From a virus: a DNA stretch of 64,000 nucleotides. A program made the position numbers and the translations under genes. The notes under the pieces are model-generated. The model did not search any database. It saw only the letters and a program-made list of their open reading frames with translations, and was not told where the DNA came from. How positions within the stretch are numbered: position 1 is the stretch's first letter; the number at the start of each line of letters is the position of its first letter. The stretch spans positions 1 through 64,000 of the IMG/VR virus record IMGVR_UViG_3300017780_003691; one strand, 5' to 3'. This document shows positions 1-64,000 of the stretch, piece by piece.

Positions 1-800
1 AGGGAAGACCCGGCGCACCATGCCGGCAAAGGGGGCCCAGAGCGACCGGGCCTCCGCGTGCACCTGGCGCGCAACGCTGCACCCCATGCCCCGCAAGTCA
101 GACGCACATAGCCCATTAGTTGAGTCATCCCATTGCACCCCATGCCCTGCACCCTCACCCCTGCACCCCTCACCCTGCACCCCTGCACCCCTGCACCTGC
201 ACCCCCTCACCTGCACCCCCTCCCCATTCACCCCCTGTAGGGGATAGGCCCGACTCACCCCCTGTAGGGGCTAGGCCCTGCACCCCGGCGCCGATCAATC
301 CGGCCGCCCTGCCTCACCCTCCCGAGAATCCCCGCGCTAGGCCCTGCACCCCCTCCCGCATGTCTCACCCTTGGCGCCCTAGCCCCTGCACCCCGGCGCC
401 CATGGCTGACTGCAGTCAGGGTCTCACCCTCGCACCCCTGCACCTGCACCCCCTCCCATGGCGCCGCCCTCCCCATGGCAAGGCTAGGCCCTGCACCCCA
501 TGCCCTGCACCTGCACCCCCTCCGCTGCACCCCTTGCCAGGTCGACTAGCTAGCGCCTGGAGTCGATCAATTCAGGCCCTTGCCCCTGCACCCCATGCCA
601 TGCGCTGCACCCTCACCCCTGCACCCCTTGCGCGTGGCGCCGCCCTTGCACCCTATGACCTGCCTAACCCGCTCCCCCATAGGCCGCCCCTCCCCCAAGG
701 GGCAGGACTCGGGAGGGATAACTAGGCGCCCAAACCGGCTAGGCCCGCGCTTTCCCCGAGCGCGGGCCTTTCCCGTTTAAGCCCCTCCGCTGCACCCGTT
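1..800. repeat. C-rich degenerate tandem-repeat tract (units like CTGCACCCC / GGCCCTGCACCCC); candidate genome terminus or regulatory region
   Basis: Direct reading: dozens of CTGCACCC-like units, strong C/G strand asymmetry, CCCCTGTAGGGG element twice (229-246, 262-280), 14-bp palindrome CTGACTGCAGTCAG at 404-417. ORFs predicted here are proline-rich translations of the repeat. Confidence 0.6.
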
Positions 801-876
801 CGGACCTGGCAAAGAATCTTGCGGCAACTCAAAACTTTCTTGTGCTGTTAACTTGCCTTTAAGGGGTTAGGCCGTA

Positions 877-1095
877 GTGTCTTTTTATCAGCAACGGGAG
901 TCAGCCATGACTGTCAACTTTGACCGCAACGCCGCAGAATCGAACGCCAAACGCGCGCAAGACTCGTTTATCCGCTCGCAAGTTGCGGCGGAGTATCAGG
1001 CAAAGCGCAACGCCGCGAACATGCGCGCGGCCGTGCTTTCCGGTCTAGCCGTTGGCGTCATTGTCGCGGCGCTTCAATTGTTCGGAGTCATCTAG
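877..1095 (+). CDS. hypothetical small membrane protein (alternative start about 907)
   Basis: ORF with C-terminal hydrophobic segment; GGGAGTC RBS-like upstream of ATG 907. Confidence 0.3.
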   Translation: MSFYQQRESAMTVNFDRNAAESNAKRAQDSFIRSQVAAEYQAKRNAANMRAAVLSGLAVGVIVAALQLFGVI

Positions 1096-1233
1096 GCCCA
1101 TGATCCGGAGCTTTCTAACCCTCGCACAAGTTGCGGCGATTGTTCCGGCCGCCCTAGCCTGCCTTTCCCTTTTCTTCATGGTCCGCGCGTATGAGTCGAC
1201 CATTGGCAAACGTCACCCCAAGGAGTCCACGCA

Positions 1234-1428
1234 ATGAAAACGGCCGCCCTCAATTCCACGCTTCCCGAGTCCGAACGCCGCGCCATCCGTCGGGAGATTG
1301 CGCGCATATTCTCCCCCGTCGAGTCGCTGCTACTCGAGTCAATCAATGACGTGAGGGGCGCCCGTGGACTCCCGGCATTCGAGTCGCTGGCGCATGTCAG
1401 GGAGTCCGAATGCGACTCGCTAAACTAA
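1234..1428 (+). CDS. hypothetical protein
   Basis: ORF preceded by AGGAGTC RBS; no recognisable domain. Confidence 0.4.
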   Translation: MKTAALNSTLPESERRAIRREIARIFSPVESLLLESINDVRGARGLPAFESLAHVRESECDSLN

Positions 1429-1604
1429 TCATCCCGGCCGCGCTTTTTTGCGCCTGCCTTTACCTCATAACCCGCTAACAGGAGTCCAGCGTGCTTTTCC
1501 TCCGCCTATTCCTCCTCCCCATGGCGCCACTAGTCGCGCTTTCCCGCATTCAACGCACGCTTAAGCGCGGTTCGCGCTATCGCGGCCTATAGGAGTCGAC
1601 TCAA

Positions 1605-2069
1605 ATGTTTGTTGTTTTCTGGCGCATGACTGAGTCTAGCTCAATTGATCCGGGCGCCGATCAATTCGCCATCTATGAAACCGCGCAAGAGGCGGCCGAA
1701 AACTACGCGGGACTCGTTGCCCTGCCTAAATGCCATTGCGCGGGATGGGCGCCGATCACTGGCGCGGCAACGGAACCCCATTGGCTGCAATCGACTCCGG
1801 TTTCAGAGTTTGACGCCATGCGCGCGGAATATGAGTCCTTTATCATTTCCGGCGGATGGGCTGACGAGTCAGACGACGCAATGGGGATGCTTTACCGCAA
1901 TGACCTAACCCCGGCGGAGCGGCGTTGGCTTTCCGATTTTGTGCGGCGTTGGGATGACATGGAGTCACGCGCGGCAAGCGTTCGGCGCCTGCTAGAGAAT
2001 CCCCCTCACCCCATGACGGAGTCGCGCCGAGTCGCGCTTGTCATGCAACGCGACGCAATCGGCGCCTAG
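1605..2069 (+). CDS. hypothetical protein
   Basis: ORF preceded by TAGGAGTCGACTC RBS; no recognisable domain. Confidence 0.45.
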   Translation: MFVVFWRMTESSSIDPGADQFAIYETAQEAAENYAGLVALPKCHCAGWAPITGAATEPHWLQSTPVSEFDAMRAEYESFIISGGWADESDDAMGMLYRNDLTPAERRWLSDFVRRWDDMESRAASVRRLLENPPHPMTESRRVALVMQRDAIGA

Positions 2070-2099
2070 CGCCTGGAGTCTATCAGAGGAGAGTCGACC

Positions 2100-2294
2100 G
2101 TGATTTATATGGATTGCCTGACTCATGCCGTGCAAGTCAAACGGGCGCCTAAAACGCCATGGGAAACAATCGCCGCATTCGATCACCCCATAGCGGCCGG
2201 AAACTATGCGCGCGAATGCACGGCCGGGGCATTGCGATTCAAATATCGAGTCGTCAGCACGAAAACAGGCAAGGCCCTGAAACCGATTAGCTAG
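2100..2294 (+). CDS. hypothetical protein (GTG start)
   Basis: ORF after conserved intergenic element TAGCGCCTGGAGTC and GAGGAGAGTC RBS. Confidence 0.35.
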   Translation: MIYMDCLTHAVQVKRAPKTPWETIAAFDHPIAAGNYARECTAGALRFKYRVVSTKTGKALKPIS

Positions 2295-2333
2295 CCCCTG
2301 ACTGCAGTCAGCAACTCAAGAGGAGTTTAAGTT

Positions 2334-2519
2334 ATGCCCCAATTCTATACCCGCTCACAACGCGAACGACTCGCCGCGCGATACCGTCGAATCGCCGGGC
2401 GCCTATATGCCGATATGCACGCTGCAAAAGCGGCCGGGGAGTCCGCGCTATATGAGCGGATGCAATCCGCCCATGACTCCGCTTGCCGACTCTTCAATGC
2501 CCTAGAGTCGGGGGAGTGA
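2334..2519 (+). CDS. hypothetical protein
   Basis: ORF with AAGAGGAG RBS. Confidence 0.4.
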   Translation: MPQFYTRSQRERLAARYRRIAGRLYADMHAAKAAGESALYERMQSAHDSACRLFNALESGE

Positions 2520-2524
2520 ACGCC

Positions 2525-3139
2525 ATGCACTATTTTAGAATCCTAGTTGGCTTGCGCGGCTGCTATTCCGACTCAAGTGAGAATGAGATTCACGCTTGCG
2601 CCGATCCGGCCGCCTTGCGCGAGTCCATCAATGACCGGGCGTCATGGTATGCTGACTCAATCGAGGAATCAGAGGGGCCCGCATTCGACGAATGCACGCA
2701 AGCGGAGGCGGAGTCGATATTCGCGCTATACACGGGCCCCAAGGCGCCCGGCTTGCCTGTAGCGGCTGCTACGTGGCAAGGCGGGGCGATGGCTTGCCTT
2801 GTGAGCGGCGCCACTGAGTCCGAATATGCGGAGGGGCAACTAGTCGAGTCGGACTCGTTTGTCGCGGACTCTGGCAACGTCTATTTTTGGGCGCCTGCCT
2901 GCCTCACGCCATGGCTTGAATATGGGCCCGAGTCTGAAATGCCAGAGGGTGAGGCATTCGAGAATCAGGCTTGCGCATGGCATGACATCCCCCCGGCCGC
3001 GCGTCACAAGTTGCACCCCGTCAGCATGGAGTCGGGTGAGTCCAGCTTCATGAATCTGCACAATTTCCAAACGCCCGGCGGATTCACATATGCGGGCCCG
3101 GCGGCCGTTGTTTGTTTTATCCCCGGCTTGCCTGATTAG
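2525..3139 (+). CDS. hypothetical acidic protein
   Basis: ORF; internal ATG 2525 preceded by GGGGGAGTG RBS chosen over upstream ATG 2483. Confidence 0.4.
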   Translation: MHYFRILVGLRGCYSDSSENEIHACADPAALRESINDRASWYADSIEESEGPAFDECTQAEAESIFALYTGPKAPGLPVAAATWQGGAMACLVSGATESEYAEGQLVESDSFVADSGNVYFWAPACLTPWLEYGPESEMPEGEAFENQACAWHDIPPAARHKLHPVSMESGESSFMNLHNFQTPGGFTYAGPAAVVCFIPGLPD

Positions 3140-3156
3140 AATCCTGGAGTCTGAAA

Positions 3157-3671
3157 TGAAACACGCCAAACGAATGCCGAAACGCTTTCTTGAGGGGGCG
3201 CCGGATCATGTCGCGGATATATTCGACTCCCCTCAATTCGCGGATAGGTTCACGGTATTTTATCGCGACATAGCCGAGTCGCACGGCCGCCAATCAATCG
3301 GCTATCGCGGCATGAGTGAGAATCCGAGTCACCCGCAAGGAGTCGGCATGTTTGGCGAGATGGCGCCGCATGAGTTTAGCGCCTATCGCGAGTCCAATCG
3401 GCGCCGCCGGATCAAATGGGCGGACCTGCCCCCGGCCGTCAAGGCTTGCGTCATGCGCGACAAACCCGAGTCGGCGCGACTCGTTCGACTCACCCCTGAA
3501 ACATACGCGCGAGTCACCTATGCGCTATCGGATGCAAGCGACGCGCGGCGGAGTGAAAACGAATGCACGCGCAACGCTGAATTGCGGGCCTGCAACGACT
3601 CCGCAATCGCTGCAAACAATCGCGCGGCCGATGAACTGACGGCCGCATGGAACAAAGGCAAACCGGCTTAG
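3157..3671 (+). CDS. hypothetical protein
   Basis: ORF; ATG 3157 preceded by CTGGAGTC; upstream part of the ORF overlaps the previous gene. Confidence 0.4.
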
Positions 3672-3710
3672 GCAATCGCGCCAGGTCGCACAAAAGAGGA
3701 GACTCACGCT

Positions 3711-4046
3711 ATGGCCTATCAAGTAACCCCGGCCGCTATTTGGGATGCAATGCGAGCGGAGGGAATGCGAGCGGAGGCGGATGCATTCGCCCGGATCATG
3801 GAGTCCGAATTGCAGAAAGCGGCGGACCTGCTAGCCGCTAAAATCGGAATCGAGACCGGCCGCGCGTCAATGCAAGAGGAGGGATTCGCGGGCCTGCTTA
3901 TCCCGCTTTTCGCGGGGCATGAGGGGCAAGAGATTCCCGAATGCCTTGACGGGTGCGACACTGACTCCGAATGGCAAACGGCCGCCGCATGGCAAGGGGA
4001 GGTTGACTCCTTTCAACTGACGGGAAGCAATCCGACTCGCGCCTAG
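3711..4046 (+). CDS. hypothetical protein
   Basis: ORF with AAGAGGAGACTC RBS. Confidence 0.45.
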   Translation: MAYQVTPAAIWDAMRAEGMRAEADAFARIMESELQKAADLLAAKIGIETGRASMQEEGFAGLLIPLFAGHEGQEIPECLDGCDTDSEWQTAAAWQGEVDSFQLTGSNPTRA

Positions 4047-4081
4047 CGCCTGGAGTCAGCAACTCAAGAGGAGACTCGGTT

Positions 4082-4879
4082 ATGTATGAGACCAAAGCAC
4101 AAGCGGACAAGCGGCGCCGCGAATACCAAAGCGGCAACGCTCAAAACTACATGCGCGACAAACTGAAACGACTCCGCGCGCAATCTCCCGACGGATGGCG
4201 CGACCTGGCGCGGAAAGCGGCGGCCGATAAATACCGGCGCCCCATTGGCGGACCTAACGCCAAATTCGGCAAGCGCCAGAATCTGCAATGGCTGGAATAT
4301 GGACTCGACGCTTTCCGCCATGAATGGGCGGATAAATGCGAGGGAGTCCGAATCGATCACACGGGATGGTTTGACTCCGAATATCAGGAAGAAACATACC
4401 GGGGAATCGTTCTCGCCACGACTCGCGGAACCTTTCTAGCCGGTATGTGTCACGGCGCCGAGAGTCGCAAGCGCGGCGGATGGCAATCCGTTTGCGGCAA
4501 TGACTCGGCCGTCATTGTTGAAACCGGCTATAGCTATTCCACGCAAGCGGAGGCGGCAAGGGCGGCCGATCATATCGCCGAACATATGGCGGAGGCGGAG
4601 CGGGAATATAACGCGCAAGCGAACGCGGGAATCCAAGCCTCTGAATTGCGAGCGGAGATAAACGAGACCCGCGCGGAAACGCTCGCAAGCCTTGCGGAGT
4701 TGAGGCAGGCCCGCAAGGCGCTTGCCCGTGACTCCGCCGCATTCCCTCACCTATGCGAGCAACTGCGGAGGGATGCACGCGCGGCCGTTCGCGACATCAA
4801 ACGCAAGCGCGCAAAAATTGCGGAGCTAGTCGAGTCCTTTGGCGACTCGGCTGCATTCCGCGAACATTTCCCCGCCTAA
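4082..4879 (+). CDS. hypothetical protein
   Basis: ORF with AAGAGGAGACTC RBS preceded by conserved element. Confidence 0.5.
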   Translation: MYETKAQADKRRREYQSGNAQNYMRDKLKRLRAQSPDGWRDLARKAAADKYRRPIGGPNAKFGKRQNLQWLEYGLDAFRHEWADKCEGVRIDHTGWFDSEYQEETYRGIVLATTRGTFLAGMCHGAESRKRGGWQSVCGNDSAVIVETGYSYSTQAEAARAADHIAEHMAEAEREYNAQANAGIQASELRAEINETRAETLASLAELRQARKALARDSAAFPHLCEQLRRDARAAVRDIKRKRAKIAELVESFGDSAAFREHFPA

Positions 4880-4908
4880 CCTGTAACCCCTCAAGAGGAG
4901 ACTCTAGC

Positions 4909-5610
4909 ATGTCAACAATTAGTGACGTTCACCCGGAACCCAAACCCCGGCCGGATTATGAGTTAGCGCGGGAGGAGTTGGCGCAATTGATGCGCGACCA
5001 TGCGCTAAGAATCGACTCGGAATTTATCCCCTGGAGTCGTTCGCGCAATGCCCCCGGCCGCTATGATCCGGGCCCGCTATCGCCCGGCGCCAATTCAGCG
5101 GAGCGGAACAATCGGGCCCGCGCGTTGCGCAACGGATGGCGGAGTCTCAATTGGAAAGTGAGACTCGTTCGGACAACTGGCGCCCCTCACGCGACAATCA
5201 AACCCCGGCCGATATGGGAGTCCGAATACTCCGCCGGGGAAGCGCATTGCCCCGCCTATAAGGACAAGGGACTCGGCACAAGGGACTCGCATGATCGGTC
5301 AAACGCAATCGACTCCGAATGCGAGACCGGCCGAGTCTATCGCTTCTCACCCGGACTCGGCGGAGGCTATGCCACTGCTAAGCCGATCAATCCCGACTCG
5401 GTTGACGTATTCGCGTCAATCGTTCGCGACGCTCAAGACGCGCTTGACTCGGGAGGATTCGAGGAATGGGCGGAGAATCTAGGATATTCCAGCGACTCGC
5501 GACATGCGGAAAAGATATTCCGCGAATGCGTCGAGTCTGCCCTCAAGTTGACGGCCGGAATCGGCGCCGAAACGCTCCGCCGCGCGGCTGATATTGCGGG
5601 GCGCCTGTAA
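4909..5610 (+). CDS. hypothetical protein
   Basis: ORF; ATG 4909 with AAGAGGAGACTC RBS (upstream in-frame ATG 4753 unlikely). Confidence 0.45.
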   Translation: MSTISDVHPEPKPRPDYELAREELAQLMRDHALRIDSEFIPWSRSRNAPGRYDPGPLSPGANSAERNNRARALRNGWRSLNWKVRLVRTTGAPHATIKPRPIWESEYSAGEAHCPAYKDKGLGTRDSHDRSNAIDSECETGRVYRFSPGLGGGYATAKPINPDSVDVFASIVRDAQDALDSGGFEEWAENLGYSSDSRHAEKIFRECVESALKLTAGIGAETLRRAADIAGRL

Positions 5611-5894
5611 TGCCACAAATGCACCCGCTAGACGCATGGGAGCAATGCCGGCTCAACGGGATTCCGTTAGGGGCTGACTTTCATACGCTCGACTCTCGCA
5701 CCGTCGACTCCATCCTACGAGTCGCGGACCTGGTAAAATATCGCAAGCCAAAGCAGGCGCCCGGATCACGGGCCCGCATGTTCTACGCCTATCTAAATCG
5801 CAGGGCGGAGGCAGGGCATAAAGCGGCGATAGTTGCCGCGAAGCGCCTGGAGTCCGGGCGTTCACTCATAACAGGAAAGCGACTCACCAAATGA
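5610..5894 (+). CDS. hypothetical protein
   Basis: ORF, start overlaps previous stop (ATGA-type coupling). Confidence 0.4.
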   Translation: MPQMHPLDAWEQCRLNGIPLGADFHTLDSRTVDSILRVADLVKYRKPKQAPGSRARMFYAYLNRRAEAGHKAAIVAAKRLESGRSLITGKRLTK

Positions 5895-6148
5895 AACCGG
5901 CTAAGGTCAAGTTTTCAGTCTACAGATTCCGCGAGTCCGTTGCCGTGTATCTGGCAACGGAAGTTGACCCGACTCACACTGCGAACGGGAAAGCGGAGCG
6001 GCAAGCGGTGCAGGTCTATTTGACTCCGGCCGCCGCTCGCAAACTTACGCGCGCAATCAATGCAGCCGCGCGCAACGTGGAAACGATTCCCAAATTCAGC
6101 GAGTCCAACTTTCCGACTCGTTCGGGTGAATCAGCGGGGGAGGTCTAG
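5891..6148 (+). CDS. hypothetical protein
   Basis: ORF, overlapping stop-start coupling. Confidence 0.4.
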   Translation: MKPAKVKFSVYRFRESVAVYLATEVDPTHTANGKAERQAVQVYLTPAAARKLTRAINAAARNVETIPKFSESNFPTRSGESAGEV

Positions 6149-6151
6149 CGC

Positions 6152-6466
6152 ATGGCGCGCGTTGAACCCATGACTCCGGAGGCATTCGGCGCCGCGCTAG
6201 ACGCGGGCCCGTATGCATGGCCGGGAGGCTATCCGCAGTTTTTCGTTATGGCTGACGGGGAGTCGCTTAGCTTCCCGGCCGCCATTGCGGAGCGTGAACG
6301 GATCGACTCGGAACTACGCGACTCGACCTATGCCGACTCATCCTGGAGTCCGGTTGCGGTTGCCATCAATTGGGAAGACTCGACTCTCGTTTGTTGCCAC
6401 ACTGGCGCGCGGATTGAGTCGGCATATGCGGAGGACTCGGACCATGACGACTCAACAAACAATTGA
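6152..6466 (+). CDS. hypothetical acidic protein
   Basis: ORF; no recognisable domain. Confidence 0.4.
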   Translation: MARVEPMTPEAFGAALDAGPYAWPGGYPQFFVMADGESLSFPAAIAERERIDSELRDSTYADSSWSPVAVAINWEDSTLVCCHTGARIESAYAEDSDHDDSTNN

Positions 6467-7286
6467 CCCGGCCGTTACGCTTTGGCCGGGCCTGCCTTGC
6501 GCGCATGGGGCGCCAATGGGGCGCCGATCCGATACGCTCGCAAATGCGGAGGGGTGCGAGGTGCATCTATTCCGAATCCCCATGGTCGACTCCTGCTATG
6601 ATCCGGGGGGCGCCTATTGGGGAGCGGGAGACTCGGCCGTCGGGTTTATGTTCGCATGGTATGCACCCGAGTCCGACTCGCGCGGATACTTTCGAGCGGC
6701 TGACTTGACGGCCGCTAAAGCGCATATTGAAGCGGAGGCGCCCGGCTGCACCTTTGCGCATGGCGCGGACCTGGACTCGTTTGTCTCGGGATATTTTGAA
6801 GCGTTGTTTTTCACTGATAACGCTCCGCAAGTTTACCGGGATGAATGGCCGGAGGATGGCGAGACTCAAGAGGGGAGCATTCCCGACGGACTCGACGAGT
6901 CAGACATTGCGGAGGATTGCCGCGCAAAGGCAGTGAACGATTGCGCGGCATTCATGGCGGAGGCGGCGCCCCTGCTACGCGACGCCATGGCGCGCGGCTA
7001 TTCCTTCGAGCAAGGCGGCCGGGATTATTGGCTGACTCGGAATGGGCATGGAGTCGGATTCACGGATCGGCGCCAGCTTGAGTCGACGGGTGAGACCGAG
7101 TCCGAATATGAGCGGCTAACGGCCGCCATGGTCGCGGCCAATGCGAGCGGAGACTCCGCCGCATGGGGCAGGGCCCTAGCCGAACGGAAGGCCCTGCCTG
7201 CCTCACTAGGGGAGCAACTAGCCGCAATCGCTCGCAAGGCGGGGGAGGTCGACTCGTATTGGGATGGCGAGCGGGTGCGATTCTGA
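6444..7286 (+). CDS. hypothetical protein
   Basis: ORF; internal ATG 6444 taken as start of the 6213..7286 frame. Confidence 0.4.
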   Translation: MTTQQTIDPAVTLWPGLPCAHGAPMGRRSDTLANAEGCEVHLFRIPMVDSCYDPGGAYWGAGDSAVGFMFAWYAPESDSRGYFRAADLTAAKAHIEAEAPGCTFAHGADLDSFVSGYFEALFFTDNAPQVYRDEWPEDGETQEGSIPDGLDESDIAEDCRAKAVNDCAAFMAEAAPLLRDAMARGYSFEQGGRDYWLTRNGHGVGFTDRRQLESTGETESEYERLTAAMVAANASGDSAAWGRALAERKALPASLGEQLAAIARKAGEVDSYWDGERVRF

Positions 7287-7480
7287 ATCGCGCGGCGCCC
7301 GCGCTTTGGCTGCTATGTGCGGCCGGGTGCATGGTCGCGGCGCTTGCCTCTGGCGCCGCCATCCTATGGGCCCTTGCGAGCTACTGGCGCGAGTCCCTGC
7401 TATTCGCTTTCCTGTTTTGGCTGATATGCGCCAAGGGGAAAGGCTAGCGCCTGGAGTCGAATAGGAAGGCCCTAGAGAAG

Positions 7481-7520
7481 CGAGAACGGCCGCCGGGGTG
7501 ATCCGGCGGCCGTTTTCATT
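7481..7520. terminator. bidirectional rho-independent terminator between convergent genes
   Basis: Perfect 11-bp stem ACGGCCGCCGG / CCGGCGGCCGT with 6-nt loop followed by TTTTCATTT on the plus strand; lies between the plus-strand early block and the minus-strand M15 peptidase gene. Confidence 0.75.
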
Positions 7521-7540
7521 TGCGCGACCTGGCGCGGCTG

Positions 7541-7936
7541 CTAGACCGGGGCCGGGTATTGTTTCCAAGGCAGTTGCCAATGGGGCCCATCCTGAAATGT
7601 GCGCCAATCTCCGCCCCATTCAATCGGAACCCCTTCTAGCTTCGCGGCTGCTTTCATCCCGGCCGCGATTCGATGCATGATAGGCCAAGAATAATCCGGC
7701 CGCCCTGCAATCCATCCGCATACGTCAAACGCATGGCCGGTTAGATGGCGACTCTTGAGCGTCTTACTTGCCCCGGCTGCTTTCAACTCGCGTTGCCGCT
7801 CTAAGGTCCGGAGTCCTTCCGTGACTCGAATATCAACGGCGCCCGTTTGCGCCATGTAACGAGTCACGACTCGGACTAGGTCCGGATGCACCCCGGCCAA
7901 CTTCGCGCGGGATGACTTGCCCAAAACAAACGCCAT
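7541..7936 (-). CDS. peptidase M15 family (L-alanyl-D-glutamate / D-Ala-D-Ala carboxypeptidase-like) endolysin
   Basis: Translation contains the SxHLxGxAxD zinc-binding region and DGPHWQL second His motif typical of peptidase M15 (VanY-like) phage endolysins. Confidence 0.8.
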   Translation of the reverse strand: MAFVLGKSSRAKLAGVHPDLVRVVTRYMAQTGAVDIRVTEGLRTLERQRELKAAGASKTLKSRHLTGHAFDVCGWIAGRPDYSWPIMHRIAAGMKAAAKLEGVPIEWGGDWRTFQDGPHWQLPWKQYPAPV

Positions 7937-8085
7937 TGCAGGACTCCGAATAGGGGCGCCGCTACGTCATGACGCCAGGTTATGCTCAGCCCGAGCATAT
8001 GGGGGTGGGTGCGTGCGTGCGCCCAGGTGCGCGTGCGCGCGTGCATACACTACGGGAATGACTCGTGTAGTGCAACGACCCGGCC

Positions 8086-8200
8086 GGCGGCCAGGAATTT
8101 AGCAGGGTCAGCCCGTTCCGTCGGGAATTTTGCGGGGTCAGCCGGTCCCACGCAGTTTCGCCGGCCCGCCGAGAATTTTGCAGGGTCAGCCTGTCCCGAG
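8086..8200. promoter_or_regulatory. three direct repeats GAATTT(T)GCRGGGTCAGCC in a divergent intergenic region
   Basis: Copies at about 8086, 8124 and 8170 spaced about 40 bp apart; upstream 24-nt perfectly alternating purine-pyrimidine tract (8034-8057); TTGACT -35-like at about 8222. Confidence 0.4.
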
Positions 8201-8257
8201 CAAAATATCAAGTCAGACCCCGCTTGACTTGCAGATCGGCCGTCGGCATAAACGGCC

Positions 8258-8453
8258 AATGGGAAAACCAGTGACCCACTATGCCTATGTCCGGAAGGGA
8301 CTGTTCGGTTCGGACACCACGATCACGGGCTCTGCCTGCGGTCGTGAGACGGGCCTCGAAGTCGGTATCAACTCCGACGACGATCTCGACAAGGTGACGT
8401 GCAAGCTGTGCCTCAAGCACCCGAGATACCTCAAAGCAAAGGCCGCCAAATGA
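8258..8453 (+). CDS. hypothetical small Cys-containing protein
   Basis: ATG 8258 inside the 8130..8453 ORF, downstream of the repeat region; C..C and CxxC spacing. Confidence 0.35.
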
Positions 8454-8884
8454 ACACCCCGATCCTGCCGACCAAGCGTGAACTCGACCAGCGCGACTTC
8501 TTCATGCGCCGTCACGACAACAACATGGCTCACGCTTCGCCGGCCCTGCTCTGCACCGTCGATCCGAACATGCCGCCGCCGGTCATCATCAACTCCATCA
8601 AGACGATGGACAACCTCATGGTCGGCCTCGGCCCTCGCATGATGCTGCTGATGATGGCAGACACCGCCATGGGGCTGATGGCGAATGCTCCGCCGGCAGA
8701 CAAGCAGACCGTCGAGATCGAACTCGGCTCCTGGAACCGCGCGCTCTACATGCTCGCCAACCATCCGACGAAGTATCTGGAGATGGCGCAGGAGTTCGAG
8801 TTGATGCGGCAGGTCGCGGCTCGCGACAACCCGGAGACGGCCGGCACGACGGTTGCAGTGAAACCCGCAAATTCGGAATCGTGA
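8450..8884 (+). CDS. hypothetical protein
   Basis: ORF (ATG 8450 overlapping previous stop); Met-rich, no domain recognised. Confidence 0.45.
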   Translation: MNTPILPTKRELDQRDFFMRRHDNNMAHASPALLCTVDPNMPPPVIINSIKTMDNLMVGLGPRMMLLMMADTAMGLMANAPPADKQTVEIELGSWNRALYMLANHPTKYLEMAQEFELMRQVAARDNPETAGTTVAVKPANSES

Positions 8885-8967
8885 AAACGAATCTCCGAAA
8901 ACGAATCTGAAAAAACGAATCTGATTTTACAAAGCGACGTTTAGCAAAGCGACCGAAGGCAAGCGAC
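8885..8967. promoter_or_regulatory. A-rich intergenic region with two triplets of direct repeats (AAAACGAATCTG x3 and CAAAGCGAC x3)
   Basis: Direct reading; each AAAACGAATCTG copy contains a GANTC (GAATC) site. Confidence 0.45.
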
Positions 8968-9207
8968 ATGGCCCGCACTCTGACTGCCACCTTCTCCGAT
9001 GGATCGCGGATCACCCGTCGCACGCCTCGCCACTACGAGGCCGCCTGGCGCTGCACCTTCACGAACTCACTCGGTGTGGGCGAGACCTGCACCGGGTGGG
9101 CCTTCACAAACGAAAACGCGATTAAGAGAATGGCCTCTTGGAAAAGCCAACTCGTCAAGGTCGGCGTGACCGACTTCGCTTTCGAGATCACGACGAAGGT
9201 GGCGTGA
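8968..9207 (+). CDS. hypothetical protein
   Basis: ORF. Confidence 0.4.
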   Translation: MARTLTATFSDGSRITRRTPRHYEAAWRCTFTNSLGVGETCTGWAFTNENAIKRMASWKSQLVKVGVTDFAFEITTKVA

Positions 9208-9995
9208 TGGGATACCTCTTCGACCGCTCCCGCCGGATCAGCATCGACGAAGGCACGAGCGAGCCCGTGGCCGCCGGCCGCGCGGTCTACGTGATGGAAG
9301 AGAGCGCACGGCAAGCTGCTGCGACGATCTTCGACGGCATGGACCCTCACCAGCTTGTCCGCTTCGCGTTCCTGCCCTTCCCGAAGGTCTGCATGGAGTG
9401 GCGCTACAAGGACGAGCAGGTATGCGTGCTGCTCGAAGAGGGCTCTGCCACGAACCAGCGAACAGGCGAGGAGTTCGGCGCGGTCGTTGTGGCGATCCTC
9501 GTCGAGAACGCGGCCGGGCGCCAGTGGCAATCGTCCCTCTACTACGTGCTCGGTGTGAGCGCGAGCGGCAACATCCCGTGGGACACGTCCTCGGCTAACG
9601 ACCTGGTGCCCGAAGACAAGCGCATGAGCAGGGAAGCGCAGACCAACATCCTGTCTGAGATCATCGTGCAGATGGCGCTCATCAACGCGCCTAACCTGCG
9701 CACCGCCGAGCCGCGCGACGTGAGCAAGCTCAACAAGGCGCGCGAGAAGAAGGGCCAGCCGACGCTTACGCCCTACACCATCATCCGCCCCACCAGCGAG
9801 ACCCGCGAGTGGATGCGCTCGAACGCCGACGTGGATCGCAAGCCCGCGATGGAGCACTGGGTCAAGGGCCACCTACACACCTATTGGACGGGCCCTAAGA
9901 AGGATCAGCAGAAGCCGATCATCAAGCTCCTGGCCCCGCACAAGCGCGGCAACCCGGAGCGCGGTGAGAAGGCGCAGAGGTACGTCGTCACATGA
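9207..9995 (+). CDS. hypothetical protein
   Basis: ORF (GTG/ATG at 9207-9212 within the 9138..9995 frame). Confidence 0.45.
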   Translation: MGYLFDRSRRISIDEGTSEPVAAGRAVYVMEESARQAAATIFDGMDPHQLVRFAFLPFPKVCMEWRYKDEQVCVLLEEGSATNQRTGEEFGAVVVAILVENAAGRQWQSSLYYVLGVSASGNIPWDTSSANDLVPEDKRMSREAQTNILSEIIVQMALINAPNLRTAEPRDVSKLNKAREKKGQPTLTPYTIIRPTSETREWMRSNADVDRKPAMEHWVKGHLHTYWTGPKKDQQKPIIKLLAPHKRGNPERGEKAQRYVVT

Positions 9996-10225
9996 ATCCG
10001 CGCTGGGGCTTTCGCATTTGGCTCGGCCTGATGGTCGGAGCGATCATCATGGGAGGCTGCGCGTCGCCGCCCAAATACAACTGCGAGTATTGGACACAGT
10101 TCGAGCCTGACATGCAGGCGAAAAGAGAGTATTGCTTCCCCGACTGCCCGTCCTGCGGCCCTGTGATCCGCAGCAGAAACCCCTACGAAGGATTGAAGCG
10201 TGATGTCGAGCCACAAGGAACTTGA
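9992..10225 (+). CDS. small putative lipoprotein, Cys-rich
   Basis: N-terminal hydrophobic segment ending in a loose lipobox-like IMGGC; six Cys in 77 aa. Confidence 0.4.
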   Translation: MNPRWGFRIWLGLMVGAIIMGGCASPPKYNCEYWTQFEPDMQAKREYCFPDCPSCGPVIRSRNPYEGLKRDVEPQGT

Positions 10226-10409
10226 CTGGATCATCGAGCGGGCGCCCATCACCAAGGCGATACGTCGGGCGCAAGACCTCTCGATCAACTTCTACTACCT
10301 CGCCGACACAGGCATGTCCGAACTCATGGATGCCTGCCACAGCGTCTTCTACGCGGCCCTGGTGGACGTGGACACGAAGCACTACGGCTGCGTGCAGGAA
10401 CTCGCATGA
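10200..10409 (+). CDS. hypothetical protein
   Basis: ORF. Confidence 0.3.
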   Translation: MMSSHKELDWIIERAPITKAIRRAQDLSINFYYLADTGMSELMDACHSVFYAALVDVDTKHYGCVQELA

Positions 10410-10615
10410 GCTACGCCGCACAAGTCCGCAGCATGAACGCGCACGAGCGTTTCCAACTCGTGAACGCGCTGCTCGCGATCTCCATCCAGCGGCACGGGCC
10501 TCTGTTGCTGACGCCGGCTGAAATCTGCCTCGAACTCATGGGCGGTCACGACGAGAAGCTGTTCGTGCGCGACCTGCCCGATGGCAGCTTCTCGGTGGAG
10601 GTTCGCCCGCTATGA
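10406..10615 (+). CDS. hypothetical protein
   Basis: ORF, coupled stop-start. Confidence 0.3.
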   Translation: MSYAAQVRSMNAHERFQLVNALLAISIQRHGPLLLTPAEICLELMGGHDEKLFVRDLPDGSFSVEVRPL

Positions 10616-10851
10616 TCGACGATGACGCTCTGATGCGTGAGTTCCGAATCCTGGTCTCGAAGACAGACCGCATCCGTAAAGAGGGGCGCCGCACAGGCAA
10701 GTACCCCTCCGAATACCATGACATGTTGGGCCGTCTCCAGGATGTCAGGCGTGAAGCGCAGAAACGGAAACTCATCGAGAGTTCGCGGGGCGAGACTTTT
10801 AGCCCTCGCAATTCTCCGACCTTCAACCCGGTGCGTGGACTGAGGCACTGA
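10612..10851 (+). CDS. hypothetical protein
   Basis: ORF, coupled stop-start. Confidence 0.3.
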   Translation: MIDDDALMREFRILVSKTDRIRKEGRRTGKYPSEYHDMLGRLQDVRREAQKRKLIESSRGETFSPRNSPTFNPVRGLRH

Positions 10852-11672
10852 TGAAACGCCGCGACCAGATCACCCACAAAATCCTCCAACGCTCGCACCT
10901 CGAAGATCGCGGCTATCGCGACCCCGAGACGGGCGAGAAGTCGCTGTGCCGCATCTGGGATGGGCCCACCAGCGGCAGCGAGGACAAGACCAGGGGCCAC
11001 GGCTACGGCCGCATGAACCTCGATGGCGCGACTGTTGCAGTTCACATCGCCGCGTGGGTCAACGAGAACGGCCTGATCCCGCCACGAAAACAACTTGACC
11101 ATTTGTGCCGTCAACGAGACTGCTGCGAGGAGCGACACTTGAAGCTGAAGACGCACAAGCAGAACCAGCGCAACAAGGCGCCGAAGGCCGCGCCCCCGCC
11201 CGAGCACTACATCACTCGGATTTTGCGGCTTTACCCCGGCATCGGGGCGGGCAAGCTGAAGATGATCCATGACCAATGGCCTCCTGAGATGATTGAGCGC
11301 GCGGTTCTCGACTGCCCTGTTGGGTTCTTTGCCCACTACCTCAACTCGATGAAGGGCATCGCCTGCGGCCAAGACATCGAAAACGAATTGCGCGCCAAGC
11401 TGAAACGCGCCGATTACGTTCGCAGCACGCACCCCCTCGAACTCGAACAGCCGAAGCCCCGCATTGTCGCGCCCTATGACGCGATCCTGTGCCCCGGCAT
11501 CGACGGAAACGGCTGTGACTATTGCGGCCCCATCGGCTCGGGCCTCCCACCGCCGCCCACTACCATCGTAATGAGCCGGCAGATGTTTGAGCACATCTCA
11601 GGCGCAATAATCGGCCACGACATCCCTGCGGAGCGCCTGCCTCCGCCTGCACCCGAGGTAACTGACGAATGA
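10851..11672 (+). CDS. HNH endonuclease
   Basis: CRIWDGPT...GYGRMNLDG...HIAAW...DHLCRQRDCCEERHL matches the HNH_3-type His-Asn-His nuclease core. Confidence 0.75.
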   Translation: MKRRDQITHKILQRSHLEDRGYRDPETGEKSLCRIWDGPTSGSEDKTRGHGYGRMNLDGATVAVHIAAWVNENGLIPPRKQLDHLCRQRDCCEERHLKLKTHKQNQRNKAPKAAPPPEHYITRILRLYPGIGAGKLKMIHDQWPPEMIERAVLDCPVGFFAHYLNSMKGIACGQDIENELRAKLKRADYVRSTHPLELEQPKPRIVAPYDAILCPGIDGNGCDYCGPIGSGLPPPPTTIVMSRQMFEHISGAIIGHDIPAERLPPPAPEVTDE

Positions 11673-12451
11673 CATCTGCACCGAAGATCGGCGTCTACGC
11701 CATCATGCGCGACGAGGCCGCCAACGTGGATGCGTGGGTCGACTCCGTCCACATCGCAGACCATGTGATCGTGCTCGACACCGGATCGAAGGACGGCACG
11801 CCGCGCAAGCTCGACCAGGCGATGATGCGAGAAGGCGTGAGGCGCTTTCAGATCGCCGAGGGCCATGTGCAGCCGTGGCGCTTCGACGTGGCCCACAACG
11901 CCGCGCTGGCCCTGATGCCTGCCGACATCGACATCTGCGTGCCCCTGGCCGCCGACGAACGCCTCAACAAGGACTGGTACGACTGCATACAGGACGCGGT
12001 GATCCCGACCGGCCCGATCACGCACCCCACGAAGTTCACTTACCGCTATCAGTTTGCGCCGGGCATGAGCTTCAACCACGACCGCATTCACTCGCGCGAC
12101 GGCTTCCACTGGCGCTATCCCTTCCACGAAGGCGTCTACCCCTATGGCGAGGCGCCAGAGAAGCGCATTCACGTGCCAGCCCTGAAGATCACGCAGACGC
12201 AGAACGCCGCCGTGGATCGCGGCAAGCGCGACCTGGTGCTCGCGGAGATGGCGCTCAAGGAATTTCCGCACGATCCGCGCATGACCTTCTACGCCGGCCG
12301 GCAGTTCATGTATGCGGGCGACATCGACCGCGCGCTGATCCTGCTCCACAAATACTTCCATGTGGCGCGGGCCGCAGGGCACAACCACCCGGTCGAGGCG
12401 CAGTGGTGCGCCGAGGCCATCGCCGAGTGCTACAGAAGGAAAGCGGGCTGA
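11669..12451 (+). CDS. glycosyltransferase family 2-like protein (GT-A fold) with helical C-terminal domain
   Basis: N-terminal IGVYAIMRDEA...VIVLDTGSKDGT resembles the GT2 nucleotide-sugar binding region. Confidence 0.55.
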   Translation: MTSAPKIGVYAIMRDEAANVDAWVDSVHIADHVIVLDTGSKDGTPRKLDQAMMREGVRRFQIAEGHVQPWRFDVAHNAALALMPADIDICVPLAADERLNKDWYDCIQDAVIPTGPITHPTKFTYRYQFAPGMSFNHDRIHSRDGFHWRYPFHEGVYPYGEAPEKRIHVPALKITQTQNAAVDRGKRDLVLAEMALKEFPHDPRMTFYAGRQFMYAGDIDRALILLHKYFHVARAAGHNHPVEAQWCAEAIAECYRRKAG

Positions 12452-12834
12452 TGTTCGACTGGATCGCAATCGGCTTCGGAGCGTCCCTCGGGGTGTTCCT
12501 ATTCGTGGTCGCCCTGATCTTCGCAGTGCTCGTGCTCTGCGTGATCGGTGGCCTGATCTTCTGGAGCGTGGCGAAACTTCACAAGCATAACGACGGGGTC
12601 GCGATGCGGTGGGACTCCATCGAGCGCCAGGCGGAGGAGCGTTGGGGGGAGATCGACCGAGCAAACCGTCGACTCCTGCGTGAAGCACAGATCGTGCGTC
12701 TCAGGCCCTTGCTCACACCGATAAAGCCGATGAGCAAGCAACACCGCGACCTATACTACGGTGATCCGGACGAAAATCTGCGCCTGCACTTCCCTGGCGC
12801 CAACATCAAGAAGGGCGGGTTTTACAGGCCATGA
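12450..12834 (+). CDS. hypothetical membrane protein
   Basis: ATG 12450 opens the credible C-terminal part of the 11734..12834 frame; long hydrophobic helix at the N-terminus. Confidence 0.4.
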
Positions 12835-13037
12835 GAGTCGAGTTCTTCAACGTCTCGAAGAAGCACCTTTGGACCGGCGATGTCGGCTTCCCGATCCCAC
12901 GGATCGGCGAGACCATCACCTTCTCGCAACCCGAGGGCAGCGGCTTCCCGAACCGCGTGATCCACGTCCACTACGTCGCCGTGAACGGCATCGGCCGATC
13001 CTACGTCGAGGTCTTTGTCAATGAGGAAGGCTCATGA
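12831..13037 (+). CDS. hypothetical protein
   Basis: ORF. Confidence 0.35.
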   Translation: MRVEFFNVSKKHLWTGDVGFPIPRIGETITFSQPEGSGFPNRVIHVHYVAVNGIGRSYVEVFVNEEGS

Positions 13038-13360
13038 GAATCGCAACCAAGCTCGGCCTCGCGGAGTGGCTGGAGAAGGAAGCCGCCGACAGTGAGCGGT
13101 TCCTGCGCAACGCACCCTACTGCTCACCGCAGCAGAGAGCCCGCTTCCTCGCCAACATCTACAACAACCGCGTGGCTGCCTTCGCGATCCGTCGGCTCGA
13201 AACTGAGCAGGAGATCGAGATGCTGGAGTGGCAGGCGGGCGGCCAGGCAAACGGCGATGAGCCAGGTCCGATCACGATCCTGCGGCCGGAACCCCCGCCT
13301 CCACAGAAGAAGCGGTCGTGGCTCGACAACTTCCGCGATCCGCTCGGAGTCTATGCCTGA
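13034..13360 (+). CDS. hypothetical protein
   Basis: ORF. Confidence 0.4.
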   Translation: MRIATKLGLAEWLEKEAADSERFLRNAPYCSPQQRARFLANIYNNRVAAFAIRRLETEQEIEMLEWQAGGQANGDEPGPITILRPEPPPPQKKRSWLDNFRDPLGVYA

Positions 13361-13599
13361 TGCCATATCGTCCATTGAAGGGTCGCCCAACTCCGAAAGA
13401 GTTGCGGCTCGCGGTCGATTGGCTGCGCAAGAACGATGTCGAGGACGAATCCGGTATCGCGTGCCAGAAGGCCGCGAACCTGCTCAAGGGCCTTGCGGGG
13501 CACGATGAGCGGAAGATGGAGCTTCACACGATTGGTCTCGACAGCCCCGAACTCCGAGATATGCTCGCTGCGCTGGATTCTGAGGGCCTTCTGCCCTAG
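13360..13599 (+). CDS. hypothetical protein
   Basis: ATG 13360 within the 13318..13599 frame. Confidence 0.35.
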   Translation: MPYRPLKGRPTPKELRLAVDWLRKNDVEDESGIACQKAANLLKGLAGHDERKMELHTIGLDSPELRDMLAALDSEGLLP

Positions 13600-13673
13600 T
13601 GGGGATTTTCAACCTTTTTCGACCCGCAGAAAATTATTGACGATTTGACGATGAAACCGAGTTTTGGAACCTA

Positions 13674-14066
13674 ATGGCGGCCCGTTCAAAAACACCGAAG
13701 CTCGACGCTGCCGTGGCCTGGCTCGCACAGGCGAAGAAGGGCGAGCGCATGGAGGTCTGGCGCGGCCACCTCGACCGTGCGTGCGCGACCCCGGAATCAA
13801 ACATGAGCAACGCGCAGCGGCGGGCGCACCAGGCGGCCTCGCGCAAGGCCCGCAAGCTCGGCAAGCCGCGACCCGATCCGCCCGATCCATACGCCAAGGT
13901 GCGAGACGAGGCACGGCTCATGATCGAGTGGCTTGAACGCAACGAGCTTCGCGGCCTCATCGAGATCAAGATCACAGTGATGGATGCGAAGCAGCACGAC
14001 CGCATCTACGAAGTCGAGTGCGCAGTGCAGCGCAATGGCCTGGCAGCAGTGCGAGCGCGCAGGTGA
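13674..14066 (+). CDS. hypothetical basic protein
   Basis: ORF. Confidence 0.4.
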   Translation: MAARSKTPKLDAAVAWLAQAKKGERMEVWRGHLDRACATPESNMSNAQRRAHQAASRKARKLGKPRPDPPDPYAKVRDEARLMIEWLERNELRGLIEIKITVMDAKQHDRIYEVECAVQRNGLAAVRARR

Positions 14067-14941
14067 GCGGCGCATACTACAACGAGTTCGATCCCTTCGC
14101 GGCCGAGTGGCTGCGCAACCTCATCAAGGCGGGTGAGATCGCGCCAGGCGATGTCGACTCACGCAACCTCTGGGACGTGACGCCAGACGATCTCAAGGGC
14201 TACACCCAAGTTCATCTCTGCGCCGGCATCGGCATCTGGAGCAGGGCTCTACGCGAAGAAGGAATCCCCGATGACCTCCCACTCTGGAGCGCCAGCTTCC
14301 CTTGCCAGCCTTTCAGCACGGCAGGCAAAAAACTTGGGTTTGCTGACGAGCGGCACCTATGGCCCGCCGGGCTGCACCTCATTCGCGAGCGACTGCCTGA
14401 CCGCATCATTGGCGAACAGACTTCGAGCCTACGTGGACTCGCTTGGATGGAGCTTGTTCAAGCTGACCTGGAGGCAGCGACGTATGCCGTCGGGCGCGTT
14501 GATACCTGCGCTGCGGGCTTCGGTAAGACCCCCGGCCGAGCGTACCATTGGCGTCACCGAATCTACTGGTGTGGAGATCGCCGGGTGGACCTCCCCGCAG
14601 GCGTCCGACTCACACGGCGCAGGCATGAACCAGAACACGGCGTCGCTGTGCCAGCAGACCCGAGCGATGCTCGCGGGGTGGGCCACACCGACAGCGAGCG
14701 ACGGCTCCGGTGGGAGGACTACCAAGACGAAGGGCGGTGGCTCGGTGTTCCTGGACAAGCAGGCTCGGGAGTTGACCTCGTTGCCTGCGTCGATGGCGCC
14801 TGGCGGCCGGTTGAACGCGGCTCATTCCCGCTGGGTCATGAGGATACCGCGCGTGTGGGACGACTGCGTGCCTACGGCAACGCGCTCGACCTCGAACAAG
14901 CCAAAGGCTTCGTCAAAGCGTGGAAAGAGGCCGTCCTCTAG
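14018..14941 (+). CDS. DNA (cytosine-5)-methyltransferase, reading frame apparently disrupted by two compensating frameshifts
   Basis: Frame A carries motif IV FPCQPFSTAG and the C-terminal RAYGNAL motif; the central part (FGKTPAERTIGV, GWTSPQASD, GWATPTASDGSGG, RWVMRIPRVWDD) reads in the alternative frame listed as ORF 14271..14966; switch points at C5 run 14529-14533 and near 14865. Confidence 0.6.
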   Translation: MRSAAQWPGSSASAQVSGAYYNEFDPFAAEWLRNLIKAGEIAPGDVDSRNLWDVTPDDLKGYTQVHLCAGIGIWSRALREEGIPDDLPLWSASFPCQPFSTAGKKLGFADERHLWPAGLHLIRERLPDRIIGEQTSSLRGLAWMELVQADLEAATYAVGRVDTCAAGFGKTPGRAYHWRHRIYWCGDRRVDLPAGVRLTRRRHEPEHGVAVPADPSDARGVGHTDSERRLRWEDYQDEGRWLGVPGQAGSGVDLVACVDGAWRPVERGSFPLGHEDTARVGRLRAYGNALDLEQAKGFVKAWKEAVL

Positions 14942-14990
14942 CAATTTGGACCGTATTCTGGGATAGGTAGCCGGCAGCAGGGAGTCGGCC

Positions 14991-15698
14991 ATGCCTGGAC
15001 CTTTCACATTCGGAAACATGGGCGGCGGTGGAGGCGGTGGCGGTGGCGGTGGCCCGGTCGCCGCTTCGAGCGTCACCGTGACGAATGACGGATACTCGAA
15101 CGCGCAGGAAATCTTCGACGATCTCCTCTACGTTCCGCTCTCGATCTCCAGCTTCACAGGCGGCAGCACGGTCGAGATCGGCAGCACCGTGAACACGGTC
15201 AACCTCGCCTGGTCCTACAACAAGGACGTGACGGCGCAAGAGATCAACCAGAGCATCGGCTCTCTCGATCCGGCCGACCGCACCTACAACATCACGAGCC
15301 TCGGTCTCACCACGAACAGGACGTGGACCCTCTCGGCCACCGACGGCACGACTCCGGACACCGCCAACACGAGCGTCACGTTCCTCCCGAAGAGGTACTG
15401 GGGTGTGTGGGTCGATGACAATCCGGACAACACCGACATCCTCACGCTCTCCAACGAACTCACCACCAGCCGCGCCAAGTCGATCACCTATGACTGCACA
15501 GGCGGGCGCTATCCGATCTACGCCTGGCCGAAGAACCTCGGCGCGCTGACCGGGGTGACAGTTGGTGGTCTCGCGTTCTCGGCATACACCGTGAGCGAGA
15601 TGAGCTTCACCAATGCTCAAGGCTACACGCAGGACTACTACGTCTTCGTGTTCAATGGCATCCAGACAGGGGCGGCGATCAACGTCGTGTTCTCATGA
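14991..15698 (+). CDS. virion structural protein with a 12-residue poly-Gly tract
   Basis: S/T/N-rich composition typical of fibre or adhesin proteins; immediately upstream of the collagen-like fibre gene; (GGY)n DNA repeat 15018-15056. Confidence 0.5.
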
Positions 15699-18600
15699 GC
15701 AACATCCCCGGCACTAACATCGCGGCGCCCGTCACCCCGTTCACGACGGACGATGAGTACCCCACGCACGTCGATAAGTATGGGCAGGGCGGCTACGTCG
15801 CCTTCGATACGATTGCCGAGCGCGACGCACACCCTGCGGATCGTCTCGTCCTGATGATGATGTGCGGCGTGGTCGAGACCGGCCTGACCTACATCTACAA
15901 CGGCGAGGACTCGAACAGCGGGCCGGTGTGGACCGCGTTCGAGGGCATCGACGGAGCGACCGGAGCCACAGGCCCGACCGGACCCACCGGCCCCACGGGT
16001 GCGACCGGAGCCACAGGCGCGACGGGTGATGTCGGCATCAACTGGCGCGGACAGTGGACTTCGGGCGATGCATACCTGCCCGGCGACGCGGTCTACTACC
16101 ACCACACCAACATCGAGACGTGGGCGGGCACCTCCTGGTATTGCCTCGATGCGAACACCAACAGCAAGCCCTCGCCGAGCAACCCTGACTGGGATCAGAT
16201 GGTTCGCGAGGGCTTCACCGGAGACACCGGACCCACAGGCGCGACAGGCGCGACAGGCGCGACCGGCGCTGCTTCCACCGTGCCAGGCCCGACAGGCGCG
16301 ACAGGCGCGACCGGAGCCACAGGACCGACCGGAGCCACCGGAGCGACGGGCGCTGCGTGGGTGTGGCAAGGTGATTGGAACAGCGCCACGGCTTACGTCA
16401 CCAACGATGCGGTCTACCATCTCGGGTCGAGCTACATCGCGCTCCAAGGCAGCACCGATGTCGAGCCCGATCTCGACTCCAACTCGGCTTCCTTCTGGGA
16501 CATCCTCGTGCTCGCGGGCGCCACAGGTCCGACCGGCGCGACAGGGGCCACAGGCGCGACAGGGCCGACCGGCCCCACCGGAGCCACGGGTGCAGACTCC
16601 GTCGTTCCTGGCCCCACAGGAGCCACCGGAGCCACGGGGGCCACGGGTCCGACAGGGCCGACCGGCGCGACCGGCGCTGCGTGGGTCTGGCAGGGCACGT
16701 GGGACGCCGGCACGGCCTACGTGACGAACGATGCGGTCGAGTTCTCGGGCTCGTCCTACATCGCTCTCCAGCCCAGCACGAACGTCGAGCCTGACCTCGA
16801 TTCCAACTCCGCATCCTTCTGGGACTTGATGGCCCTCGAAGGCGCGACCGGAGCCACCGGGGCCACGGGCGCGACCGGCGTCACCGGCCCGACCGGACCC
16901 ACCGGAGCCACGGGCCCCACGGGTGCAGCGGGCTCTGGGTTCGATTGGCGCGGCACGTGGTCGGCGGGTGCGACCTATGCCACGGATGACGTGGTCCGTT
17001 TCAACGGCTCGACATACATCGCCGTCGATCCGGTCGGCCCGAGCGCCGATGACCCGACCGTGGACACCGTCAACTGGAACCTCTTCACGAGCATCGGCTC
17101 GACTGGCCCGACTGGCGCCACAGGTGCGACCGGAGCCACCGGACCCACGGGTGCGGCAGGCGCAGGCATGACCTGGCGCGGAGCGTGGTCTGGCGTCACG
17201 GCTTACGTCGTGGGCGATGGTGTCGAACGCAACGGCTCATCCTACATCTCGATCCTCAACGGCACGAACCAAGACCCCGTGTCGCAACCGACGTACTGGA
17301 CGCTGTTCGCAGCGGCCGGGGCGACCGGAGCCACGGGTGCGACCGGCGCCACGGGTGCGACCGGAGCCACCGGCCCCACGGGTGCGACCGGAGCCACGGG
17401 AGCCACGGGTGCAGCGGGAAGCGGCGGCTCGTCTGCGCGCAAACTGATCGGCCACTTCATCGGCGCGTCGAAGCTGATGTTCACGTCGAAGGGCGCCACC
17501 ACGGTTCAATCGAACAAGCTCGCCTACTCGCAAACCCTCGGGCGCTTCGTCGCGGTCGGCATCGACACCGACACGAGCAGTGTGCAGACCAGCGAGGACG
17601 GATTGGTGTGGACTGTTCGCACGGCTGCGGCTGTAGGCCCGTGGTACTCTGTCTGCTGGTCGGAAGAACTCGACCTGTTCGTGGCCGTCGGCAACGGCTC
17701 CTCGAACAAGGTCATGACCTCGCCTGACGGCATCACGTGGACTGGCCGCACCGCAGCCACCGCCGAGAACTGGAACGAGGTCATCTGGGTTGCTGATCTC
17801 ACGCTGTTCGTCGCGTGCAGCGGATCGAGCGGCACGACCACCGGCATCATGACTTCACCGGACGGCACGACGTGGACGAGCCGCACGATTCCCGACAACA
17901 CGCGGACCTACTTCGGCCTCGCCTACCACGATGAGACGGGCACCATTGTCGCGACAGGATCATCGGGCACAGGCGCCGACCGCGCCCTGTCTTCGACCGA
18001 CGGCACGACGTGGACCCAGCGCACGATGCCTTCGGCTTCGACCTGGCGGCGCTGCGCGTACTCGCCGACCCTCCAGCGAACAGTCTGCGTGGGAAGCTCG
18101 GTCGCGGCCTACACCGACGACGGCACGACATGGACCGCAGCCACGACTCCGCCAGGCGGCACGGCCTACGAGGTGCAGTGGAGCGAAGAGGCGCAAATCT
18201 TCATCGCAGGCGGCACGGGCGGCGCGTGGTGGTCTCTCACGGGTGATGTGTGGACCGTGTTCGACACGACCGGCTTCGCGCACAACTGGATCGGCATCGT
18301 CTGGTGCGACGACCTGAAGTGCTTCGTCATGCAATCGCAGGACGGTGCGGCTGCGACCGGCGGTGCGATGACCGCCTCGATCTACAGCTACCCCTTCGTG
18401 TCTCCGATGAGCGGCACCTACACGCCGACCCTGACGAACACCACCAACGTCGCAGCATCGACAGCGACCACGTGCCAATGGTCTCGTGTCGGCAACATCG
18501 TGACTGTCAGTGGCAAGGTCGCCATCGACCCGACCGCCTCGGCAGCTAACACGGTGCTCGGCTTCTCACTGCCCATCGCGTCGAACCTGCAAGCCGATGA

Positions 18601-18754
18601 GCAATGCACCGGCTGCGGCTTCTGCTTCGCCGTGCAGCAGGGCCTCGCGATCTTCGGCGACACGACCAACGACCGCGCGACGTTCCGCTTCCTCGCCAAC
18701 GATGCATCGAACCGCGAGTTCTTCTTCACCTTCCAATACCAAATCCGCCCGTAG
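15695..18754 (+). CDS. tail fibre protein with collagen-like GXY repeats and C-terminal BNR/Asp-box repeats
   Basis: Many G-A/P-T triplet runs interleaved with five copies of a conserved roughly 50-aa module (W.G.W....Y..D.V...[24 protein letters not shown]); C-terminal S/T-x-D-G-x-T-W repeats (at least 5) typical of beta-propeller BNR domains. Confidence 0.8.
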
Positions 18755-18763
18755 GAGATCAGC

Positions 18764-19183
18764 ATGGCCCGCGTACTACTCATCGTCTCGGAGCCCGGCG
18801 GCTGGTCCGACGGCCTCATCAGGGGCAACCCGCAGGACTACAAAGAGATCGCAGAGGAGGACTCCAACTCGGGCCTCGACGGCACGTGGATCGACTCGGG
18901 TCTCAACCTCGTCACCGGCCGCAACGCCGTGGACCGAAACGGGAATGGCACCGACAAGCTGCTGGTCGTGGTGGCGCGGGAGTCCTGCGACCTGGTCGTG
19001 ACCCGTGCCGGCCAAGACCCGACCACGGTCAACAGCGTTGTGCCGATCCCGGTCGCCCCGGAAGGCATCACCCAATACACCTGTTTGCTGGGGCGGGATG
19101 TGGCTAACGTCTACGTCAGGCTGTTCGCAATGCCCGAGTCCGAGCCCACTCAACCGTGGTGGAAGATTTTCTGGCCCTTCTAG
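18764..19183 (+). CDS. small virion-associated protein (possible fibre assembly or accessory)
   Basis: ORF directly after the fibre gene; carries the EEDSNSG motif. Confidence 0.45.
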   Translation: MARVLLIVSEPGGWSDGLIRGNPQDYKEIAEEDSNSGLDGTWIDSGLNLVTGRNAVDRNGNGTDKLLVVVARESCDLVVTRAGQDPTTVNSVVPIPVAPEGITQYTCLLGRDVANVYVRLFAMPESEPTQPWWKIFWPF

Positions 19184-19290
19184 TTGACACAGGATTCTTC
19201 TGGGTTCATGTTCGCGCCGTGGCCCCGAGGTGTAAGTCCTTCGACCTGCGCGGATCACGCCCTTTCCAGGGGTTGACCTCCCTAAACTCT

Positions 19291-19326
19291 GGCCCGGCGG
19301 CACCCCCGTCGGGCCCTTCCTTTTTA
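19291..19326 (+). terminator. rho-independent terminator after the tail-fibre operon
   Basis: GCCCGGCGG cacccc CGTCGGGC hairpin followed by CCTTCCTTTTTAT. Confidence 0.6.
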
Positions 19327-19347
19327 TGAGAGCACCAGGGGAAGCCT

Positions 19348-19590
19348 TTGCCAGACAAGCCACGCGATCCGCTGATGCGCCTGACCGATAACAAGGCGCG
19401 TCTTTCGCAGTTCAAGGTTGTTTCAGGTGGCGTCATCAAGCCTGCACCCAAACCCACCCGGCCGCCGAGCAAGCTCCGCCGCCTGTTGTGGTGGGTGGCA
19501 TTCTTCGTGCTTACACTTTCGATCCCGTGGTTCACGGGGCTCACGCTGATCTTCAGCGGGGCGTGGGATTTTCTAACCAGAGGGCACTAA
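19348..19590 (+). CDS. hypothetical membrane protein
   Basis: ORF with a hydrophobic helix (LLWWVAFFVLTLSIPWFTGLTLIF). Confidence 0.4.
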   Translation: MPDKPRDPLMRLTDNKARLSQFKVVSGGVIKPAPKPTRPPSKLRRLLWWVAFFVLTLSIPWFTGLTLIFSGAWDFLTRGH

Positions 19591-19593
19591 CCT

Positions 19594-19974
19594 ATGCACA
19601 GACCATCCACTGCACGACTCGCCATGCTCGGGGCGGCCTTCGGGTCTCTCATGGCAGCGGCGAAGAACGCCTCCGCTGAGATCAATCAGGCGGCAGAGGA
19701 GTTCAACCTCGAAGACTTCCAGAGCGCGCTCCACGCCAAGGGCTATCCGGTCCACGCGCACCAGAAGTCGCACACCGCCTTCCTCAATCAGGAGAGCCGT
19801 CGTCCCTCCGAGTCCTACAAGGCGCGTCAGAAGATGCGGCGCCGGTATGACAACGGCCTCACTGTTCCGCCGGAAGTCGAGGCGGCCTACAAGCGCCACG
19901 ACGCGGAGCGCGCGGACATCGGCCGCCGTCGCGCCAAGTACCACCAACACCCGTCTGTTCTGGTGCGCGCTTGA
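19594..19974 (+). CDS. hypothetical protein
   Basis: ORF. Confidence 0.4.
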   Translation: MHRPSTARLAMLGAAFGSLMAAAKNASAEINQAAEEFNLEDFQSALHAKGYPVHAHQKSHTAFLNQESRRPSESYKARQKMRRRYDNGLTVPPEVEAAYKRHDAERADIGRRRAKYHQHPSVLVRA

Positions 19975-20504
19975 ACGAGTTCGCCATCATCGGGGGCATC
20001 GCCCTCGGCACCGCACTCCTGACAGCCATCGCTGCATCACGAGTCGGCTTCCTCATCGGCAAGACGCACGGCTTCCTCGAAGGCCAGGACGCCATCATCA
20101 AGCCGATCATCGACCGCGTCGCCAAGGGCGAGGAAGAGATCACCGCCGGCATCTATCAGGCGACATCGCTGCGGACCTGGTACGGCCCGATGCCGGGCAC
20201 CGTGCTCGGCTTCGTCCATCTCCAGGCGAAACTCAACGGCGAGGTCGGCGAGTTCGCCGAGCACTTCGGTAAGGCGCTGCGCGACGATCCGGGCACACTC
20301 GAAGACTGGCACAACGGGTTCATCAAGTTCGCACCCGACCGGCGCAAGGCGCTGCTCAAGGAACTCGGCGACATCCTCTGGTATGTCACGGTCCTCGCGA
20401 AGGAACTCAACTCCAGCCTGATCGAGGTGATGGCGATGAACGTCGTCAAGCTCCGCGACCGGCACGCACGCGGCAAGATGAAGGGTGCAGGCGATGACCG
20501 TTAA
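19971..20504 (+). CDS. MazG-like nucleoside triphosphate pyrophosphohydrolase (with N-terminal hydrophobic segment)
   Basis: LQAKLNGEVGEFAEHF ... ELGDILWYVTVLAKELN ... NVVKLRDR matches the MazG/NTP-PPase EExxE and divalent-cation motifs; the listed ORF begins with TTG. Confidence 0.6.
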   Translation: MNEFAIIGGIALGTALLTAIAASRVGFLIGKTHGFLEGQDAIIKPIIDRVAKGEEEITAGIYQATSLRTWYGPMPGTVLGFVHLQAKLNGEVGEFAEHFGKALRDDPGTLEDWHNGFIKFAPDRRKALLKELGDILWYVTVLAKELNSSLIEVMAMNVVKLRDRHARGKMKGAGDDR

Positions 20505-21270
20505 GACAGAAATCTATCCCATGACCGAGTACGATTCCGTCCTCGTTCACGGGCCGCAAGGCTGCGGCAAGAGCGCCAATGTTGACCGCATCGCCAGCTT
20601 CTTCAAACTCTCGAAGGTTGTGGACCCTGCGGAGGACTCTGACTCTCCCTCGCTCGAACCCGGCGTGCTCTATCTCACGAACGCACCGCCTGCCGCCTTC
20701 GTTGTGCCACGCAAGGTGAACGTCCTAGTCATCGAGTTCGCCCGTCTCATGCGCGCGATCAACGCGACCCAAGGGCCGACCGGGGCCACCGGCTCCGTCA
20801 AACCCCTCGACGGCCCGCCCGTGATGGGCACCGTCGGCCTCGCCGCCCTCGGCGCCAATCCGAAAGATGCCGTCGGCTCTGCGAAGGCCGGAACGTCCTA
20901 CATCCCCATGCCGCCTCTCTACGAGGTGGGCCTCGCCATGCTGGAGGGGGCCATCAAGTACGGCCCGTTCAACTGGCGCGACTCAGCCGTTGACAACCGC
21001 ATCTACGTGGACGCGGCGAAGCGGCACATCGACCGCTACTGGAACGGCCAGAACCGCGACCCGGTCACGAAAACCCATGAACTCGGGCTCGCTATCGCCG
21101 GCCTCCTGGTCCTGCTCGACGCCGAGATGTGCGGGAAGTTGATTGATTCCCGCCCAACGGCTATCCCTGACGGCTGGATCGAGGCGATGGAGGGACGAGT
21201 CAAACTCGTGAAAGCCTTCGCCGAGGGTGAGCGCGACAAGCGCCTCGCCAAGCAGAAACCCCAGGAGTAG
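20485..21270 (+). CDS. P-loop NTPase domain fused to dATP/dGTP pyrophosphohydrolase-like (MazG-related) domain
   Basis: Walker A VLVHGPQGCGKS; C-terminal YEVGLAMLEGAIKYGPFNWRD...RHIDRYWNG...HELGLAIAGLL resembles the phage dNTP diphosphohydrolase domain. Confidence 0.5.
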   Translation: MQAMTVKTEIYPMTEYDSVLVHGPQGCGKSANVDRIASFFKLSKVVDPAEDSDSPSLEPGVLYLTNAPPAAFVVPRKVNVLVIEFARLMRAINATQGPTGATGSVKPLDGPPVMGTVGLAALGANPKDAVGSAKAGTSYIPMPPLYEVGLAMLEGAIKYGPFNWRDSAVDNRIYVDAAKRHIDRYWNGQNRDPVTKTHELGLAIAGLLVLLDAEMCGKLIDSRPTAIPDGWIEAMEGRVKLVKAFAEGERDKRLAKQKPQE

Positions 21271-21275
21271 CCACC

Positions 21276-23150
21276 ATGGCCGCCAAACCCAAGTCAGCGC
21301 AGATCACCAAAGCCCAACTCCAGAAGTGGGTGAACCTCGTCAACCGGCTTGGCGGCAACGTCTCCAAGGCGGCGGCGGAGGCCGGTATCCCCGAACGGAC
21401 CTTCCGTCGCCACCTCGACACCTGCAAGAAGCGCGGTGTCGTCCCTCCCAAACCCTTCGACCCGAAGTCCGTCGTCAAGGTGACTGATGTCACCGACGAG
21501 GAACTGCACGAGGTCTGGAGCATCTTCGAGCGTTACGGCTACGACTACAACGCGACGGCCGAAGCTCTCGGCACGAACGAGACTTGGATCAGGAACCGCA
21601 TCAAGAAGGCCCAGCACAAGTTCGGCTACGAGAAGCGGTCTCTCGGTGCGACGCACGCACAGGCCGCCGCGCCTCTGCCGCTGCCGAGCAAGGGCAAGGT
21701 CACGCGCTACATGCTGACCTGCGCACAGAACAACACCATGCTCCACGAGAAGACGTGGGCCGCCGGCATCAACCTCGCGAAGCACTACGACGCCGAGATC
21801 AAGGTCTCGACCTTCACCTACATCGGCAACGAGGAAGGATCGCAGAAGCGGGCGAAGGAAAAGTCGAACGAGGCGTGGGGCCGCAAGGTCGAGGACCGCT
21901 GGTACGACCCTCGCATCATCCCCTACATCTCCGACGAGTTCCAACAGCTTGCGCCAGGTCTCGTGTGGTGCGGACACTCCAACACGCTGCCGACCGCCGC
22001 CGATCCGCTGCGCGGCACGCAGTCTCTCAACGGCCGCGCCTCTGGTGTCTGGCCTCACACCAGGATCGAGATGCGCCCCGTCGCCACGGCCTCGGGTGAA
22101 GCCACGAAGTTCAACTTCACGACCGGCGCCATCACCCTGCGCAACTACATCCAGAAGCGCGCCGGCATCGCGGCCGAGTTCTATCACTGCTTCGGGTTCA
22201 TGCTGGTCGAGGTCGACTCGGACGGCAACTGGTGGTGCCGCCAACTCAACGCCGACTCCGAAGGCAACATCTACGATCTCGACCTGCTCGCGACTCCCGA
22301 GGGTGTGTTCGAGTGGATCGACGACAAGATCGGTGGCGTTGAAGCCCTGGCCTACGGCGACATCCACCGCTCGAAGATCGACAAGGACGTTGAGGCCGGT
22401 ACGTGGGGCCCTGGTGGTCTCGTCGAACTGCTCAAGCCGAAGCGCCAAATCCTGCACGACCTGCTCAACTTCAACCCGTCGCACCACTCGCGTCGCGATC
22501 CGCACGAGATGTATAAGCAGCGGAAGCGCGCCGAGGATGTGGTCTACGACGAGATCAAGGGCGACGGCGAGTTCCTTGACGCGATCCACCGTCCCTACTC
22601 GCACGAGATCGTCGTCGACTCGAACCACCACCGTCACCTCGACCGCTTCCTGAAGGAAGTCGATTGGCGTGATGACCTGACGAACGCACGCACGATCCTG
22701 GAGATGAACCTCGCCTGGCTCTCTGCGATCGACAAGGGCGAAGAGGACGAGTTCCTTGCCTACGAGTGGGCTCTCCGCGAGATGGGCCACGGCAAGCACG
22801 CGCACTTCATGAACTGCACCAGCGAGCGGCCCGAGCGCCTGTCTCTCGTGGTCTGCAAGGGCAACGGTGGCGGTGTCGAAGTCGGCGCGCACCACGGCGA
22901 CAAGGGCCCGAACGGCGCACGCGGCACGCCGCAGAACCTCTCCAAGATGGGCCGCAAGGTCGTCATCGGCGACAAGCACTCGCCGGGCATCTGGGGTGGC
23001 TGCTACGTCACCGGCCTCACGGGCAAGATGCGCCAGGGCTACAACACCGGGCCGGGATCGTGGGCCGCTGCGCACGTCCCTGTCTACCCCAATGGCAAGC
23101 GCCAAGTTCTGATCGGCTGGATGGGCCGCTTCTTCGCGGCTCGCGACTAG
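21276..23150 (+). CDS. large HTH-containing protein of unknown function
   Basis: Two N-terminal HTH-like segments (SKAAAEAGIPERTFRRHL; ETWIRNRIKKAQ); remainder K/E/D/H-rich with GDIH and HH clusters; no confident family assignment. Confidence 0.5.
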   Translation: MAAKPKSAQITKAQLQKWVNLVNRLGGNVSKAAAEAGIPERTFRRHLDTCKKRGVVPPKPFDPKSVVKVTDVTDEELHEVWSIFERYGYDYNATAEALGTNETWIRNRIKKAQHKFGYEKRSLGATHAQAAAPLPLPSKGKVTRYMLTCAQNNTMLHEKTWAAGINLAKHYDAEIKVSTFTYIGNEEGSQKRAKEKSNEAWGRKVEDRWYDPRIIPYISDEFQQLAPGLVWCGHSNTLPTAADPLRGTQSLNGRASGVWPHTRIEMRPVATASGEATKFNFTTGAITLRNYIQKRAGIAAEFYHCFGFMLVEVDSDGNWWCRQLNADSEGNIYDLDLLATPEGVFEWIDDKIGGVEALAYGDIHRSKIDKDVEAGTWGPGGLVELLKPKRQILHDLLNFNPSHHSRRDPHEMYKQRKRAEDVVYDEIKGDGEFLDAIHRPYSHEIVVDSNHHRHLDRFLKEVDWRDDLTNARTILEMNLAWLSAIDKGEEDEFLAYEWALREMGHGKHAHFMNCTSERPERLSLVVCKGNGGGVEVGAHHGDKGPNGARGTPQNLSKMGRKVVIGDKHSPGIWGGCYVTGLTGKMRQGYNTGPGSWAAAHVPVYPNGKRQVLIGWMGRFFAARD

Positions 23151-23153
23151 GAG

Positions 23154-23645
23154 ATGCACGTGCTCAAGACCACGCAATTCATCGGCCAAGTTTTCGTCAC
23201 CAACAAGGAACGGGTGAACTACGTTCGCGGGATCACCGCTGAGTTCGAGGAGCGCCAGCCGCGCGGCTATGCCGCCACCGGGTGCCTCATCGAACCGCGC
23301 GGCGACCAGAACGTGATCGCCTTCAACGACATCCCGACTGCAGTCGTCACCGACTACTCGTCGACTCCGCGAGGCGTCGAGCGGGCAGCGAAGTTCGCGG
23401 CTCTCGGGCACGCCGAGGTCAACGCCATCTCGTTCTGTGCGCAGAACGGGATCGTCACCAAGGGCGCCATCATGACCCTCGCCTGGTTCCCGTGCATCAA
23501 CTGTGCGGCGGCCATCGTGCAGGCCGGCATCGGACGCCTCGTCGCGACCGAGCCGAACTATGACTACAAGCCAGAGCAATACGACTTCCGTGGCGCTCTC
23601 CGTGTTTTGGAAGATGCAGGCGTGGTCGTCTGCTTCGAGAAGTAG
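23154..23645 (+). CDS. dCMP deaminase (cytidine/deoxycytidylate deaminase fold)
   Basis: HAEVNAI zinc-binding motif and PCINCAAAI (PCxxC) motif. Confidence 0.85.
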   Translation: MHVLKTTQFIGQVFVTNKERVNYVRGITAEFEERQPRGYAATGCLIEPRGDQNVIAFNDIPTAVVTDYSSTPRGVERAAKFAALGHAEVNAISFCAQNGIVTKGAIMTLAWFPCINCAAAIVQAGIGRLVATEPNYDYKPEQYDFRGALRVLEDAGVVVCFEK

Positions 23646-23654
23646 GAGCTATCA

Positions 23655-23963
23655 ATGGGCTACAGCCCGAAGAACCAATACGAACTGACATGCACGCAGG
23701 AGCAGGCCGCCGCGTTCGAGGCGATCCTGTCCGAGCGTGAATATCAGGACATGCGCCAGGAGCGCGACGCAGGCCAGACCTTCCACAGCGTCGAAGACTT
23801 CCTGCTGTTCATGCAGCACTACATGACCAAGACCATCGCGGTCGCGTCCGAAACTTGGGGGCCTGATGCCAAGCCCAAGACCCTCGACATGATGCGCAAA
23901 GTCGTGGCTCTCGGTGTGGCGTGCATGGAACAGCACGGCGCACCCCGTCGGGAGGGCTTCTAA
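23655..23963 (+). CDS. hypothetical protein
   Basis: ORF. Confidence 0.4.
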   Translation: MGYSPKNQYELTCTQEQAAAFEAILSEREYQDMRQERDAGQTFHSVEDFLLFMQHYMTKTIAVASETWGPDAKPKTLDMMRKVVALGVACMEQHGAPRREGF

Positions 23964-23964
23964 C

Positions 23965-24234
23965 ATGACAACGGGCCACAACCGCCAGATCAGCGCCGAC
24001 GTGAAGGCGAAGGTGAAGAAGATCGTCAGCAGCGTTCGCAAGCTGAAGGCCGAGCAGAAAGAGATCGGCGAGGAGATCAAGAACATCCTCGCTGAAGCCA
24101 AGGCCACCGGCCTCGACTCGACAGCCATCCGTGAACTCATCACTGAGATGGACAAGAAAGAGAAGAACCCTGAGAAGTGGCAGGACAAGGAAGACATGAA
24201 AGATGTCCTCCGCATTGCCCTTGGTATGGTGTGA
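23965..24234 (+). CDS. GapR-like DUF2312 family DNA-binding protein
   Basis: VKKIVSSVRKLKAEQKEIGEEIKNILAEAKATGLDSTAIRELI...DVLRIALGM aligns with the alphaproteobacterial GapR/DUF2312 consensus (AEAKGNGFD...LDLYL.ALGM). Confidence 0.7.
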   Translation: MTTGHNRQISADVKAKVKKIVSSVRKLKAEQKEIGEEIKNILAEAKATGLDSTAIRELITEMDKKEKNPEKWQDKEDMKDVLRIALGMV

Positions 24235-24782
24235 TGATGGACTTCAACGTCGTCCAATGGATCGGGGAGAACGTCGCGAAGGTGCTTCCCTTCCGCACGA
24301 TCTACTCCTACGAGCGGGGCGTGCGTTGGGTCTTCGGCAAGAACCCGAAGGAACTGAAGCCCGGCCTCCGCTGGTGCCTCTACTTCATCCACCGCGTCGA
24401 GCAGTTCGCCGTCGTGGAGCAGATCATCAACCTGCCCACGCAGTCGGTCGTCACCAGTGACGGCCGCGCGGTCTGCTTCTCGGCCAACATCTCTATCGTG
24501 ATCGACGACGCGGTGAAGCACTACTGCGACGTGCAGAACTTCGAGCAGTCGGTTCGCGACCTCGCCATGGGCCACCTGTTCGAGCGCGTCTCGTTGCAGA
24601 AGATGGAAGACCTGGTGAAGCGCGAGACGACGAAGAAGCTGGAGACCTCGCTCGAAGGTACGCTGACGACCCGCCTCCGCGACTGGGGGACTCGAGTCGT
24701 TGGCGTCAGCTTCACCGACTTCGTGCCTGTTCGGAATCAATTCCGGCTGTTCCAAGATCAGCCGACAGCCAAGGTGGTCTGA
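24234..24782 (+). CDS. SPFH/Band-7 (prohibitin-like) domain protein
   Basis: Pattern YERGVRWVFGK..ELKPGLRW..P...V......T.DGR.V.....I.VIDDA resembles the SPFH domain. Confidence 0.45.
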   Translation: MMDFNVVQWIGENVAKVLPFRTIYSYERGVRWVFGKNPKELKPGLRWCLYFIHRVEQFAVVEQIINLPTQSVVTSDGRAVCFSANISIVIDDAVKHYCDVQNFEQSVRDLAMGHLFERVSLQKMEDLVKRETTKKLETSLEGTLTTRLRDWGTRVVGVSFTDFVPVRNQFRLFQDQPTAKVV

Positions 24783-25039
24783 TGTCACTCGCCGAACTGC
24801 TGGTGCTTATGGACTCACGCGACGTGAGCCTCGCCCAGCTTCAGAGCTACCGGCCGACCACGGGCAAGGTCTACGCCGCGACCGTCGGCTGGTTCCGCCA
24901 AGGCATCGCGGGCCCCTGGTCCTCGTCCTGCGCCAACGGAGCCACGCAGGAAGAAGCTCTCGCCACCGCCATGAAGTCCACCGGCCTGTTCCCGGAACTC
25001 GGCAAGGCCCGCCGCCGTCGCGAGGACTTGCTGGCATGA
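24782..25039 (+). CDS. hypothetical small protein, paralogue of the next gene
   Basis: Ends ...RRREDLLA; stop overlaps next start (GCATGA). Confidence 0.35.
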   Translation: MSLAELLVLMDSRDVSLAQLQSYRPTTGKVYAATVGWFRQGIAGPWSSSCANGATQEEALATAMKSTGLFPELGKARRRREDLLA

Positions 25040-25311
25040 AGGACTTCCTGACCATCGAAGAACTGCTCGACAAGCTCGAAGAGGAAGGCTTCCGAGTCGA
25101 CACGGCGCACTGCCGCAAGACCGTCGGCCCCTCGCGCTGGGATGTGCAGGTTCGCAACGCACTCGACATCGCGTTCGCCGGGTGTGGCGGCAGCTTCCGC
25201 GAGGCCCTACTCCAAGCGACCGGCAATGGCGGCGCCATCATCGGCCGGCGCTCGTCGCTCGAAGAGGATCGCCCGAAGAAACGCAAACGCCGTGAGGACT
25301 TGCTCGCATGA
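25036..25311 (+). CDS. hypothetical small protein, paralogue of the previous gene
   Basis: Ends ...KRKRREDLLA with the same GAGGACTTGCTSGCATGA stop/start context. Confidence 0.35.
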   Translation: MKDFLTIEELLDKLEEEGFRVDTAHCRKTVGPSRWDVQVRNALDIAFAGCGGSFREALLQATGNGGAIIGRRSSLEEDRPKKRKRREDLLA

Positions 25312-25500
25312 TGATCTGCTTGAGACGAGAGGTCGCGTGGCTACAGGTGCGCGGCAACCGCCGCCGTCAGGTGAAGGGGCAGACCTTCTTCGGGAAGATG
25401 TTTGCCACGTTGAACCCGAGGAGCGCCGGGCGGCAGTTGCTCATCAAGGATATTTGGGCGGGCCCCCTGGTCATCCGCCTCGAACACTGGAGAGAAGTCG

Positions 25501-25785
25501 ATGCGTAGGAAGTCGAAGAACCAGCTTCGTGAAGAGGAGCTTCGCGCACGCGAGGCCGCCGCGCTGGTCGTCATCAAGGCTGCGCGCAAGAAGCCCGACC
25601 TGAAACCCGTCGAGGGTTTCGAGGGCATGACGCGGCATCAGGTCTCGTCCTACATGGCGCGTGAACGGATGCGCGCCGAGGCCGAGGAAATCCGGGGCAA
25701 CAAGATCAGGGCGAACCAAGCCCGAGGCAACCAGATGCGCGCGAAGCAGATGCTCGCCTATATCGACCAGCAGGCGCAGGCATGA
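25501..25785 (+). CDS. hypothetical basic helical protein
   Basis: ORF. Confidence 0.35.
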   Translation: MRRKSKNQLREEELRAREAAALVVIKAARKKPDLKPVEGFEGMTRHQVSSYMARERMRAEAEEIRGNKIRANQARGNQMRAKQMLAYIDQQAQA

Positions 25786-26450
25786 AGATCGCGGCTCTCC
25801 CCAAAGGCCCCTTCGGTCTGGTCTACGCGGACCCGCCGTGGCGCGTGGCGACCTACTCCGACAAGGGCCGCAACCGGCTGCCCGACGGAGACGTGGGCCA
25901 CTACCAGACGATGTCGCTCGACGATCTGAAGTCGATCCCCGTGGCCGATGTCGCCGCGAAGGACTCCATGCTCATCATGTGGATCATCGACACCCACCTG
26001 CCGCAGGCGCTCGAACTCGGCGCGGCGTGGGGGTTCACCTACAAGACGGTCGGTCTCTACTGGCCGAAGCTGCGGAAGCTCGGCGCCGACGGCAAGCCAG
26101 GTCGCGAGGCGAAGACTCCCGAGAAGGAGTTCCCGGCCGGCATGGGCTATTGGACCCGTGCGAACCCGGAGCAGGCCCTCCTGTTCACCAGGGGCAAGCC
26201 GACGCGGATCGACAAGGGCGTGCCGAAGCTGATCCCGTTCGCCGACTACCCCATGACCATCTGCGCGAACCGGCGCGAGCACAGCCGGAAGCCCGACGAG
26301 GTCTACAGCCGGCTCGACCGCCTGCTCGGCGACGTGCCCAAGCTCGAACTGTTCGCCCGCACCTCCGCCCCCGGCTGGACCGCCTGGGGGAACGAGGTCG
26401 GGAAGTTCGATACGAAACCTCGGAGATCGAGTGCCGATCTACTAGGATAA
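25782..26450 (+). CDS. MT-A70 family N6-adenine DNA methyltransferase
   Basis: VYADPPW catalytic motif; C-terminal EHSRKPDEVYSRLDRLLGD...LELFAR...GWTAWGNE typical of MT-A70/Dam-like phage methyltransferases. Confidence 0.85.
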   Translation: MKIAALPKGPFGLVYADPPWRVATYSDKGRNRLPDGDVGHYQTMSLDDLKSIPVADVAAKDSMLIMWIIDTHLPQALELGAAWGFTYKTVGLYWPKLRKLGADGKPGREAKTPEKEFPAGMGYWTRANPEQALLFTRGKPTRIDKGVPKLIPFADYPMTICANRREHSRKPDEVYSRLDRLLGDVPKLELFARTSAPGWTAWGNEVGKFDTKPRRSSADLLG

Positions 26451-26568
26451 GTATCGCAGGGGCGAGGCTGGACCCGCCTTGGACGACATGGCCGGTACGT
26501 CGGAGCCTCCAGACTCCGACCCTCACCCACGGGCTTCTAATCGAGCCTGCACGTAACAGGAGAGTAGC

Positions 26569-27159
26569 ATGACCCAGATTGGCGAAAGAGCCCCCGTCAC
26601 CTTCGGATACGTCGGGACGTGGTCGGGCAAGAAGGTCTGGCTCGATGCCGACAAATACGACGACGAGTCGATCTGCCTCCGGGACATCCTCCACAGCCTG
26701 CCCCATGTGAACCGCTACATGGGTGGGACGCGGCACCCGATCTCCACGGGCCAGCACACCCTCGCCTTCGCCAGGGCCGTCGAGCGGGCAGGCTACGACG
26801 ACATGCACGTCCGGTGGGCCCTGATCCACGACATGCCCGAGTACGTGATCGGCGACATCCCCCGGCCGTTCAAGAAGCAGATGCCGATGATCCAGGCGCT
26901 CGACGACCGCATCCTGCTCACGCTCTCCCGCCGCTACGGCCTGCCCGAGCAGATGCCCGACATCCTCCATGCATGGGACCAGATGATGTGCAGGAACGAG
27001 ATGGACCTGGCGGGCAATCAGGAGATCGACATCAGCCTCCAATGGTGGAAGCTGCTCGAACCCGTGCCGAACGTGGACCCGGCCGACCTGCGTCAGCGGG
27101 CGCCGGTGTCGGTGCGGATCGAGCTTCGCGCCATGTGCAAGAAGTACGGGATCGTGTGA
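26569..27159 (+). CDS. HD-domain phosphohydrolase (YfbR-like 5'-deoxynucleotidase)
   Basis: H..H...HD...D metal ligands (HSLPHVNRY ... WALIHDMPEYVIGDIP). Confidence 0.7.
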   Translation: MTQIGERAPVTFGYVGTWSGKKVWLDADKYDDESICLRDILHSLPHVNRYMGGTRHPISTGQHTLAFARAVERAGYDDMHVRWALIHDMPEYVIGDIPRPFKKQMPMIQALDDRILLTLSRRYGLPEQMPDILHAWDQMMCRNEMDLAGNQEIDISLQWWKLLEPVPNVDPADLRQRAPVSVRIELRAMCKKYGIV

Positions 27160-27166
27160 CAAGATG

Positions 27167-27195
27167 TCGGCACTTACTAACAACTGCCGACGAAT
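27167..27195. terminator. hairpin at convergent transcription junction (candidate bidirectional terminator)
   Basis: GTCGGCA (12-nt loop) TGCCGAC inverted repeat between the last plus-strand gene (ends 27159) and the last minus-strand gene (ends 27370); no clear T-tract. Confidence 0.3.
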
Positions 27196-27369
27196 TGTAA
27201 CACTGGCGCTGTTAGTGTCCGGTCTGATGTTAGGATCGTGCGCTTCGACTCCGGTCGATGACCGGCCAGTCGTCCACATCTTCAGGCAGATGATCCTGGT
27301 GCCATACGTGGCGCCGGTCGAGGAATGCTGCTGGTATGAGCCGCCGGCCGACGAGGACTACGGCCCGAT

Positions 27370-27705
27370 CTAGGAGCCTGCGAAGGCGTCCTTGATGAAG
27401 GCGACGGTCAGGCCGACGGCGACCGAGACGAAGACCGCCACAGCGGCAGCCATCGTCCCGACCTTCGCGACCCAAGAAGTCTTCCAATGTTCGAGCGTGT
27501 TGATCCGCCCGTCTAGTTCCTTGTGCGTCATGGCGTCGGCGAGGTTCTTGGCCTGCGCCGCGTCACGGACGTTCCCCACCCGTTCAACGATAGTGGCATT
27601 CGACTGCGCGAGCAGGTCGAGCTTTTCTTCAATGCGTTGGAGTTGGGCGGGGTCGAGCATCTTACGCTCCTGCCAGGTCGAGCAGCATGTCGCGGGCTTC
27701 CGCAT
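27370..27705 (-). CDS. small coiled-coil protein with C-terminal transmembrane helix (lysis-associated?)
   Basis: ORF at distal end of late operon; C-terminal hydrophobic stretch MAAAVAVFVSVAVGLTVAFI. Confidence 0.4.
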   Translation of the reverse strand: MRKPATCCSTWQERKMLDPAQLQRIEEKLDLLAQSNATIVERVGNVRDAAQAKNLADAMTHKELDGRINTLEHWKTSWVAKVGTMAAAVAVFVSVAVGLTVAFIKDAFAGS

Positions 27706-27865
27706 ACTTCGCGGAGTTCGAGGCGATCTGCTTGGCGAGCGCGTCCTTCAGTGCAGCTTCGTCGTCAGACGAGAGCGTGCCCTTCAGTGACGCAATGAGG
27801 CCCGGCAGAGACGCAGCGATCTCCTGCCCGGCCGCGATCAATGCAAGAACGGTCTTGAGGTCCAT
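27662..27865 (-). CDS. hypothetical small Ala-rich protein
   Basis: ORF. Confidence 0.35.
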   Translation of the reverse strand: MDLKTVLALIAAGQEIAASLPGLIASLKGTLSSDDEAALKDALAKQIASNSAKYAEARDMLLDLAGA

Positions 27866-27874
27866 GTGTTCCTC

Positions 27875-28249
27875 CTACGACGCGAGGCCAGCAGCCTTCA
27901 GGGCCGCCGTGACTTGCGCAAGCGCCGCGACCACCGCAGCCGTGGCTTCAGACGCTTCGAGAGCGGCGCCGTCAGCGTAGAGCTTGCGGGCCTTCTGCAC
28001 AGCGGCTTCGGCATTGTTGAGGAGGGGAACGAGCTTCGCTGCCGTCGGCTGGTCGATGAGACCGGCGCGGCCTGCGGCGAGGACACGGTCGAGCGCGAAG
28101 CCGTAGAGGTCTTCGAGCACGAGCAGGGCCTTCTCGTCGTAGGTGGCAGCTTGTTCGTTCTGGGTGAGGGCTGCGAGTTGAGCGCAACCCGCCGCCGGCA
28201 CCATGCAGAGCACGGCGACGGCGGCGATGAGGGGCTTCATGAAAGCCAT
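27875..28249 (-). CDS. putative lipoprotein (signal peptide + lipobox AAGC), helical Ala-rich; spanin-like candidate
   Basis: MKPLIAAVAVLCMVPAAGCAQ N-terminus. Confidence 0.5.
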   Translation of the reverse strand: MAFMKPLIAAVAVLCMVPAAGCAQLAALTQNEQAATYDEKALLVLEDLYGFALDRVLAAGRAGLIDQPTAAKLVPLLNNAEAAVQKARKLYADGAALEASEATAAVVAALAQVTAALKAAGLAS

Positions 28250-28255
28250 GTGCGC

Positions 28256-28477
28256 TTACTCCGCCACTTTCTTGCCGACCGGCGTGGTCGTGACGACACG
28301 CAGGAGGACGTTGATGGCGGCCCACGCCGAGATCAGGGCGTTCTCCGCGCCATCGGCGCCGAGGCCGATCTGCGCGATGGCTTGGACGGCTTCGTCGCCC
28401 CACAGCACGCCAGCGACAGCGGTCGCGACGTTGAATGCGATGGTGCGGAAGCCCTTGAATTTTTCGAGGAAGCTCAT
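28256..28477 (-). CDS. small membrane protein (holin-like candidate)
   Basis: 73 aa with hydrophobic segments, adjacent to lipoprotein gene. Confidence 0.4.
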   Translation of the reverse strand: MSFLEKFKGFRTIAFNVATAVAGVLWGDEAVQAIAQIGLGADGAENALISAWAAINVLLRVVTTTPVGKKVAE

Positions 28478-28519
28478 TGTAGTTCTCCGGGTTTGAGGTC
28501 GCAGGATGCGGCCTACGGG

Positions 28520-28717
28520 TTAGAGGTTGAAGCCCACGCTGTTCGAGTCGATGGACTCAACGGCGGCTTCCACGACCGCGACACGGGCCGCCAACGCGGC
28601 AAGCGCAGTGTCGAGCAGCGTGAAGCCCGAGCGCACCGTGTTCTGGAGCGCCACGTGACCGTAGACGGACAGCGGGAGGGAGTAGTTCGCGGTGACGGGC
28701 GGGGTGACGGCGGCCAT
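28520..28717 (-). CDS. hypothetical small protein carrying DSNS motif
   Basis: ORF; ...VESIDSNSVGFNL C-terminus. Confidence 0.35.
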   Translation of the reverse strand: MAAVTPPVTANYSLPLSVYGHVALQNTVRSGFTLLDTALAALAARVAVVEAAVESIDSNSVGFNL

Positions 28718-28801
28718 GACAGTTCTCCTGGGTTTGGACGGCTTTAGCGCCGCCCTTCAATGACCCAGAGATAGCTGATCTGCGTGCCGCAGTGCAACCC
28801 C

Positions 28802-29533
28802 TTAGCTACCGACCTGAAAACACTGCTCAATGGTCTCCAGAGGGGCCTCTGGGATGCCGGGCGCGGTGGCGCGCACCACACGCACCCCCAGCGATTCGAG
28901 CTTCAGCACGGACTGCGTGAGGCTCGCGGCGAACTTCGGGTAGTTGGCCGCGTAGGTCTGCCGCTTGTGCTTGGTGTGCCACTGCGTCGCGCCGTCGGCC
29001 GCGATCTGCATGTCGATACCGAATAGGACGATCTTCCTAGCCCCAAGATGATAGGCGAGGTTCACCGCCTGCGTCCCTGAGTCCCATCCGTGCAGCGTCG
29101 TCGGGATCAGCGAGAAGTTCCGCCGGTCGCGCCAGTAGCGGAGGATGCGGGGGTGGTTGCAGGTCTTCACCTCGGAAGTCGCGGTCGAGATCAGGCCCTC
29201 GAACTTCGCGAGCACGTCCTTGCTGTTCCACTGCCACCAGGAGGCGTCGGCGAAGTGCAGCCAGTCGGCCCACGGCGCGATCTCGAAGCTCTGGTTCACG
29301 GCAATGCACGCGCTGCGCTTCGTGACGCTGATGTCGAAGTTCTTCAGCGACGGCCCGCCGCCGATGATCGACACGACCTGGCCCTCGAAGATGCGGGGGT
29401 GCGTGTGGGGCTGGATGCCGCGCGGCGCGTGCGGATTGTGATCCGGCTTGATCCTGCCGGCGAACCGCGCGTGCTTCTTCTCTGCTTCAGCGAGAGCCTT
29501 GCGCACTCGCCATGGAACGCCGTCCTTCATCAC
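28802..29533 (-). CDS. DUF115/MptE-like (Maf-type glycosyltransferase-like) family protein, paralogue of 56894..57514
   Basis: VVSIIGGGPSL ... ACIAVNQ ... GTQAVNLAYHLGARKIVLFGIDM parallels the other copy (VAIVASGPSV ... IAVKDG ... TTALAINYAVLRGSRRILLVGVDA). Confidence 0.4.
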   Translation of the reverse strand: MMKDGVPWRVRKALAEAEKKHARFAGRIKPDHNPHAPRGIQPHTHPRIFEGQVVSIIGGGPSLKNFDISVTKRSACIAVNQSFEIAPWADWLHFADASWWQWNSKDVLAKFEGLISTATSEVKTCNHPRILRYWRDRRNFSLIPTTLHGWDSGTQAVNLAYHLGARKIVLFGIDMQIAADGATQWHTKHKRQTYAANYPKFAASLTQSVLKLESLGVRVVRATAPGIPEAPLETIEQCFQVGS

Positions 29534-30852
29534 GTCACCACGAAGATCAATCCAGAGTTGGTGGAGTCGACCGGAGCGCCACCGCCACCGCCCGTCGTCA
29601 TGGCGAGCGCCATGAAGAGATACGCGGTGCCGTTGACAGTTGTGTATTCGATCTCGAAGCCGTCGGATGTGAAGCTCGCGATCTCGCCAGCGACGAGCCC
29701 GTCCACCGTCGGGTTGCCGAGGGAGATCAGGCTGCCGTCGTCGTTCGAGTAGCAGATCGAGTTCGAGGGGTCCACGTTATCCTGGCTGGCGAGCAGGTAC
29801 ATTCCCGAGTCGCCGCCATTCTCGGTGACACCCATGTAGCTCGTCGCGTTCGCCGCGTTCGGACCCGAGGCCGTGTTGATCGTAGTCGAGCCGCCGCCAG
29901 CCACGAACAGGATTTCGGGCTCGAACGAAAGGCCGGTGACGGTCTGCGTCCCGGTCGTCGTGCGCGTGAGATAGTCGTCGAGATGGAAGTCGATGCCCGG
30001 CGCTTGGATGGCGAGAGTCGACATGATGATGCTGGAATGCGAGGCCGACGGCGTGACGCTGTAACCGCTCGCGTCGTAGTCGCCGATGGTGACTTGCGCG
30101 CCGAGCGATGGCGACGTGCCGCCATTGAGGAAGACCGCGATTCGGTTGTCGAGGACGCAGAAGTTCGAGCGGTTCACGGTGAGCGTGCCCGAGCCATCTC
30201 GCCGGCCGATGCAACGCTGAGTGTCCGAGCCGTCGTTGATCCCGATGCCGAACGAGAACAAGCCGAAGCCGGCGCCGCTCGAAGACAGGCCAACCGCGCT
30301 ACGCGCACAGTGCGCGGCGAACACGATGTCAGGCTCGAAGCCCGGCGCAGTCTGGTCGAGCGCCGACGTGCCTGTGCCGAGGTTGATCTCGGCGAGGTGA
30401 GCGAGACAGTCATCGCCTCCGAAGACGATCATCGTGAACTGACGAGTCGTTGCACCCGAGATCGGAGCGTTGACGAAGTTGAGCGACACTTCATCCGCAT
30501 CGCAGCCGTGCAGATAGACTTCCCAATCCTGGCTGAAGACCGAGCCCGTGTAGAGCAGGGCCAGTTGGTATCGGGTGTTGGATGATTGGACACTGTTGTT
30601 GTCCTGAATAATCATCTTGTTTTCAGACTGCGGTTGCCCGTCGCTGTTACTGTCCTCGTCAGCCACAGCGAAGCCGATGGAGTAGTCAGGCCCGCGCTGC
30701 GCGCCGTAGGCCGTGCCCGCCGTCCCGTTCGCCGGGTCGTGGTAGTTGGTGAGCAGGATGACGGCCTTCGGAATCTCGCCGCCCATATCGACGGCGTAGT
30801 CCACCACACCCTTCGCGGCCTGCGTGAAGGTGATGACTTGAACCCTAGCCAT
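29530..30852 (-). CDS. tail fibre / distal tail structural protein
   Basis: G/S/T-rich, beta-rich composition; DEDSNSDG motif; position within tail gene block. Confidence 0.5.
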   Translation of the reverse strand: MARVQVITFTQAAKGVVDYAVDMGGEIPKAVILLTNYHDPANGTAGTAYGAQRGPDYSIGFAVADEDSNSDGQPQSENKMIIQDNNSVQSSNTRYQLALLYTGSVFSQDWEVYLHGCDADEVSLNFVNAPISGATTRQFTMIVFGGDDCLAHLAEINLGTGTSALDQTAPGFEPDIVFAAHCARSAVGLSSSGAGFGLFSFGIGINDGSDTQRCIGRRDGSGTLTVNRSNFCVLDNRIAVFLNGGTSPSLGAQVTIGDYDASGYSVTPSASHSSIIMSTLAIQAPGIDFHLDDYLTRTTTGTQTVTGLSFEPEILFVAGGGSTTINTASGPNAANATSYMGVTENGGDSGMYLLASQDNVDPSNSICYSNDDGSLISLGNPTVDGLVAGEIASFTSDGFEIEYTTVNGTAYLFMALAMTTGGGGGAPVDSTNSGLIFVVT

Positions 30853-31898
30853 TAGCCGATCCTCGTGCCCATGAGCGTGATCGAGATGCCGAGCAACGCG
30901 CCGAGCGATGCCGGCGCGACGATGCCAAGCCGATCACCAGCGGCGAACGAGACCGCGCTGGCGAACGTGAAGCTGCCCGTCTGCGATCCACCGTCGAAAG
31001 TGATCGTGCCGATGCTCGATCCGTTCTTCTGGATGTCGAAGGCAACGCTGGCAGAGTTGGAGTCATCCGTGGTCGGGGTCTCCGCCCACGTCTGCGACCC
31101 CGTGAGGGACGCCGGCAGGATGAACGGGCGGCTCGCCACGTAGGTCACGCGGCGGTTCGCGTCGCCCGATCCACCGACGAAGAAGAACGCCGGATCGAGA
31201 ACGCGGAGTCGACCATAGAGATCGTCGAGCGCGCCGGCCACCGTGGTCTCGTCCGAGTTCGAGTCTCCGCCGTCGCCGGAAGAGTAGGTCACGGCGCCCG
31301 CGTCGACTCCACCGCCCGAGATGATGTTGCGGATGCGGAGGTAGAGATCATCAAGTGCGTCAGCGACGTTCGTCTCGGTCGAGTTGGAGTCGCCGTCCGT
31401 GCCAGAGTCGTAGGCCACGGCGGTCGCGTTCACTGCGCCGCTGATCGCACGGATGCGCTTGAAGAGTTCGTCGAGCGCCTGTGCGACCGTGGTGTCTTCC
31501 GAGTTCGAGTCGCCCTCGTCGCCAGCGTCGTAGGACACATCCGTTGCCGTGACAGTCGCAGCAGCAGCCGCGACCCAGGCGGCACCGTTGAAGCGATACT
31601 TCGAGGCAGTGCCGATGTCCCACACCTCCCACCCTTCGAGCGGGGTGAAGTAGACCCACGTGTCCACGTCGAAGTAGATGATCGAGTTCGCGGCTCCAGA
31701 GTTGGAGTCCTCCGCAGACAGGATGTGCCGGTCGCCGTTCGTCGGCGAGTCAGGAAGCTCCGTGACGAAGCTAAAGACCACCGCCTGCGAGAGGATGGAC
31801 AGCTTGCGCAGGTCTTCTGTTGCTGCGTCGCCCCAGCCGTCTTCACCGACGGAGTAGCCGCCGCGCAGGCCGAGGTTTGCGAAAATACGGGATGCCAT
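30852..31898 (-). CDS. tail fibre protein with three tandem repeats
   Basis: Three copies of ..YD.G.DGDSNS.ET.VA.ALD.L..RIR.I..; N-terminal FANLGL..G....G.W.D.....L.KL motif common in alphaproteobacterial phage fibres. Confidence 0.55.
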   Translation of the reverse strand: MASRIFANLGLRGGYSVGEDGWGDAATEDLRKLSILSQAVVFSFVTELPDSPTNGDRHILSAEDSNSGAANSIIYFDVDTWVYFTPLEGWEVWDIGTASKYRFNGAAWVAAAAATVTATDVSYDAGDEGDSNSEDTTVAQALDELFKRIRAISGAVNATAVAYDSGTDGDSNSTETNVADALDDLYLRIRNIISGGGVDAGAVTYSSGDGGDSNSDETTVAGALDDLYGRLRVLDPAFFFVGGSGDANRRVTYVASRPFILPASLTGSQTWAETPTTDDSNSASVAFDIQKNGSSIGTITFDGGSQTGSFTFASAVSFAAGDRLGIVAPASLGALLGISITLMGTRIG

Positions 31899-31922
31899 GT
31901 CAGTTCTCCTGCGTGTCCATTA

Positions 31923-34235
31923 TCACGATCCGCCGCCCCACGAGAAGCCCCAGTTGAGGCCCCAGCCGCCGTAGCCAACGCGGATCAGAAGGTCGTGGCC
32001 TTGGATGCTTTCATTGCCGTCGCCGTCCACCGCTTTCACGTTGACGCGCACGAGGGTCTTTCCGGCATAGTCATAGGGATCGAGCACGTAGCTCTCGCCC
32101 GTCAGCCCGGCGTGCGTGGCGATCAGCGTGCCGCCTGCGCTGTAGATGCGGATGGTGGTCGTCACCCCGACCGGCGGAGTGATGCCGTCGTCGTCCCATG
32201 AATAGACCGTGGTCTCTTCCATGTCGCGGTTGCGGTTCGCCCACGTGATGGTGATGTCGCCGTCTGCCTCGGCAACCGACACCAGGTCGATCTCGCCAAA
32301 CCCGAAGCCGTTGGCCCGCACCTTGGCAGGGCGGATCGGATCGTTGGGGCGGTTCGAGACTGTGACCGGCTGCGCCGTGGCGTCCGCGAGCGCGAGCGTC
32401 CCGAGCGAGGTCTTGGGCAGCACCTTGTAGTTCACCGTCTGGCCGTCAGCGAGCGCAGTGGCGTCGCCGAACTGCACCGCTGGAGAGAGGAACCAGATTT
32501 CCGTTCCGGCGGGCCACGCCTTGGGAGTCGTATCGAGCATCCCACGGTCGAGGGTCCACACGTTATTCGAGTCGATCTCGCGCAGGAAGGCAAGCTCCTG
32601 CTCGTCCTCGTCGCCACCGATCAGAACGAAGCCGTCCGTCTCGGGGCCAGTGCCCGGCGTCGTCGTGGCGAACTCGATCAGCGTGTCAGCTTCCGCGTCG
32701 AGATCGTTGATGAGAGTCGACCGGCCGGTGAGCATACGCTCGCCGAGGCTGCCGTACTCCAGTGAACCCCCGAGCGTCGTCTGCTCGCTCCAGAGTTCAT
32801 AGCGAGACGTGTCGCCGTCCGACTGCGTGGCGATGATCGCGGCGAAGGTCTCGTCCGGATCAGGGAAGCCGCCCGAGAACTGCGCGACGAAGAACGCCGG
32901 CATCGTGAAGGTCTTGATGTAGGCTGCCTCGGAGGGTGTTGCGCCGTCCTCGTGCAGTGTGGCCGGCGGGGCGTAGTACGCGCCAACGCGGAAGCCGAAG
33001 ATGTCTTCGAGCAGGGAGAGCCTGATCTTCGAGTCGGTCGTGCGTCCATAGTCCACGGACCCGATGCGGAAGATCACACCGAAGAGACCGAGGGCCGCGT
33101 TCGAGACCTTGATGACTCCACCGGGCACGATCTGCGAGTTCGTCGTGCGGAAGATTTCGAGTTCGCAGGACGCCAGCGGTGCAGACGCCGTGCGGCTATC
33201 GCGGACAGCCAGCTTCGTCGCCAGGTCGGGGTTGCGCACGCCATAGTAGTCGCGGTTGTCCGTGACCACCGAGCCTTGCGAGATCACGTTGCCGAGGTCT
33301 TGCCAGGAGACGGTAGCCTTGTCCTCGTTCGCAGGGTTCGTGAAGCTGACCACGATCTCGTTGATCGTCTCGCCCCACGACTTGCGTTGGAAGTTGGTGA
33401 GCTTGCAGTTGCTCTCGTCGAACTCAGGGATCGTGTCCGGATCATAGTCATCGCGCAGGAGCTTGATGTGGAACAGGCCGTCGGCCGGGTCCGTGTAGAC
33501 GGTCGCCTGGATGTGGTCGAGGATTTCACTGACGAACGCTTCGGGGGTGTCCTGCTGGAACCAGCCCATGCTGAGACCGAACTCCTCGTCGAAGAGGGTC
33601 TGCGCAGCAGCGATGAAGGACGCGACGTGGATGCCGGCAGCAGAGCCACCCATGAGGTTCGGGTCCACGAGCACGTCGTAGATCATGTGGGCAGGGTTGC
33701 AGTCGTCGCCGATCATGGCGGTCTCGTCGGGCAGGACGCCGGTCGTGTATTCCGGCTCGCCTGTGACCTTGACCCACGCCGTCTTCAGGTAGGGGTTGTT
33801 GTAGCCCCACACGAAGCCGGGGAGGTTCTGGCCCGCGCTACCCGCTACCGGCGGAAGCCCGAAGCGAGGGTGAGGCAGACCTTCCGGGTTCTGCACGCCG
33901 GTCCCGTTGCCCACCATGAAGACGGACGCGAAGCCACGGAAGCCAGGGCAGGTCGCGGTGGTGAGGCCCAGCTTCGCCGCAAGGCCCTCGGGCATCGTCT
34001 GGTTCTCGTCGCCGGGCAGGAAGTAGATGTCGCCTTGGATGCCGCCTTCCTTCTGCACGCCACCGAACAGGTCGATGTTGTTGATGCCGATGATCGTCTG
34101 GGTGTCGAGGTCTCCCTCCCACGCCAGCTTCTCGCCGAAGAACAGGCCGCGCAGGCGCACGGGCGCCAGACACACGCCGAAGTGCGTTGAGAGCCGGTAC
34201 TCGGCAACCCGCATCTTCTGTGACTTACCGCCCAT
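31923..34235 (-). CDS. large tail tip / host-specificity (J-like) protein
   Basis: 770-aa beta-rich protein in the distal tail block. Confidence 0.45.
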   Translation of the reverse strand: MGGKSQKMRVAEYRLSTHFGVCLAPVRLRGLFFGEKLAWEGDLDTQTIIGINNIDLFGGVQKEGGIQGDIYFLPGDENQTMPEGLAAKLGLTTATCPGFRGFASVFMVGNGTGVQNPEGLPHPRFGLPPVAGSAGQNLPGFVWGYNNPYLKTAWVKVTGEPEYTTGVLPDETAMIGDDCNPAHMIYDVLVDPNLMGGSAAGIHVASFIAAAQTLFDEEFGLSMGWFQQDTPEAFVSEILDHIQATVYTDPADGLFHIKLLRDDYDPDTIPEFDESNCKLTNFQRKSWGETINEIVVSFTNPANEDKATVSWQDLGNVISQGSVVTDNRDYYGVRNPDLATKLAVRDSRTASAPLASCELEIFRTTNSQIVPGGVIKVSNAALGLFGVIFRIGSVDYGRTTDSKIRLSLLEDIFGFRVGAYYAPPATLHEDGATPSEAAYIKTFTMPAFFVAQFSGGFPDPDETFAAIIATQSDGDTSRYELWSEQTTLGGSLEYGSLGERMLTGRSTLINDLDAEADTLIEFATTTPGTGPETDGFVLIGGDEDEQELAFLREIDSNNVWTLDRGMLDTTPKAWPAGTEIWFLSPAVQFGDATALADGQTVNYKVLPKTSLGTLALADATAQPVTVSNRPNDPIRPAKVRANGFGFGEIDLVSVAEADGDITITWANRNRDMEETTVYSWDDDGITPPVGVTTTIRIYSAGGTLIATHAGLTGESYVLDPYDYAGKTLVRVNVKAVDGDGNESIQGHDLLIRVGYGGWGLNWGFSWGGGS

Positions 34236-34416
34236 CGCGGACCCTCTTCATCTCGACGACCTTCTTTGCCAGGCCGTCACCCTTCTCGATCAGTTCTTTC
34301 GCGTCGATACCATCGCGCAAAAACGCCTTGAAGTCCAAACCGTGAAGCTCGAACCACTTGCGGGCGCCCTTGACGCAGTAGCCGGCGGCGCGGATGTCAG
34401 CGATGTAGACGATCAC
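34225..34416 (-). CDS. hypothetical small protein
   Basis: ORF (MIVYIADIRAAGYCVKGARKWFELHGLD...). Confidence 0.35.
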   Translation of the reverse strand: MIVYIADIRAAGYCVKGARKWFELHGLDFKAFLRDGIDAKELIEKGDGLAKKVVEMKRVRDGR

Positions 34417-34661
34417 TTCTTGCCTCCGCCGGTCTTCACCTCGAACTCGCGCACGTTCTTGTCGCCGTACCAGAGGAGGTTGATCCCCTTGATCGTCATC
34501 GTGCCCCAGACGCGCGGCATCGGCTTCCCTGCCTCGGCGACAGGGGCCTCAAGGTCTTTCGCGCTCTCCGCCTTCGGGCCTTTCGGCTTGGGCAGGATGA
34601 GGTTCGCCACGATAGAGACGGCGATGGCGATGAGAAGCTGGACAACCCAATCCCAGACCAT
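34413..34661 (-). CDS. hypothetical small membrane-anchored protein
   Basis: N-terminal hydrophobic helix. Confidence 0.35.
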   Translation of the reverse strand: MVWDWVVQLLIAIAVSIVANLILPKPKGPKAESAKDLEAPVAEAGKPMPRVWGTMTIKGINLLWYGDKNVREFEVKTGGGKK

Positions 34662-34664
34662 GTG

Positions 34665-35546
34665 TCACCCGTAAGGATTGACGGGGGTGCCGATGGGATT
34701 CTGTACGGGAATCCACGGGCAGCCGCCGAAGTTGTGAATGTTCGAGTGCAGGCCAGAGCAGTGATCCATCTGGTGGTTGCACCCGAGGGAGATGCGAACG
34801 ACCTGCGTCGTGAGCAGGGTGGTCGGGCCGCTCATGTAGACGGTGTAGCCGTTCGACGACTCCTCCACCTCGAACACGGTCCTGATCTCCACGTTGCCAG
34901 CAGGCGTCGTCCATTCGATGACACCGCCCTTGAAGTTCTCGATGACGCTCGGCGGCGCGAAGCCGTCGGGCAGACCGATCTCCAGGGCGTTCTCGACTAC
35001 GGAGTTCGGCAGCACCGTAAAGGTGGCGGCTGCTCGGTTCGCGTTGCACTGCTTCGGCCCGGTCGAGTAGAGCGTGTGCGTGCAGGTGAGTTGGAAGTGA
35101 CGGCGGAGGCCGGCGCGTCGCAGAGAGGTCGCCAGCGGCTCGCACGTGAGCACGCACTGGTGGGAGCCATCGCCTTCGTGCTTGCCATTGAGGACGCGGC
35201 CGACCCAGATCGAGCGCCACTCTGTGACGCCTCCCTCGGACAGGTGGCCCCTGAAGATCGTCATCGAGATCGGGTAGGATGGCGGATACGCGCGATAGAG
35301 TTGCGCGATAGCGGCCGTCGTAGGCACGCGCAGTTCGAGGCTCTTGCGGTCGAGCGTGCCGCTCGCGGTGATCTTGCCAGCAGAGACCGGGATCGGCTCG
35401 TAGGTCACGTCGTCCTTGATGATCGGCTGCTCCGCGTCGGTGTAGCCGTAGACCGATAGAGTCGCGACGCCGTACCTGAAGAGGATCAGGTTGACGGGCA
35501 TCCCATGCTCGCGGCTCTCGTCGTATTCGTCATAGGCGTTCGTCAT
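34665..35546 (-). CDS. tail tip protein with C-terminal cysteine cluster
   Basis: ATG at 35546 overlaps upstream stop; C-terminal HQCVLTCE...CTHTL...KQCNAN...GCNHQMDHCSGLHSNIHNFGGC cysteine-rich region reminiscent of Fe-S-binding lambda gpL-type proteins. Confidence 0.4.
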   Translation of the reverse strand: MTNAYDEYDESREHGMPVNLILFRYGVATLSVYGYTDAEQPIIKDDVTYEPIPVSAGKITASGTLDRKSLELRVPTTAAIAQLYRAYPPSYPISMTIFRGHLSEGGVTEWRSIWVGRVLNGKHEGDGSHQCVLTCEPLATSLRRAGLRRHFQLTCTHTLYSTGPKQCNANRAAATFTVLPNSVVENALEIGLPDGFAPPSVIENFKGGVIEWTTPAGNVEIRTVFEVEESSNGYTVYMSGPTTLLTTQVVRISLGCNHQMDHCSGLHSNIHNFGGCPWIPVQNPIGTPVNPYG

Positions 35547-37318
35547 CAGACGATCTCCGAGTTCGATTGGTCGTCGCCGTCTTTCGCGGACCACGGTTGA
35601 GTTTGCACAGTGAAGGCGACCTGGCAAACTTCGTCCGTCAGGAACTCGAAGCTGCACTGGTCGGTCGCGAAGCGCCACAGGGGCACCCAGCAAATCTTCT
35701 CCACGTCTTCGAGGTCGATGTCCTGGCCCATGGTCTCGGTGAGTTGGATGATGCTCTGCCCGTCACCGTTGGAGTCGACCTCGGCGAAGATGTCCGCGAT
35801 CTGCTTGTAGACGATGGTGCCGTCGAGCAGGACCAGAGCGACTCCCGCGCCGAAGCGAACCGGGTCATCCGCGTAGGTGCCTGCGAACTCCACGCCATCG
35901 ACCACGATGATGTCGTCTCCCGACACCCAGCCTTGCGCGGCGTCGATGTCATACTCCCAAGTCGGCATGTAGAACTCACGGCACTGCCCGGCGCAGCGGA
36001 AGAAGAACTCCCGCAGCATCTCGGACTGTGCGAAGTCGCGGCCCGTGTAGTTGAGCACCAGGCGCTTCTGCTGGAAGTCCACGTCCGCGATGCGGTCGAC
36101 TCGGCCGACCTCGAAGTTGATGAAGACCGTCGGGTGGTAGTCCACCGTCTGCGGCGGGTCAGCCCAGTTCGGCTTCTCCAGCCAAAGCTCTCGCGAGTCG
36201 AACGTCTGGAGCGGCGAGGTCGCGGGCTCGACAGCCTGCGTGCCAGGTCGAACGAAGAAGCGCGGCGTCACCGTCTGCACGGTGTTGGTGAGCATGTTGC
36301 CGCTCGTCTCGTCTGCGATGAAGCAGGAGAGCGCGGGGTAAATCTTGGTGCCGACAGGCCACTCGATCTCGTCGTCCGATTTGAAGCGGACCAGGGGTGC
36401 GGAGTTGGAGTCCTCCGTCTCGAAGTCCACACGACGCAGCGACCAGTTCGTTCCATCGTGCAGGATCACATAGGCGTTGTTCTCCGCCAGCCACCACGGG
36501 ATGTCGCCGTCGATGTAAGCCTCCAGCGTCTCGGCCGGCATGACGGCAGAGGTCGTGACATAGCGCGTGATCTCAGGGACGAAGAACCGACCGCGTTGGT
36601 TGCCCACCATGAGGCGCTGATACTCGCGACGCTCAAGCCGGGTGAGCGCGACCTCGAACTCCACCTGCATACGCGGGGTCTGCCGGTATTGGATACGCTG
36701 CTCGCGCCCGTTCGCCGAGGTGATGACCTCGGTGAGGAAGGCGTACTCGATGTTGTAGGACGCGGCCCAGTTGGGTTTGTATTCCCAGACCTGATCCGTC
36801 AGTTGCGGAACGCGGAAGCCGGTGACATCGAGTTCGAGGATGTCGCCAAGATCGAAGGACAGCGTGAAGGAGTCCGAGAGCACTGTCTCGCCTTCGCCAT
36901 CCGCCGTGAACGAGAGCGTCTGGATTTGCAGGGCGCCGAATGCGACAGGCACCGTGCCGTCGTATGCGACCTCGGTGCCGAATGCCGGCGTCACAGTGTT
37001 GAGCACTGCGTCGTCGAAGTAGGCGTTCCACACGCGGACCTGGATCGTGGTGTCAGCCGCGAAGGTGCCATAAGCCAGTTCGTTCGGGATCAGGTAGATG
37101 CGGAAGTAGAAGTCGTCGAGGAACGTGAACTGCCGCTCGCCCGTGCGCTGCTCCCAAAGCGTCTGCACCATGAAGTAGTTCGTGTCGGGACCAGTGATCC
37201 CGGACTCCAACTCCTGCGCGTGCGTGCGTGCGCCAGGCTGCACAGCGCCAGCGACGCCGGTAGCTGCGCTACCAGGCGTCGTGAACGTCTCCATGAGAGG
37301 CTGGATCGAGCTAGCCAT
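35546..37318 (-). CDS. distal tail / baseplate-region structural protein
   Basis: ATG 37318 (MASSIQPLMETF...) overlapping upstream stop; contains EDSNSAP motif. Confidence 0.45.
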   Translation of the reverse strand: MASSIQPLMETFTTPGSAATGVAGAVQPGARTHAQELESGITGPDTNYFMVQTLWEQRTGERQFTFLDDFYFRIYLIPNELAYGTFAADTTIQVRVWNAYFDDAVLNTVTPAFGTEVAYDGTVPVAFGALQIQTLSFTADGEGETVLSDSFTLSFDLGDILELDVTGFRVPQLTDQVWEYKPNWAASYNIEYAFLTEVITSANGREQRIQYRQTPRMQVEFEVALTRLERREYQRLMVGNQRGRFFVPEITRYVTTSAVMPAETLEAYIDGDIPWWLAENNAYVILHDGTNWSLRRVDFETEDSNSAPLVRFKSDDEIEWPVGTKIYPALSCFIADETSGNMLTNTVQTVTPRFFVRPGTQAVEPATSPLQTFDSRELWLEKPNWADPPQTVDYHPTVFINFEVGRVDRIADVDFQQKRLVLNYTGRDFAQSEMLREFFFRCAGQCREFYMPTWEYDIDAAQGWVSGDDIIVVDGVEFAGTYADDPVRFGAGVALVLLDGTIVYKQIADIFAEVDSNGDGQSIIQLTETMGQDIDLEDVEKICWVPLWRFATDQCSFEFLTDEVCQVAFTVQTQPWSAKDGDDQSNSEIV

Positions 37319-38388
37319 TACGCACCCGCAGAGTTCGAGTCTTCCTCGCCGACAGCGTAGGCATAGCCCACCCACAGGGAAGTCTCAAACTCGGGCGGGT
37401 TCGAGCCAGAGTTGGTCGACTCGGGCATGGTCGTCTCCGCGCGGCGAGCGTGCGAGGGGAAGACGCGCCAGAGCATACCACCGACGATGATCTCTGCGCC
37501 CGGCTGGAGGTCTTGCATGTTGACGTGACGCACGCCGGCAGGCTTGCCGATGGGCCGGAACTCCACGTCGCCGACGATGGGGTCTGCGTTGTAGAGGTTG
37601 ATCGGCGAGAGCATCTGCTGGTTCGCGAACGGCGAGCGACCGCGTGCGAGGTAGCCATCGTTGATCGCATCGTTGTAGCCACCGATGACCGCGTTCACAG
37701 GGAAGCTGAGCAGCGGCGTTGTGTTGGTGGCCGTCGAGCCCTTGAAGAAGCGCCACGGGTAGAGGTTGTCCGCGTGCTCCACATGCACCCCGCCGCACTC
37801 CGCCGCGACCCTGCGATCACTGCGGGCGCCGAAGAGGTACTTCATGTTGATGCTGTAGTATTCGCGCGTGGACGACGAGCTACCAGGTCCGTCAGTCGTG
37901 CCGATGCACTCGCCGCCCTGATAGTCGCCGACCTTCTCAAGGTTGCCGATATACATGTGGCGGTAGAGGTTCGCGCCATACTCCACGATGATCGCGATGT
38001 AGGGCTCGGGGGTGAGCGCGCCGATCAGGTGAAGCTGCGTCGGCAGGACCACGGCCGGCGATCCAGCGCCGACGATAGGCGACGCGAAGACGGCGGCTCC
38101 GACTTGCAGCGCGTTGATCGCGGAGTTGGACTCCTCGTCGTATTGGTGGCCCGCGACCGACAGGGTGTGCGTGCTCCCGGCGACAGACGCGGTGACGCGG
38201 AACGGGATCGCATCGCTCGCCTCGAAGGCGGAGTTCGATCCGGAGTTCGAGTCGCCGCCCTGCGGCCTGCGGATGATCGGGGTGGACGGAGTCGTGAGGT
38301 CCGTCTCCCACCCGATGGTAGCAGCGAATGCCCCGACCAAAGTCGGGACATCCGTGATCGCGCTGATGGAGTGGATTTCGTAAGCCAT
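37318..38388 (-). CDS. tail structural protein, paralogue of 38388..39452
   Basis: Starts MAYE..., ends ...EEDSNSAGA; similar length to neighbouring paralogue. Confidence 0.45.
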   Translation of the reverse strand: MAYEIHSISAITDVPTLVGAFAATIGWETDLTTPSTPIIRRPQGGDSNSGSNSAFEASDAIPFRVTASVAGSTHTLSVAGHQYDEESNSAINALQVGAAVFASPIVGAGSPAVVLPTQLHLIGALTPEPYIAIIVEYGANLYRHMYIGNLEKVGDYQGGECIGTTDGPGSSSSTREYYSINMKYLFGARSDRRVAAECGGVHVEHADNLYPWRFFKGSTATNTTPLLSFPVNAVIGGYNDAINDGYLARGRSPFANQQMLSPINLYNADPIVGDVEFRPIGKPAGVRHVNMQDLQPGAEIIVGGMLWRVFPSHARRAETTMPESTNSGSNPPEFETSLWVGYAYAVGEEDSNSAGA

Positions 38389-39452
38389 TAGCTGTTGCTC
38401 TCCTCGTTCGCGATGTAGGCACTGTTACTATCTTCCGGCCCGCGTGTCACGGCGAACCAATTGCCGAGGGCGGTGCGGAAGGCGTTCTGGAAGACGATGT
38501 GGACGGAGTTCTCCGCCTGGATCACGTTCTCGATGGTCTGGCCGCGACCGGGCACGCGGTAGACGCCATCAAGCACACCGAAGGTCTGATCGCTCGGGCT
38601 GGCCTGCGTGAGCGTGAACGGCGTCAGGGTGAAGCCGTCGCCATAGGCCGCCTGCTCGCGAGCACTGACGCTCTCGTAGCCGTACTGGCCGGCGCCCGAG
38701 TTGTTCTGGCCGCTGTTGAGCACGGCCCCGAGGCCGAGGCCCACACCGAACCACGCAGGGCCGATGTTGGCCGGCGCCGACGTGTCGTTCTTCGAGACCT
38801 TCAGCCAGTTGCCCGAGGGATCGAGCATCCATGCCGACGGGTTGTAGCCGCTCGATCCGCTCGACGAGTTCGAGTTCGAGAAGCAGAACAGCGAGTGGTC
38901 GTCGGCAACCGAGGTGTGCGAGGTCGCCTCTTGCGATCCGCCCGAGCCCGCCGATCCACCGATGAACATCGGATACGTGTAGACCGTGGGGTCCGCGTAG
39001 GGGAGGAAGAAGCCGGCATACATCGCCTCATAGACGGTGCCGACCTGGACGACGATGATGAAGCGGCGGCCGTTGGCGATGAACCAATAGCGCATCGTGT
39101 TCGGGCGCGTGAACATCTTGACCGGATACGGGGTCATGTTGACGTGCAGGTTGTAGGCCGTCGCCGACTCCACGACACCCGTGCAGCCGCGCATGTACCA
39201 TGTGCTCACATCGCCCGTGATGTTCGAGTCGTCACGGCGCATCGCGACATACACCGAAGCATCGTCCGCGAGACCGGGGCCGCGCAGAACGACGCCGAGG
39301 CTGGCGTCATCGGAGTCGCTGTTGGAGTCAGAGCCCCACGCGATGTCCCAGTTCTGCCCGAGAGCTACAAGCTCCGGGTCAGTGGTGATGAACGAGATGA
39401 AGCGGTCCCAGAGGTCCGCGTGATCGGTGGCCGTGCCAGTTTCGTATGCCAT
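38388..39452 (-). CDS. tail structural protein, paralogue of 37318..38388
   Basis: Starts MAYE..., ends ...PEDSNSAYIANEESNS; directly downstream of tape measure. Confidence 0.45.
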   Translation of the reverse strand: MAYETGTATDHADLWDRFISFITTDPELVALGQNWDIAWGSDSNSDSDDASLGVVLRGPGLADDASVYVAMRRDDSNITGDVSTWYMRGCTGVVESATAYNLHVNMTPYPVKMFTRPNTMRYWFIANGRRFIIVVQVGTVYEAMYAGFFLPYADPTVYTYPMFIGGSAGSGGSQEATSHTSVADDHSLFCFSNSNSSSGSSGYNPSAWMLDPSGNWLKVSKNDTSAPANIGPAWFGVGLGLGAVLNSGQNNSGAGQYGYESVSAREQAAYGDGFTLTPFTLTQASPSDQTFGVLDGVYRVPGRGQTIENVIQAENSVHIVFQNAFRTALGNWFAVTRGPEDSNSAYIANEESNS

Positions 39453-42400
39453 TATCCTAGTGCTCCGTTCACGGCTGTTTTGTTGTCGCGGATGAAGTTG
39501 AGGAACGTCTGCGTTCCGACCGGGCTATTGAGGCCCGCCTGAATGAAGTCCGCTGCATCCACGAAGTTGTTGATGACCGCCTTGATCGGCTGCCCACCGC
39601 CACCACGGCCAGCGTTCTTGACGTGGCGCGGATTGTCCTCGGTGACGACTTCCTCGCCCTTCTGGAGGATCGCGGCGACCTCGTTCTTGCGCAGGCCAGG
39701 CAGCCCGCCATTGTGGAATCGGCCCGCGTTGCGGAACAGGGATGCCGGCACGGTGCGCTTCTGGAGGCCCGCTCCTGCGATACCCCCGCCGTGCGCGATG
39801 CCTGCCACAGCCGAGGCAGCAGCCGCAGCCGCGATAGCCGCCGCAGCCGCAGCACCGGCAGTGGTGATAGCCGCAGCCAGTTGCAGGCCGGTGGCCGTGA
39901 GAGCGGCGCCCGCCGTCGTGCCCGCAGCCGTGAGGCCCGCAGCAGCCGTCGTGCCGCCGGTCGCGACCGCAGCGCCAGCCGTCGTGCCCGCAGCCGTGAG
40001 GGACGCGGAGATCGTGGCAGCCGCAGCCGTGGCCGCAGGGTTGAGCCCGGCGATAGCGGAAGCGCCCGCGTCGAGCAGGCCGCCGATAGGCGTGGCCGCG
40101 AGGGCGTTGAGGATCGCCTGCTGCGCAATCATCTCGGCGATCTTCAGCAGGAAGTCGCCTGCGAACTGGAGCGCGGCGTCACGGATGTTGCGGAAGACCT
40201 TCTCCCACCGCTCGCCTTGCTCGATGCCGGTCGCGATGGCCTGGCCCGCCTGCATGATCGCATCGACAGCGCCGCTCGCGAAAGCATCGCGGACAGCCTG
40301 CTTGATCTCCAGCAGCTTCAGTTGGGCTTCCGAGAGTTCGACGTTGACTCGAGTCAGCGCCGCGATTGCCTTCTCGTCGCCGAGGGCACGCGCCAGTGCG
40401 AGGGCTTCCTCTTTCGCGGCGAGGATTTTGACGCGCATCTCTTCGAGCGCGGCGACGCGGCCTTGCGTCTCCTCGGCCGACAGGGCTCCGCCTGCGCTGA
40501 GCTTGTTGAACTCCTCCAGGGCCTCCTGACGCTGGCGCTCCAGAGCGCGCACGTCCTCGACCGCCTGCTGGAGCTTCCGCTCCTGGCGCTCACGCTCGAT
40601 GATCTGCGCGGTGACTTCACCCCACGCCTGACCTTCCTTCGTGAGAAGGTCGATGTTGTTCTGGCGGGCGAGAGCTTCGACCTCTTCCTGCACGGTCGAC
40701 TCTTGGCCGAGCAGCTTGCGGAGTTCGAGTTGCTTCTCCAGCGTGGCGTTGCGGGTCTCCTCCGCGAGGTTCGCGTCGAACAGCGCACCAACGGTGTCGC
40801 GGATCGCCTGCTCCTGCGCGTCGGAAAATTCGAGGTTGTCTTCGTCTGCCTTGGCCTTCGCCTCGTAGATGGCGCGGAGGATTTCCTGGTCACGGATGGA
40901 CTTGCCGACGAGGGTCTGCTCGAAGCGACGGAGGTCTACGCTGCGCTGGAGTTCGTCGTTGAACTCTTTCTGCGGATCGCGCGGCGGCTTCTCTTTCTTC
41001 GCGGCGCGAGCATCCTCGTCCGCAAACTCTTTCTCCAGAGCAGCGCGGGCTTGGCGGATGATCTCCAGACGGCGAAGCACTTCCTGCGGATCGGTGACTC
41101 CGAGCAGTGAGCGGCCGGCGTCCTCCTCCAGCTTCGTGCGCTTGGCCTCGCGCTCGCGAGCTTTGGCGAGAGCGGGGATGCGGTTCTCCAGAGCGCCAAG
41201 GGCGGTGTTGGCCTGGTCGGCGACACGGCGCTGCTCGGCGAGCGCGTCGGTGGCTTCCTTGATCTTGCCGGTCGTCGCGTCGTAGCTGAGACCGACACGT
41301 TGGATCGTGCGGTCGATGTCGATGGTCGTGTCGCCAAGCTGTTTCGTGACAATGGCTTGACGGCCCATCGCCTGCTCGACTTCACCGGCTTTGTCTGTGA
41401 TGCCCACCAGCGAGGACGCGAAGCCCTGCACCGCGTTGGCCGCCGGGCCGTCGAGGTTTTCACTGAGTTCGCGGAGCTTCTGTTGGAACTCGAAGATCGT
41501 CAGCTTGCCTTGGTTGAACTGGACGGCGAGCTTCGAGACGTTCTGTGCAGCCTCCTCGCCGAGGAGACCAGCGTTGACCTTCTGGAACTCGGCGAGCAGA
41601 TCGTTGGTGGTCTTCTTCGCCTCATCGCGCAGCTTGACATACTCGTTCGCAAGCGCGTCGAGGTTCGCCCGTGCGCGCAGCGCATCCGAGTCGACGAGAG
41701 CAGCGTTGAACGCGCGGCCGGCGCGCTCCGCCTCTTCGGCTTCCTTCGTGTATGCATCGACCTGGCGCGTGTGCTCGTCGAGCGCACTGGTCGCTTCAGG
41801 CACCTTGGCGCCGAAGAGTCCGAAGGCTTCGGTGAGCAGGGTGATGCCGACGAAGGCCAGAGCCAGGGGTGCGAGCGCGCGGACAGCCGCGACGGCCGTG
41901 GTCGCTAGGACTCCGAGGGAAGTCCCGAGGCCCCGGATCGCGATTGCACTGGCTGCGCTCGTGATGCCCGTGGTCCTGATGATTTCGACCGCGACCTTGG
42001 CGTTTAGGCTGACCACTTTGAAGGCTGCGCCGAGGGCGAGCACCCCGTTGGAGGACGCTGCCGCCGAGAGCACCTGCTTCTGTTGGGCCGCGTCGAGCAG
42101 GAAGATGTCGGACGCGAGCAGCGCGGAGGCCGCCGCAGCAGTACGCATCGCAGTCGCGATGCCGACGATGTACGGGGCGATCTTTAGCGCGATCAGGGCT
42201 TGGCCGACGAGCAGAACCTTGTCGAAGTTCTCGACCAGGAACGTCAGGATGTTGACGAGCGTGCCAGCAGCCGCGCCGACCTGGAGGAAGAAGTCGCGGC
42301 CCTCGCGGGATTTGAATCCTTCGTTGAGGGTGCGCAGCGCGTTTTGCAGCGCGTCAGCGAAGCCGCCCTCGGCGACGCGAGCCTGCGCCTCGAACAGGTT

Positions 42401-44488
42401 GTTCGTGAAGCGGTCGATCTCGGTCGTGACGCTGGAGAGCGCAGCCGGCAGAGCACCACCAAAGCGAGCCGTCAGTTCGTCGGCGAACTTGAGCAGGGTC
42501 TCCTCGGATGCCGCGACATCGCCCTGACGGATGAGCTTGTCGAGTTCGGCCGTCGAGACACCGAGAGCGTCAGCGAAGATGTTGAACGCGCCAGGCAGGC
42601 GTTCGCCAAGCTGGCCGCGCAGTTCTTCCATCGAGACCGTGCCCTTCGACACGATCTGTTGCAGGGCGAGGAAGGTGCCCTGGAGTTCTTCAGTCGAGAC
42701 CTTGTTGACACGGGCTGCCTCGGCAACCGCCGTGAAGATCGTCCGAGTGCCCTCGGCCGAGAAGTTCGCAGCGTTGGCCGCGATAGCGAAGCGACCATAC
42801 TCCTGCGACAGGACTTGGAACGAGAGACCGAGGCGATCAGCCTCGTTCGAGATAAAGCGAAGCTCCTGGCGCACCTTGTTCTGGTCGCCGTCGAACACCG
42901 CATTGAGTCGAGACTGCGCAGCCTCTACGGAGCGCAGGGCGCCGACCACGCCACCGATGGCCGTGATCGCCGCGTAGAAGCCGACGAAGCCCGAGGCGAG
43001 CGCGAGAAGCTGCCCGCGCAGGCGTTGCGAGATCGACAGGGCGCGACGGCTCTGGTCCGTGCTCTCGGCGATCCCCCCGGCCGCCTGGCGCGCAGCAGGG
43101 CCCACCGTGGCGAATGCGCCCGAGAGCGAGCGCACATCGCGGCCGAGGATGCGGGCCACCAGCGAGAGGCGGTTCTGTGCGGCTTCCTGTTCCTTCAGCA
43201 CACGCGCGTTCGCGGCGGCCGATGCTTCGGCCTCCCGGTCAGCCTGTGCCTTCGCCTTCTCCGCAGCAGCCGCTTCACGCAGCTTGACGGAGAGCGCGGC
43301 GAGAGTCTGCGACTGGTTGCGCCACTCCTGCCCGGCCGCTTGCGCGTTGATCCGGGCTGCCAGGAGTTCGGCGGAGAGCGCGGCCGTCGGCTGGGTGGCT
43401 GCCGCCATCTCGGCCTTCAGTCGCTTCAGGTCTGCGCTCGCTGCCTGGAACGCGGCGCGAGCTTCGTTGACGGCCTGCTCCTGCGCACGGAAGGCGTTGA
43501 CCGGAGCCTGCGCCCCTGCCCCCGCCTGCGTGGATGCCTTGACGGCCGCCTGCTGGCGCTGGAGCGCGAGGGAGACCTTGTCGATAGCAGCAGCCACACG
43601 CGCGCTCTCGGCGGCGATCTGCTCCTGCTTGATCTCCACACCACCGAGGGCTGCGGCTGCCGTGGTCGCGGCAGTCTTCACCTCATTGAGGGCTTCCTGC
43701 GCCTGGTTGACCGCGCCAGCCTCTTCCTGTGCGGCCGTGGACAGGGCGGTGAACTGCGCGGTGACGCGCGCCAGGTCGCGCTCGGCGATCTTGGCTTGGC
43801 CCGAGAGCGAGGAGAACGCCTGGCCCGCGATCCGCACGGCCGACTGCTGCTGCTGCACGGCGCTCGTCGCGCGCTCCTGCGCGGCGAAGAGTTGGAAGAG
43901 GGTCTGCGCAAGCTGGTTGATCGAACTCTTCTGTTCGTCGGTCGCAGCTTTGTTGCGGCGCGTGATCGCGATCTGTTCGGAGTATGCCTGCTTCGTCGCA
44001 GCCACGGCTGCCGCGAGGCGCGCTTCCTCGGCGCGTGCGGCTTCGAGGCCGGCGGTGGACGCCTTGAGCGCGGCGCCTGCCTGCCGCGTCGCGGACTCAA
44101 GCTCGGCGAACTTACCAGCGGTTGCGCCGGCACGCTGGCCGGTCTCCAGAAGGCGGGCCTGCGTGTCCGCAAGCTGGCCCTCCATGCGCTCCACGTTCTT
44201 CGTGGTGCGGTCGAAGTTGTTGGCGAGACGGTTGAGGCTGGTCAGGCCAGCCGCGTTCGTCTGGAGGGTCTTCAGTTCGGATGAGAGTCGACCGAGGGCG
44301 CTGTTGGCGACAGCACCCGACTTGCCGAGGCCAGACTGCGCCTTCGCCAGATCGTTGATCGAGCCAACGATTCCATCGACCGCAGCCTTCGCCTGGTCGC
44401 GCGCTTTGATAATCAGTTCGACTTCGCGCTTTGCCATAGCAGGCCCTCGTCTGTAGGGTTTACCGGCATGTATGCCACGTGCCGGCAA
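39452..44488 (-). CDS. tail tape measure protein
   Basis: 1678-aa Ala/Gln/Glu/Leu-rich helical protein located between the tail chaperone genes and distal tail genes. Confidence 0.85.
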   Translation of the reverse strand: MPARGIHAGKPYRRGPAMAKREVELIIKARDQAKAAVDGIVGSINDLAKAQSGLGKSGAVANSALGRLSSELKTLQTNAAGLTSLNRLANNFDRTTKNVERMEGQLADTQARLLETGQRAGATAGKFAELESATRQAGAALKASTAGLEAARAEEARLAAAVAATKQAYSEQIAITRRNKAATDEQKSSINQLAQTLFQLFAAQERATSAVQQQQSAVRIAGQAFSSLSGQAKIAERDLARVTAQFTALSTAAQEEAGAVNQAQEALNEVKTAATTAAAALGGVEIKQEQIAAESARVAAAIDKVSLALQRQQAAVKASTQAGAGAQAPVNAFRAQEQAVNEARAAFQAASADLKRLKAEMAAATQPTAALSAELLAARINAQAAGQEWRNQSQTLAALSVKLREAAAAEKAKAQADREAEASAAANARVLKEQEAAQNRLSLVARILGRDVRSLSGAFATVGPAARQAAGGIAESTDQSRRALSISQRLRGQLLALASGFVGFYAAITAIGGVVGALRSVEAAQSRLNAVFDGDQNKVRQELRFISNEADRLGLSFQVLSQEYGRFAIAANAANFSAEGTRTIFTAVAEAARVNKVSTEELQGTFLALQQIVSKGTVSMEELRGQLGERLPGAFNIFADALGVSTAELDKLIRQGDVAASEETLLKFADELTARFGGALPAALSSVTTEIDRFTNNLFEAQARVAEGGFADALQNALRTLNEGFKSREGRDFFLQVGAAAGTLVNILTFLVENFDKVLLVGQALIALKIAPYIVGIATAMRTAAAASALLASDIFLLDAAQQKQVLSAAASSNGVLALGAAFKVVSLNAKVAVEIIRTTGITSAASAIAIRGLGTSLGVLATTAVAAVRALAPLALAFVGITLLTEAFGLFGAKVPEATSALDEHTRQVDAYTKEAEEAERAGRAFNAALVDSDALRARANLDALANEYVKLRDEAKKTTNDLLAEFQKVNAGLLGEEAAQNVSKLAVQFNQGKLTIFEFQQKLRELSENLDGPAANAVQGFASSLVGITDKAGEVEQAMGRQAIVTKQLGDTTIDIDRTIQRVGLSYDATTGKIKEATDALAEQRRVADQANTALGALENRIPALAKAREREAKRTKLEEDAGRSLLGVTDPQEVLRRLEIIRQARAALEKEFADEDARAAKKEKPPRDPQKEFNDELQRSVDLRRFEQTLVGKSIRDQEILRAIYEAKAKADEDNLEFSDAQEQAIRDTVGALFDANLAEETRNATLEKQLELRKLLGQESTVQEEVEALARQNNIDLLTKEGQAWGEVTAQIIERERQERKLQQAVEDVRALERQRQEALEEFNKLSAGGALSAEETQGRVAALEEMRVKILAAKEEALALARALGDEKAIAALTRVNVELSEAQLKLLEIKQAVRDAFASGAVDAIMQAGQAIATGIEQGERWEKVFRNIRDAALQFAGDFLLKIAEMIAQQAILNALAATPIGGLLDAGASAIAGLNPAATAAAATISASLTAAGTTAGAAVATGGTTAAAGLTAAGTTAGAALTATGLQLAAAITTAGAAAAAAIAAAAAASAVAGIAHGGGIAGAGLQKRTVPASLFRNAGRFHNGGLPGLRKNEVAAILQKGEEVVTEDNPRHVKNAGRGGGGQPIKAVINNFVDAADFIQAGLNSPVGTQTFLNFIRDNKTAVNGALG

Positions 44489-44499
44489 ACCCTACAAAT

Positions 44500-44835
44500 T
44501 CACTTCAGGATGTCTTCTTTTGTGCGCCTTTTCGGGGGTGCAGGAACCCTGTGATCCTTCGGCCCTTTGGGCACCGGAACGTGGGGTTTCGCCGACCGAC
44601 CTTTCTGCGTCTTCTCGACCTCGGGCTCGGTCGCGGCCGAGGAGCCGCCACCTAGATCGTTGAGCATCTTCTTGAACGACTCGGCGCCCTTCTTGTCCAA
44701 GCACGAGATGATCGCGGACTGCATGAGGACTGCACCAGTCACCAGGCCGTCGTTGATCCGCTTGTTGAGGCGGCCCTGCTCCTGCCATACGGCGTAGAGG
44801 GGCCACCTGTCCGCGTCGGGCCAGCCGTGCTGCTT
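44500..44835 (-). CDS. T-like extension reached by -1 frameshift from the G-like chaperone (GT fusion)
   Basis: Lys-rich ORF in the -1 frame relative to 44835..45404; that frame stays open across the end of the G-like gene. Confidence 0.35.
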   Translation of the reverse strand, partial: KQHGWPDADRWPLYAVWQEQGRLNKRINDGLVTGAVLMQSAIISCLDKKGAESFKKMLNDLGGGSSAATEPEVEKTQKGRSAKPHVPVPKGPKDHRVPAPPKRRTKEDILK

Positions 44836-45404
44836 TAGGAGCCCGACCGAATGCTGGAGATCATTGAGCCAGACTCGGAGGTCCGGAGTGCGGTTACGAG
44901 ACCGTTGATCCCGCCGAACAGGCTGGTCACGGTCTCGATCAACTCCCCCACGCCGCCATGATCCTCCAGCGTCAAGCGGGAGACCTCCTGGAGCATCTTC
45001 AGTTGGACGGGCACAGGCAGGCGCTTCGCGACCTCGAACGCCTTGCCGGGGTTCGCATCGTCCGTGACGAGCACGACAACGTCGGCGATCAGGTCGGGGA
45101 ACTGCTCGACCATTTGCAGCAGGATCGGGCCGAGGTCGAGTTGGGACTCCTCGACCGTGCCGGGGTCAGCGCCCTTGGCTACCGCCGCGTCATGGATGAG
45201 GGTGTCTTCGTGAATCTTGGTGGCGACCGCGCGGTTGAAAACCTGCACCATGGTCGGGCCGTGGACCCTCATCAGCTTGACGAGGTCGGAGGCCGAGAGG
45301 CCCCTGATTTGGATGGACTGGTCGGGCTTGCCTTCCTTGCCCTTCCGGATGACGACAACGGCCGTTTCAAAGCCGATAGACGATAGTTGAGTGACGGATT
45401 GCAT
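44835..45404 (-). CDS. tail assembly chaperone (lambda G-like)
   Basis: Acidic 189-aa protein between major tail and tape measure genes. Confidence 0.5.
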   Translation of the reverse strand: MQSVTQLSSIGFETAVVVIRKGKEGKPDQSIQIRGLSASDLVKLMRVHGPTMVQVFNRAVATKIHEDTLIHDAAVAKGADPGTVEESQLDLGPILLQMVEQFPDLIADVVVLVTDDANPGKAFEVAKRLPVPVQLKMLQEVSRLTLEDHGGVGELIETVTSLFGGINGLVTALRTSESGSMISSIRSGS

Positions 45405-45486
45405 GTTTACCCTCTGCTAAACGGACCAAGGCCCGCGCCATCTCTGACACGGGCCTTGGCAAATTGCAACCCAAGTTCTCGTTGTG

Positions 45487-46326
45487 TTACGAGTAGACCG
45501 GGCGGCCCGAGGCGTAGATCGCCGAGAACGAGGTACGCTTCAGGATTTCGACTTGGAACGGGATGACGTTCCACTCGTCGGATTTCAGGGCGTAGTCGCC
45601 GTTCGGGGATACCTTGATCCACGGGAAGAAGTAGTCGATGTCGTCGCCGACCGGGTTGAAGGCGATGAACTGCATCGCGCCTTCGACCGGCTCCGAGCCC
45701 GACAGGACACGGGTGTAGGACGAAGCGCGGATCGTGTAGGATACCTGAAGGTCGGTGCCTTCCGCGATCCCACCGCCAACCACGATGTAGAGGCGGCCCG
45801 TCTCGGCGTCGATGGTGTAGTCCGTGCCATAGACGTAGGCGGTGTTGCCCGCCGAGTTCGAGTCGTTCTCGACAACCGTGAAGACGCCGGCCGAGTTCGA
45901 GTCGTCGGCGTCGTAGGCGATCAGGCCCTTGGCGCCGGCCGGGCGGGCAGCCGAGATGCCAAGCTGGTAGTAGAGGCCCTGCTCGACATCGTTGACTTCC
46001 TCGGCCGTGATGACCGCACCAGCTTCCGTGACGGTCTCTTCCTCGCCGAAGAAGAACATCGCGACGTTCGCGATGTCGATGTTGTCGGTCGTGAAGGTGC
46101 CCGAGCGGTTGACCTGGAGCGCAATGCTCTCGTCCTTCTCGCGGATGCCGTGATCCGAGTCGAAGTGGTCGAGAACCTCTTGCTCGATGGTGAGCGAGAA
46201 CTCCGGCGTGTTCCCGATATACCGGAAACCCTTGGGGGTTTGGGTGCCCGTGACGAAGCGGGCGAAGTGAACCTCGCCACGACCCAGCGTGTAGTTGTTG
46301 GTGACAATGCCTTGTGCGGCGGCCAT
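45487..46326 (-). CDS. major tail protein
   Basis: ATG 46326 with CAGGAGATTCC RBS; beta-rich protein preceding the G/GT/tape-measure genes; contains DDSNSAG and NDSNSAG motifs. Confidence 0.55.
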   Translation of the reverse strand: MAAAQGIVTNNYTLGRGEVHFARFVTGTQTPKGFRYIGNTPEFSLTIEQEVLDHFDSDHGIREKDESIALQVNRSGTFTTDNIDIANVAMFFFGEEETVTEAGAVITAEEVNDVEQGLYYQLGISAARPAGAKGLIAYDADDSNSAGVFTVVENDSNSAGNTAYVYGTDYTIDAETGRLYIVVGGGIAEGTDLQVSYTIRASSYTRVLSGSEPVEGAMQFIAFNPVGDDIDYFFPWIKVSPNGDYALKSDEWNVIPFQVEILKRTSFSAIYASGRPVYS

Positions 46327-46403
46327 GATGGAATCTCCTGCTGGCGGTGGTCGGTGGTCTCTACGTGTTACAGCCTCAGTTGCGGCGTAAGTCAACGCCT
46401 CAC

Positions 46404-46958
46404 TTAGCTATAGGGATTCTCCAAGTCCTCGGCGATTTTCAGCCGGATCGCGAGCCAAAAGTACGCCTTGTCCGAGACCTCGTCTGGAGGGCGGCAAACC
46501 GGGCTCCCGATCTGCATGGATAGGACTGCCGGCTTACCATTGGCGAGCAGCACGTTCAACAGGGCAGGTGCTTGGCCCGTGGCCGTGCGGCCTCGGTCGA
46601 GCCGCTTCTTCTCTTTCGCCAGGCAGCGCACGACATCGGCCACCAGGAGGTAGGCGGGATCAGTGGGGTGGGCCTTGTCGTCCTTGGCGAAGCCCTGGAT
46701 CGAGATGTCCCAGTCGCCGGTCGAGTGCGGTGAGGTCGGGGGCGAGTCCACCTGATCGTTCGCGATAGGCGTCTCCAGGATCGCCAGCATCGGCAGGGGG
46801 TCGCCTGCGCCATAGAGGTTGCGGCCCCGGAAGACCTTCCCTGCGAGCGTGTGGTGGTAGCCCGTGGCCCCGCTGTTCGAGTCCTCCTCGGCGATGGTCT
46901 CCAGAAGCTCGGTGAGGCCCTGCATGATCCGCAGGCGAAGAGGGTATTGCTCGGCCAT
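46404..46958 (-). CDS. tail terminator / tail completion protein (lambda U-position)
   Basis: Syntenic position; contains EEDSNSGA motif. Confidence 0.4.
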   Translation of the reverse strand: MAEQYPLRLRIMQGLTELLETIAEEDSNSGATGYHHTLAGKVFRGRNLYGAGDPLPMLAILETPIANDQVDSPPTSPHSTGDWDISIQGFAKDDKAHPTDPAYLLVADVVRCLAKEKKRLDRGRTATGQAPALLNVLLANGKPAVLSMQIGSPVCRPPDEVSDKAYFWLAIRLKIAEDLENPYS

Positions 46959-47557
46959 CAGATGTTCTCCAGACCCAGTTGACGCAGGTACTCTTTCTCC
47001 AGAGCGGCTGCGATCTCGCCTTCCATGTCGGGCCAGATGCCCTTGCGCCCGCTCGCCCCGAGGAGCGCCTGCGCGACTGAGGGACCATAGAGGAGCCAGA
47101 GGCTCTTGCCCAGCCGGCGCGGCCGGTATGCCCCCGAGGGCTTCCCAGGTGATCGCACGGCCAGCATAGACGCTTCGCCGCCAGCCTTGCCCAGACCCAG
47201 CATGAACGCGCCAGGGAGCGTCCGCTGGCCGCCGGGCTGCACCTCGACGCGCAGCTTACCGCGCTTCGCGTTGGGGTTCGTGACGAAGCGTGCGAGGCCC
47301 GTGGGCCGCGACGCGGCGACGAGCTTGCCTTCGAGCTTGCCTGCGCTCGCGGAGAACTGTTCGATCTTGCCGTCGGCGCCCGTGAGGTATCGAGCCGGGA
47401 AGGCCACCTCCTGCCGCAGCATACGGCCCGACTTCGCACGGGTATTGCGGAGGGTCTGGTTGACCGCGCGCTGTGCGGCGATCTGCGACTTCCTCGGAAG
47501 GTCTTTGAGATCGAGCAGGGAGTTGATGCCCTGGATCGTGACGGAGAGGTTCGACAT
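46958..47557 (-). CDS. minor tail / head-tail connector protein (lambda Z-position)
   Basis: Syntenic position and size (199 aa). Confidence 0.4.
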   Translation of the reverse strand: MSNLSVTIQGINSLLDLKDLPRKSQIAAQRAVNQTLRNTRAKSGRMLRQEVAFPARYLTGADGKIEQFSASAGKLEGKLVAASRPTGLARFVTNPNAKRGKLRVEVQPGGQRTLPGAFMLGLGKAGGEASMLAVRSPGKPSGAYRPRRLGKSLWLLYGPSVAQALLGASGRKGIWPDMEGEIAAALEKEYLRQLGLENI

Positions 47558-48025
47558 CTACTCCTCCGGGGGAAGAGGGAGTCCAGCCGAGTCAGCGGCA
47601 TCAAGGCGCGTGATCCGCGCGGTGATCGTCTCCTGGTCGTGAGGTTCCACCACGTCGATGTAGTAGGCTTCTCCACTCGTGACAGAGAGCACGTCGCCAC
47701 GGGTGGGCGAGATGCCAGCGGCTTCGAGTTCGGAGCGCCAGAAGACGACCTTGGGGATCACGTCGTAGCGTTCGGCGGAGTTGAGCGAGGTGCCGGCTTG
47801 ATCGCCGAGCTTCGTGCCCTTCTCGTGGATGCGAACCTCGACCACGGGCAGGCCGTGCAGGTTGCCAGACGCGGAGCCCGAGAACGACCCGCTGTTGGAG
47901 TCATGCTCGGGTGATCCGCCGACGAGGTAGACGGCGCGGACTTTCATCGTCTGGTGGACCGTAGACCGGGCCGCCCGTTTGATGTCGCGCCATCCCATCC
48001 TAGTCTTCCTTCTTGGCTGCACCAT
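47558..48025 (-). CDS. head-tail adaptor protein (lambda FII-position)
   Basis: Syntenic position; contains EHDSNSG motif. Confidence 0.4.
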   Translation of the reverse strand: MVQPRRKTRMGWRDIKRAARSTVHQTMKVRAVYLVGGSPEHDSNSGSFSGSASGNLHGLPVVEVRIHEKGTKLGDQAGTSLNSAERYDVIPKVVFWRSELEAAGISPTRGDVLSVTSGEAYYIDVVEPHDQETITARITRLDAADSAGLPLPPEE

Positions 48026-48389
48026 TGAGGCCGGCGCCGAGGTCTTCGAGCGGCCGACGGCGGCGAGGAGCGGCGGCCGGCTTTGCGGCTTCAGCTTCCT
48101 TCTTCACCTTCTCGGCGGCTTCCTTCACCGCTTTCTTTACCGCGACGCGCTGTTCGAGACCAGGGGTCACGGCTTTCAGGTTTTGGCGGCGGGTCTTGGG
48201 GTTCACGCGAGGAGCCTTCGACAGGAAGTCCTTCGCCTCTTTCGAGTTGGCCTTGGCGGCGAAGCCCTGCGAGATGAGCGACTCGGCTTCCTTCTCGACG
48301 ATGTTGGCCGTCTCGCCACCGTAGAACTTTGTCGGCTCTTTGCTGCCCACCTCGGTCGAGGTGGTGCCGACGAACAGAACGATTTGCAT
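48000..48389 (-). CDS. head-associated protein with Lys/Ala-rich C-terminus (lambda FI-position)
   Basis: ATG 48389 with GAGGGA RBS; syntenic position after major capsid gene. Confidence 0.4.
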   Translation of the reverse strand: MQIVLFVGTTSTEVGSKEPTKFYGGETANIVEKEAESLISQGFAAKANSKEAKDFLSKAPRVNPKTRRQNLKAVTPGLEQRVAVKKAVKEAAEKVKKEAEAAKPAAAPRRRRPLEDLGAGLNGAAKKED

Positions 48390-48437
48390 GTAGTTCCCTC
48401 GTGTTGTGGAGGAACGTGTGTCCCTCACTTAAAGGCA

Positions 48438-48463
48438 AAGGGCGGCAGGTTTCCCTGCCGCCC
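48438..48463 (-). terminator. rho-independent terminator/attenuator downstream of the major capsid gene
   Basis: Perfect 9-bp stem GGCGGCAGG / CCTGCCGCC; on the minus strand it is followed by CTTTGCCTTT. Confidence 0.55.
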
Positions 48464-48488
48464 CCTGTTTCGGTCCTAGCCGTCAGGC

Positions 48489-49559
48489 TTAGGAGTTGGA
48501 GTCTTCCTCGACCACGCGGGCGTGGAACGAGCGGTTCGGGAACGGCGAGATCGCGAGCGGCGCCGACTGGGTCATGATGTTCATGGCCGACGGGTCTTGC
48601 TCGATCCACATCTTCGTGAACACCGGCTGAGCGAGCAGTTGCTCGATCTCCAGGATCGCGCCGTAGGCCGACACGCCGCCGTAGTCGGCGGAGGTGATGA
48701 CCAGGTCACGCGGGTTCATGATGTCCACGTGGTTGCCGCTGTTGTCCTCGTAGAAGTCTTCGTAGAGGACGAACGTGAGGCCCGGCACTTGGCCGACCAC
48801 GGTCCACGGAGCGTCCGGAGTACGCGCCTGGATCATGGAGCGGGCGATGGAGTTGCCTTCGCCGCCGCGCATGTTCACGTCCATGAGTTCGAGCAGCTTC
48901 GTGTTCGAGCGCATGACACGCCAGACTTCGCGGCCCAGCGTGACGACCGAGCCACGGCCGCCGAAGTCGGCGTTCGCCATCGCGTCGGTGTATTCCTGGA
49001 GCTTCGCCACGATGTCCGTGTTGGAGTCCCAGAAGCCGGTCGTGAGGATGTCGGTCAGCGCAGTGTCGCGGCCGTAGTCAACCTCGACGGTCGGGCCGTC
49101 CTGATACTCGACGAGCACCTTGCCGTAGGTCACGGCTTGGAACGCCATGATCTCCATGCGCCGCTCGATGATCTTGCGGTGATGTTCGAGGATCGCGGCG
49201 ATCTCCGCGTCGCGGTTCTGAGCCGGCGAGCGCGGGGAGTCGTCGAAGAGGTTGCCGGGGCGGCGGGTGAACTGCTCGCCAGGGATCACCGGGTCTTTCA
49301 GCTTGATGTAGGCAGGGCTGAAGGACGCGGCCGTCGAGCCACGGCGCCGGTAGGACGGACGGCCGGGGTTCTGCGGCAGGGAGAAGGTCGCAACCTCGCG
49401 GTTGCCGACGATCTTCTCCCAGATGATCGCTTGCTTGTCCGACTGGAAGATGTTGGACGTGAAGCCGCCGAGATTCCGCCAGTAGTTGGTGACGGTTTCG
49501 AGGCGCTGGTCGCGGAATACGCCCAGCAGCGCGCGGGGTGAGAGAACTTCGGTGGACAT
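48489..49559 (-). CDS. major capsid protein, lambda gpE-like
   Basis: Size (356 aa) and position after decoration and protease-scaffold genes; ends with ...VVEEDSNS. Confidence 0.8.
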   Translation of the reverse strand: MSTEVLSPRALLGVFRDQRLETVTNYWRNLGGFTSNIFQSDKQAIIWEKIVGNREVATFSLPQNPGRPSYRRRGSTAASFSPAYIKLKDPVIPGEQFTRRPGNLFDDSPRSPAQNRDAEIAAILEHHRKIIERRMEIMAFQAVTYGKVLVEYQDGPTVEVDYGRDTALTDILTTGFWDSNTDIVAKLQEYTDAMANADFGGRGSVVTLGREVWRVMRSNTKLLELMDVNMRGGEGNSIARSMIQARTPDAPWTVVGQVPGLTFVLYEDFYEDNSGNHVDIMNPRDLVITSADYGGVSAYGAILEIEQLLAQPVFTKMWIEQDPSAMNIMTQSAPLAISPFPNRSFHARVVEEDSNS

Positions 49560-49603
49560 TGGGGCGGCCCTTTCTGTACGTGGCTGCTGGTCTTGGTTGA
49601 GGG

Positions 49604-50056
49604 TTATTCGCTCGGCGTGCCGGGCGTGGCGGTGCGGATTTGATCGACGCCGAGGGGCGTGCGGTCAAGAGCGCGGCGAAGCAGGGCCAGCGACCACGAG
49701 GCATCCTTGGCGATGACATCGTAGTTGAAGACGCCGTCCTTGTAGAAGGACACGTCCGTCACGTCGGCGCCGACTTCCGAGTTGGAGTCGCTGCCGCCGC
49801 TGTTCGAGTCATCGACCACGACCGCAGCCGAGGTGACGCCGACCGGCTCTTGCGAACCATCGGTCGCCGTCTGGACGGACGGGACGATGAGGCCCGTGCC
49901 GGTGACGCGGCCGACGAGCGTGTTGACGGGGATGTCAACAGTCGTCTTGCCGTATTCGACCAGGGTCGGGGCCTTGAACCACAGAGCGTTCGTCTGCGTG
50001 AAGGTGTCCGTGCTCTGTGCAGGGACGCCGGGCATGTTGGAGGTGAGGGCGGTCAT
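49604..50056 (-). CDS. head decoration protein, lambda gpD-like
   Basis: 150-aa protein between protease/scaffold and major capsid genes; contains a DDSNSGGSDSNSE insertion. Confidence 0.6.
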   Translation of the reverse strand: MTALTSNMPGVPAQSTDTFTQTNALWFKAPTLVEYGKTTVDIPVNTLVGRVTGTGLIVPSVQTATDGSQEPVGVTSAAVVVDDSNSGGSDSNSEVGADVTDVSFYKDGVFNYDVIAKDASWSLALLRRALDRTPLGVDQIRTATPGTPSE

Positions 50057-50093
50057 GGGACTTTCTCCGTGGGGGTCTCAGGGGCTCGGCGGC

Positions 50094-51419
50094 TTAGTGC
50101 TTCGCGGTTGATTTGGTCTCGCCGAAGCGAGCGGCGAGAACTCGGGATGCCGCCGCAGCATCTTTCTGCTCCTGCGTCAGCTTGTCCTGCGTCTCCGCAG
50201 CGCCAGCGCCAGGGCCTTTGTCAGCGTCGGCCATCAGCTTGTCGAACGCCGGGTTGCCGCTGTTCGTCGCGGCGGCGGGCGCCGGCGCTTCGACCTTGGC
50301 TTCGGCGGGGAGCTTCGCGAGGAAGACCTTCGCCTGATCGACGGTCATGTCCGTGTCCATGGCGCAAGCCTCGGCAGCGGCCGGGCGGGTCTTGGCTTCG
50401 TCGAGGCCCTTGATCGCAACGATGCGGGCCTTGGCTTCGGCGCGGGCCGAGGCAGCGGCATCGGCAACAGCCTTGTCGTGATCGGCTTGGGCAACGGTGT
50501 TCGCGGGGGTCGTCATTCTCGTATCTCCTGTGTCGCCCATAAGGAAGGCGGAAAATTCTGCCATGCTCTCGTCGAAAGCGCCGATGTTGTCGGCCAGTTC
50601 CCCCGTTACAGCCTCAGTTGCGGTGTAAGTCAACGCCTCAGTTGCCCTCACCTTCTTGTCGCTGATTCCACGGTTGCGAGCGACCTGCGCGCAGAACACG
50701 CCATAGGTCTCGTCGATGCGCGATTGGATGCGCTCTTTCGCACCATCCGACAGGGCCTCGTAGGGGTTGCCATCGACCTTGTGTTTACCCGCGAAGATGA
50801 AGGTGATTTCAACACCTTCGGCCTCCAGAGCCTTCGCGAAGTTGATGTGCATCGTGACCACGCCAATCGAGCCCACGCCGCCCGTGCGGGAGACCGTGAT
50901 CTTCGAGGCAGCGGAAGCGACCGCGTAGCCGGCGGAGTATGCGTGCTCATGTGCGAAAGCGCGGATCGGCTTGACCTGGCGCGCGTCGTAGATGCGGTCG
51001 CAAAGCTCGAAGCACCCCGCGACGTGGCCGCCGGGGGTGTCGCAGACGAGGGCGATGCCTTTGACCTCGGGATCGGACAGGCCGCGTTCGAGGCACTTCT
51101 GGATGTAGTAGTAGCCGGTCGCGGCGGAGCCCCACGCATACGGGAAGTTGTGGAGCAGCGCGCCCTTGACCGGGATGTGCAGGATGCCGCCTTTGACGAC
51201 ATACGGCTTCAGCGCCGACATCCAGGAGTCGGCGGCGGGCCAGAAGTCATCGTGCGCCATATGCAGACCGGATTGCGCGGCAGCCATCGCGTCGGCAAAC
51301 CGGGGGTCTGCGGCCATGGCGCGGAGGGAGGCGGTCACACGGTTCGACTGGTCAGGGGCGACGAGGATCGGATCGAAGTCACCGCCGACGAGCGTGGAGA
51401 GTGCGAGGGGGTTGCTCAT
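50094..51419 (-). CDS. prohead protease (S49/ClpP-like) fused to Ala-rich scaffold domain (lambda C/Nu3-like)
   Basis: GIALVCDTPGGHVAG...AYSAGYAVASAASKI...TGGVGSIGV serine-peptidase S49 core; Ala/Lys-rich C-terminal half. Confidence 0.85.
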   Translation of the reverse strand: MSNPLALSTLVGGDFDPILVAPDQSNRVTASLRAMAADPRFADAMAAAQSGLHMAHDDFWPAADSWMSALKPYVVKGGILHIPVKGALLHNFPYAWGSAATGYYYIQKCLERGLSDPEVKGIALVCDTPGGHVAGCFELCDRIYDARQVKPIRAFAHEHAYSAGYAVASAASKITVSRTGGVGSIGVVTMHINFAKALEAEGVEITFIFAGKHKVDGNPYEALSDGAKERIQSRIDETYGVFCAQVARNRGISDKKVRATEALTYTATEAVTGELADNIGAFDESMAEFSAFLMGDTGDTRMTTPANTVAQADHDKAVADAAASARAEAKARIVAIKGLDEAKTRPAAAEACAMDTDMTVDQAKVFLAKLPAEAKVEAPAPAAATNSGNPAFDKLMADADKGPGAGAAETQDKLTQEQKDAAAASRVLAARFGETKSTAKH

Positions 51420-53134
51420 TCGGTGACGCCTTTCTTTTTCTCTTTCTTGTCCGGATCAGTCTCGTTCGAATCACGCGCGTCGCCGCTGACGGCATTGAGC
51501 ATGTTCGGGTCTTGATCGACCGGCATCAGATCGTATTCCTTGAGAAGTTCTTTCTCGCGTTTTTTCTGCTTTAGCACGCGGCGCCAGTCGGCACCATAGG
51601 TGCGCGCAAGCTCGCGTTCCAGCGTCGAAAGGTTGTTGTTGATCTTCAGCACCGACGCCTGAGTTTCCTTCAGTTCGTCGATCTGATCGCGGCCAACGCC
51701 GAGCCATTCGCATTGCGTGTAGGCATCGCGGTTCATGCCCTCGTAGAAGTCGGGCTTGCCCTTCATGGTCTCCAGAAGGCCCTTGCCGACGGCCTCCTCG
51801 AACCACAGGCGGTAGATGTAGGTCGCGAAGCGATCCGCCACCATCCGCTTGCGCGAGGACATGGTCTTGTCGGTCTGGTTGAGCGCGGCGCGCAGCGACG
51901 AGTAGTTCGACTGCGACGTGTCGCGGCTGAGTTCTTCGTAGGACACGCCGAGGTTCGCCGCGATGTAGCGGAGCAGGGACGACTCGAACTCGGTGCCGAG
52001 CGGGCCGCCCTTGCCGGCCGGGCGCAGTTCGAGCTTCTGACCTGGGAACAGGTGCGGGATGCGAACGCCGTCGATGGACAGCGAGCGCGATCCACCAGAA
52101 TACTCGTTGACCGCGCCGAGGTAGTTCTCGGCCCACGTCACGAGGTTGTCGTCGTCACCAGTGCCCAGCGCCTCATACGCCTGGCTCGGAAGCTCGGCTT
52201 CGATGGAGGCCGCGAACGTCGCGTTGACGACCGCGTTCTGGAGGTTGATGTCGCGCCACTTCTTGGTGATCCGCATCTCTTTCAGTGCGGAGACGAGATC
52301 GGAGATGCCGCGCGTCTGGTCGATGCGCTGCTGCTCCAGGATGTGGATCACGCGCTGGCGGCCCCATGCGGTGCGGGCCGGGTAGTTCGACCACTTCGAG
52401 GCGTCGATGGGGTTGACCATCGCCACGTCCGACGGGTGAGCGTCGCGAATCCAATAGCTGATCGGAGCGCCATAGTAGTCGCGCTCGACACCGCCACGCA
52501 GACGGCCTTGCGGCTGCCCGCCATAGGGGTTCGACAGACGGTCGCTCTCGATCATCTGGATCGCGGTCTGGTACGGGCGCGCGGCCGAGGAGCGCATGTA
52601 TTCTGCGGTCGCGAGGACTTCGCCGCTGGCGAGGTAGACGCCGACGGCGAGACGCACGAGGCCGGTCAGTGTGTTGTGGCGTGAGGCATCGGGCCAGTTG
52701 TCGGGGCTCTCCGCCCACAGACCGAACTTGCTCTCGACCTCTTCCTGGAACTCCTCTTCCCACTTCTCGTCCTTGATGCCGAGAGCGAGCGCGTTCGGCT
52801 TGGCCGACAGCATGAACATCGAGCCGACAACGCCGTCACGGTGGAGGCGTTCGCCGGCTTGCACATAGGCGTCGTTCCGCAGCACGTCGCGTGCGCGGCC
52901 GGTGGCTTCATCACGTTCGTCGAGGATGTCCGCATCGGCGGAGCGCAGGGCAGGCGACCAGAGCGCCAGGTCGCGGTTCGTGCGCGACGCGCCTTCATGG
53001 GCGCCGCCGACAAGGGCGAGGTCTCGGCCCGGCCGAACGCGAGAGGGTTGCGCGTCTGACCGGGTCCGATCCTCTCCCGAGGGAGCTTCGATTCCGAGGA
53101 GGTCTTCAATGCTGCGGCGGGTCATCCCATCCAT
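51416..53134 (-). CDS. portal protein (lambda gpB-like)
   Basis: 572-aa protein between gpW-like and protease genes. Confidence 0.8.
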   Translation of the reverse strand: MDGMTRRSIEDLLGIEAPSGEDRTRSDAQPSRVRPGRDLALVGGAHEGASRTNRDLALWSPALRSADADILDERDEATGRARDVLRNDAYVQAGERLHRDGVVGSMFMLSAKPNALALGIKDEKWEEEFQEEVESKFGLWAESPDNWPDASRHNTLTGLVRLAVGVYLASGEVLATAEYMRSSAARPYQTAIQMIESDRLSNPYGGQPQGRLRGGVERDYYGAPISYWIRDAHPSDVAMVNPIDASKWSNYPARTAWGRQRVIHILEQQRIDQTRGISDLVSALKEMRITKKWRDINLQNAVVNATFAASIEAELPSQAYEALGTGDDDNLVTWAENYLGAVNEYSGGSRSLSIDGVRIPHLFPGQKLELRPAGKGGPLGTEFESSLLRYIAANLGVSYEELSRDTSQSNYSSLRAALNQTDKTMSSRKRMVADRFATYIYRLWFEEAVGKGLLETMKGKPDFYEGMNRDAYTQCEWLGVGRDQIDELKETQASVLKINNNLSTLERELARTYGADWRRVLKQKKREKELLKEYDLMPVDQDPNMLNAVSGDARDSNETDPDKKEKKKGVTE

Positions 53135-53358
53135 ACCTTGATCGGGCCAGAGCGCGTGGACACTTCGGCGAGTTGATCCGTGAGTTCCTGAATGTAGGCT
53201 TTCAGCGCGGCGCGGTTAGCCGGCGTGTATTCCACCCGTTCGCCGTTCTGATCGACCACGACGCGGGGTGCGCCCCCGACCATCAGGTTGTGATAGGCCG
53301 TCTCCGCAGCGGTCTTGCGCGCGGTGAGTGATGCGATTTGTGCGGATGTCAACGCCAT
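53122..53358 (-). CDS. head-tail joining protein gpW-like
   Basis: 78-aa protein between terminase large subunit and portal genes, as lambda W. Confidence 0.55.
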   Translation of the reverse strand: MALTSAQIASLTARKTAAETAYHNLMVGGAPRVVVDQNGERVEYTPANRAALKAYIQELTDQLAEVSTRSGPIKVWMG

Positions 53359-53422
53359 GATCTAAGCCCTCGGCATAATTCCACAGCAATAACCGCGAGT
53401 GGGCTGGAAAGCAACCGGACGG

Positions 53423-55513
53423 TCAAGTCAGGGCCTCCCCTAGCGCGGAGAGCTTGCGGCGGGCCTTTGCTTTGCTGACAAAACCCCCGGCGGCGGGCCC
53501 GGCGATCACGAGATCGTTGTGGTCCCATTCCTTGGCCCAGCCAGGGGGCGTGTCCCAATCCATCGTCTCGCCACGGATACGCGCGTCGATCTGGAGCGAC
53601 ACGACGTAGTAGAGCAAGTCGAATGCTTCGTTGCGCTTCTTGCTGGTCGACTCCCATCCTTTGGGTGTGCGGACCTCGGCGGTCAACTGCGTGTAGAGCC
53701 AATCCTCGGCCCACGTCGGGAAGTGAACCATGCCGCCGCCGGGCTCGGTCCTGCCGAGCATGGCATAGACCGTGTCCTTCTGCGTGTTCGAGTTGATGAA
53801 GCCAACGGGGATGTCTCCGCGTGCGCCGGCCTTGCGATCCTTACGCTGCGAATCGGGGTGGTGGATTTTATATCGCTGCGCGGTCTTCGACGGCTCGCCC
53901 TTGAGAAGCTGGAACCGCTTGTGGTGGCCGGCGGGATGCGTGTCGCGTAGCCAGCGCCAGAAGTTGTAGGCGTTCGTCGTGACGCCTTCCTTACCGCCCG
54001 AGTCGCAACCGACGAGCTTGATCTGCATGTGCCGGCCAGAGCCGTCAGCGAGCGGGTATGTGCGCTCGATCACCTGATCCACGATGAGGTGCCAGTCTTC
54101 CGGATACGCGGCAGGGTCGATGGGCTCGGGGTCTCCGTCCACGTCGAGGCGGAGCGACTTCCGAATCTTGAACATGTCCACGTGCCACACATCGCCACCG
54201 ACACCGAAGCCGTAGACGTGGACGACGAAGGTCGAGCGCATACCTGCCTGCACGTCGATGGTCGCCATGAGGTAGCGCACACCGTGCGGCACGACCGGCT
54301 CGCGAGCAGAGCCTCCCCAATCCTCGGCGCGTGCTTTCAGTTCCTCGGGGAGTCGCTCGGCCATGAGCGCCTTCGGGATGTAGGCTTCGCCTTGATCGAC
54401 GTTGACGGTGGACTTGAGCGACTCTTCGGAGCCGGTCTTCTCGTATTCCTCGGACGCCTTCAGGAAGTTGAAGACGAGTGTCTGCCAGGTCGCGAAGGCT
54501 GCGGCGGGCCCCTTCAACCAGAAGCTCGCGATCTCGCTTCGCATCGGCGTGCCGGTGATCCGGCCGTCCTGCTGCCAGACCATGCCGTCCCTGATCCAGC
54601 GGCCACCGAGGTTGAGCTTGTGCTTCATCGAGTGCTGGATGTGCGTCAGGCAGTGCGGGCACTCCATGGTGGCCCGCTCGGACTTGAACACGTCGTCGCC
54701 TTCCTCGGGCCAGTGGAGCAGCGAGAAGGACGGCTCGAACTTGCCGTGGCAGTCGGGGCATTCCCAGAACCAGCGGCGCCGGTCGCCACGGTTGAACAGG
54801 GACAGGATGCCCTTCGTCGGCGGGGCTTCGTGCTTGCTGCTGGAAATCCACTTCGGGTTATCGACCGTGAAGCCAGGCGAGGACTCCGCGACGGTCATGC
54901 CGAAGCGGCGGAACGTCGTCGTCCTCTTGCGCGCCAGGTCGAAGGGCGAGCCTTCGCCGTCAATGTCCTCGGGCATACGGTCGTAGTCGGTCAACCACAG
55001 GCGCGGGATCGGCTTGCCCGAGAGTTCGGAGATCGCAGGGTGGCCGAGGGTGAGCAGCATCCCGTTGCGGAACTGCGTGTCGAACACGTTCGACGCATTG
55101 CGTCCTTCGAGCAGGCGCTTCTGGAGTTCTTCCGTGTCGCGATAGAGGCGCGCGAGACGGCGCTTCGAGAAGTCGCGGGCTGCCGTGTTGGTCGGGTTGA
55201 TGATGAGGATGTCGGCAGGGTCGCAGATCGCCGAGTACGTCACCCAGTTCATGAAGGGCTCGGTCTTGGCGCACTGCGCGGGGCCTACGAAGATCGCGCC
55301 CGTGTATTCGTGGGAGGTCAGGACATCCTGAAACTCCATGTTGTAGGGCGTGAGCGAGTTGATGTACGGGCCGACGTAGTTGCCAGGGTTCTCGATCCAA
55401 CGGTACTTCTCCGCCGCCTCGGACACGCTCATCCGTTCGGGCGGGCGAACAGTCTCCGCCGCGCCGGCTACCATGTCTTCAAGGCAGAGGAACCTACTCG
55501 GCCTCATCGTCAA
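53423..55513 (-). CDS. terminase large subunit (lambda GpA-like)
   Basis: Walker A-like FVGPAQCAKTE; Cys-containing ECPDCHGKF...ECPHC segment as in GpA-family terminases. Confidence 0.8.
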   Translation of the reverse strand: MTMRPSRFLCLEDMVAGAAETVRPPERMSVSEAAEKYRWIENPGNYVGPYINSLTPYNMEFQDVLTSHEYTGAIFVGPAQCAKTEPFMNWVTYSAICDPADILIINPTNTAARDFSKRRLARLYRDTEELQKRLLEGRNASNVFDTQFRNGMLLTLGHPAISELSGKPIPRLWLTDYDRMPEDIDGEGSPFDLARKRTTTFRRFGMTVAESSPGFTVDNPKWISSSKHEAPPTKGILSLFNRGDRRRWFWECPDCHGKFEPSFSLLHWPEEGDDVFKSERATMECPHCLTHIQHSMKHKLNLGGRWIRDGMVWQQDGRITGTPMRSEIASFWLKGPAAAFATWQTLVFNFLKASEEYEKTGSEESLKSTVNVDQGEAYIPKALMAERLPEELKARAEDWGGSAREPVVPHGVRYLMATIDVQAGMRSTFVVHVYGFGVGGDVWHVDMFKIRKSLRLDVDGDPEPIDPAAYPEDWHLIVDQVIERTYPLADGSGRHMQIKLVGCDSGGKEGVTTNAYNFWRWLRDTHPAGHHKRFQLLKGEPSKTAQRYKIHHPDSQRKDRKAGARGDIPVGFINSNTQKDTVYAMLGRTEPGGGMVHFPTWAEDWLYTQLTAEVRTPKGWESTSKKRNEAFDLLYYVVSLQIDARIRGETMDWDTPPGWAKEWDHNDLVIAGPAAGGFVSKAKARRKLSALGEALT

Positions 55514-56132
55514 CCTCGATTGATGGATCAGGGCCGTGGTCGAGCGCGCTCAACGTGTTGCGGTGCTTCGGCATCTCGACCAGCGTGCGGTAGAGGTCTT
55601 CACGCAGCGCGTCGACTCTGGCGATCAGGGCGACGTATTGCTCGCGGGGCATGTTGGCCTCGCGCTCCACATCGTCGGCCCAGACCTGAGTCGTCTGCTT
55701 GACCCGCTTAAACGCCTCGGCGAGCACTTCGAGCACGCTCTCGGTCGGCCACAGTTCGCCGGCCGTCTGCTGGTACTTGAGCCGCTTGTTCTCCGCGTCC
55801 CAGAACTCTTTGCGGAGCATCGGGGGAAGCTCCGTCGGGTTCATCGTCTTGATGTAGTCGCGGATGTCGAAGCGCGGTTTGATGAGGTAGGAGAGCGCCA
55901 GCAGCGGGTCATAGAGTTCGGAGCCCGACATCTTCGCGATGGCGGGGCAGTCGCTCAACCGCTTCTTGACGGTCTTGCGATCCATGCGCGTGAAGCCCGA
56001 GAGCCATGTGAGCGAAACACCCTTGCGGAGCTTCGCCCAGTCGGTCTCGACCGTGTCGCGCTCGACATCCTCGGGCTCCGGTGTTGATCCGGGTCCGAGG
56101 ATGTCGTCCATGTTCCGACGGCGGCGCGTCAT
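55494..56132 (-). CDS. terminase small subunit
   Basis: HTH-like VSLTWLSGFTRMDRKTVKKRL; lies immediately upstream of and overlaps the large subunit gene. Confidence 0.55.
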   Translation of the reverse strand: MTRRRRNMDDILGPGSTPEPEDVERDTVETDWAKLRKGVSLTWLSGFTRMDRKTVKKRLSDCPAIAKMSGSELYDPLLALSYLIKPRFDIRDYIKTMNPTELPPMLRKEFWDAENKRLKYQQTAGELWPTESVLEVLAEAFKRVKQTTQVWADDVEREANMPREQYVALIARVDALREDLYRTLVEMPKHRNTLSALDHGPDPSIEVDDEAE

Positions 56133-56133
56133 G

Positions 56134-56907
56134 CTATTTCCAGTGTTGCTTCAGCCAAGGGGAGATCGCCTGGCGTTCGGGCTTCCAAGGTGAGTGGGGG
56201 CCGTTGCACTGGATCATACGCGCACCTTTGGGGATCGGTCCACCCGTGGGTTCGTGCTTCAGTTCGTCCACGAGGTTGCGCTGGCGCCACGAGGCGTAGT
56301 GCCAGAGGTTGCGGGGGCAGATGTCGTCGCGATAGCAGTAGAGGCCGTCCTCGCGCGTGATCTTCGTGATCTTCTTGTTGGCCTTGATCGCGAGCCACGC
56401 CTGATCGCTGCCGCCGTAGCGCAGGCCGCGACCCTTGACGTTGTTCTGCCAGAGGTTGCGGTCGAACTCGGTGTAGACCTCGGGGGCCACACCATGATCC
56501 GCGATGACGATGGAGCCGTTGACCGGCTGCGGGCCAAGCTCGACGCCAGACATGAGGAAGGGCTCGGTGCGACCGAAGATCGGACTGCAGTCGTCAACCA
56601 GCACCATGTCGAGATCGAACCACGCCCAGCGTGGCTCGGGGATGATGTCGCGGAAGGAATTGTCGAAGCACTTCAGACGGACGAGGCACTTGCCGCCTTG
56701 GTCCGCGAGATCATTCCACAGAGGCACGACCTGGTCGCCCTCGGCCTTGAACCGCTCGCGTGTCACCTTGGAGTCGGAGATCACCACGATCCTGTACGGG
56801 ATGTGCAGGTGTCGCCCGAGCATGTTCTTCATGACCCTGATGTAGTCGTCGGGGAACTTATTCCCCCAACTCCACAGGATGATCGGCAGCACGTTACTCG
56901 TAGTCAT
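56134..56907 (-). CDS. putative glycosyltransferase (GT-A-like, DLDMVLVDD DxD-type motif)
   Basis: ATG 56907; pattern PIILWSWGNKF...YRIVVISD...WFDLDMVLVDD resembles nucleotide-sugar transferases. Confidence 0.4.
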   Translation of the reverse strand: MTTSNVLPIILWSWGNKFPDDYIRVMKNMLGRHLHIPYRIVVISDSKVTRERFKAEGDQVVPLWNDLADQGGKCLVRLKCFDNSFRDIIPEPRWAWFDLDMVLVDDCSPIFGRTEPFLMSGVELGPQPVNGSIVIADHGVAPEVYTEFDRNLWQNNVKGRGLRYGGSDQAWLAIKANKKITKITREDGLYCYRDDICPRNLWHYASWRQRNLVDELKHEPTGGPIPKGARMIQCNGPHSPWKPERQAISPWLKQHWK

Positions 56908-57514
56908 GTTCTTTTCCCTCTTCGAGATATGGGTAGGCTTTGAGCGCGGAGTCAGGGTTGAGGTTATAGACCTTGCAACCAATCCGCTTGAGATCGCGAG
57001 GCTGACGGGCGAGGCCCCACTGCTGGCGTTTGTAGCGATCATTCCAGTCTTCCGTCAGCGTGCCTGTGAAGTGGCGTTCTTTGTTGGGGCCGGGCTTCGC
57101 GTCCACGCCCACCAGGAGGATGCGGCGCGATCCACGGAGGACGGCGTAGTTGATGGCGAGCGCGGTCGTCGTGAAGGTGCCGCGTAGTTCGTTCGGGTTC
57201 GTCGAGAGCCCGCCGCCGGCCACCTTCGGGATGAACCGCACGCGCTCGTCGTGTAGTTCTTCAGGCAGCGGCTTCGGGTCGGTGTAGAGGATCAGCGGGC
57301 CTTTGTAGCCTGACAGGTCTGGCGTGCGGCGCGCGTACCGATGATCGCCGATCATCAGCACCTCCGCGTGCGGAACCTTCAGGTAGCCGTCCTTCACCGC
57401 TATCGTCTTCAGGCCCGCGATGCGCTCGAAGTTGAACGAGTTCACCGACGGGCCCGACGCGACGATAGCGACCGTGCAGCCTGCCCAGTCACGAGGAACG
57501 CGGTGCGGCTTCAT
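56894..57514 (-). CDS. DUF115/MptE-like (Maf-type glycosyltransferase-like) protein
   Basis: ATG 57514 (MKPHRVPRDW...); VAIVASGPSV...IAVKDG...ILLVGVDA motifs. Confidence 0.4.
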   Translation of the reverse strand: MKPHRVPRDWAGCTVAIVASGPSVNSFNFERIAGLKTIAVKDGYLKVPHAEVLMIGDHRYARRTPDLSGYKGPLILYTDPKPLPEELHDERVRFIPKVAGGGLSTNPNELRGTFTTTALAINYAVLRGSRRILLVGVDAKPGPNKERHFTGTLTEDWNDRYKRQQWGLARQPRDLKRIGCKVYNLNPDSALKAYPYLEEGKEHDYE

Positions 57515-58077
57515 TCGTCGTTCGCACCGATCCCGTCGTTCATGGCCGGGCGAACCAGCACAGCGAGTTCGATGCCGACTCGGGTCGGCTTGATCGGATC
57601 GACCTCGATCACTTCGCCGAAGTGGTTGCGCAGGCGCGACATCCACCACGGGGTCGGCTTGACGATCAGGTGCGCGTTGCGGCCATCGGCGAGCTTCTTG
57701 TTCGCGAGGCGCTGCGAGATCACCAGGAGGCCGCGCTTCTTCACGAGGCCCGCGATGTCGGCCAGCACGTTGTCGAGGAGTTCGGGCTCAATGTGTTCGA
57801 GCACGTCGTTGCACGTGACGAAGTCTGCGGGCTCGGGGCGCTTCGGCGCGGTGACGGGGTCGTAGCCCGCCGTCTTCAGAACCGGCATCTTCTGCGTGAT
57901 CTCCGCGAGCAGGTTGCCCTTGCCGCAGCCGTAGTCGAGGTAGGACAGCGCGCCCGCTCCGGTGATGTAGTCCATCACGCGCGGAGCCCAGGCGTCTCCC
58001 TTGCCACCATACTTGTTGTTGCGGCTGTGAAGCTCCGCGTTGAGCTTCAGGTATTCCTCGGAGATGAGCTTGGTCAT
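57511..58077 (-). CDS. class I SAM-dependent methyltransferase
   Basis: ATG 58077; motif I YLDYGCGKGNL, motif II DFVTCNDVLEHIE. Confidence 0.6.
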   Translation of the reverse strand: MTKLISEEYLKLNAELHSRNNKYGGKGDAWAPRVMDYITGAGALSYLDYGCGKGNLLAEITQKMPVLKTAGYDPVTAPKRPEPADFVTCNDVLEHIEPELLDNVLADIAGLVKKRGLLVISQRLANKKLADGRNAHLIVKPTPWWMSRLRNHFGEVIEVDPIKPTRVGIELAVLVRPAMNDGIGANDE

Positions 58078-58619
58078 TTGATCCTCGTGATGAGCACAGC
58101 TAGTTCGGATTTGGCTTTCGTCTCGTCGAGGATCGGAACCTCTTCGATCCTGTAGGGGCCGGCGAACGCGACGGCGATGGTCTGGAGCCACCACTCGCGC
58201 GGCTTCACCAGCGGGTGCGTGGCTTTCTTCTTCGGCGAGCGGTTGCGCAGGGAGATCGTGATGAGCGCGCCCTTGAGAGCGCAGCGGCGAATGTCTGTGA
58301 GCACCGCGTCATACATCTCGACCTCGACGTGCTCCATCACGTCGATGCAGGTGACGAAGTCGGCCGGGTCCGGTTCCTGGTGGCCGAAAGCGGGTTCGTA
58401 TTCCTTCGTCCACATCAGGGGCGAGTACGGCTTTCGCAGGGTGTAAACGCAGCGCGCGAGGCCGCTGCGACCCGCGCCGTAGTCAAGCAGGGAGGAGCAG
58501 CCGATCTGATCCATGTAGCCGGCGACGCGCTCGGCCCAGCGGTGGCCGATGACGCCGAAGTTCGGGTCTCGTGCGTGCAACGCGCTCAAGCGGTCGCGGT
58601 GGGCCCGTGTGATCGTCAT
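58074..58619 (-). CDS. class I SAM-dependent methyltransferase (paralogue)
   Basis: ATG 58619; LLDYGAGRSGL and DFVTCIDVMEHVE motifs, collinear with the neighbouring methyltransferase. Confidence 0.6.
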   Translation of the reverse strand: MTITRAHRDRLSALHARDPNFGVIGHRWAERVAGYMDQIGCSSLLDYGAGRSGLARCVYTLRKPYSPLMWTKEYEPAFGHQEPDPADFVTCIDVMEHVEVEMYDAVLTDIRRCALKGALITISLRNRSPKKKATHPLVKPREWWLQTIAVAFAGPYRIEEVPILDETKAKSELAVLITRIK

Positions 58620-59368
58620 GACTTCCCGCCGCCTTGCGTCTGCTTCTGTTGCTGCTCGCGCTCGAAGCGCAGGGTCGCGAGCGCGTGAGTCCAGTAGTCG
58701 CCGAACCGCACGGCCTTGTGGTTGTAGTGCCACGGGCCGCCGTTCGTGAAGTGGATGCCGGCCGGCGGCGCCTGCGTGGCAGAGACCTTCGGCCAGTCGT
58801 ATTCGCCTTCGAGCCAGTTCCACTCAAGCGGCAGGTCCATGATCTGCGCGTCCGGAGTCCAGGCGAAGCGGTGGAGGGCCTGCGGCGACGCCTCGTTCAC
58901 GTACTGCGGAGTCAGCGTCTTGCAGTGTGGGTTGTTGAACAGCATCAGCGACGACCAGTTCTTGCGCGGATAGGCCGTCTGCTTCTGGCCGTCCATCTTG
59001 ATCGACGCCTTGGGCGTGTAGTCGTGCTTCACGCAGGCGACGCTGTATTGGAAGGGGTTCGTCGCGGCCTGCTTCGCCTGCACGATCCGGAGCAGGTTGC
59101 GGATGTCCTGAGTGAACAGGAAGTCGCAATCCACGAAGAGAGCGGTGCCCTTGTAATCGCACAGGTGCGGAACGAGGAAGCGGGTGAAGGCGAACTGGGT
59201 CGAGGCGGGCTCGTCGGCCGGGCGGGTGTAGAGGCCCCGCTCCCGCAGGTTGTCCTGACGGACAGCACGGATCGCCAGCGGCATTGTGGTGAAGCGGCGG
59301 AGACTGTCCGCGCAGACCTCGAAAGCCTCGCGCTCGCGGTCATCATAACCGATGAAGACGTGTAGCAT
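58616..59368 (-). CDS. putative glycosyltransferase (GT-A-like)
   Basis: FIGYDDRE...TQFAFTRFLVPHLC...ALFVDCDFLF pattern resembling GT8/GT-A nucleotide-sugar transferases. Confidence 0.4.
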   Translation of the reverse strand: MLHVFIGYDDREREAFEVCADSLRRFTTMPLAIRAVRQDNLRERGLYTRPADEPASTQFAFTRFLVPHLCDYKGTALFVDCDFLFTQDIRNLLRIVQAKQAATNPFQYSVACVKHDYTPKASIKMDGQKQTAYPRKNWSSLMLFNNPHCKTLTPQYVNEASPQALHRFAWTPDAQIMDLPLEWNWLEGEYDWPKVSATQAPPAGIHFTNGGPWHYNHKAVRFGDYWTHALATLRFEREQQQKQTQGGGKS

Positions 59369-59403
59369 GTCAGTTCCCTCTAGTGCTGCCTTATAGCGCG
59401 GCC

Positions 59404-60849
59404 CTACCGCAATCGCAACTCTCGGTCGATGTCTTCTTTCGTGACCCTCACCCGGCTCCGGAGATCGTCCTCCTCGGCGGCTTTGCTGGCCTGGTTAGCG
59501 ATCACGTCCTCGTCCCTGGTGCCCCTCGCCAGGATGTGGCGGATGTAGACGTGCGGGGCCTCCTGGCCGGGCCGGGGCAAGCGCATGTTCAACTGCCTGT
59601 AGGTCTCGCCCGACTCCTGAAGGCCGTACCAGATCAGGTTGTGGCCGCCATACTGCATGTTGGTCCCGTGCGAGATGTTGCCGGGGTGGACGGCGAGGTT
59701 TCTGATCCGGCCGAGGTTCCAATCCTTGATCGCATTCTTTCCATACTCGTCGAAGAAGACGACCTTCCGGCCGAACCGCTTGCGGATCGCTTCCTTGTCG
59801 AACTTGTAGCTCCACGCGATCAGGGCGTGGTGCCCGTCGAGATCGCGGATCATGTCTTCGAGCACGTCGAGTTTGTAGCTATGGACGGGGATCGCGTTGC
59901 CGCGCTCCCGGTACATCGAGCCGTTGGCCCACTGGAGCAGCTTGCTCGTGAGCACGGCAGCGTTCACCGCTTCGATGTCTCGCTTCTCGTCGTAGGACTC
60001 TCGTGCGAACTTCCGATACTCGCGCATGAGCGAGGGCGGAAACTCGACCCACCGCGTGGTTGTTGGGTGCGAGATGACCGGCGGCAGTTTGATGTGGTCC
60101 TCGGCGCGCAGAGAGATCATCAGATCGGAGCACCGATCCATGATCTCATCCTTCGCGCCAGGTCGCGGCTCCAGCTTGAACCCGTTGTAGCTCTTGGAGA
60201 ACCATCGCTTCTCGAAGTCGCCCTTCTTGATGCCGAGGCGTTCGCCGCCGTCGAGGACATACATGAGGCCCCACATGTCATGGACGCCTTCAGGTGATGG
60301 TGTGCCGCTCATCTCGATCACACGCTCGCAGCACTTGCGCGCACGCGCGAGGATGCCGAAACGGGAGAGAGGCTTCGATCCTTTGCCGCCGCCAGCGCGC
60401 ACGGTGCGCTTGCGGCCTTCCTTCAACATAGAGGCTTCGTCGATGACGATGTAGTCCCAGAACCAGCCGTCTTCCTGGCCGATCTCCTGCCAGAGCCAGG
60501 CGAGGTTTTCTTTGTTGATGATGTGGATGTCCACATCCATGTTGAGGGCCGCTTTGCGCTCGGCCGGCGTGCCGCACATGACGGCATACGTGAGGCCGCG
60601 CAGGTGCCTCCACTTCGCGATCTCGGTCGGCCACGTGTCGGTCGCGACGAGTAGCGGCGCGATGACGAGCGTGCGCTTGGGCCTCTTCCGCTTGCGCTTG
60701 TCCTCTTCGAGGAAGGTGAGGACGGCGCAGGTCTTGCCGAGAGACATGTCGATTGCGAGCAGCGCCGACGGCAGGGCGTGGCACTTCATCGTGGCGTAGG
60801 TCTGATACCCACGAATCTCGAAGTCGAAGAGGGTCTTCTCAGCCGGCAT
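59404..60849 (-). CDS. SNF2-family DEAD/DEAH-box helicase
   Basis: Motif I DMSLGKT, motif II VIDEAS, C-terminal helicase domain motifs. Confidence 0.85.
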   Translation of the reverse strand: MPAEKTLFDFEIRGYQTYATMKCHALPSALLAIDMSLGKTCAVLTFLEEDKRKRKRPKRTLVIAPLLVATDTWPTEIAKWRHLRGLTYAVMCGTPAERKAALNMDVDIHIINKENLAWLWQEIGQEDGWFWDYIVIDEASMLKEGRKRTVRAGGGKGSKPLSRFGILARARKCCERVIEMSGTPSPEGVHDMWGLMYVLDGGERLGIKKGDFEKRWFSKSYNGFKLEPRPGAKDEIMDRCSDLMISLRAEDHIKLPPVISHPTTTRWVEFPPSLMREYRKFARESYDEKRDIEAVNAAVLTSKLLQWANGSMYRERGNAIPVHSYKLDVLEDMIRDLDGHHALIAWSYKFDKEAIRKRFGRKVVFFDEYGKNAIKDWNLGRIRNLAVHPGNISHGTNMQYGGHNLIWYGLQESGETYRQLNMRLPRPGQEAPHVYIRHILARGTRDEDVIANQASKAAEEDDLRSRVRVTKEDIDRELRLR

Positions 60850-61144
60850 AGGGTCCGAGCTTCAGTGCTTTACGGGCCTGGTCGTGTGTGTCGCAGACGT
60901 AGACGTGGAAGCCCGCCGCCTTGAGTTCGCGGTGGCGCTTCAACTGACGGCCATCCGGCGGCTCGCCAACGCGCTTGTATTCGATGATGACAGGCTGCGG
61001 GTGATCGCGGCGGAAGTGCCAGCGGTCGGGGCATCCAGCGATGCCGATGATCTGCATCTTCCACACCAGCCAGCCGGCTTTCTCGGCCTCGCCTTCGGGG
61101 CCGCTGATGTCGAGTTCGAGCACTACTTCTTTGGGGGCGGGCAT
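60839..61144 (-). CDS. VRR-NUC domain nuclease
   Basis: ATG 61144; W...GIAGCPD...IIEYKRVGE..D..QL...ELK.AGF.VYV pattern of VRR-NUC. Confidence 0.65.
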   Translation of the reverse strand: MPAPKEVVLELDISGPEGEAEKAGWLVWKMQIIGIAGCPDRWHFRRDHPQPVIIEYKRVGEPPDGRQLKRHRELKAAGFHVYVCDTHDQARKALKLGPYAG

Positions 61145-61146
61145 CC

Positions 61147-63288
61147 TTAATCCTTGATCCAGACTTTGCCAATTGAACCCTTGGCATACAGGGGCAGTTC
61201 TTTCTCCGTGGCCCACGGCATGGGCTCACGCAAGCACTCTTCCATCGTCTTCAGCACCCACTCTGCCTTGCTCTCTTGAGCGATGGCAACGGGTTCGTCG
61301 TGGACGTGGAGGACGAGGCGGCCGACGTTGCGCGGCACGCGCTTGCGGAAGCGCATCATGCTCTCCGCGAGAATGTCGCGCGAGATGGCCTGGTCGGCGT
61401 TCTCGGTCAGCTTGCCGGGGTGCGTTTGAATGCGGACCCACTTGTTCTTGTCGTTGAGACCTTCGTAGCTCAGCGAAACCTTGTCTTTCGTTTTGTCGTA
61501 GTTCGGCTCGCGGCACAGATACTCGGGCAGGAACTTCTTCTGCTTCTCGCAGTAGATCAGGACCACGTCTTCGAGACGCGGGCGCATGTAGCTCAAGCAG
61601 CGGCCCGAGGGCAGCCACATCTGGAGGAACGGGCCGCTGCGGGCGAAGCGCACAGGGCCCGCCCACGCTTCCTTGTCCGTCTTCATCGTGTATTTGGCGG
61701 CCTTCTCGATCTCCCACCAATAGGCCACCGCGTCCTCATAGGTGTCGCGCCACACACGCACCGAGTCGATGGCTTCCTGCGCGGTGAGCTTCACGCCCAT
61801 GTTCCAGGCGTAGCCGAGGAGGCCCGTGGCTTCCATCTCGCCGGTCTTGTGGTTTTCTTTCTCCTCGCCCGCAGACAGCATGTAGCCGCAGCCCAGCACA
61901 CCCGGCTTCGCGACGGTACGCTTCTTCTTGTTCCCGGCGGCAACCTCGGCCGCGATCTGCTCATAGGTGTCGCCATACATCTTCGTCGCGAAGTCGATGT
62001 AGGGATCGAGGTTGTTGCGGAAGACGTTGAGAATCTTCTGGTCGCCCGAGAGATAGCCGAGCACGCGGTTCTCGATGGCGTTCAAGTCGGCGGAGACCAT
62101 CAGCATCCCCTTCGGCGCCTGCACCGTCGGGCGGATGCAGGTGGAGAGCATGTCGATGGGGCCGGGCTTATCCACGTCCTTCCACGACTTGTCGTAGATG
62201 AGTTCGAGCGACTCGGGCGAGAGGTGTTCGAGGTGTTCGACGCAGACCTCTTGCAGCTTCTCCAGCGCCGGGTGCGGGCGCGCGAGGTTCTGCGGCTGGA
62301 TGAGGCGACCGGACCAGCGCCAGGTCCGCTGCGCGCCTGCGAACTGCAAGCAGCCTTGGATCATGTCTTGATCGAGATCGACCGCGCGCTCCATGGCGTA
62401 GTATTTGTCGGTCGAGGTCTTCGCGATCTCGGCGCGCATCGCGAGCACTTCCCGCACGTCGTCGCGCAGGCGCGTGTCGTTCGCGGCCTTCTTCACGTGC
62501 GCGGCCTGCATGTCGCTGAAGCGATAGCCGTTGTCGTTGAGCCATTCGAGAAGCTGCGGGTTCGAGCGTGGGTTGCCGACGCCGGTCAGTTCCTTGATCC
62601 TGGCGTAGCGTTTCGCGCGCATGTGCTCGACGAACTTTATGGCGTTCGTCACGACGTTCATGTTGATCGGGATGCCGTCGTTGTTGATCTCGTGGTCGAG
62701 GCACCACAAGTCCCACTCATGCTGCGGCAAGTCCCACTTCCGGATGCGGTTGTAGATGCCGCGCTCCGCGCCGATGTCGCCTCGGTTGTAACCCTTGAAC
62801 TCGTCCCACTCGTCGGGATCGGTGAGATAGTCCGACCACTCCCACGGCTTGTGCTTGGTGGGTTTGCGGGGCTTGCAGAAGCGGTTGATGAGCGCCTTGC
62901 CGCGCGACTCCTTCTGGAGATCGAGGGGCAGGTCGAAGATCGGCCCGGCCATGCCGAGGGCCGTCGGCGCCGAGAGACACATCGCCTGCGTCTGCGTGCA
63001 GCGCCACTCGTCGGGGTATATCTCGACGCCGAGGACTTCCTTCCAAACCGCCATCTCCATAGCGGCGTTCCATGAGCGTTTCTGGACCTCGGGGTCGCGG
63101 ATCGCGTCGCGGAGATCGCTCGGCATCTTCTGCCCTTCGGCCGGCACCCACTGTTCGATGGGGCCCGAGTCGAAGGCATATGCGAGCATGAGAACTTTGG
63201 TGGACGGGTCGCGCGCATAGCGGCGAGCGCCGACCTTCTTGATGTCGGAACGAGACTTCGTCTCGAAGTCGTTGAAGAGGATCGTCAC
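61147..63288 (-). CDS. DNA polymerase I-like (family A) with 3'-5' exonuclease domain
   Basis: Exo I LFNDFET; PolA motif A ADLNAIENRVLGYLSGD, motif B RTVAKPGVLGCGYMLSA, motif C VLHVHDEPV. Confidence 0.9.
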   Translation of the reverse strand: MTILFNDFETKSRSDIKKVGARRYARDPSTKVLMLAYAFDSGPIEQWVPAEGQKMPSDLRDAIRDPEVQKRSWNAAMEMAVWKEVLGVEIYPDEWRCTQTQAMCLSAPTALGMAGPIFDLPLDLQKESRGKALINRFCKPRKPTKHKPWEWSDYLTDPDEWDEFKGYNRGDIGAERGIYNRIRKWDLPQHEWDLWCLDHEINNDGIPINMNVVTNAIKFVEHMRAKRYARIKELTGVGNPRSNPQLLEWLNDNGYRFSDMQAAHVKKAANDTRLRDDVREVLAMRAEIAKTSTDKYYAMERAVDLDQDMIQGCLQFAGAQRTWRWSGRLIQPQNLARPHPALEKLQEVCVEHLEHLSPESLELIYDKSWKDVDKPGPIDMLSTCIRPTVQAPKGMLMVSADLNAIENRVLGYLSGDQKILNVFRNNLDPYIDFATKMYGDTYEQIAAEVAAGNKKKRTVAKPGVLGCGYMLSAGEEKENHKTGEMEATGLLGYAWNMGVKLTAQEAIDSVRVWRDTYEDAVAYWWEIEKAAKYTMKTDKEAWAGPVRFARSGPFLQMWLPSGRCLSYMRPRLEDVVLIYCEKQKKFLPEYLCREPNYDKTKDKVSLSYEGLNDKNKWVRIQTHPGKLTENADQAISRDILAESMMRFRKRVPRNVGRLVLHVHDEPVAIAQESKAEWVLKTMEECLREPMPWATEKELPLYAKGSIGKVWIKD

Positions 63289-63456
63289 CGAGGACGACCT
63301 TTCTTGGCTTCTGCATCAGACAGAAGAGGGCGCACGTTGATTTCCCAATGGCGAAGGCGCCAGGCGGAATACGCCTCGCGCTTCTCCGCGTCAGTGGCCC
63401 CCTCCGGTAGTGAGGTCGGAGGGGGCACCGAGTCGTCTACATAGTAGGGTTTCGGC

Positions 63457-63999
63457 TCAGTCGTCATCGCGCGAGCGGCGACGGCTGGGGCGGTCGTCTT
63501 CTTCGTCGCGGCCACGGCTGCGGCTCGGACGGTCGTCGTCATCGCGGCTGCGGCTGCGGCTCGGACGGTCGTCCTCGTCGGCGTCGAAGCGTTCACGGCG
63601 CGAGCGAGGAGCTTCCTCCTCGGCGTCGCGGCTGCGGCTGCGGCTCGGACGGTCGTCCTCGTCGCGGCTGCGACCACGGCTCGGGCGGTCGTCATCGTCA
63701 CGGTCACGGCCGCGCGAACGCGAGGAGACGTAATCGCCCTCGTCGTCATCGGAGCCGTGGTCCTTGAACTTGCTGATGTCAGCAGCGCCCTTGCCGAACG
63801 CTTCGCCCTTGCGGAAATACTGGACGATCTCCAGCGAGGCGTTCACCTGGTCGTTCCACTCGTCGTAGGCGTAGATGCGAACGAGAGCGTTGACGTAGCA
63901 GCCGCCGTAAGGCTTGCCGTCCTTCGCGGTGGCGCGCGACATGTCGCGCAGGAAGACCTGCGGGGGAGACTTTTCCGGCGAGGCGGCCTTCAGGAGCAT
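63457..63999 (-). CDS. partial (may extend beyond window end) DNA-binding-like protein with Arg/Ser/Asp-rich repetitive C-terminal tail
   Basis: ORF reaches the window edge; C-terminal DDDRPSRSRSRD repeats encoded by DNA tandem repeats 63480-63720. Confidence 0.3.
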   Translation of the reverse strand: MLLKAASPEKSPPQVFLRDMSRATAKDGKPYGGCYVNALVRIYAYDEWNDQVNASLEIVQYFRKGEAFGKGAADISKFKDHGSDDDEGDYVSSRSRGRDRDDDDRPSRGRSRDEDDRPSRSRSRDAEEEAPRSRRERFDADEDDRPSRSRSRDDDDRPSRSRGRDEEDDRPSRRRSRDDD

Positions 64000-64000
64000 A

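Follow-up and report, generated by a model that had tools for sequence, protein, structure and literature searches.

Selection for GANTC sites across a bounded early-gene domain in a phage of a likely alphaproteobacterial host

Introduction

Why is the early gene block of a phage filled with GAGTC and GACTC words? We addressed this question for the window, by which we mean the whole 64,000-nucleotide stretch of the IMG/VR virus record IMGVR_UViG_3300017780_003691 that was analysed. In alphaproteobacteria, CcrM methylates adenine at N6 within the motif GANTC. A sequence-only reading had noticed the enrichment at 850-7460 and proposed that the phage may hijack the timing of CcrM/GcrA-dependent transcription of its host for early genes. 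As alternatives it had named the phage's own MT-A70 methyltransferase and a type IIS or nicking enzyme.

Results

The early block and its sites

The early block was recognized by its ORFs, ribosome-binding sites and low GC2, and its PHROG matches had no known function. Gene calling gave the same genes on L003, a near-identical contig, and on L004, a diverged relative (~76% nucleotide identity) which has the island too.

881-8061, no strand: GANTC island and low-GC3 domain (boundaries, Poisson test, k-mer scans, spacing, GC3)
823-906, plus strand: conserved leader and putative early promoter, GCAACTCAAAACTTTCTTG..TGTTA.CTTG ... TATCAGCAACGG (alignment with L004)
907-7286, plus strand: early block of approximately 16 small, mostly orphan genes
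907-1095, 1100-1237, 1234-1428, 1491-1592, 1605-2069, 2100-2294, 2334-2519, 2525-3139, plus strand: early genes 1-8
3156-3671, 3711-4046, 4082-4879, 4909-5610, 5610-5894, 5891-6148, 6152-6466, 6444-7286, plus strand: early genes 9-16
2066-2080, plus strand: one copy of CTAGCGCCTGGAGTC, an element that recurs between cistrons and combines a TAG stop codon with a site (site contexts, sequence)

The first island site, at 898, lay within a ribosome-binding region. As had been claimed, such regions held sites (AGGAGTC, GAGGAGACTC) and so did intergenic elements, with further copies of CTAGCGCCTGGAGTC at 550-564, 4043-4057 and 7444-7458. The leader also contains TTAA-N7-TTAA, the form of a CtrA box, at 848-862. 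This was not conserved in the alignment with L004, therefore its role is doubtful.

Maximum-likelihood boundaries on the window placed the GAGTC/GACTC-dense island at 881-8061; the enrichment seen earlier was real, and its right edge lies further out than 7460. We counted 130 GAGTC/GACTC sites in the island (18.1/kb, compared with 2.3/kb outside), while 16.8 were predicted by the outside rate (Poisson, log10 p = -67.7). With 32 W-centred sites (GAATC/GATTC) added, the island held approximately 162-164 GANTC, versus 22.2 predicted by the outside rate (log10 p = -82). This is one GANTC per ~45 bp, about 8 times the chance frequency, and 11% of island bases fall within a site. The island contributes 162 of the 335 GANTC of the window, roughly doubling the total. 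The background of approximately one GAGTC/GACTC per 430 bp matched the expectation from composition, previously put at one per 400-500 bp. A recount of 1201-1440 gave the eight sites counted before by eye (1223, 1267, 1321, 1336, 1367, 1381, 1402 and 1414), and again none at 53400-53640. In the k-mer counting that the sequence-only reading had proposed, GASTC (GAGTC/GACTC) was the single extreme word under block composition (z = 37 for an order-1 and z = 16 for an order-2 Markov model). Spacing was even (mean 44.5-55 bp, CV 0.84), the largest gap being 213 bp and none exceeding 300 bp.

Selection acts on DNA

Permutation of synonymous codons within genes gave 54.5 +/- 4.0 expected sites and recoding with late-gene codon usage gave 45 +/- 4.3, while 111 were observed. 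Sites per codon frame were 72, 22 and 17, against 10.6, 2.2 and 2.2 with shuffled amino-acid order. Non-coding island DNA held 20 sites versus 2.5 expected, with 11 sites within 331 nt of strictly intergenic DNA. Enrichment reached 7-10x in each of the three codon frames and in non-coding DNA, in agreement with the earlier claim for both kinds of sequence. Over-use of Glu-Ser and Asp-Ser had also been noted, and they were the two most over-used dipeptides (41 vs 11.3 expected and 35 vs 8.2, respectively); 72 of these 76 were written GAG/GAC+TCN, i.e. as sites. Rare xGA codons were used in 56-59% of the cases where a site results, versus a baseline of 12%. A cause at the protein level was rejected, since all frames and non-coding DNA were enriched and codon choice was site-directed. 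These results show that selection targets double-stranded DNA, not RNA or protein, and acts on site density, not on particular positions. Codon choice and the Glu-Ser/Asp-Ser content of the early block are shaped by the sites.

Composition in the block is distinct (GC3 0.65 vs at least 0.8 elsewhere; CTA Leu 26% vs 2%) and its proteins are rich in Glu-Ser and Asp-Ser. The island might therefore be a functionless by-product of composition, codon usage, acidic-serine proteins or recent horizontal acquisition, a view to which we give practically no credence. Codons touching no site were also low in GC3, so low GC3 is not the cause of the sites. The sequence-only reading had allowed that enrichment might disappear after correction for codon and dipeptide usage, but it passed every codon-aware control and survived composition-, codon- and protein-preserving nulls. 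It was equal in non-coding DNA and all frames, with site-directed codon choice at single dipeptides, and it persisted in L004 while individual sites turned over, and also in replacement genes that are unrelated. Between orthologues of the window and L004, ~55% of sites were kept and 37% lost, G<->C flips at conserved site positions being tolerated; unrelated replacement genes had equal density (14 and 14 sites).

Weaker islands were found in the Ruegeria phage vB_RpoS-V16 (V16), S-ESS1, a Shimia prophage and several uncultured IMG/VR relatives, and islands were also found in Shimia and Mesorhizobium contigs. The island was absent from the betaproteobacterial relative, phage AchV4, and from a Loktanella phage. 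Among prophage-type loci with the probe gene, the alphaproteobacterial group was not significantly richer than others (p = 0.21). These genomes show that the island trait is maintained across diverged phages. O/E of GANTC outside islands was 0.5-1.1. Elsewhere in these genomes the word is thus neutral or mildly avoided, and selection in the islands runs in the other direction.

The selected word is GANTC

At Arg/Gly-Ile/Phe dipeptides in the window, the xGA codon was used in 59% of cases, always yielding GAWTC, versus 12% at baseline (p = 1e-7). This selection of GAWTC where the amino acid fixes the centre was replicated in L004 (p = 3e-4) and V16 (p = 1e-4). The selected word is GANTC, as the earlier reading had it, and not GAGTC alone. 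A G/C centre was strongly favoured where it is free (S:W = 72:3 in frame 1, 20:1 in non-coding DNA). O/E of S-centred and W-centred sites was 8.3 and 3.1 in the window island, and 3.2 and 3.7 in S-ESS1. The S preference implies a writer or reader with a central-base preference. Some CcrM homologues vary at the central base (GAWTC, GADTC; PMC8919816), and the Caulobacter GcrA consensus is TGATTCG / YGAKTCK (PMC4647560). The flanks in the island showed a weak C...S preference, not YGAKTCK, and S over W is opposite to TGATTCG, the top site of Caulobacter GcrA.

GAGTC is a type IIS / nickase site. With 80% of island sites being GAGTC/GACTC, as for PleI, MlyI and Nt.BstNBI, the block might be a target of an enzyme of this type or of a HinfI-like nuclease, which would destroy or nick the early domain or start replication or recombination in it. 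We regard this as very improbable. The phage does encode an HNH endonuclease (10851-11672), but this gene is not common to V16. A weak skew, with GAGTC in the left half and GACTC in the right (p = 0.003), tracked each gene's Glu-Ser vs Asp-Ser usage and was not seen in V16; over the whole island GAGTC:GACTC was 62:68, although nearly all genes lie on one strand. A GAGTC enzyme would ignore the W-centred sites, which are selected too, and with a site every 45 bp, on both strands, the domain would be cut to pieces. Phages normally lose, not gain, restriction sites, and the enrichment runs opposite to such pressure. A GAGTC-only type IIS or nicking enzyme, one of the alternatives offered earlier, was rejected on W-centred selection, tolerated G<->C flips and equal orientations.

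Borders of the island

70-700, no strand: left flank of ~30 short non-coding CTGCACCC(C)-type repeats, GC ~0.70
742-775, plus strand: terminator-like hairpin GGCCCGCGCT...AGCGCGGGCC then TTTCCCGTTT, just upstream of the early leader
7484-7520, no strand: hairpin terminator GGCCGCCGG..CCGGCGGCC plus T-run, separating the early block from the convergent gene (sequence)
7541-7936, minus strand: convergent Peptidase_M15_4 gene inside the island (Pfam PF13539, E = 3.5e-9)
8094-8252, plus strand: right border region overall (sequence and site list)
8094-8113, 8124-8143, 8172-8191, plus strand: three direct repeats GGAATTT(T/A)GC(A/G)GGGTCAGCC
8224-8252, plus strand: putative promoter TTGACT-N17-CATAAA into the next gene set, predicted from the sequence

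The left border of the island is marked by the repeat array at 70-700, which the island does not include. The same architecture was present at the end of the L004 contig, and the V16 record opens with tandem repeats. In L004 the stem of the 742-775 hairpin is preserved via different bases (GGCCGCCCC...GGGGCGGCC). At 7483-7523 there was a sub-threshold Rfam match to ctRNA_p42d (32.9 bits vs a gathering score of 50). The minus-strand peptidase gene bears sites at island density (7750-8060), an arrangement repeated in L004; because a convergent gene carries sites, the island is a domain of the DNA rather than a single transcript. A GANTC-free stretch follows from 8061 to 8875. A consensus promoter scan did not list the element at 8224-8252. 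We conclude that the island is a bounded domain with defined borders, reaching from the left-end repeat array to the regulatory repeats of the next operon.

Sharp borders beside a terminal repeat array and even, gap-free spacing (mean 45-55 bp) would also suit a binding array that works without methylation, in which a host or phage dsDNA-binding protein that happens to recognise GA(S>W)TC covers the early domain. Such a coat might protect against silencers and against nucleases, whether of the host or induced by the phage; it might also serve in compaction, or in ratcheting the first DNA inward. The symmetric site class with tolerated G<->C flips fits a dimeric binder, for which a central-base preference is natural, and homologues of T5 host-DNA-degradation genes (phrog_1745 'DNA transfer protein', dNMP phosphatase) suggest that the phage's own DNA may need protection. 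However, it would be a coincidence if an unrelated binder used the exact motif that defines alphaproteobacterial methylation. Among island-bearing phages no island gene was common to all except that of the P0001-family protein, which many phages lacking an island also have and in which no DNA-binding fold could be recognised. We consider this reading rather unlikely.

Host and methyltransferases

23914-24234, plus strand: GapR-like DNA-binding protein gene, outside the island (Pfam PF10073, E = 8.9e-11)
25782-26450, plus strand: MT-A70 N6-adenine methyltransferase, DPPW motif (PF05063, E = 2.6e-23; PHROG 359)

Both genes had been named in the sequence-only reading and were confirmed by these matches. 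Sinorhizobium and Ruegeria are the hosts of the nearest cultured relatives. Together with the GapR-like gene and the Shimia and Mesorhizobium islands, this makes the alphaproteobacterial host proposed earlier likely.

The window MT-A70 has METTL3 / MTA1 as PDB relatives and its closest phage homologue in S-ESS1, and the family is also common in gammaproteobacterial phages. Its sequence makes it a candidate for writing the mark. N6-adenine methyltransferases occur in every phage of the group; those of the window and S-ESS1 belong to the MT-A70 family. V16 has no MT-A70; a CcrM-like enzyme occupies its slot, adjoining the dNMP phosphatase gene. RHph_X2_30 encodes a homologue (30% identity, E = 6e-18) of phiLM21_p027, which is experimentally GANTC-specific, and a GcrA-like protein (PF07750, E = 2e-13). 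The window has no GcrA-like or CcrM-like gene, and its MT-A70 is unrelated to phiLM21_p027. No methyltransferase family tracked island presence among the phages compared. As stated, the idea that the sites serve the MT-A70 enzyme is neither necessary nor sufficient: V16 has an island without it, and the Loktanella phage has the V16-type CcrM-like enzyme and no island.

Discussion

We tentatively favour, with somewhat less than even confidence, the explanation that the block is a CcrM-type methylation-site island which epigenetically marks the early domain. Across a bounded 7.2-kb early-gene domain, selection has raised GANTC on both strands to a density of one site per ~45 bp, and the sites would act through their methylation state. 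Virion DNA would be methylated by the phage adenine methyltransferase and/or host CcrM, and the early domain would enter the cell densely marked. A methylation reader could then single it out on the infecting molecule, the obvious candidate being host GcrA, which travels with RNA polymerase-sigma70. Either polymerase would be drawn to the early genes, or these would be active only until replication dilutes the mark, and such dilution would give an epigenetic early-to-late switch.

For GcrA control of the promoter type, a single site at each promoter is enough; 160 sites spread through coding sequence, one per 45 bp and with a convergent gene among the genes covered, do not match that style of control. 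The hijack of CcrM/GcrA proposed earlier stands in part: GANTC is selected, the host is likely alphaproteobacterial and a GcrA-phage precedent exists (PMC7987155), but the S centre is not predicted by Caulobacter GcrA or CcrM and the density is not that of promoters. GcrA binds methylated GANTC and covers >40 nt when it is fully methylated (PMC3667746); its peaks occur inside coding regions and one prophage operon is GcrA-dependent (PMC7987155). The island resembles this module in motif, with all four central bases under selection, in the likely host class, and in relatives that carry GcrA-like genes and GANTC-type methyltransferases; for the module, binding within genes and control of a prophage operon are known. 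In contrast, hosts avoid the word within their genes and rely on single sites near promoters. In alphaproteobacterial genomes GANTC is >2-fold under-represented (PMC8919816). The island has 160 sites in 7 kb, mostly in codons and with a G/C centre preference that is not seen in Caulobacter GcrA and CcrM.

GANTC is also the target of essential cell-cycle factors, and the island might be a sponge for host CcrM, GcrA or a GANTC-directed restriction enzyme, which after amplification by replication would upset the cell cycle of the host or give protection to the remaining phage genome. A PhiCbK GcrA homologue was proposed to stall the cell cycle (PMC7987155), and if host CcrM is GAWTC-specific, S-centred sites would be near-cognate, poorly methylated binding sites (PMC8919816). 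The late region of the window has the signature of such a CcrM (GAWTC O/E 0.5, GASTC ~1.0), and the island roughly doubles the phage's GANTC content. A two-fold gain is weak, though, and W-centred sites are selected too. A sponge has no need of early-gene location, sharp borders or altered proteins, as a non-coding array would be cheaper. We find it quite unlikely.

Dam (GATC) clusters act as methylation-state sensors in oriC/SeqA sequestration and at the phage P1 pac site, where replication alters whether the sites are fully methylated, hemimethylated or unmethylated, and this state governs a DNA transaction. They share with the island a local excess of a methylation motif, P1 being a phage precedent, but comprise 7-11 sites in 160-250 bp of non-coding DNA, whereas the island covers 7.2 kb of coding DNA with rewritten dipeptide and codon usage. 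In T7 and T5, early or pre-early domains are first-entering DNA with host-takeover genes. The window likewise has a terminal block of ~10% of the genome, with small orphan genes behind a repeat-rich non-coding leader, and has terminators and regulatory repeats between this block and the genes that follow. Its T5-like 'DNA transfer protein' and dNMP phosphatase homologues lie outside the island, and we know of no short-word island in T5 or T7.

Among phages of Alphaproteobacteria, methyltransferases specific for GANTC, such as phiLM21_p027 and its relatives, evolved convergently in unrelated families (Decewicz et al. 2017, PMC5537653). They show that such phages put effort into writing the GANTC mark of the host, and the window and V16 similarly fill one slot with methyltransferases of different families. 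The subject of that study is the enzymes rather than a target domain dense in sites, and the 20-kb phiLM21 segment that we examined was poor in GASTC (4 in 20 kb). We found no published description of such a GANTC island in the literature.

In summary, the island suggests an undescribed, epigenetically marked "early-gene island" in phages, with a site density high enough to have reshaped the encoded proteins.

Identity of the phage and its gene content

The window covers 64 kb of a 69.7-kb metagenomic contig of a Chi-like siphovirus. Pfam matches identified a lambda-type terminase, a portal and a module of S49 protease and capsid E. The large terminase subunit (TerL) was 54% identical to that of Rhizobium phage RHph_X2_30 and 53% to that of the Ruegeria DSS3-P1 / vB_RpoS-V16 group, all of them Casjensviridae by classification. 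Gene order was syntenic with both vB_RpoS-V16 (V16) and RHph_X2_30. Judged by its predicted TerL, portal, S49 protease and capsid E, the phage belongs to the Chi-like siphoviruses (Casjensviridae). An alphaproteobacterial host is suggested by relatives only. Megablast of the window against GenBank phages gave no useful match, a scan of IMG/VR with a single protein (the 4082-4879 product) gave no match, and tRNA and Rfam family searches of the window returned nothing relevant.

Genes lie on the plus strand from about 900 to 28,000, and the structural and replication genes on the minus strand from 28,800 on. Gene calls in the early block rest on open reading frames, ribosome-binding sites, the low-GC2 signal and agreement with the calls in two related contigs, the near-identical L003 and the diverged, syntenic L004. 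The window also encodes a GapR-like protein, an MT-A70 adenine methyltransferase and a C5-methyltransferase; the first two had been named in the sequence-only reading and are indeed present. The C5-cytosine methyltransferase gene (14018-14966) is seemingly split over two frames (14018-14941 and 14271-14966), while its L004 orthologue is one ORF of 291 aa; the split may be a frameshift or a pseudogene. Genes for MazG, a dATP/dGTP diphosphohydrolase N-domain protein, dCMP deaminase, dNMP phosphatase and a phrog_1745 'DNA transfer protein' (624 aa) were found at 19971-27159, and two glycosyltransferase-like genes at 11669-12451 and 28802-29533. Together, these genes of nucleotide-metabolism or host-takeover type and the glycosyltransferase-like genes hint at degradation of host DNA and possibly at modified bases. 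A protein of 1019 aa that combines collagen triple-helix repeats with CBM_5_12 carbohydrate-binding modules (15695-18754, plus strand) is encoded between middle genes, at a distance from the tail module, and is probably a fibre or host-recognition protein.

Density of GANTC sites in the early gene block

We observed 130 GAGTC or GACTC sites (together GASTC) at 881-8061, a stretch over the early genes which we call the island, and 133 in the other 56.8 kb. This corresponds to 18.1 sites per kb compared with 2.34 per kb (Poisson log10 p = -68), and the rate outside the island equals the composition expectation. When all central bases were counted, there were 162-164 GANTC sites in the island, one per 44.5 bp, and 11% of its bases lay within sites. 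GASTC was the most locally enriched pentamer of the whole window (z = 21). Further, it was the sole extreme word under the Markov composition of the block itself (z = 37 for order 1, z = 16 for order 2). The A/T-rich words CAATT, GCAAT, CTAG and ATAT were more frequent than in the late region, but unexceptional under the block's own composition. A GAGTC/GACTC excess at 850-7460 had been claimed from the sequence alone; the local counts given for it were exact on recount, and the excess was upheld by the Markov expectation.

Spacing of the sites was slightly more regular than random (CV 0.84), with no periodicity in the island, helical or other, apart from the codon period. The sites are bare pentamers, with flank information of at most 0.16 bit per position, and only about 4 of them lie within the recurrent CTAGCGCCTGGAGTC element. 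We therefore rejected a dispersed repeat or regulatory family with a longer conserved motif. A cluster at 31-32 kb (8 GAGTC in 31060-31750, in a single orientation) has no relation to the island: it reflects a peptide-coding motif (..GAGTTxGAGTC..) that recurs within a tail gene on the minus strand.

Borders and composition of the island

Elements at the borders of the island and inside it

70-700 (~630 bp): array of ~30 short CTGCACCC(C)-type repeats, non-coding, GC about 0.70, adjoining the island on its left
848-862: TTAA-N7-TTAA, perfect, CtrA-box form; the first early gene starts ~45 nt downstream
550-564, 2066-2080, 4043-4057, 7444-7458: recurrent 15-nt element CTAGCGCCTGGAGTC; in three copies its TAG terminates the gene before it
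near 3701, 4073, 4900: second recurrent element, CTCAAGAGGAGACTC, in the ribosome-binding region of three genes
8094-8191: three direct repeats GGAATTT(T/A)GC(A/G)GGGTCAGCC, right border
to 8252: TTGACT-N17-CATAAA, after the direct repeats, leading into the next genes

The repeat array on the left may serve in packaging, as a terminus or as an origin. An array of the same CTGCACCC(C) type is present at the end of the L004 contig, and the V16 record begins with other tandem repeats, CCCGACAGCGCSCCACACGGCACGAGGCAG. Next to the array come a hairpin, with a stem that other bases preserve in L004, and a conserved leader. Control of alphaproteobacterial phage genes by CtrA has already been proposed (PMC9437464). 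The CtrA box at the early promoter is found in the window but not kept in L004 (TTAT-N7-TTTA), and we rejected it as an explanation. On the right, the last site of the island is at 8060 and GANTC is absent for the next 800 bp. By sequence, 8094-8252 looks like an activator- or repressor-controlled promoter of the next (middle) gene set. The elements CTAGCGCCTGGAGTC and CTCAAGAGGAGACTC may mark module boundaries or serve in processing.

The island also differs in composition. Its GC3 was 0.65, compared with 0.8 or more elsewhere in the window, and 0.64 in codons clear of sites. GC3 was likewise low in the islands of L004 (650-7900, 0.67 vs 0.78) and V16 (1-8200, 0.69 vs 0.84); over the three, values ran from 0.65 to 0.69 in the island and from 0.78 to 0.9 outside. 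Codon usage was unusual (CTA for 26% of Leu vs 2%, GTT for 36% of Val vs 9%), and this persisted in codons clear of GANTC.

Selection acts on DNA

We compared the number of GASTC sites with nulls that respect the encoded proteins or the codon usage.

Observed GASTC sites and null expectations

Codon frame 1, amino-acid order shuffled: observed 72, null 10.6
Codon frame 2, amino-acid order shuffled: observed 22, null 2.2
Codon frame 3, amino-acid order shuffled: observed 17, null 2.2
Non-coding DNA: observed 20, null 2.5
Synonymous codons permuted within genes: observed 111, null 54.5 +/- 4.0
Recoding by late-gene codon usage: observed 111, null 45 +/- 4.3

Enrichment was 7-10x in each frame and in non-coding DNA, with 11 sites in the 331 nt that separate early genes, and the excess first noticed by eye withstood both the codon-aware and the protein-aware nulls. 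An artefact, to which we give practically no chance, is refuted. The protein sequences themselves carry the imprint. The excess of Glu-Ser (41 vs 11.3 expected) and Asp-Ser (35 vs 8.2) in the early proteins was far above that of every other dipeptide; these two occurred 20 and 17 times per 1000 residues, compared with 2.8 and 4.2 in late proteins. In 72 of these 76 dipeptides the spelling was GAG/GAC+TCN.

GAGTC and GACTC were found in a ratio of 62:68 despite nearly all genes lying on one strand, and a convergent peptidase gene on the minus strand (7541-7936) carried sites at island density. Since the orientations are equal and the minus-strand gene is equally dense, a signal at the level of RNA is excluded. 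Chi-like recombination hotspots that protect DNA ends were rejected as well, as orientations are equal throughout and reverse complementation maps the site class onto itself. A polarity of GAGTC on the left and GACTC on the right reached nominal significance in the window and in L004, two sequences of common ancestry, and was absent in V16; it arises because genes differ in their use of Glu-Ser and Asp-Ser. Selection thus works on DNA rather than on protein or RNA, and holds the motif in the island at 8x density at the cost of protein and codon optimality.

The selected word is GANTC

Where the centre of the site is free, S was strongly preferred. Glu/Asp-Ser pairs were spelled with 72 GAS codons, 3 GAA and 0 GAT, while in the rest of the block about 44% of Glu/Asp codons are GAA or GAT; in non-coding DNA there were 20 S-centred sites and 1 W-centred. 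The result was different where the amino acid fixes the centre. The rare xGA codon was used in 16 of 27 Arg/Gly-Ile/Phe pairs (59%), every one of them forming GAATC or GATTC (GAWTC), vs 12% before other residues (p = 1e-7), and in 22 of 39 Arg/Gly-Val/Leu pairs. The same comparison in late genes gave 3%, 9% and 9%. The pattern replicated in L004 (37% and 54% vs 9%) and in V16 (26% and 18% vs 4%), and both the S-centred and the W-centred class were above composition in islands. W-centred sites are therefore also selected. Selection favours GANTC whichever base stands at its centre, together with a strong bias towards S at free centres that is specific to the lineage. The fraction of S was 0.79-0.90 in the window, L004 and a further compared sequence, L009 (0.60 expected from composition), and 0.61 in phage S-ESS1 (0.64 expected).

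These data bear on the proposal, made from the sequence alone, that GAGTC serves a type IIS, nicking or restriction-related function, for which enzymes such as PleI, MlyI and Nt.BstNBI would offer the matching site. GAWTC is co-selected, orientation is irrelevant, V16 is unbiased, and conserved positions showed 6 G<->C flips vs 4 changes to W. A nuclease or nickase target is thus largely refuted, and we regard it as very improbable.

Outside the island (8300-64000), GAWTC was depleted (O/E 0.47-0.57) and GASTC neutral (0.92-1.09). Such a signature was reported by Hiraoka et al. 2022 for hosts with a GAWTC-specific homologue of CcrM, the alphaproteobacterial GANTC methyltransferase, and the depletion may be a clue to the host.

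Relatives with and without islands

L004 is a syntenic 68.6-kb contig with orthologues of about 76% nucleotide identity. Its GASTC density was 15-21 per kb in the first 7.5 kb and 0-3 per kb beyond, within the part of the contig examined. Among sites in orthologues of the window and L004, 55% were unchanged, 5% showed a G<->C flip, 3% became W-centred and 37% were lost. Where non-homologous genes occupy the same slots, site density was equal (14 and 14). Density is what selection maintains between the two phages, and the island is a conserved, bounded DNA domain over early genes.

V16, a Shimia MAG prophage and several IMG/VR relatives have weaker islands (3-4x composition), and so does S-ESS1, at its right end; several relatives have common ancestry, and their agreement is not fully independent evidence. 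V16 had 65 GASTC in its first 8 kb, compared with 1.5 per kb elsewhere, and RHph_X2_30 showed a two-fold rise only. We found no island in Loktanella phage pCB2051-A or in betaproteobacterial phage AchV4, which is poor in GASTC. Restriction of islands to a host group was not significant when tested on named genome loci. Outside islands, GANTC was neutral to mildly avoided (O/E 0.5-1.1), in keeping with alphaproteobacterial genomes, where methylated GANTC is generally under-represented (PMC8919816). GANTC depletion has also been published for some pelagiphages (PMC9516812).

The 6444-7286 product is the sole island protein that V16 also has. Its family has >400 loci in IMG/VR, from many host phyla. 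Its fold was modelled with confidence (pLDDT 87.5), and all matches of the model were to phage proteins without characterisation, none to a solved structure.

Other dense words in relatives are different phenomena. TCGAG in contig L039 is a tandem repeat. Non-coding 1-kb clusters near early genes were seen in relatives without strong GANTC islands:

L005 3000-4000, L026 2000-3000, L027 7000-8000, L057 2000-3000, L001 1-5000: GTTAA/TTAAC or GCGTTAC clusters

These clusters (GTTAA in L005, L026, L027 and L057; GCGTTAC in RHph_X2_30) are short intergenic arrays instead of islands and may be arrays for CtrA-type or other regulators. At the right end of the island-less pCB2051-A (56500-56620), tandem repeats of the 12-bp palindrome GAGTCATGACTC, each with two GANTC sites, look like an operator- or iteron-type array.

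Candidate writers and readers of methylation

Each island-bearing phage encodes some N6-adenine methyltransferase, and we found none that is common to them. The MT-A70 enzymes of the window and S-ESS1 are 44.5% identical to each other, V16 has a CcrM-like N6_N4 enzyme in the MT-A70 slot of the window, beside the dNMP phosphatase gene, and RHph_X2_30 has a homologue of phiLM21_p027. The latter was shown experimentally to methylate GANTC, and phage GANTC methyltransferases are convergent (PMC5537653). The V16-type CcrM-like enzyme is also present in the island-less Loktanella phage, and a shared phage methyltransferase was rejected as the writer. The specificity of the window's MT-A70 could not be taken from homology: it is unrelated to phiLM21_p027 and its relatives in the PDB are eukaryotic m6A enzymes. 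As an alternative, an array bound independently of methylation is unlikely in our view.

In Sinorhizobium phage phiLM21, the 20 kb at 10000-30000 contain 17 GAWTC and, where about 40 would be expected, 4 GASTC, the opposite of an island; this phage carries the experimentally GANTC-specific methyltransferase despite its scarcity of GASTC. CcrM homologues with changed central-base specificity (GAWTC, GADTC) exist (PMC8919816), and a lineage-specific preference for the centre is therefore plausible for this enzyme class.

We found no GcrA-like or CcrM-like genes in the window; a GcrA-like protein is encoded by RHph_X2_30. Methylated GANTC is bound by GcrA, whose footprint exceeds 40 nt when the DNA is fully methylated (PMC3667746). 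GcrA accompanies RNA polymerase-sigma70 and, in Caulobacter, prefers TGATTCG or YGAKTCK (PMC4647560). In Brevundimonas it sits at hundreds of positions inside genes and drives an operon of prophage type (PMC7987155). The centre of island sites is S in 80%, a bias that the Caulobacter preference does not predict, GAT-TC was used at 0 of 35 Asp-Ser pairs, and the flanks showed only a weak C at -1 and S at +5. The sites run through coding DNA at one per 45 bp, and we rejected them as GcrA regulatory sites of the YGAKTCK type near sigma70 -35/-10 elements; this consensus is that of Caulobacter, and the preference of GcrA in the actual host may differ. The suggestion that the phage hijacks CcrM and GcrA for its early genes therefore stands in part: the word selected is GANTC (xGA in 59% vs 12%), but neither the Caulobacter consensus nor placement at promoters is found. 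A sponge that would titrate CcrM, GcrA or a restriction enzyme is quite unlikely in our view.

Possible function of the island

We consider it quite possible, though short of probable, that the island acts through the state of N6-adenine methylation and its reader, and marks the infecting early domain as a landing pad for polymerase and reader, or as an 'on' tag erasable by replication. More doubtful is a specific form of this, in which the island is an epigenetic tag by which the cell or the phage tells the infecting, fully methylated genome from replicated copies. The distance of ~45 bp between sites, were they methylated, agrees with the >40 nt that GcrA covers on fully methylated DNA, and at such a density the whole early domain would be loaded with GcrA-RNA polymerase or another m6A reader. 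Dense methylated sites would capture host polymerase for early genes at entry, replication would erase the mark and switch the early domain off, and the preference for the centre would co-evolve with the methyltransferase or reader in each host lineage. Such a tag would be the counterpart of a CpG island in a bacterial virus, strong enough to rewrite protein sequences.

Clusters of methylation motifs are known as sensors at oriC, with SeqA, and at P1 pac. Compared with these, the island is unusual in its scale, its location in coding DNA and its imprint on protein sequences. Full-text literature searches did not turn up any account of phage domains dense in GANTC or GAGTC. The question of methylation is directly testable, since an island-bearing relative is cultured (vB_RpoS-V16 / DSS3-P1 on Ruegeria pomeroyi DSS-3).

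In summary, if the island works by methylation, it would be the first regulatory domain of a phage to be set not by promoters or operators but by the density of a methylation motif across kilobases of coding DNA. It would add to the few clean cases of DNA-level selection prevailing over protein sequence, with two dipeptides raised 4-fold and rare codons used deliberately. Scans of local motif density could mark early or host-takeover modules in uncultured phage genomes and suggest hosts. If true, the timing of phage early genes would be tied to the CcrM/GcrA/CtrA cell-cycle circuitry of alphaproteobacteria, and this would give a reason why phages of these bacteria have repeatedly invented GANTC methyltransferases.

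What the first reader, a model, noticed from the sequence alone, without database searches (positions are those of the whole stretch)
56134..59368. Five-gene glycosyl-/methyl-transferase island between terminase and replication genes, with paralogues elsewhere
Between the SNF2 helicase gene and terminase small subunit gene lie, on the late strand: GT-A-like transferase (58616-59368), two tandem paralogous class I SAM methyltransferases (58074-58619, 57511-58077), a DUF115/MptE-like protein (56894-57514) and a second GT-A-like transferase (56134-56907), all with overlapping stop/start codons (operon). A second DUF115-like paralogue sits at the end of the tail gene block (28802-29533) and a GT2-like gene at 11669-12451. 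DUF115 is the domain of Maf-type flagellin nonulosonic-acid transferases. Sugar methylation is typical of pseudaminic/legionaminic-type glycans. Together with the DSNS motif this suggests a phage-encoded virion glycosylation pathway. Alternatives are host LPS/capsule serotype conversion or DNA sugar modification.
Basis: inference. Interest (0 to 1): 0.75.

Follow-up and report, generated by a model that had tools for sequence, protein, structure and literature searches.

The report
Phage virion sugar-coating operon with DSNS tag
A five-gene sugar- and methyl-transferase operon in this phage is inherited together with a strict four-residue tag (Asp-Ser-Asn-Ser) on its exposed virion proteins, so the phage probably coats its own particle with a methylated glycan at a new short recognition site.

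Summary
Five tightly overlapping minus-strand genes lie between the SNF2 helicase and the small terminase. They are a GT8-like transferase, two paralogous SAM methyltransferases, a Maf/GT42-fold DUF115 protein and a second GT8-fold transferase. All are soluble.

The operon keeps this position in a clade of Casjensviridae-like phages. In many relatives SNF2 and TerS are directly adjacent.

The four enzyme families are fused to each other elsewhere. They recur as cassettes inside the head–tail modules of unrelated phages.

The main new result concerns the tetrapeptide DSNS:
- It occurs 23 times in the window against 0.18 expected, spelt with 11 different codon sets.
- All 23 sites lie in 15 virion or fibre proteins. 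None is in the tape measure, portal, protease or any non-structural protein.
- Among 79 informative portal-anchored relatives, all 5 loci with the operon have 2–8 DSNS. The 74 without it have 0–1, apart from one contig cut off before the operon position.
- Operon-bearing phages carry an appended …EEDSNS tail on the capsid protein and a double-DSNS insertion in the decoration protein.

Virion glycosylation at a DSNS sequon is the best explanation (about 0.6). The sugar is unknown; gene neighbourhoods hint at Kdo rather than pseudaminic acid. I rate it a new variant of known phage virion glycosylation, and it is directly testable.

The parts
58616..59368 (-). GT_A1: divergent GT8-like nucleotide-sugar transferase (250 aa). 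Invariant DCD (DxD) motif and a C-terminal IHFTNGGPW motif.
   Evidence: phrog_28018 at 1e-54. Pfam GT8 at E 0.008 for this protein, and 9 of 18 family members hit GT8, best 2e-6. 7711 homologues, some fused to the MT family. No model was made.
58074..58619 (-). MT1: class I SAM-dependent methyltransferase (181 aa), paralogue of MT2.
   Evidence: Methyltransf_23 at 3e-5 (24.2 bits, just under the cut-off). 37% identity to MT2, E 5e-32. phrog_24759 at 2e-9.
57511..58077 (-). MT2: class I SAM-dependent methyltransferase (188 aa), motif I LDYGCGKG.
   Evidence: Methyltransf_23 at 3.5e-14, above the cut-off. phrog_24759 at 2.6e-23. The same family is fused to GT_A1-type domains (P0130, P0145, P0152) and to a GT_A2-type domain (P0319).
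56894..57514 (-). DUF115a: Maf/GT42/MptE-fold protein (206 aa), a candidate CMP-ulosonic-acid transferase. It consists of the central domain only.
56134..56907 (-). GT_A2: GT-A fold, GT8-like transferase (257 aa) from a family with no Pfam model. Invariant DxD (D98, D100), GGSDQAW and NGxxxPW motifs.
   Evidence: AF2 pLDDT 91.5. Foldseek against PDB: glycogenin 4e-10, GlyE, 3tzt. Foldseek against BFVD: phage 'GT family 8' at 1e-12, TM 0.68-0.71. A profile search finds 2007 representative clusters. Alignment A1.
28802..29533 (-). DUF115b: second DUF115/MptE-like protein (243 aa), the last sizeable gene after the tail-fibre genes.
   Evidence: phrog_4603 at 1.5e-32 and Pfam MptE-like at 2e-5, sub-threshold. 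Paralogue of DUF115a at E 1.5e-10, and 33% identical to Caulobacter phage C2 gp163. Its link to the operon is inferred.
11669..12451 (+). GT2-like transferase (260 aa) on the other strand. Possible extra component; membership is uncertain.
   Evidence: phrog_13126 at 1.4e-44, with weak Pfam GT2 hits. No similarity to GT_A1 or GT_A2.
48489..49559 (-). Major capsid protein with DSNS as its last four residues (…VVEEDSNS*). Candidate acceptor.
   Evidence: Phage_cap_E at 7e-39. Relatives with the operon end …ARVV[EDL]EDSNS(GG/AP/AGS); relatives without it end …RARVVA.
49604..50056 (-). Head decoration protein with two tandem DSNS in an inserted loop. Candidate acceptor.
   Evidence: HDPD at 3e-7. 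The double DSNS with a variable spacer is present in all eight complete operon-clade sequences (window, L005, L006, L018-L022). The segment is absent from non-operon homologues.
45487..46395 (-). Major tail protein with two DSNS in a variable loop. Candidate acceptor.
   Evidence: phrog_807 at 1e-63. DSNS or xSNS variants sit in the same loop in clade members.
29530..39452 (-). Distal tail and fibre genes carrying 11 DSNS sites: 29530-30852 x1, 30852-31898 x5, 35546-37375 x1, 37318-38388 x2, 38388-39452 x2. The J-like (31923-34235) and hub (34665-35693) proteins have none.
46404..48025 (-). Head-tail connector-region proteins with one DSNS each (46404-46958 and 47558-48025).
   Evidence: The sites are conserved in most clade members.
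15695..19183 (+). Collagen-repeat/CBM5_12 fibre protein (1019 aa, 3 DSNS) and the next gene (139 aa, 1 DSNS).
   Evidence: Collagen at 1e-25 and CBM_5_12 at 1e-11. Tail-fibre phrogs. DSNS sites.

Best explanation
The five genes form a late-expressed, translationally coupled operon of soluble cytoplasmic enzymes. These enzymes build a short O-methylated glycan on the phage's own exposed virion proteins, at the tetrapeptide tag Asp-Ser-Asn-Ser.

Proposed mechanism (inferred). While structural proteins accumulate in the cytoplasm, one transferase recognises DSNS in loops and at termini and attaches the first sugar, most simply to a Ser hydroxyl; Asn is not excluded. The other transferases extend the chain, drawing on host nucleotide-sugar pools. 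The two GT8-fold enzymes would use UDP-sugars. The Maf/GT42-fold DUF115 enzyme would use a CMP-activated ulosonic acid, with Kdo as the best guess from gene neighbourhoods. The two SAM methyltransferases cap sugar hydroxyls.

With one tag on the capsid protein, two on the decoration protein and two on the tail-tube protein, the particle would carry thousands of glycans, forming a glycan coat. DUF115b, and possibly the GT2-like gene, may add further steps.

Shown: gene content, fold-level identities, conserved synteny, domain fusions, and motif enrichment with co-variation. Inferred: that DSNS is glycosylated, which residue is modified, which enzyme starts the chain, and which donors are used.
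For: 1. The enzymes are glycosyl- and methyl-transferases. All lack transmembrane segments. The phage has no detected nucleotide-sugar synthesis genes.

2. The operon is conserved at the SNF2-TerS junction in L004, L006, L008 and L018-L022. Many relatives have SNF2 directly next to TerS, and DSS3-P1 has an integrase there instead.

3. The families are functionally coupled through fusions: GT_A1+MT, MT+GT_A2 in P0319, and DUF115+GT2+ATP-grasp+GT_A2 in P0329. MptE-like proteins with a GT_A2-like domain also occur in uncultured phages.

4. Related cassettes sit inside virion modules of unrelated phages:
- Mesorhizobium prophage: cement protein, DUF115, GT9, FkbM methyltransferase, then tail genes.
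- Caulobacter jumbo phages: tail protein, DUF115, two unassigned genes, GT_A1, MT, GT9, lysozyme.
- A podovirus: capsid … MT, GT_A1 … tail genes.
- L007, next to the portal gene, and L097, before the tail terminator.

5. DSNS occurs 23 times against 0.18 expected (maximum 3 in 2000 shuffles), with 11 codon spellings. It is the most enriched 4-mer at 260-fold, and every position is near-invariant. All 23 sites are in virion or fibre proteins (binomial p 1.6e-9). There are none in the 1678-aa tape measure, portal, protease or terminase.

6. Co-variation: 5 of 5 operon-bearing loci have 2-8 DSNS. Of 74 loci without the operon, 66 have none, 7 have one, and one truncated contig has five (Fisher p 2.7e-7).

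7. The tag looks grafted on: a C-terminal extension on the capsid protein and an 11-residue insertion in the decoration protein, both found only in operon phages.

8. Precedent: glycans on the C-termini of capsid and tail-tube proteins of mycobacteriophages (as cited in PMC12619734).
Against: - No glycan has been observed; everything rests on sequence.
- The operon-bearing phages form one clade (portal identity at least 61%). The operon-motif association may therefore reflect a single evolutionary event, and the Fisher p-value overstates independence.
- DSNS matches no known sequon. It is not N-X-S/T, not D/E-X-N-X-S/T and not the Bacteroidetes D-S/T-A/I/L/V motif.
- In T4-like phages (Mosig, DLP_6, S-SCSM2R) the MT/GT_A1 pair lies outside the structural modules. 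In bacteria GT_A1 sits in envelope-polysaccharide-like loci, so the family can act on non-protein acceptors.
- GT_A1 has no structural model, and its Pfam GT8 hit is below threshold.
- One operon phage (L006) lacks the tag on its capsid protein.
Confidence: 0.6

Rival explanations
1. The operon remodels a host envelope glycan (LPS core, capsule or K-antigen, or a glycosylated adhesin) during infection. This could block superinfection or stop progeny sticking to debris. DSNS would then be an unrelated structural or adhesive motif of the clade.
For: Bacterial GT_A1 homologues lie between KdsA and KpsF in Sphingomonas. In an alphaproteobacterial MAG one lies beside a type I secretion system, KpsF, GT4 genes and an MT2-like methyltransferase. 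In cyanophage S-SCSM2R the homologue is near KdsB and KdsA, and that paper reads such genes as cell-wall modification genes. In T4-like phages the MT/GT_A1 pair lies outside virion modules.
Against: It does not explain why a strict tetrapeptide is grafted onto 15 virion proteins only in phages with the operon. It also does not explain why related cassettes sit between head and tail genes in at least five unrelated phages. Serotype-converting phage enzymes are typically membrane proteins (general knowledge), whereas all of these are soluble.
Confidence: 0.2
2. The enzymes hypermodify phage DNA with sugars and methyl groups to evade restriction.
For: The operon directly follows the replication genes PolA, VRR-NUC and SNF2. 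Phage GT-A enzymes that glycosylate 5hmC exist, and some resemble GT8 enzymes (preprint 10.1101/2023.12.21.572611). The window encodes a C5-methyltransferase, MT-A70, dCMP deaminase, MazG and a dATP/dGTP diphosphohydrolase-like domain.
Against: The known DNA glycosyltransferases cluster with C5-MT plus 5mYOX/TET, or with thymidylate-synthase homologues. Neither is adjacent here, and neither was found among the scanned ORFs. The C5-methyltransferase is 42 kb away on the other strand. The Maf/sialyltransferase fold has no DNA precedent that I know of. The DSNS co-variation points to protein targets.
Confidence: 0.05
3. The DSNS tags are modified by something other than this operon, such as a host glycosylation or other post-translational system, or they act as a binding or metal site. 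The operon would then act on a host protein such as flagellin or pilin, or on a small molecule.
For: DUF115a's closest structure is a flagellin glycosyltransferase. The same fold includes pyrophosphokinases acting on small molecules. The clade-level association cannot separate the operon from other clade-specific traits such as host range.
Against: It requires two independent clade-specific novelties to coincide. No other candidate modifying enzyme was seen in the window. DUF115a lacks the N- and C-terminal domains of Maf proteins (206 aa against about 630).
Confidence: 0.1

Closest known systems
Mycobacteriophage virion glycosylation (Che8, Corndog, Myrna; Freeman et al. 2023, Cell Host Microbe; known to me and cited in PMC12619734 and PMC12801897; the paper itself is not held)
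   Same: Phage-encoded glycosyltransferases are proposed to decorate the phage's own capsid and tail-tube subunits, including at the C-terminus. Here the capsid tag is also C-terminal.
   Different: The host group differs: this is a high-GC Casjensviridae-like phage whose nearest isolates infect alphaproteobacteria. The enzyme set is two GT8-fold enzymes, a Maf-fold DUF115 and two methyltransferases. The tag is a strict, portable tetrapeptide on about 15 different virion proteins. To my knowledge no such sequon has been reported for phages, and a literature search for DSNS found nothing. No biochemical evidence exists here.
Chlorovirus PBCV-1 capsid (Vp54) glycosylation by virus-encoded enzymes such as A064R, a GT-GT-methyltransferase protein (general knowledge; reviews PMC5408694 and PMC9614988 were listed but not read)
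   Same: A virus-encoded cytoplasmic machinery combines glycosyltransferase and sugar-methyltransferase modules, including fused GT-MT proteins. It produces methylated capsid glycans at a non-canonical site.
   Different: It is a eukaryotic giant virus with N-linked glycans. The enzymes are not detectably homologous by sequence, and the sequon differs.
Maf (motility accessory factor) flagellin nonulosonic-acid glycosyltransferases, DUF115/PF01973 (structure 5mu5)
   Different: DUF115a is only the central domain and lacks the Maf N- and C-terminal domains. Its Pfam score is below the gathering threshold. Flagellin has no strict sequon. The donor here is unknown, and neighbourhoods suggest Kdo rather than Pse or Leg.
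CAZy GT8 retaining transferases that act on proteins (glycogenin; GlyE of the S. pneumoniae PsrP pathway)
   Same: These are the top structural matches of GT_A2. They share the DxD motif and a C-terminal …G…PW motif.
   Different: TM-scores are only 0.5-0.58 with 10-16% identity. There is no Pfam GT8 hit for GT_A2 and only a sub-threshold one for GT_A1. Acceptor and donor are unknown.
Phage DNA-hypermodifying glycosyltransferases (preprint 10.1101/2023.12.21.572611)
   Same: They are phage-encoded GT-A enzymes, some adjacent to polymerase, helicase or terminase genes.
   Different: Those cluster with C5-MT plus 5mYOX or ThyS and carry the R…DDD…EDY/F motifs. None of this is seen at the operon.

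Membership tests
CAZy GT8 / Pfam PF01501 (for GT_A2, 56134-56907) | GT-A Rossmann-like fold closest to GT8 structures | tested here: met
   AF2 pLDDT 91.5. Foldseek top hits are glycogenin at 4e-10, GlyE and 3tzt. A phage 'GT family 8' protein scores 1e-12 in BFVD.
CAZy GT8 / Pfam PF01501 (for GT_A2) | Sequence match to the family model above its gathering score | tested here: not met
   No Pfam, NCBIfam or PHROG hit, and no PDB sequence hit even with a profile.
CAZy GT8 / Pfam PF01501 (for GT_A2 and GT_A1) | DxD metal/nucleotide-sugar motif and a C-terminal HxxGxxKPW-like motif | tested here: met
   GT_A2 has invariant D98-x-D100 and NGPHSPW. GT_A1 has invariant D80-C-D82 and IHFTNGGPW. The correspondence to the GT8 motifs is from my own knowledge.
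CAZy GT8 / Pfam PF01501 (for GT_A1, 58616-59368) | Sequence match to PF01501 above its gathering score (24.3 bits) | tested here: not met
   This protein scores 16.2 bits, E 0.008. Nine of 18 family members match at E<=0.01, best 2e-6, so it is a divergent relative. A profile search against PDB found nothing.
CAZy GT8 | Retaining transfer from a UDP-sugar | not testable with these tools
   Needs an enzyme assay.
Maf / DUF115 (PF01973, MptE-like) (for DUF115a and DUF115b) | Fold of the Maf central / GT42 / MptE domain | tested here: met
Maf / DUF115 (PF01973) | Pfam score above the gathering threshold (34.6 bits) | tested here: not met
   DUF115a scores 15.4 bits and DUF115b 24.7 bits. Both match phrog_4603, at 1.4e-12 and 1.5e-32.
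Maf flagellin glycosyltransferases | Three-domain architecture of about 600 aa, with N- and C-terminal domains flanking the DUF115 core | tested here: not met
   DUF115a is 206 aa and aligns to 185 residues of the 632-residue chain.
Maf flagellin glycosyltransferases | Transfer of a CMP-activated nonulosonic acid to Ser/Thr of the target protein | not testable with these tools
   The donor and acceptor are unknown. No NeuB- or NeuA-type genes were seen in the window. Kdo genes neighbour homologues elsewhere.
Class I SAM-dependent methyltransferases (Methyltransf_23) | Pfam match above threshold and a glycine-rich motif I | tested here: met
   MT2 scores 53.3 bits against a 27-bit cut-off and has LDYGCGKG. 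MT1 scores 24.2 bits, just below, has LDYGAGRS, and is homologous to MT2 at E 5e-32.
Phage virion glycosylation systems | Phage-encoded glycosyltransferases together with a candidate acceptor feature on virion proteins that co-varies with them | tested here: met
   DSNS enrichment and restriction to virion proteins. Co-occurrence with the operon in 79 relatives. Grafted tags.
Phage virion glycosylation systems | Glycans demonstrably attached to virion proteins | not testable with these tools
   Requires mass spectrometry or glycan staining of virions.
Phage DNA sugar-hypermodification pathways | Clustering with a 5hmC/5hmU-generating enzyme (5mYOX/TET plus C5-MT, or a ThyS homologue) | tested here: not met
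   None is adjacent to the operon. No TET_JBP or thymidylate-synthase hit appeared among the ORFs scanned, which included every ORF above about 200 aa lacking another assignment. About 5.7 kb of the contig lies outside the window.

The most novel reading that the evidence does not exclude
DSNS is a minimal, portable four-residue sequon read by a phage-encoded cytoplasmic glycosylation machine. That machine builds an O-methylated glycan containing Kdo or another ulosonic acid on every exposed virion protein, giving the particle a coat resembling the LPS inner core. The DUF115 enzyme would be the first protein-directed Kdo/ulosonic-acid transferase outside flagellin systems, and the tag plus operon could be reused as a cytoplasmic glyco-tagging system.
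Probability: 0.25. Interest if true: 0.9.

Novelty: new variant of a known kind. Interest (0 to 1): 0.78.

Why it matters
Self-glycosylation of phage particles has so far been shown only for a few mycobacteriophages. This would be an example in a Casjensviridae-like phage, whose nearest isolates infect alphaproteobacteria (Gram-negative). It uses a different enzyme set and, unusually, has a sharply defined four-residue acceptor tag that evolution has grafted onto loops and termini of about 15 unrelated virion proteins.

If confirmed, several things follow:
- A new protein-glycosylation sequon and its enzymes, of use for cytoplasmic glyco-engineering and glycoconjugate production.
- A route to assigning function to three large uncharacterised enzyme families common in phages: GT_A1 with more than 7,700 clusters, the GT_A2 family with more than 2,000 representatives, and phage DUF115.
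- A handle on how environmental phages shield or target their particles.

The prediction can be tested directly by mass spectrometry on one protein co-expressed with five genes.

Tried and rejected
- Megablast of the region against phage records found nothing.
- Sequence searches of GT_A1, DUF115a, GT_A2, MT2 and DUF115b against PDB gave nothing significant. Profile searches gave only sub-threshold hits. For DUF115a those hits did point to Maf, CstII and MptE.
- Profile-profile comparison of GT_A1 with GT_A2 was not significant, so I dropped the idea that they are paralogues.
- After the word-indexed search returned only 27 proteins, I thought GT_A2 was restricted to this phage clade. The exhaustive profile search found 2007 representative clusters, so only the close orthologues are clade-specific.
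- I tried to retrieve relatives of DUF115b and of the J-like tail protein, to test whether DUF115b is conserved in the clade. Neither search returned a locus. The exact-sequence look-up of DUF115b also failed.
- The afdb50 fold library was unavailable.
- The Freeman et al. paper is not in the held library.
- A DNA-level explanation for the DSNS repeats is rejected. There are 11 different codon spellings, and the sites are in frame in genes on both strands.
- DSNS-like motifs are absent from the other cassette-bearing phages (L001, L002, L007, L013, L097). The tag therefore belongs to this clade and is not universal to the enzyme families.
- Searches for other enriched 4-mers in those phages found nothing convincing.
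- The methyltransferase substrate could not be narrowed.

Full report
**1. The observation**

Gene calls on an independent assembly of the same phage give the same boundaries (L008). I name them as follows:
- GT_A1, 58616-59368, 250 aa
- MT1, 58074-58619, 181 aa
- MT2, 57511-58077, 188 aa
- DUF115a, 56894-57514, 206 aa
- GT_A2, 56134-56907, 257 aa

Successive genes overlap by 4, 4, 4 and 14 nt. The GT_A2 stop is one base from the ATG of the small terminase. A 35-nt spacer with a GAGGGA ribosome-binding site separates the SNF2 helicase stop from GT_A1. Promoter- and terminator-like sites are no more frequent than in shuffled sequence. The five genes are therefore an operon-like block within the long minus-strand transcription unit. 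That unit runs PolA, VRR-NUC, SNF2, the operon, TerS, TerL, gpW, portal, protease, decoration protein, capsid, tail genes.

**2. What each gene is**

- MT2 is a clear class I SAM methyltransferase (Methyltransf_23, 3.5e-14). MT1 is its paralogue at 37% identity, E 5e-32.
- GT_A2 matches no Pfam, NCBIfam or PHROG family, and no PDB sequence. Its model (pLDDT 91.5) is a GT-A fold nearest to GT8 enzymes: glycogenin at 4e-10, then GlyE and 3tzt. It is also close to phage proteins annotated as GT family 8. Its alignment shows an invariant DxD motif, GGSDQAW and NGxxxPW.
- GT_A1 belongs to a very large family of 7711 clusters. Half of the sampled members reach Pfam GT8, best 2e-6. It has an invariant DCD motif and IHFTNGGPW. 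I could not model it.
- GT_A1, GT_A2 and the GT2-like gene at 11669-12451 are not detectably related to one another.
- DUF115b (28802-29533) is a true paralogue of DUF115a (E 1.5e-10).
- None of the seven proteins has a transmembrane segment.

**3. Genomic and evolutionary context**

The phage is Casjensviridae-like. Its PolA is 46% identical to that of Ruegeria phage DSS3-P1.

The same operon, in the same slot, occurs in every close relative I recovered: L004, L006, L008 and L018-L022. In many more distant relatives SNF2 abuts TerS directly. Others carry different cargo there, for example an integrase in DSS3-P1. The junction is thus a cargo hot spot, and the operon is one clade's cargo.

The four enzyme families are linked elsewhere by gene fusion:
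- GT_A1 with the MT family (P0130, P0145, P0152).
- The MT family with GT_A2 (P0319).
- DUF115, GT2, ATP-grasp and GT_A2 in one 1215-aa phage protein (P0329).
- MptE-like proteins of uncultured phages that contain a GT_A2-like domain.

Related cassettes sit inside or beside virion modules of unrelated phages:
- A Mesorhizobium prophage: cement protein, DUF115, GT9, FkbM methyltransferase, a putative GT, then tail genes.
- Caulobacter jumbo phages: tail protein, DUF115, two unassigned genes, GT_A1, MT, GT9, lysozyme.
- A podovirus with MT and GT_A1 between capsid and tail genes.
- L007, next to the portal gene, and L097, ahead of a tail terminator.

In T4-like phages the MT/GT_A1 pair lies in accessory regions, once next to a GT29-like sialyltransferase and once near KdsB/KdsA. 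In bacteria GT_A1 lies between KdsA and KpsF, or near KpsF, a type I secretion system and GT4 genes.

**4. The DSNS tag**

- The tetrapeptide occurs 23 times in the annotated proteins of the window. Within-protein shuffling predicts 0.18, with a maximum of 3 in 2000 shuffles.
- The sites use 11 different codon spellings and lie in frame in genes on both strands. The motif therefore acts at the protein level.
- It is the most over-represented 4-mer of the structural proteins at 260-fold, above even the collagen repeats. Each position is near-invariant: 23 DSNS against 2 ESNS, DSxS only with N, and DxNS almost only with S. Acidic residues are preferred upstream and G or A downstream.
- All 23 sites fall in 15 proteins: capsid, decoration, two connector-region proteins, the tail tube, five distal-tail or fibre proteins, the collagen/CBM fibre with its downstream neighbour, and one small protein.
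- There are none in the roughly 11,000 residues of non-structural proteins (p 1.6e-9). There are also none in the portal, protease or terminase, which I counted with the non-structural proteins, nor in the 1678-residue tape measure, which I counted as structural. These are not expected to be exposed on the finished particle.

I then fetched 80 portal-anchored loci of related phages. L017 is a 5.7-kb fragment of a near-identical phage with no DSNS, and I set it aside as uninformative. Of the other 79:
- The five loci with the operon have 2-8 DSNS.
- Of the 74 without it, 66 have none and 7 have one.
- One (L053) has five. That contig stops 1.2 kb upstream of the portal, before the position where the operon would be.

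The tag looks grafted on. Capsid proteins of non-operon relatives end …RARVVA. Those of operon phages end …ARVV[E/D/L]EDSNS followed by 0-3 residues. The decoration protein of all eight complete operon-clade sequences (window, L005, L006, L018-L022) has an inserted loop with two DSNS separated by a variable spacer. This loop is absent from non-operon homologues. In the tail-tube loop some clade members have TSNS, SSNS or NSNS instead.

I found no literature on such a motif. Other cassette-bearing phages lack it.

**5. Interpretation**

The simplest account is that the operon glycosylates, and methylates the glycans of, the phage's own exposed virion proteins at DSNS.

The enzymes are cytoplasmic and virions assemble in the cytoplasm. 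The phage encodes no detected nucleotide-sugar pathway, so it would use host pools. The GT8-fold enzymes would use UDP-sugars, and the DUF115 enzyme a CMP-activated ulosonic acid.

Three recurrences make Kdo a better guess for that sugar than pseudaminic or legionaminic acid, though it is only a guess:
- DUF115 recurs with GT9 (heptosyltransferase-family) genes.
- GT_A1 recurs with Kdo-synthesis genes.
- CMP-Kdo is produced by most Gram-negative bacteria (general knowledge).

The data do not show which enzyme reads the tag or which residue is modified.

The main weakness is phylogenetic. All operon phages form one clade, so the association may rest on a single origin. No glycan has been seen.

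Rivals:
- Host envelope remodelling is supported by the bacterial and T4-like contexts. It does not explain the tag or the placement of cassettes in structural modules.
- DNA hypermodification lacks the required 5hmC/5hmU-generating partner genes near the operon or anywhere in the scanned ORFs.
- Modification of DSNS by some other agent requires a coincidence.

**6. Comparison with known systems and verdict**

By function, the system most resembles mycobacteriophage virion glycosylation, which places glycans on capsid and tail-tube C-termini. It also resembles chlorovirus capsid glycosylation by virus-encoded GT and methyltransferase modules (general knowledge).

By structure, the parts resemble Maf/GT42 and GT8 enzymes, but they fail the sequence thresholds of those Pfam families. 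DUF115a also lacks the Maf flanking domains. They should be filed as distant relatives rather than members.

The enzyme set, the host group and above all the strict portable tetrapeptide tag are new as far as I can tell. I rate it a new variant of a known kind, of high interest because the prediction is sharp and cheap to test.

Noticed in passing
window 19971-27159 (+ strand): A nucleotide-pool and DNA-modification cluster: MazG (19971-20504), a dATP/dGTP diphosphohydrolase N-terminal domain protein (20485-21270), a 624-aa phrog_1745 'DNA transfer protein' (21276-23150, E 5e-145), dCMP deaminase (23154-23645), MT-A70 adenine methyltransferase (25782-26450) and an HD-domain protein (26569-27159). 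It suggests a non-canonical base or pool-manipulation system. No PurZ, TET or thymidylate-synthase homologue was seen in the window.
   Followed up: partly
window 15695-18754 (+ strand): A 1019-aa protein with several collagen Gly-X-Y tracts and two CBM5/12 carbohydrate-binding modules, matching tail-fibre PHROGs. It is encoded on the 'early' strand, far from the tail module, and carries three DSNS tags.
   Followed up: partly
window 10851-14941 (+ strand): An HNH endonuclease (10851-11672) overlaps the start of the GT2-like gene, and a C5-cytosine DNA methyltransferase lies at 14018-14941. The 235-aa ORF after it (14991-15698) has no family hit. I checked it because phage C5-methyltransferases often pair with TET-like oxygenases and glycosyltransferases. 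No such hit was found.
   Followed up: partly
SNF2-TerS junction, window 56132-59404, and loci L003, L023-L096: The junction between the SNF2 helicase and the small terminase is a cargo hot spot in this phage group. It is empty in many relatives (0.6-0.9 kb from the SNF2 end to TerL). It holds 1.5-6 kb of other genes in others, including an integrase in Ruegeria phage DSS3-P1 and an extra methyltransferase-like gene in L004.
   Followed up: partly
L053 (IMGVR_UViG_3300025635_000596): This 8.5-kb contig has five DSNS tags, on the capsid C-terminus, decoration, connector and tail-tube proteins. It ends 1.2 kb upstream of the portal. I predict that it carries the operon in the missing upstream part.
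   Followed up: no
window 45487-46395 and homologues in L018, L019, L021: In the tail-tube loop some clade members have TSNS, SSNS or NSNS where others have DSNS. One window protein (38388-39452) ends …EESNS. The core of the tag may therefore be S-N-S with Asp preferred before it.
   Followed up: partly
window 63285-63999 (- strand): The ORF that runs off the window end has a long low-complexity tail of D/E-rich and R-S-R repeats (…DDDRPSRGRSRDEDDRPSRSRSRD…). It lies upstream of PolA, where relatives encode an Enc34-type ssDNA-binding protein.
   Followed up: no
L010 (alphaproteobacterial MAG, GCA_024743275.1) 1-20690: The bacterial locus combines a GT_A1 homologue, an MT2-like domain fused to an FkbM methyltransferase, KpsF, a type I secretion ABC/HlyD pair, two very large TPR proteins and a giant cadherin-repeat adhesin. 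It may be a bacterial adhesin or envelope glycosylation locus using the same enzyme pair.
   Followed up: no
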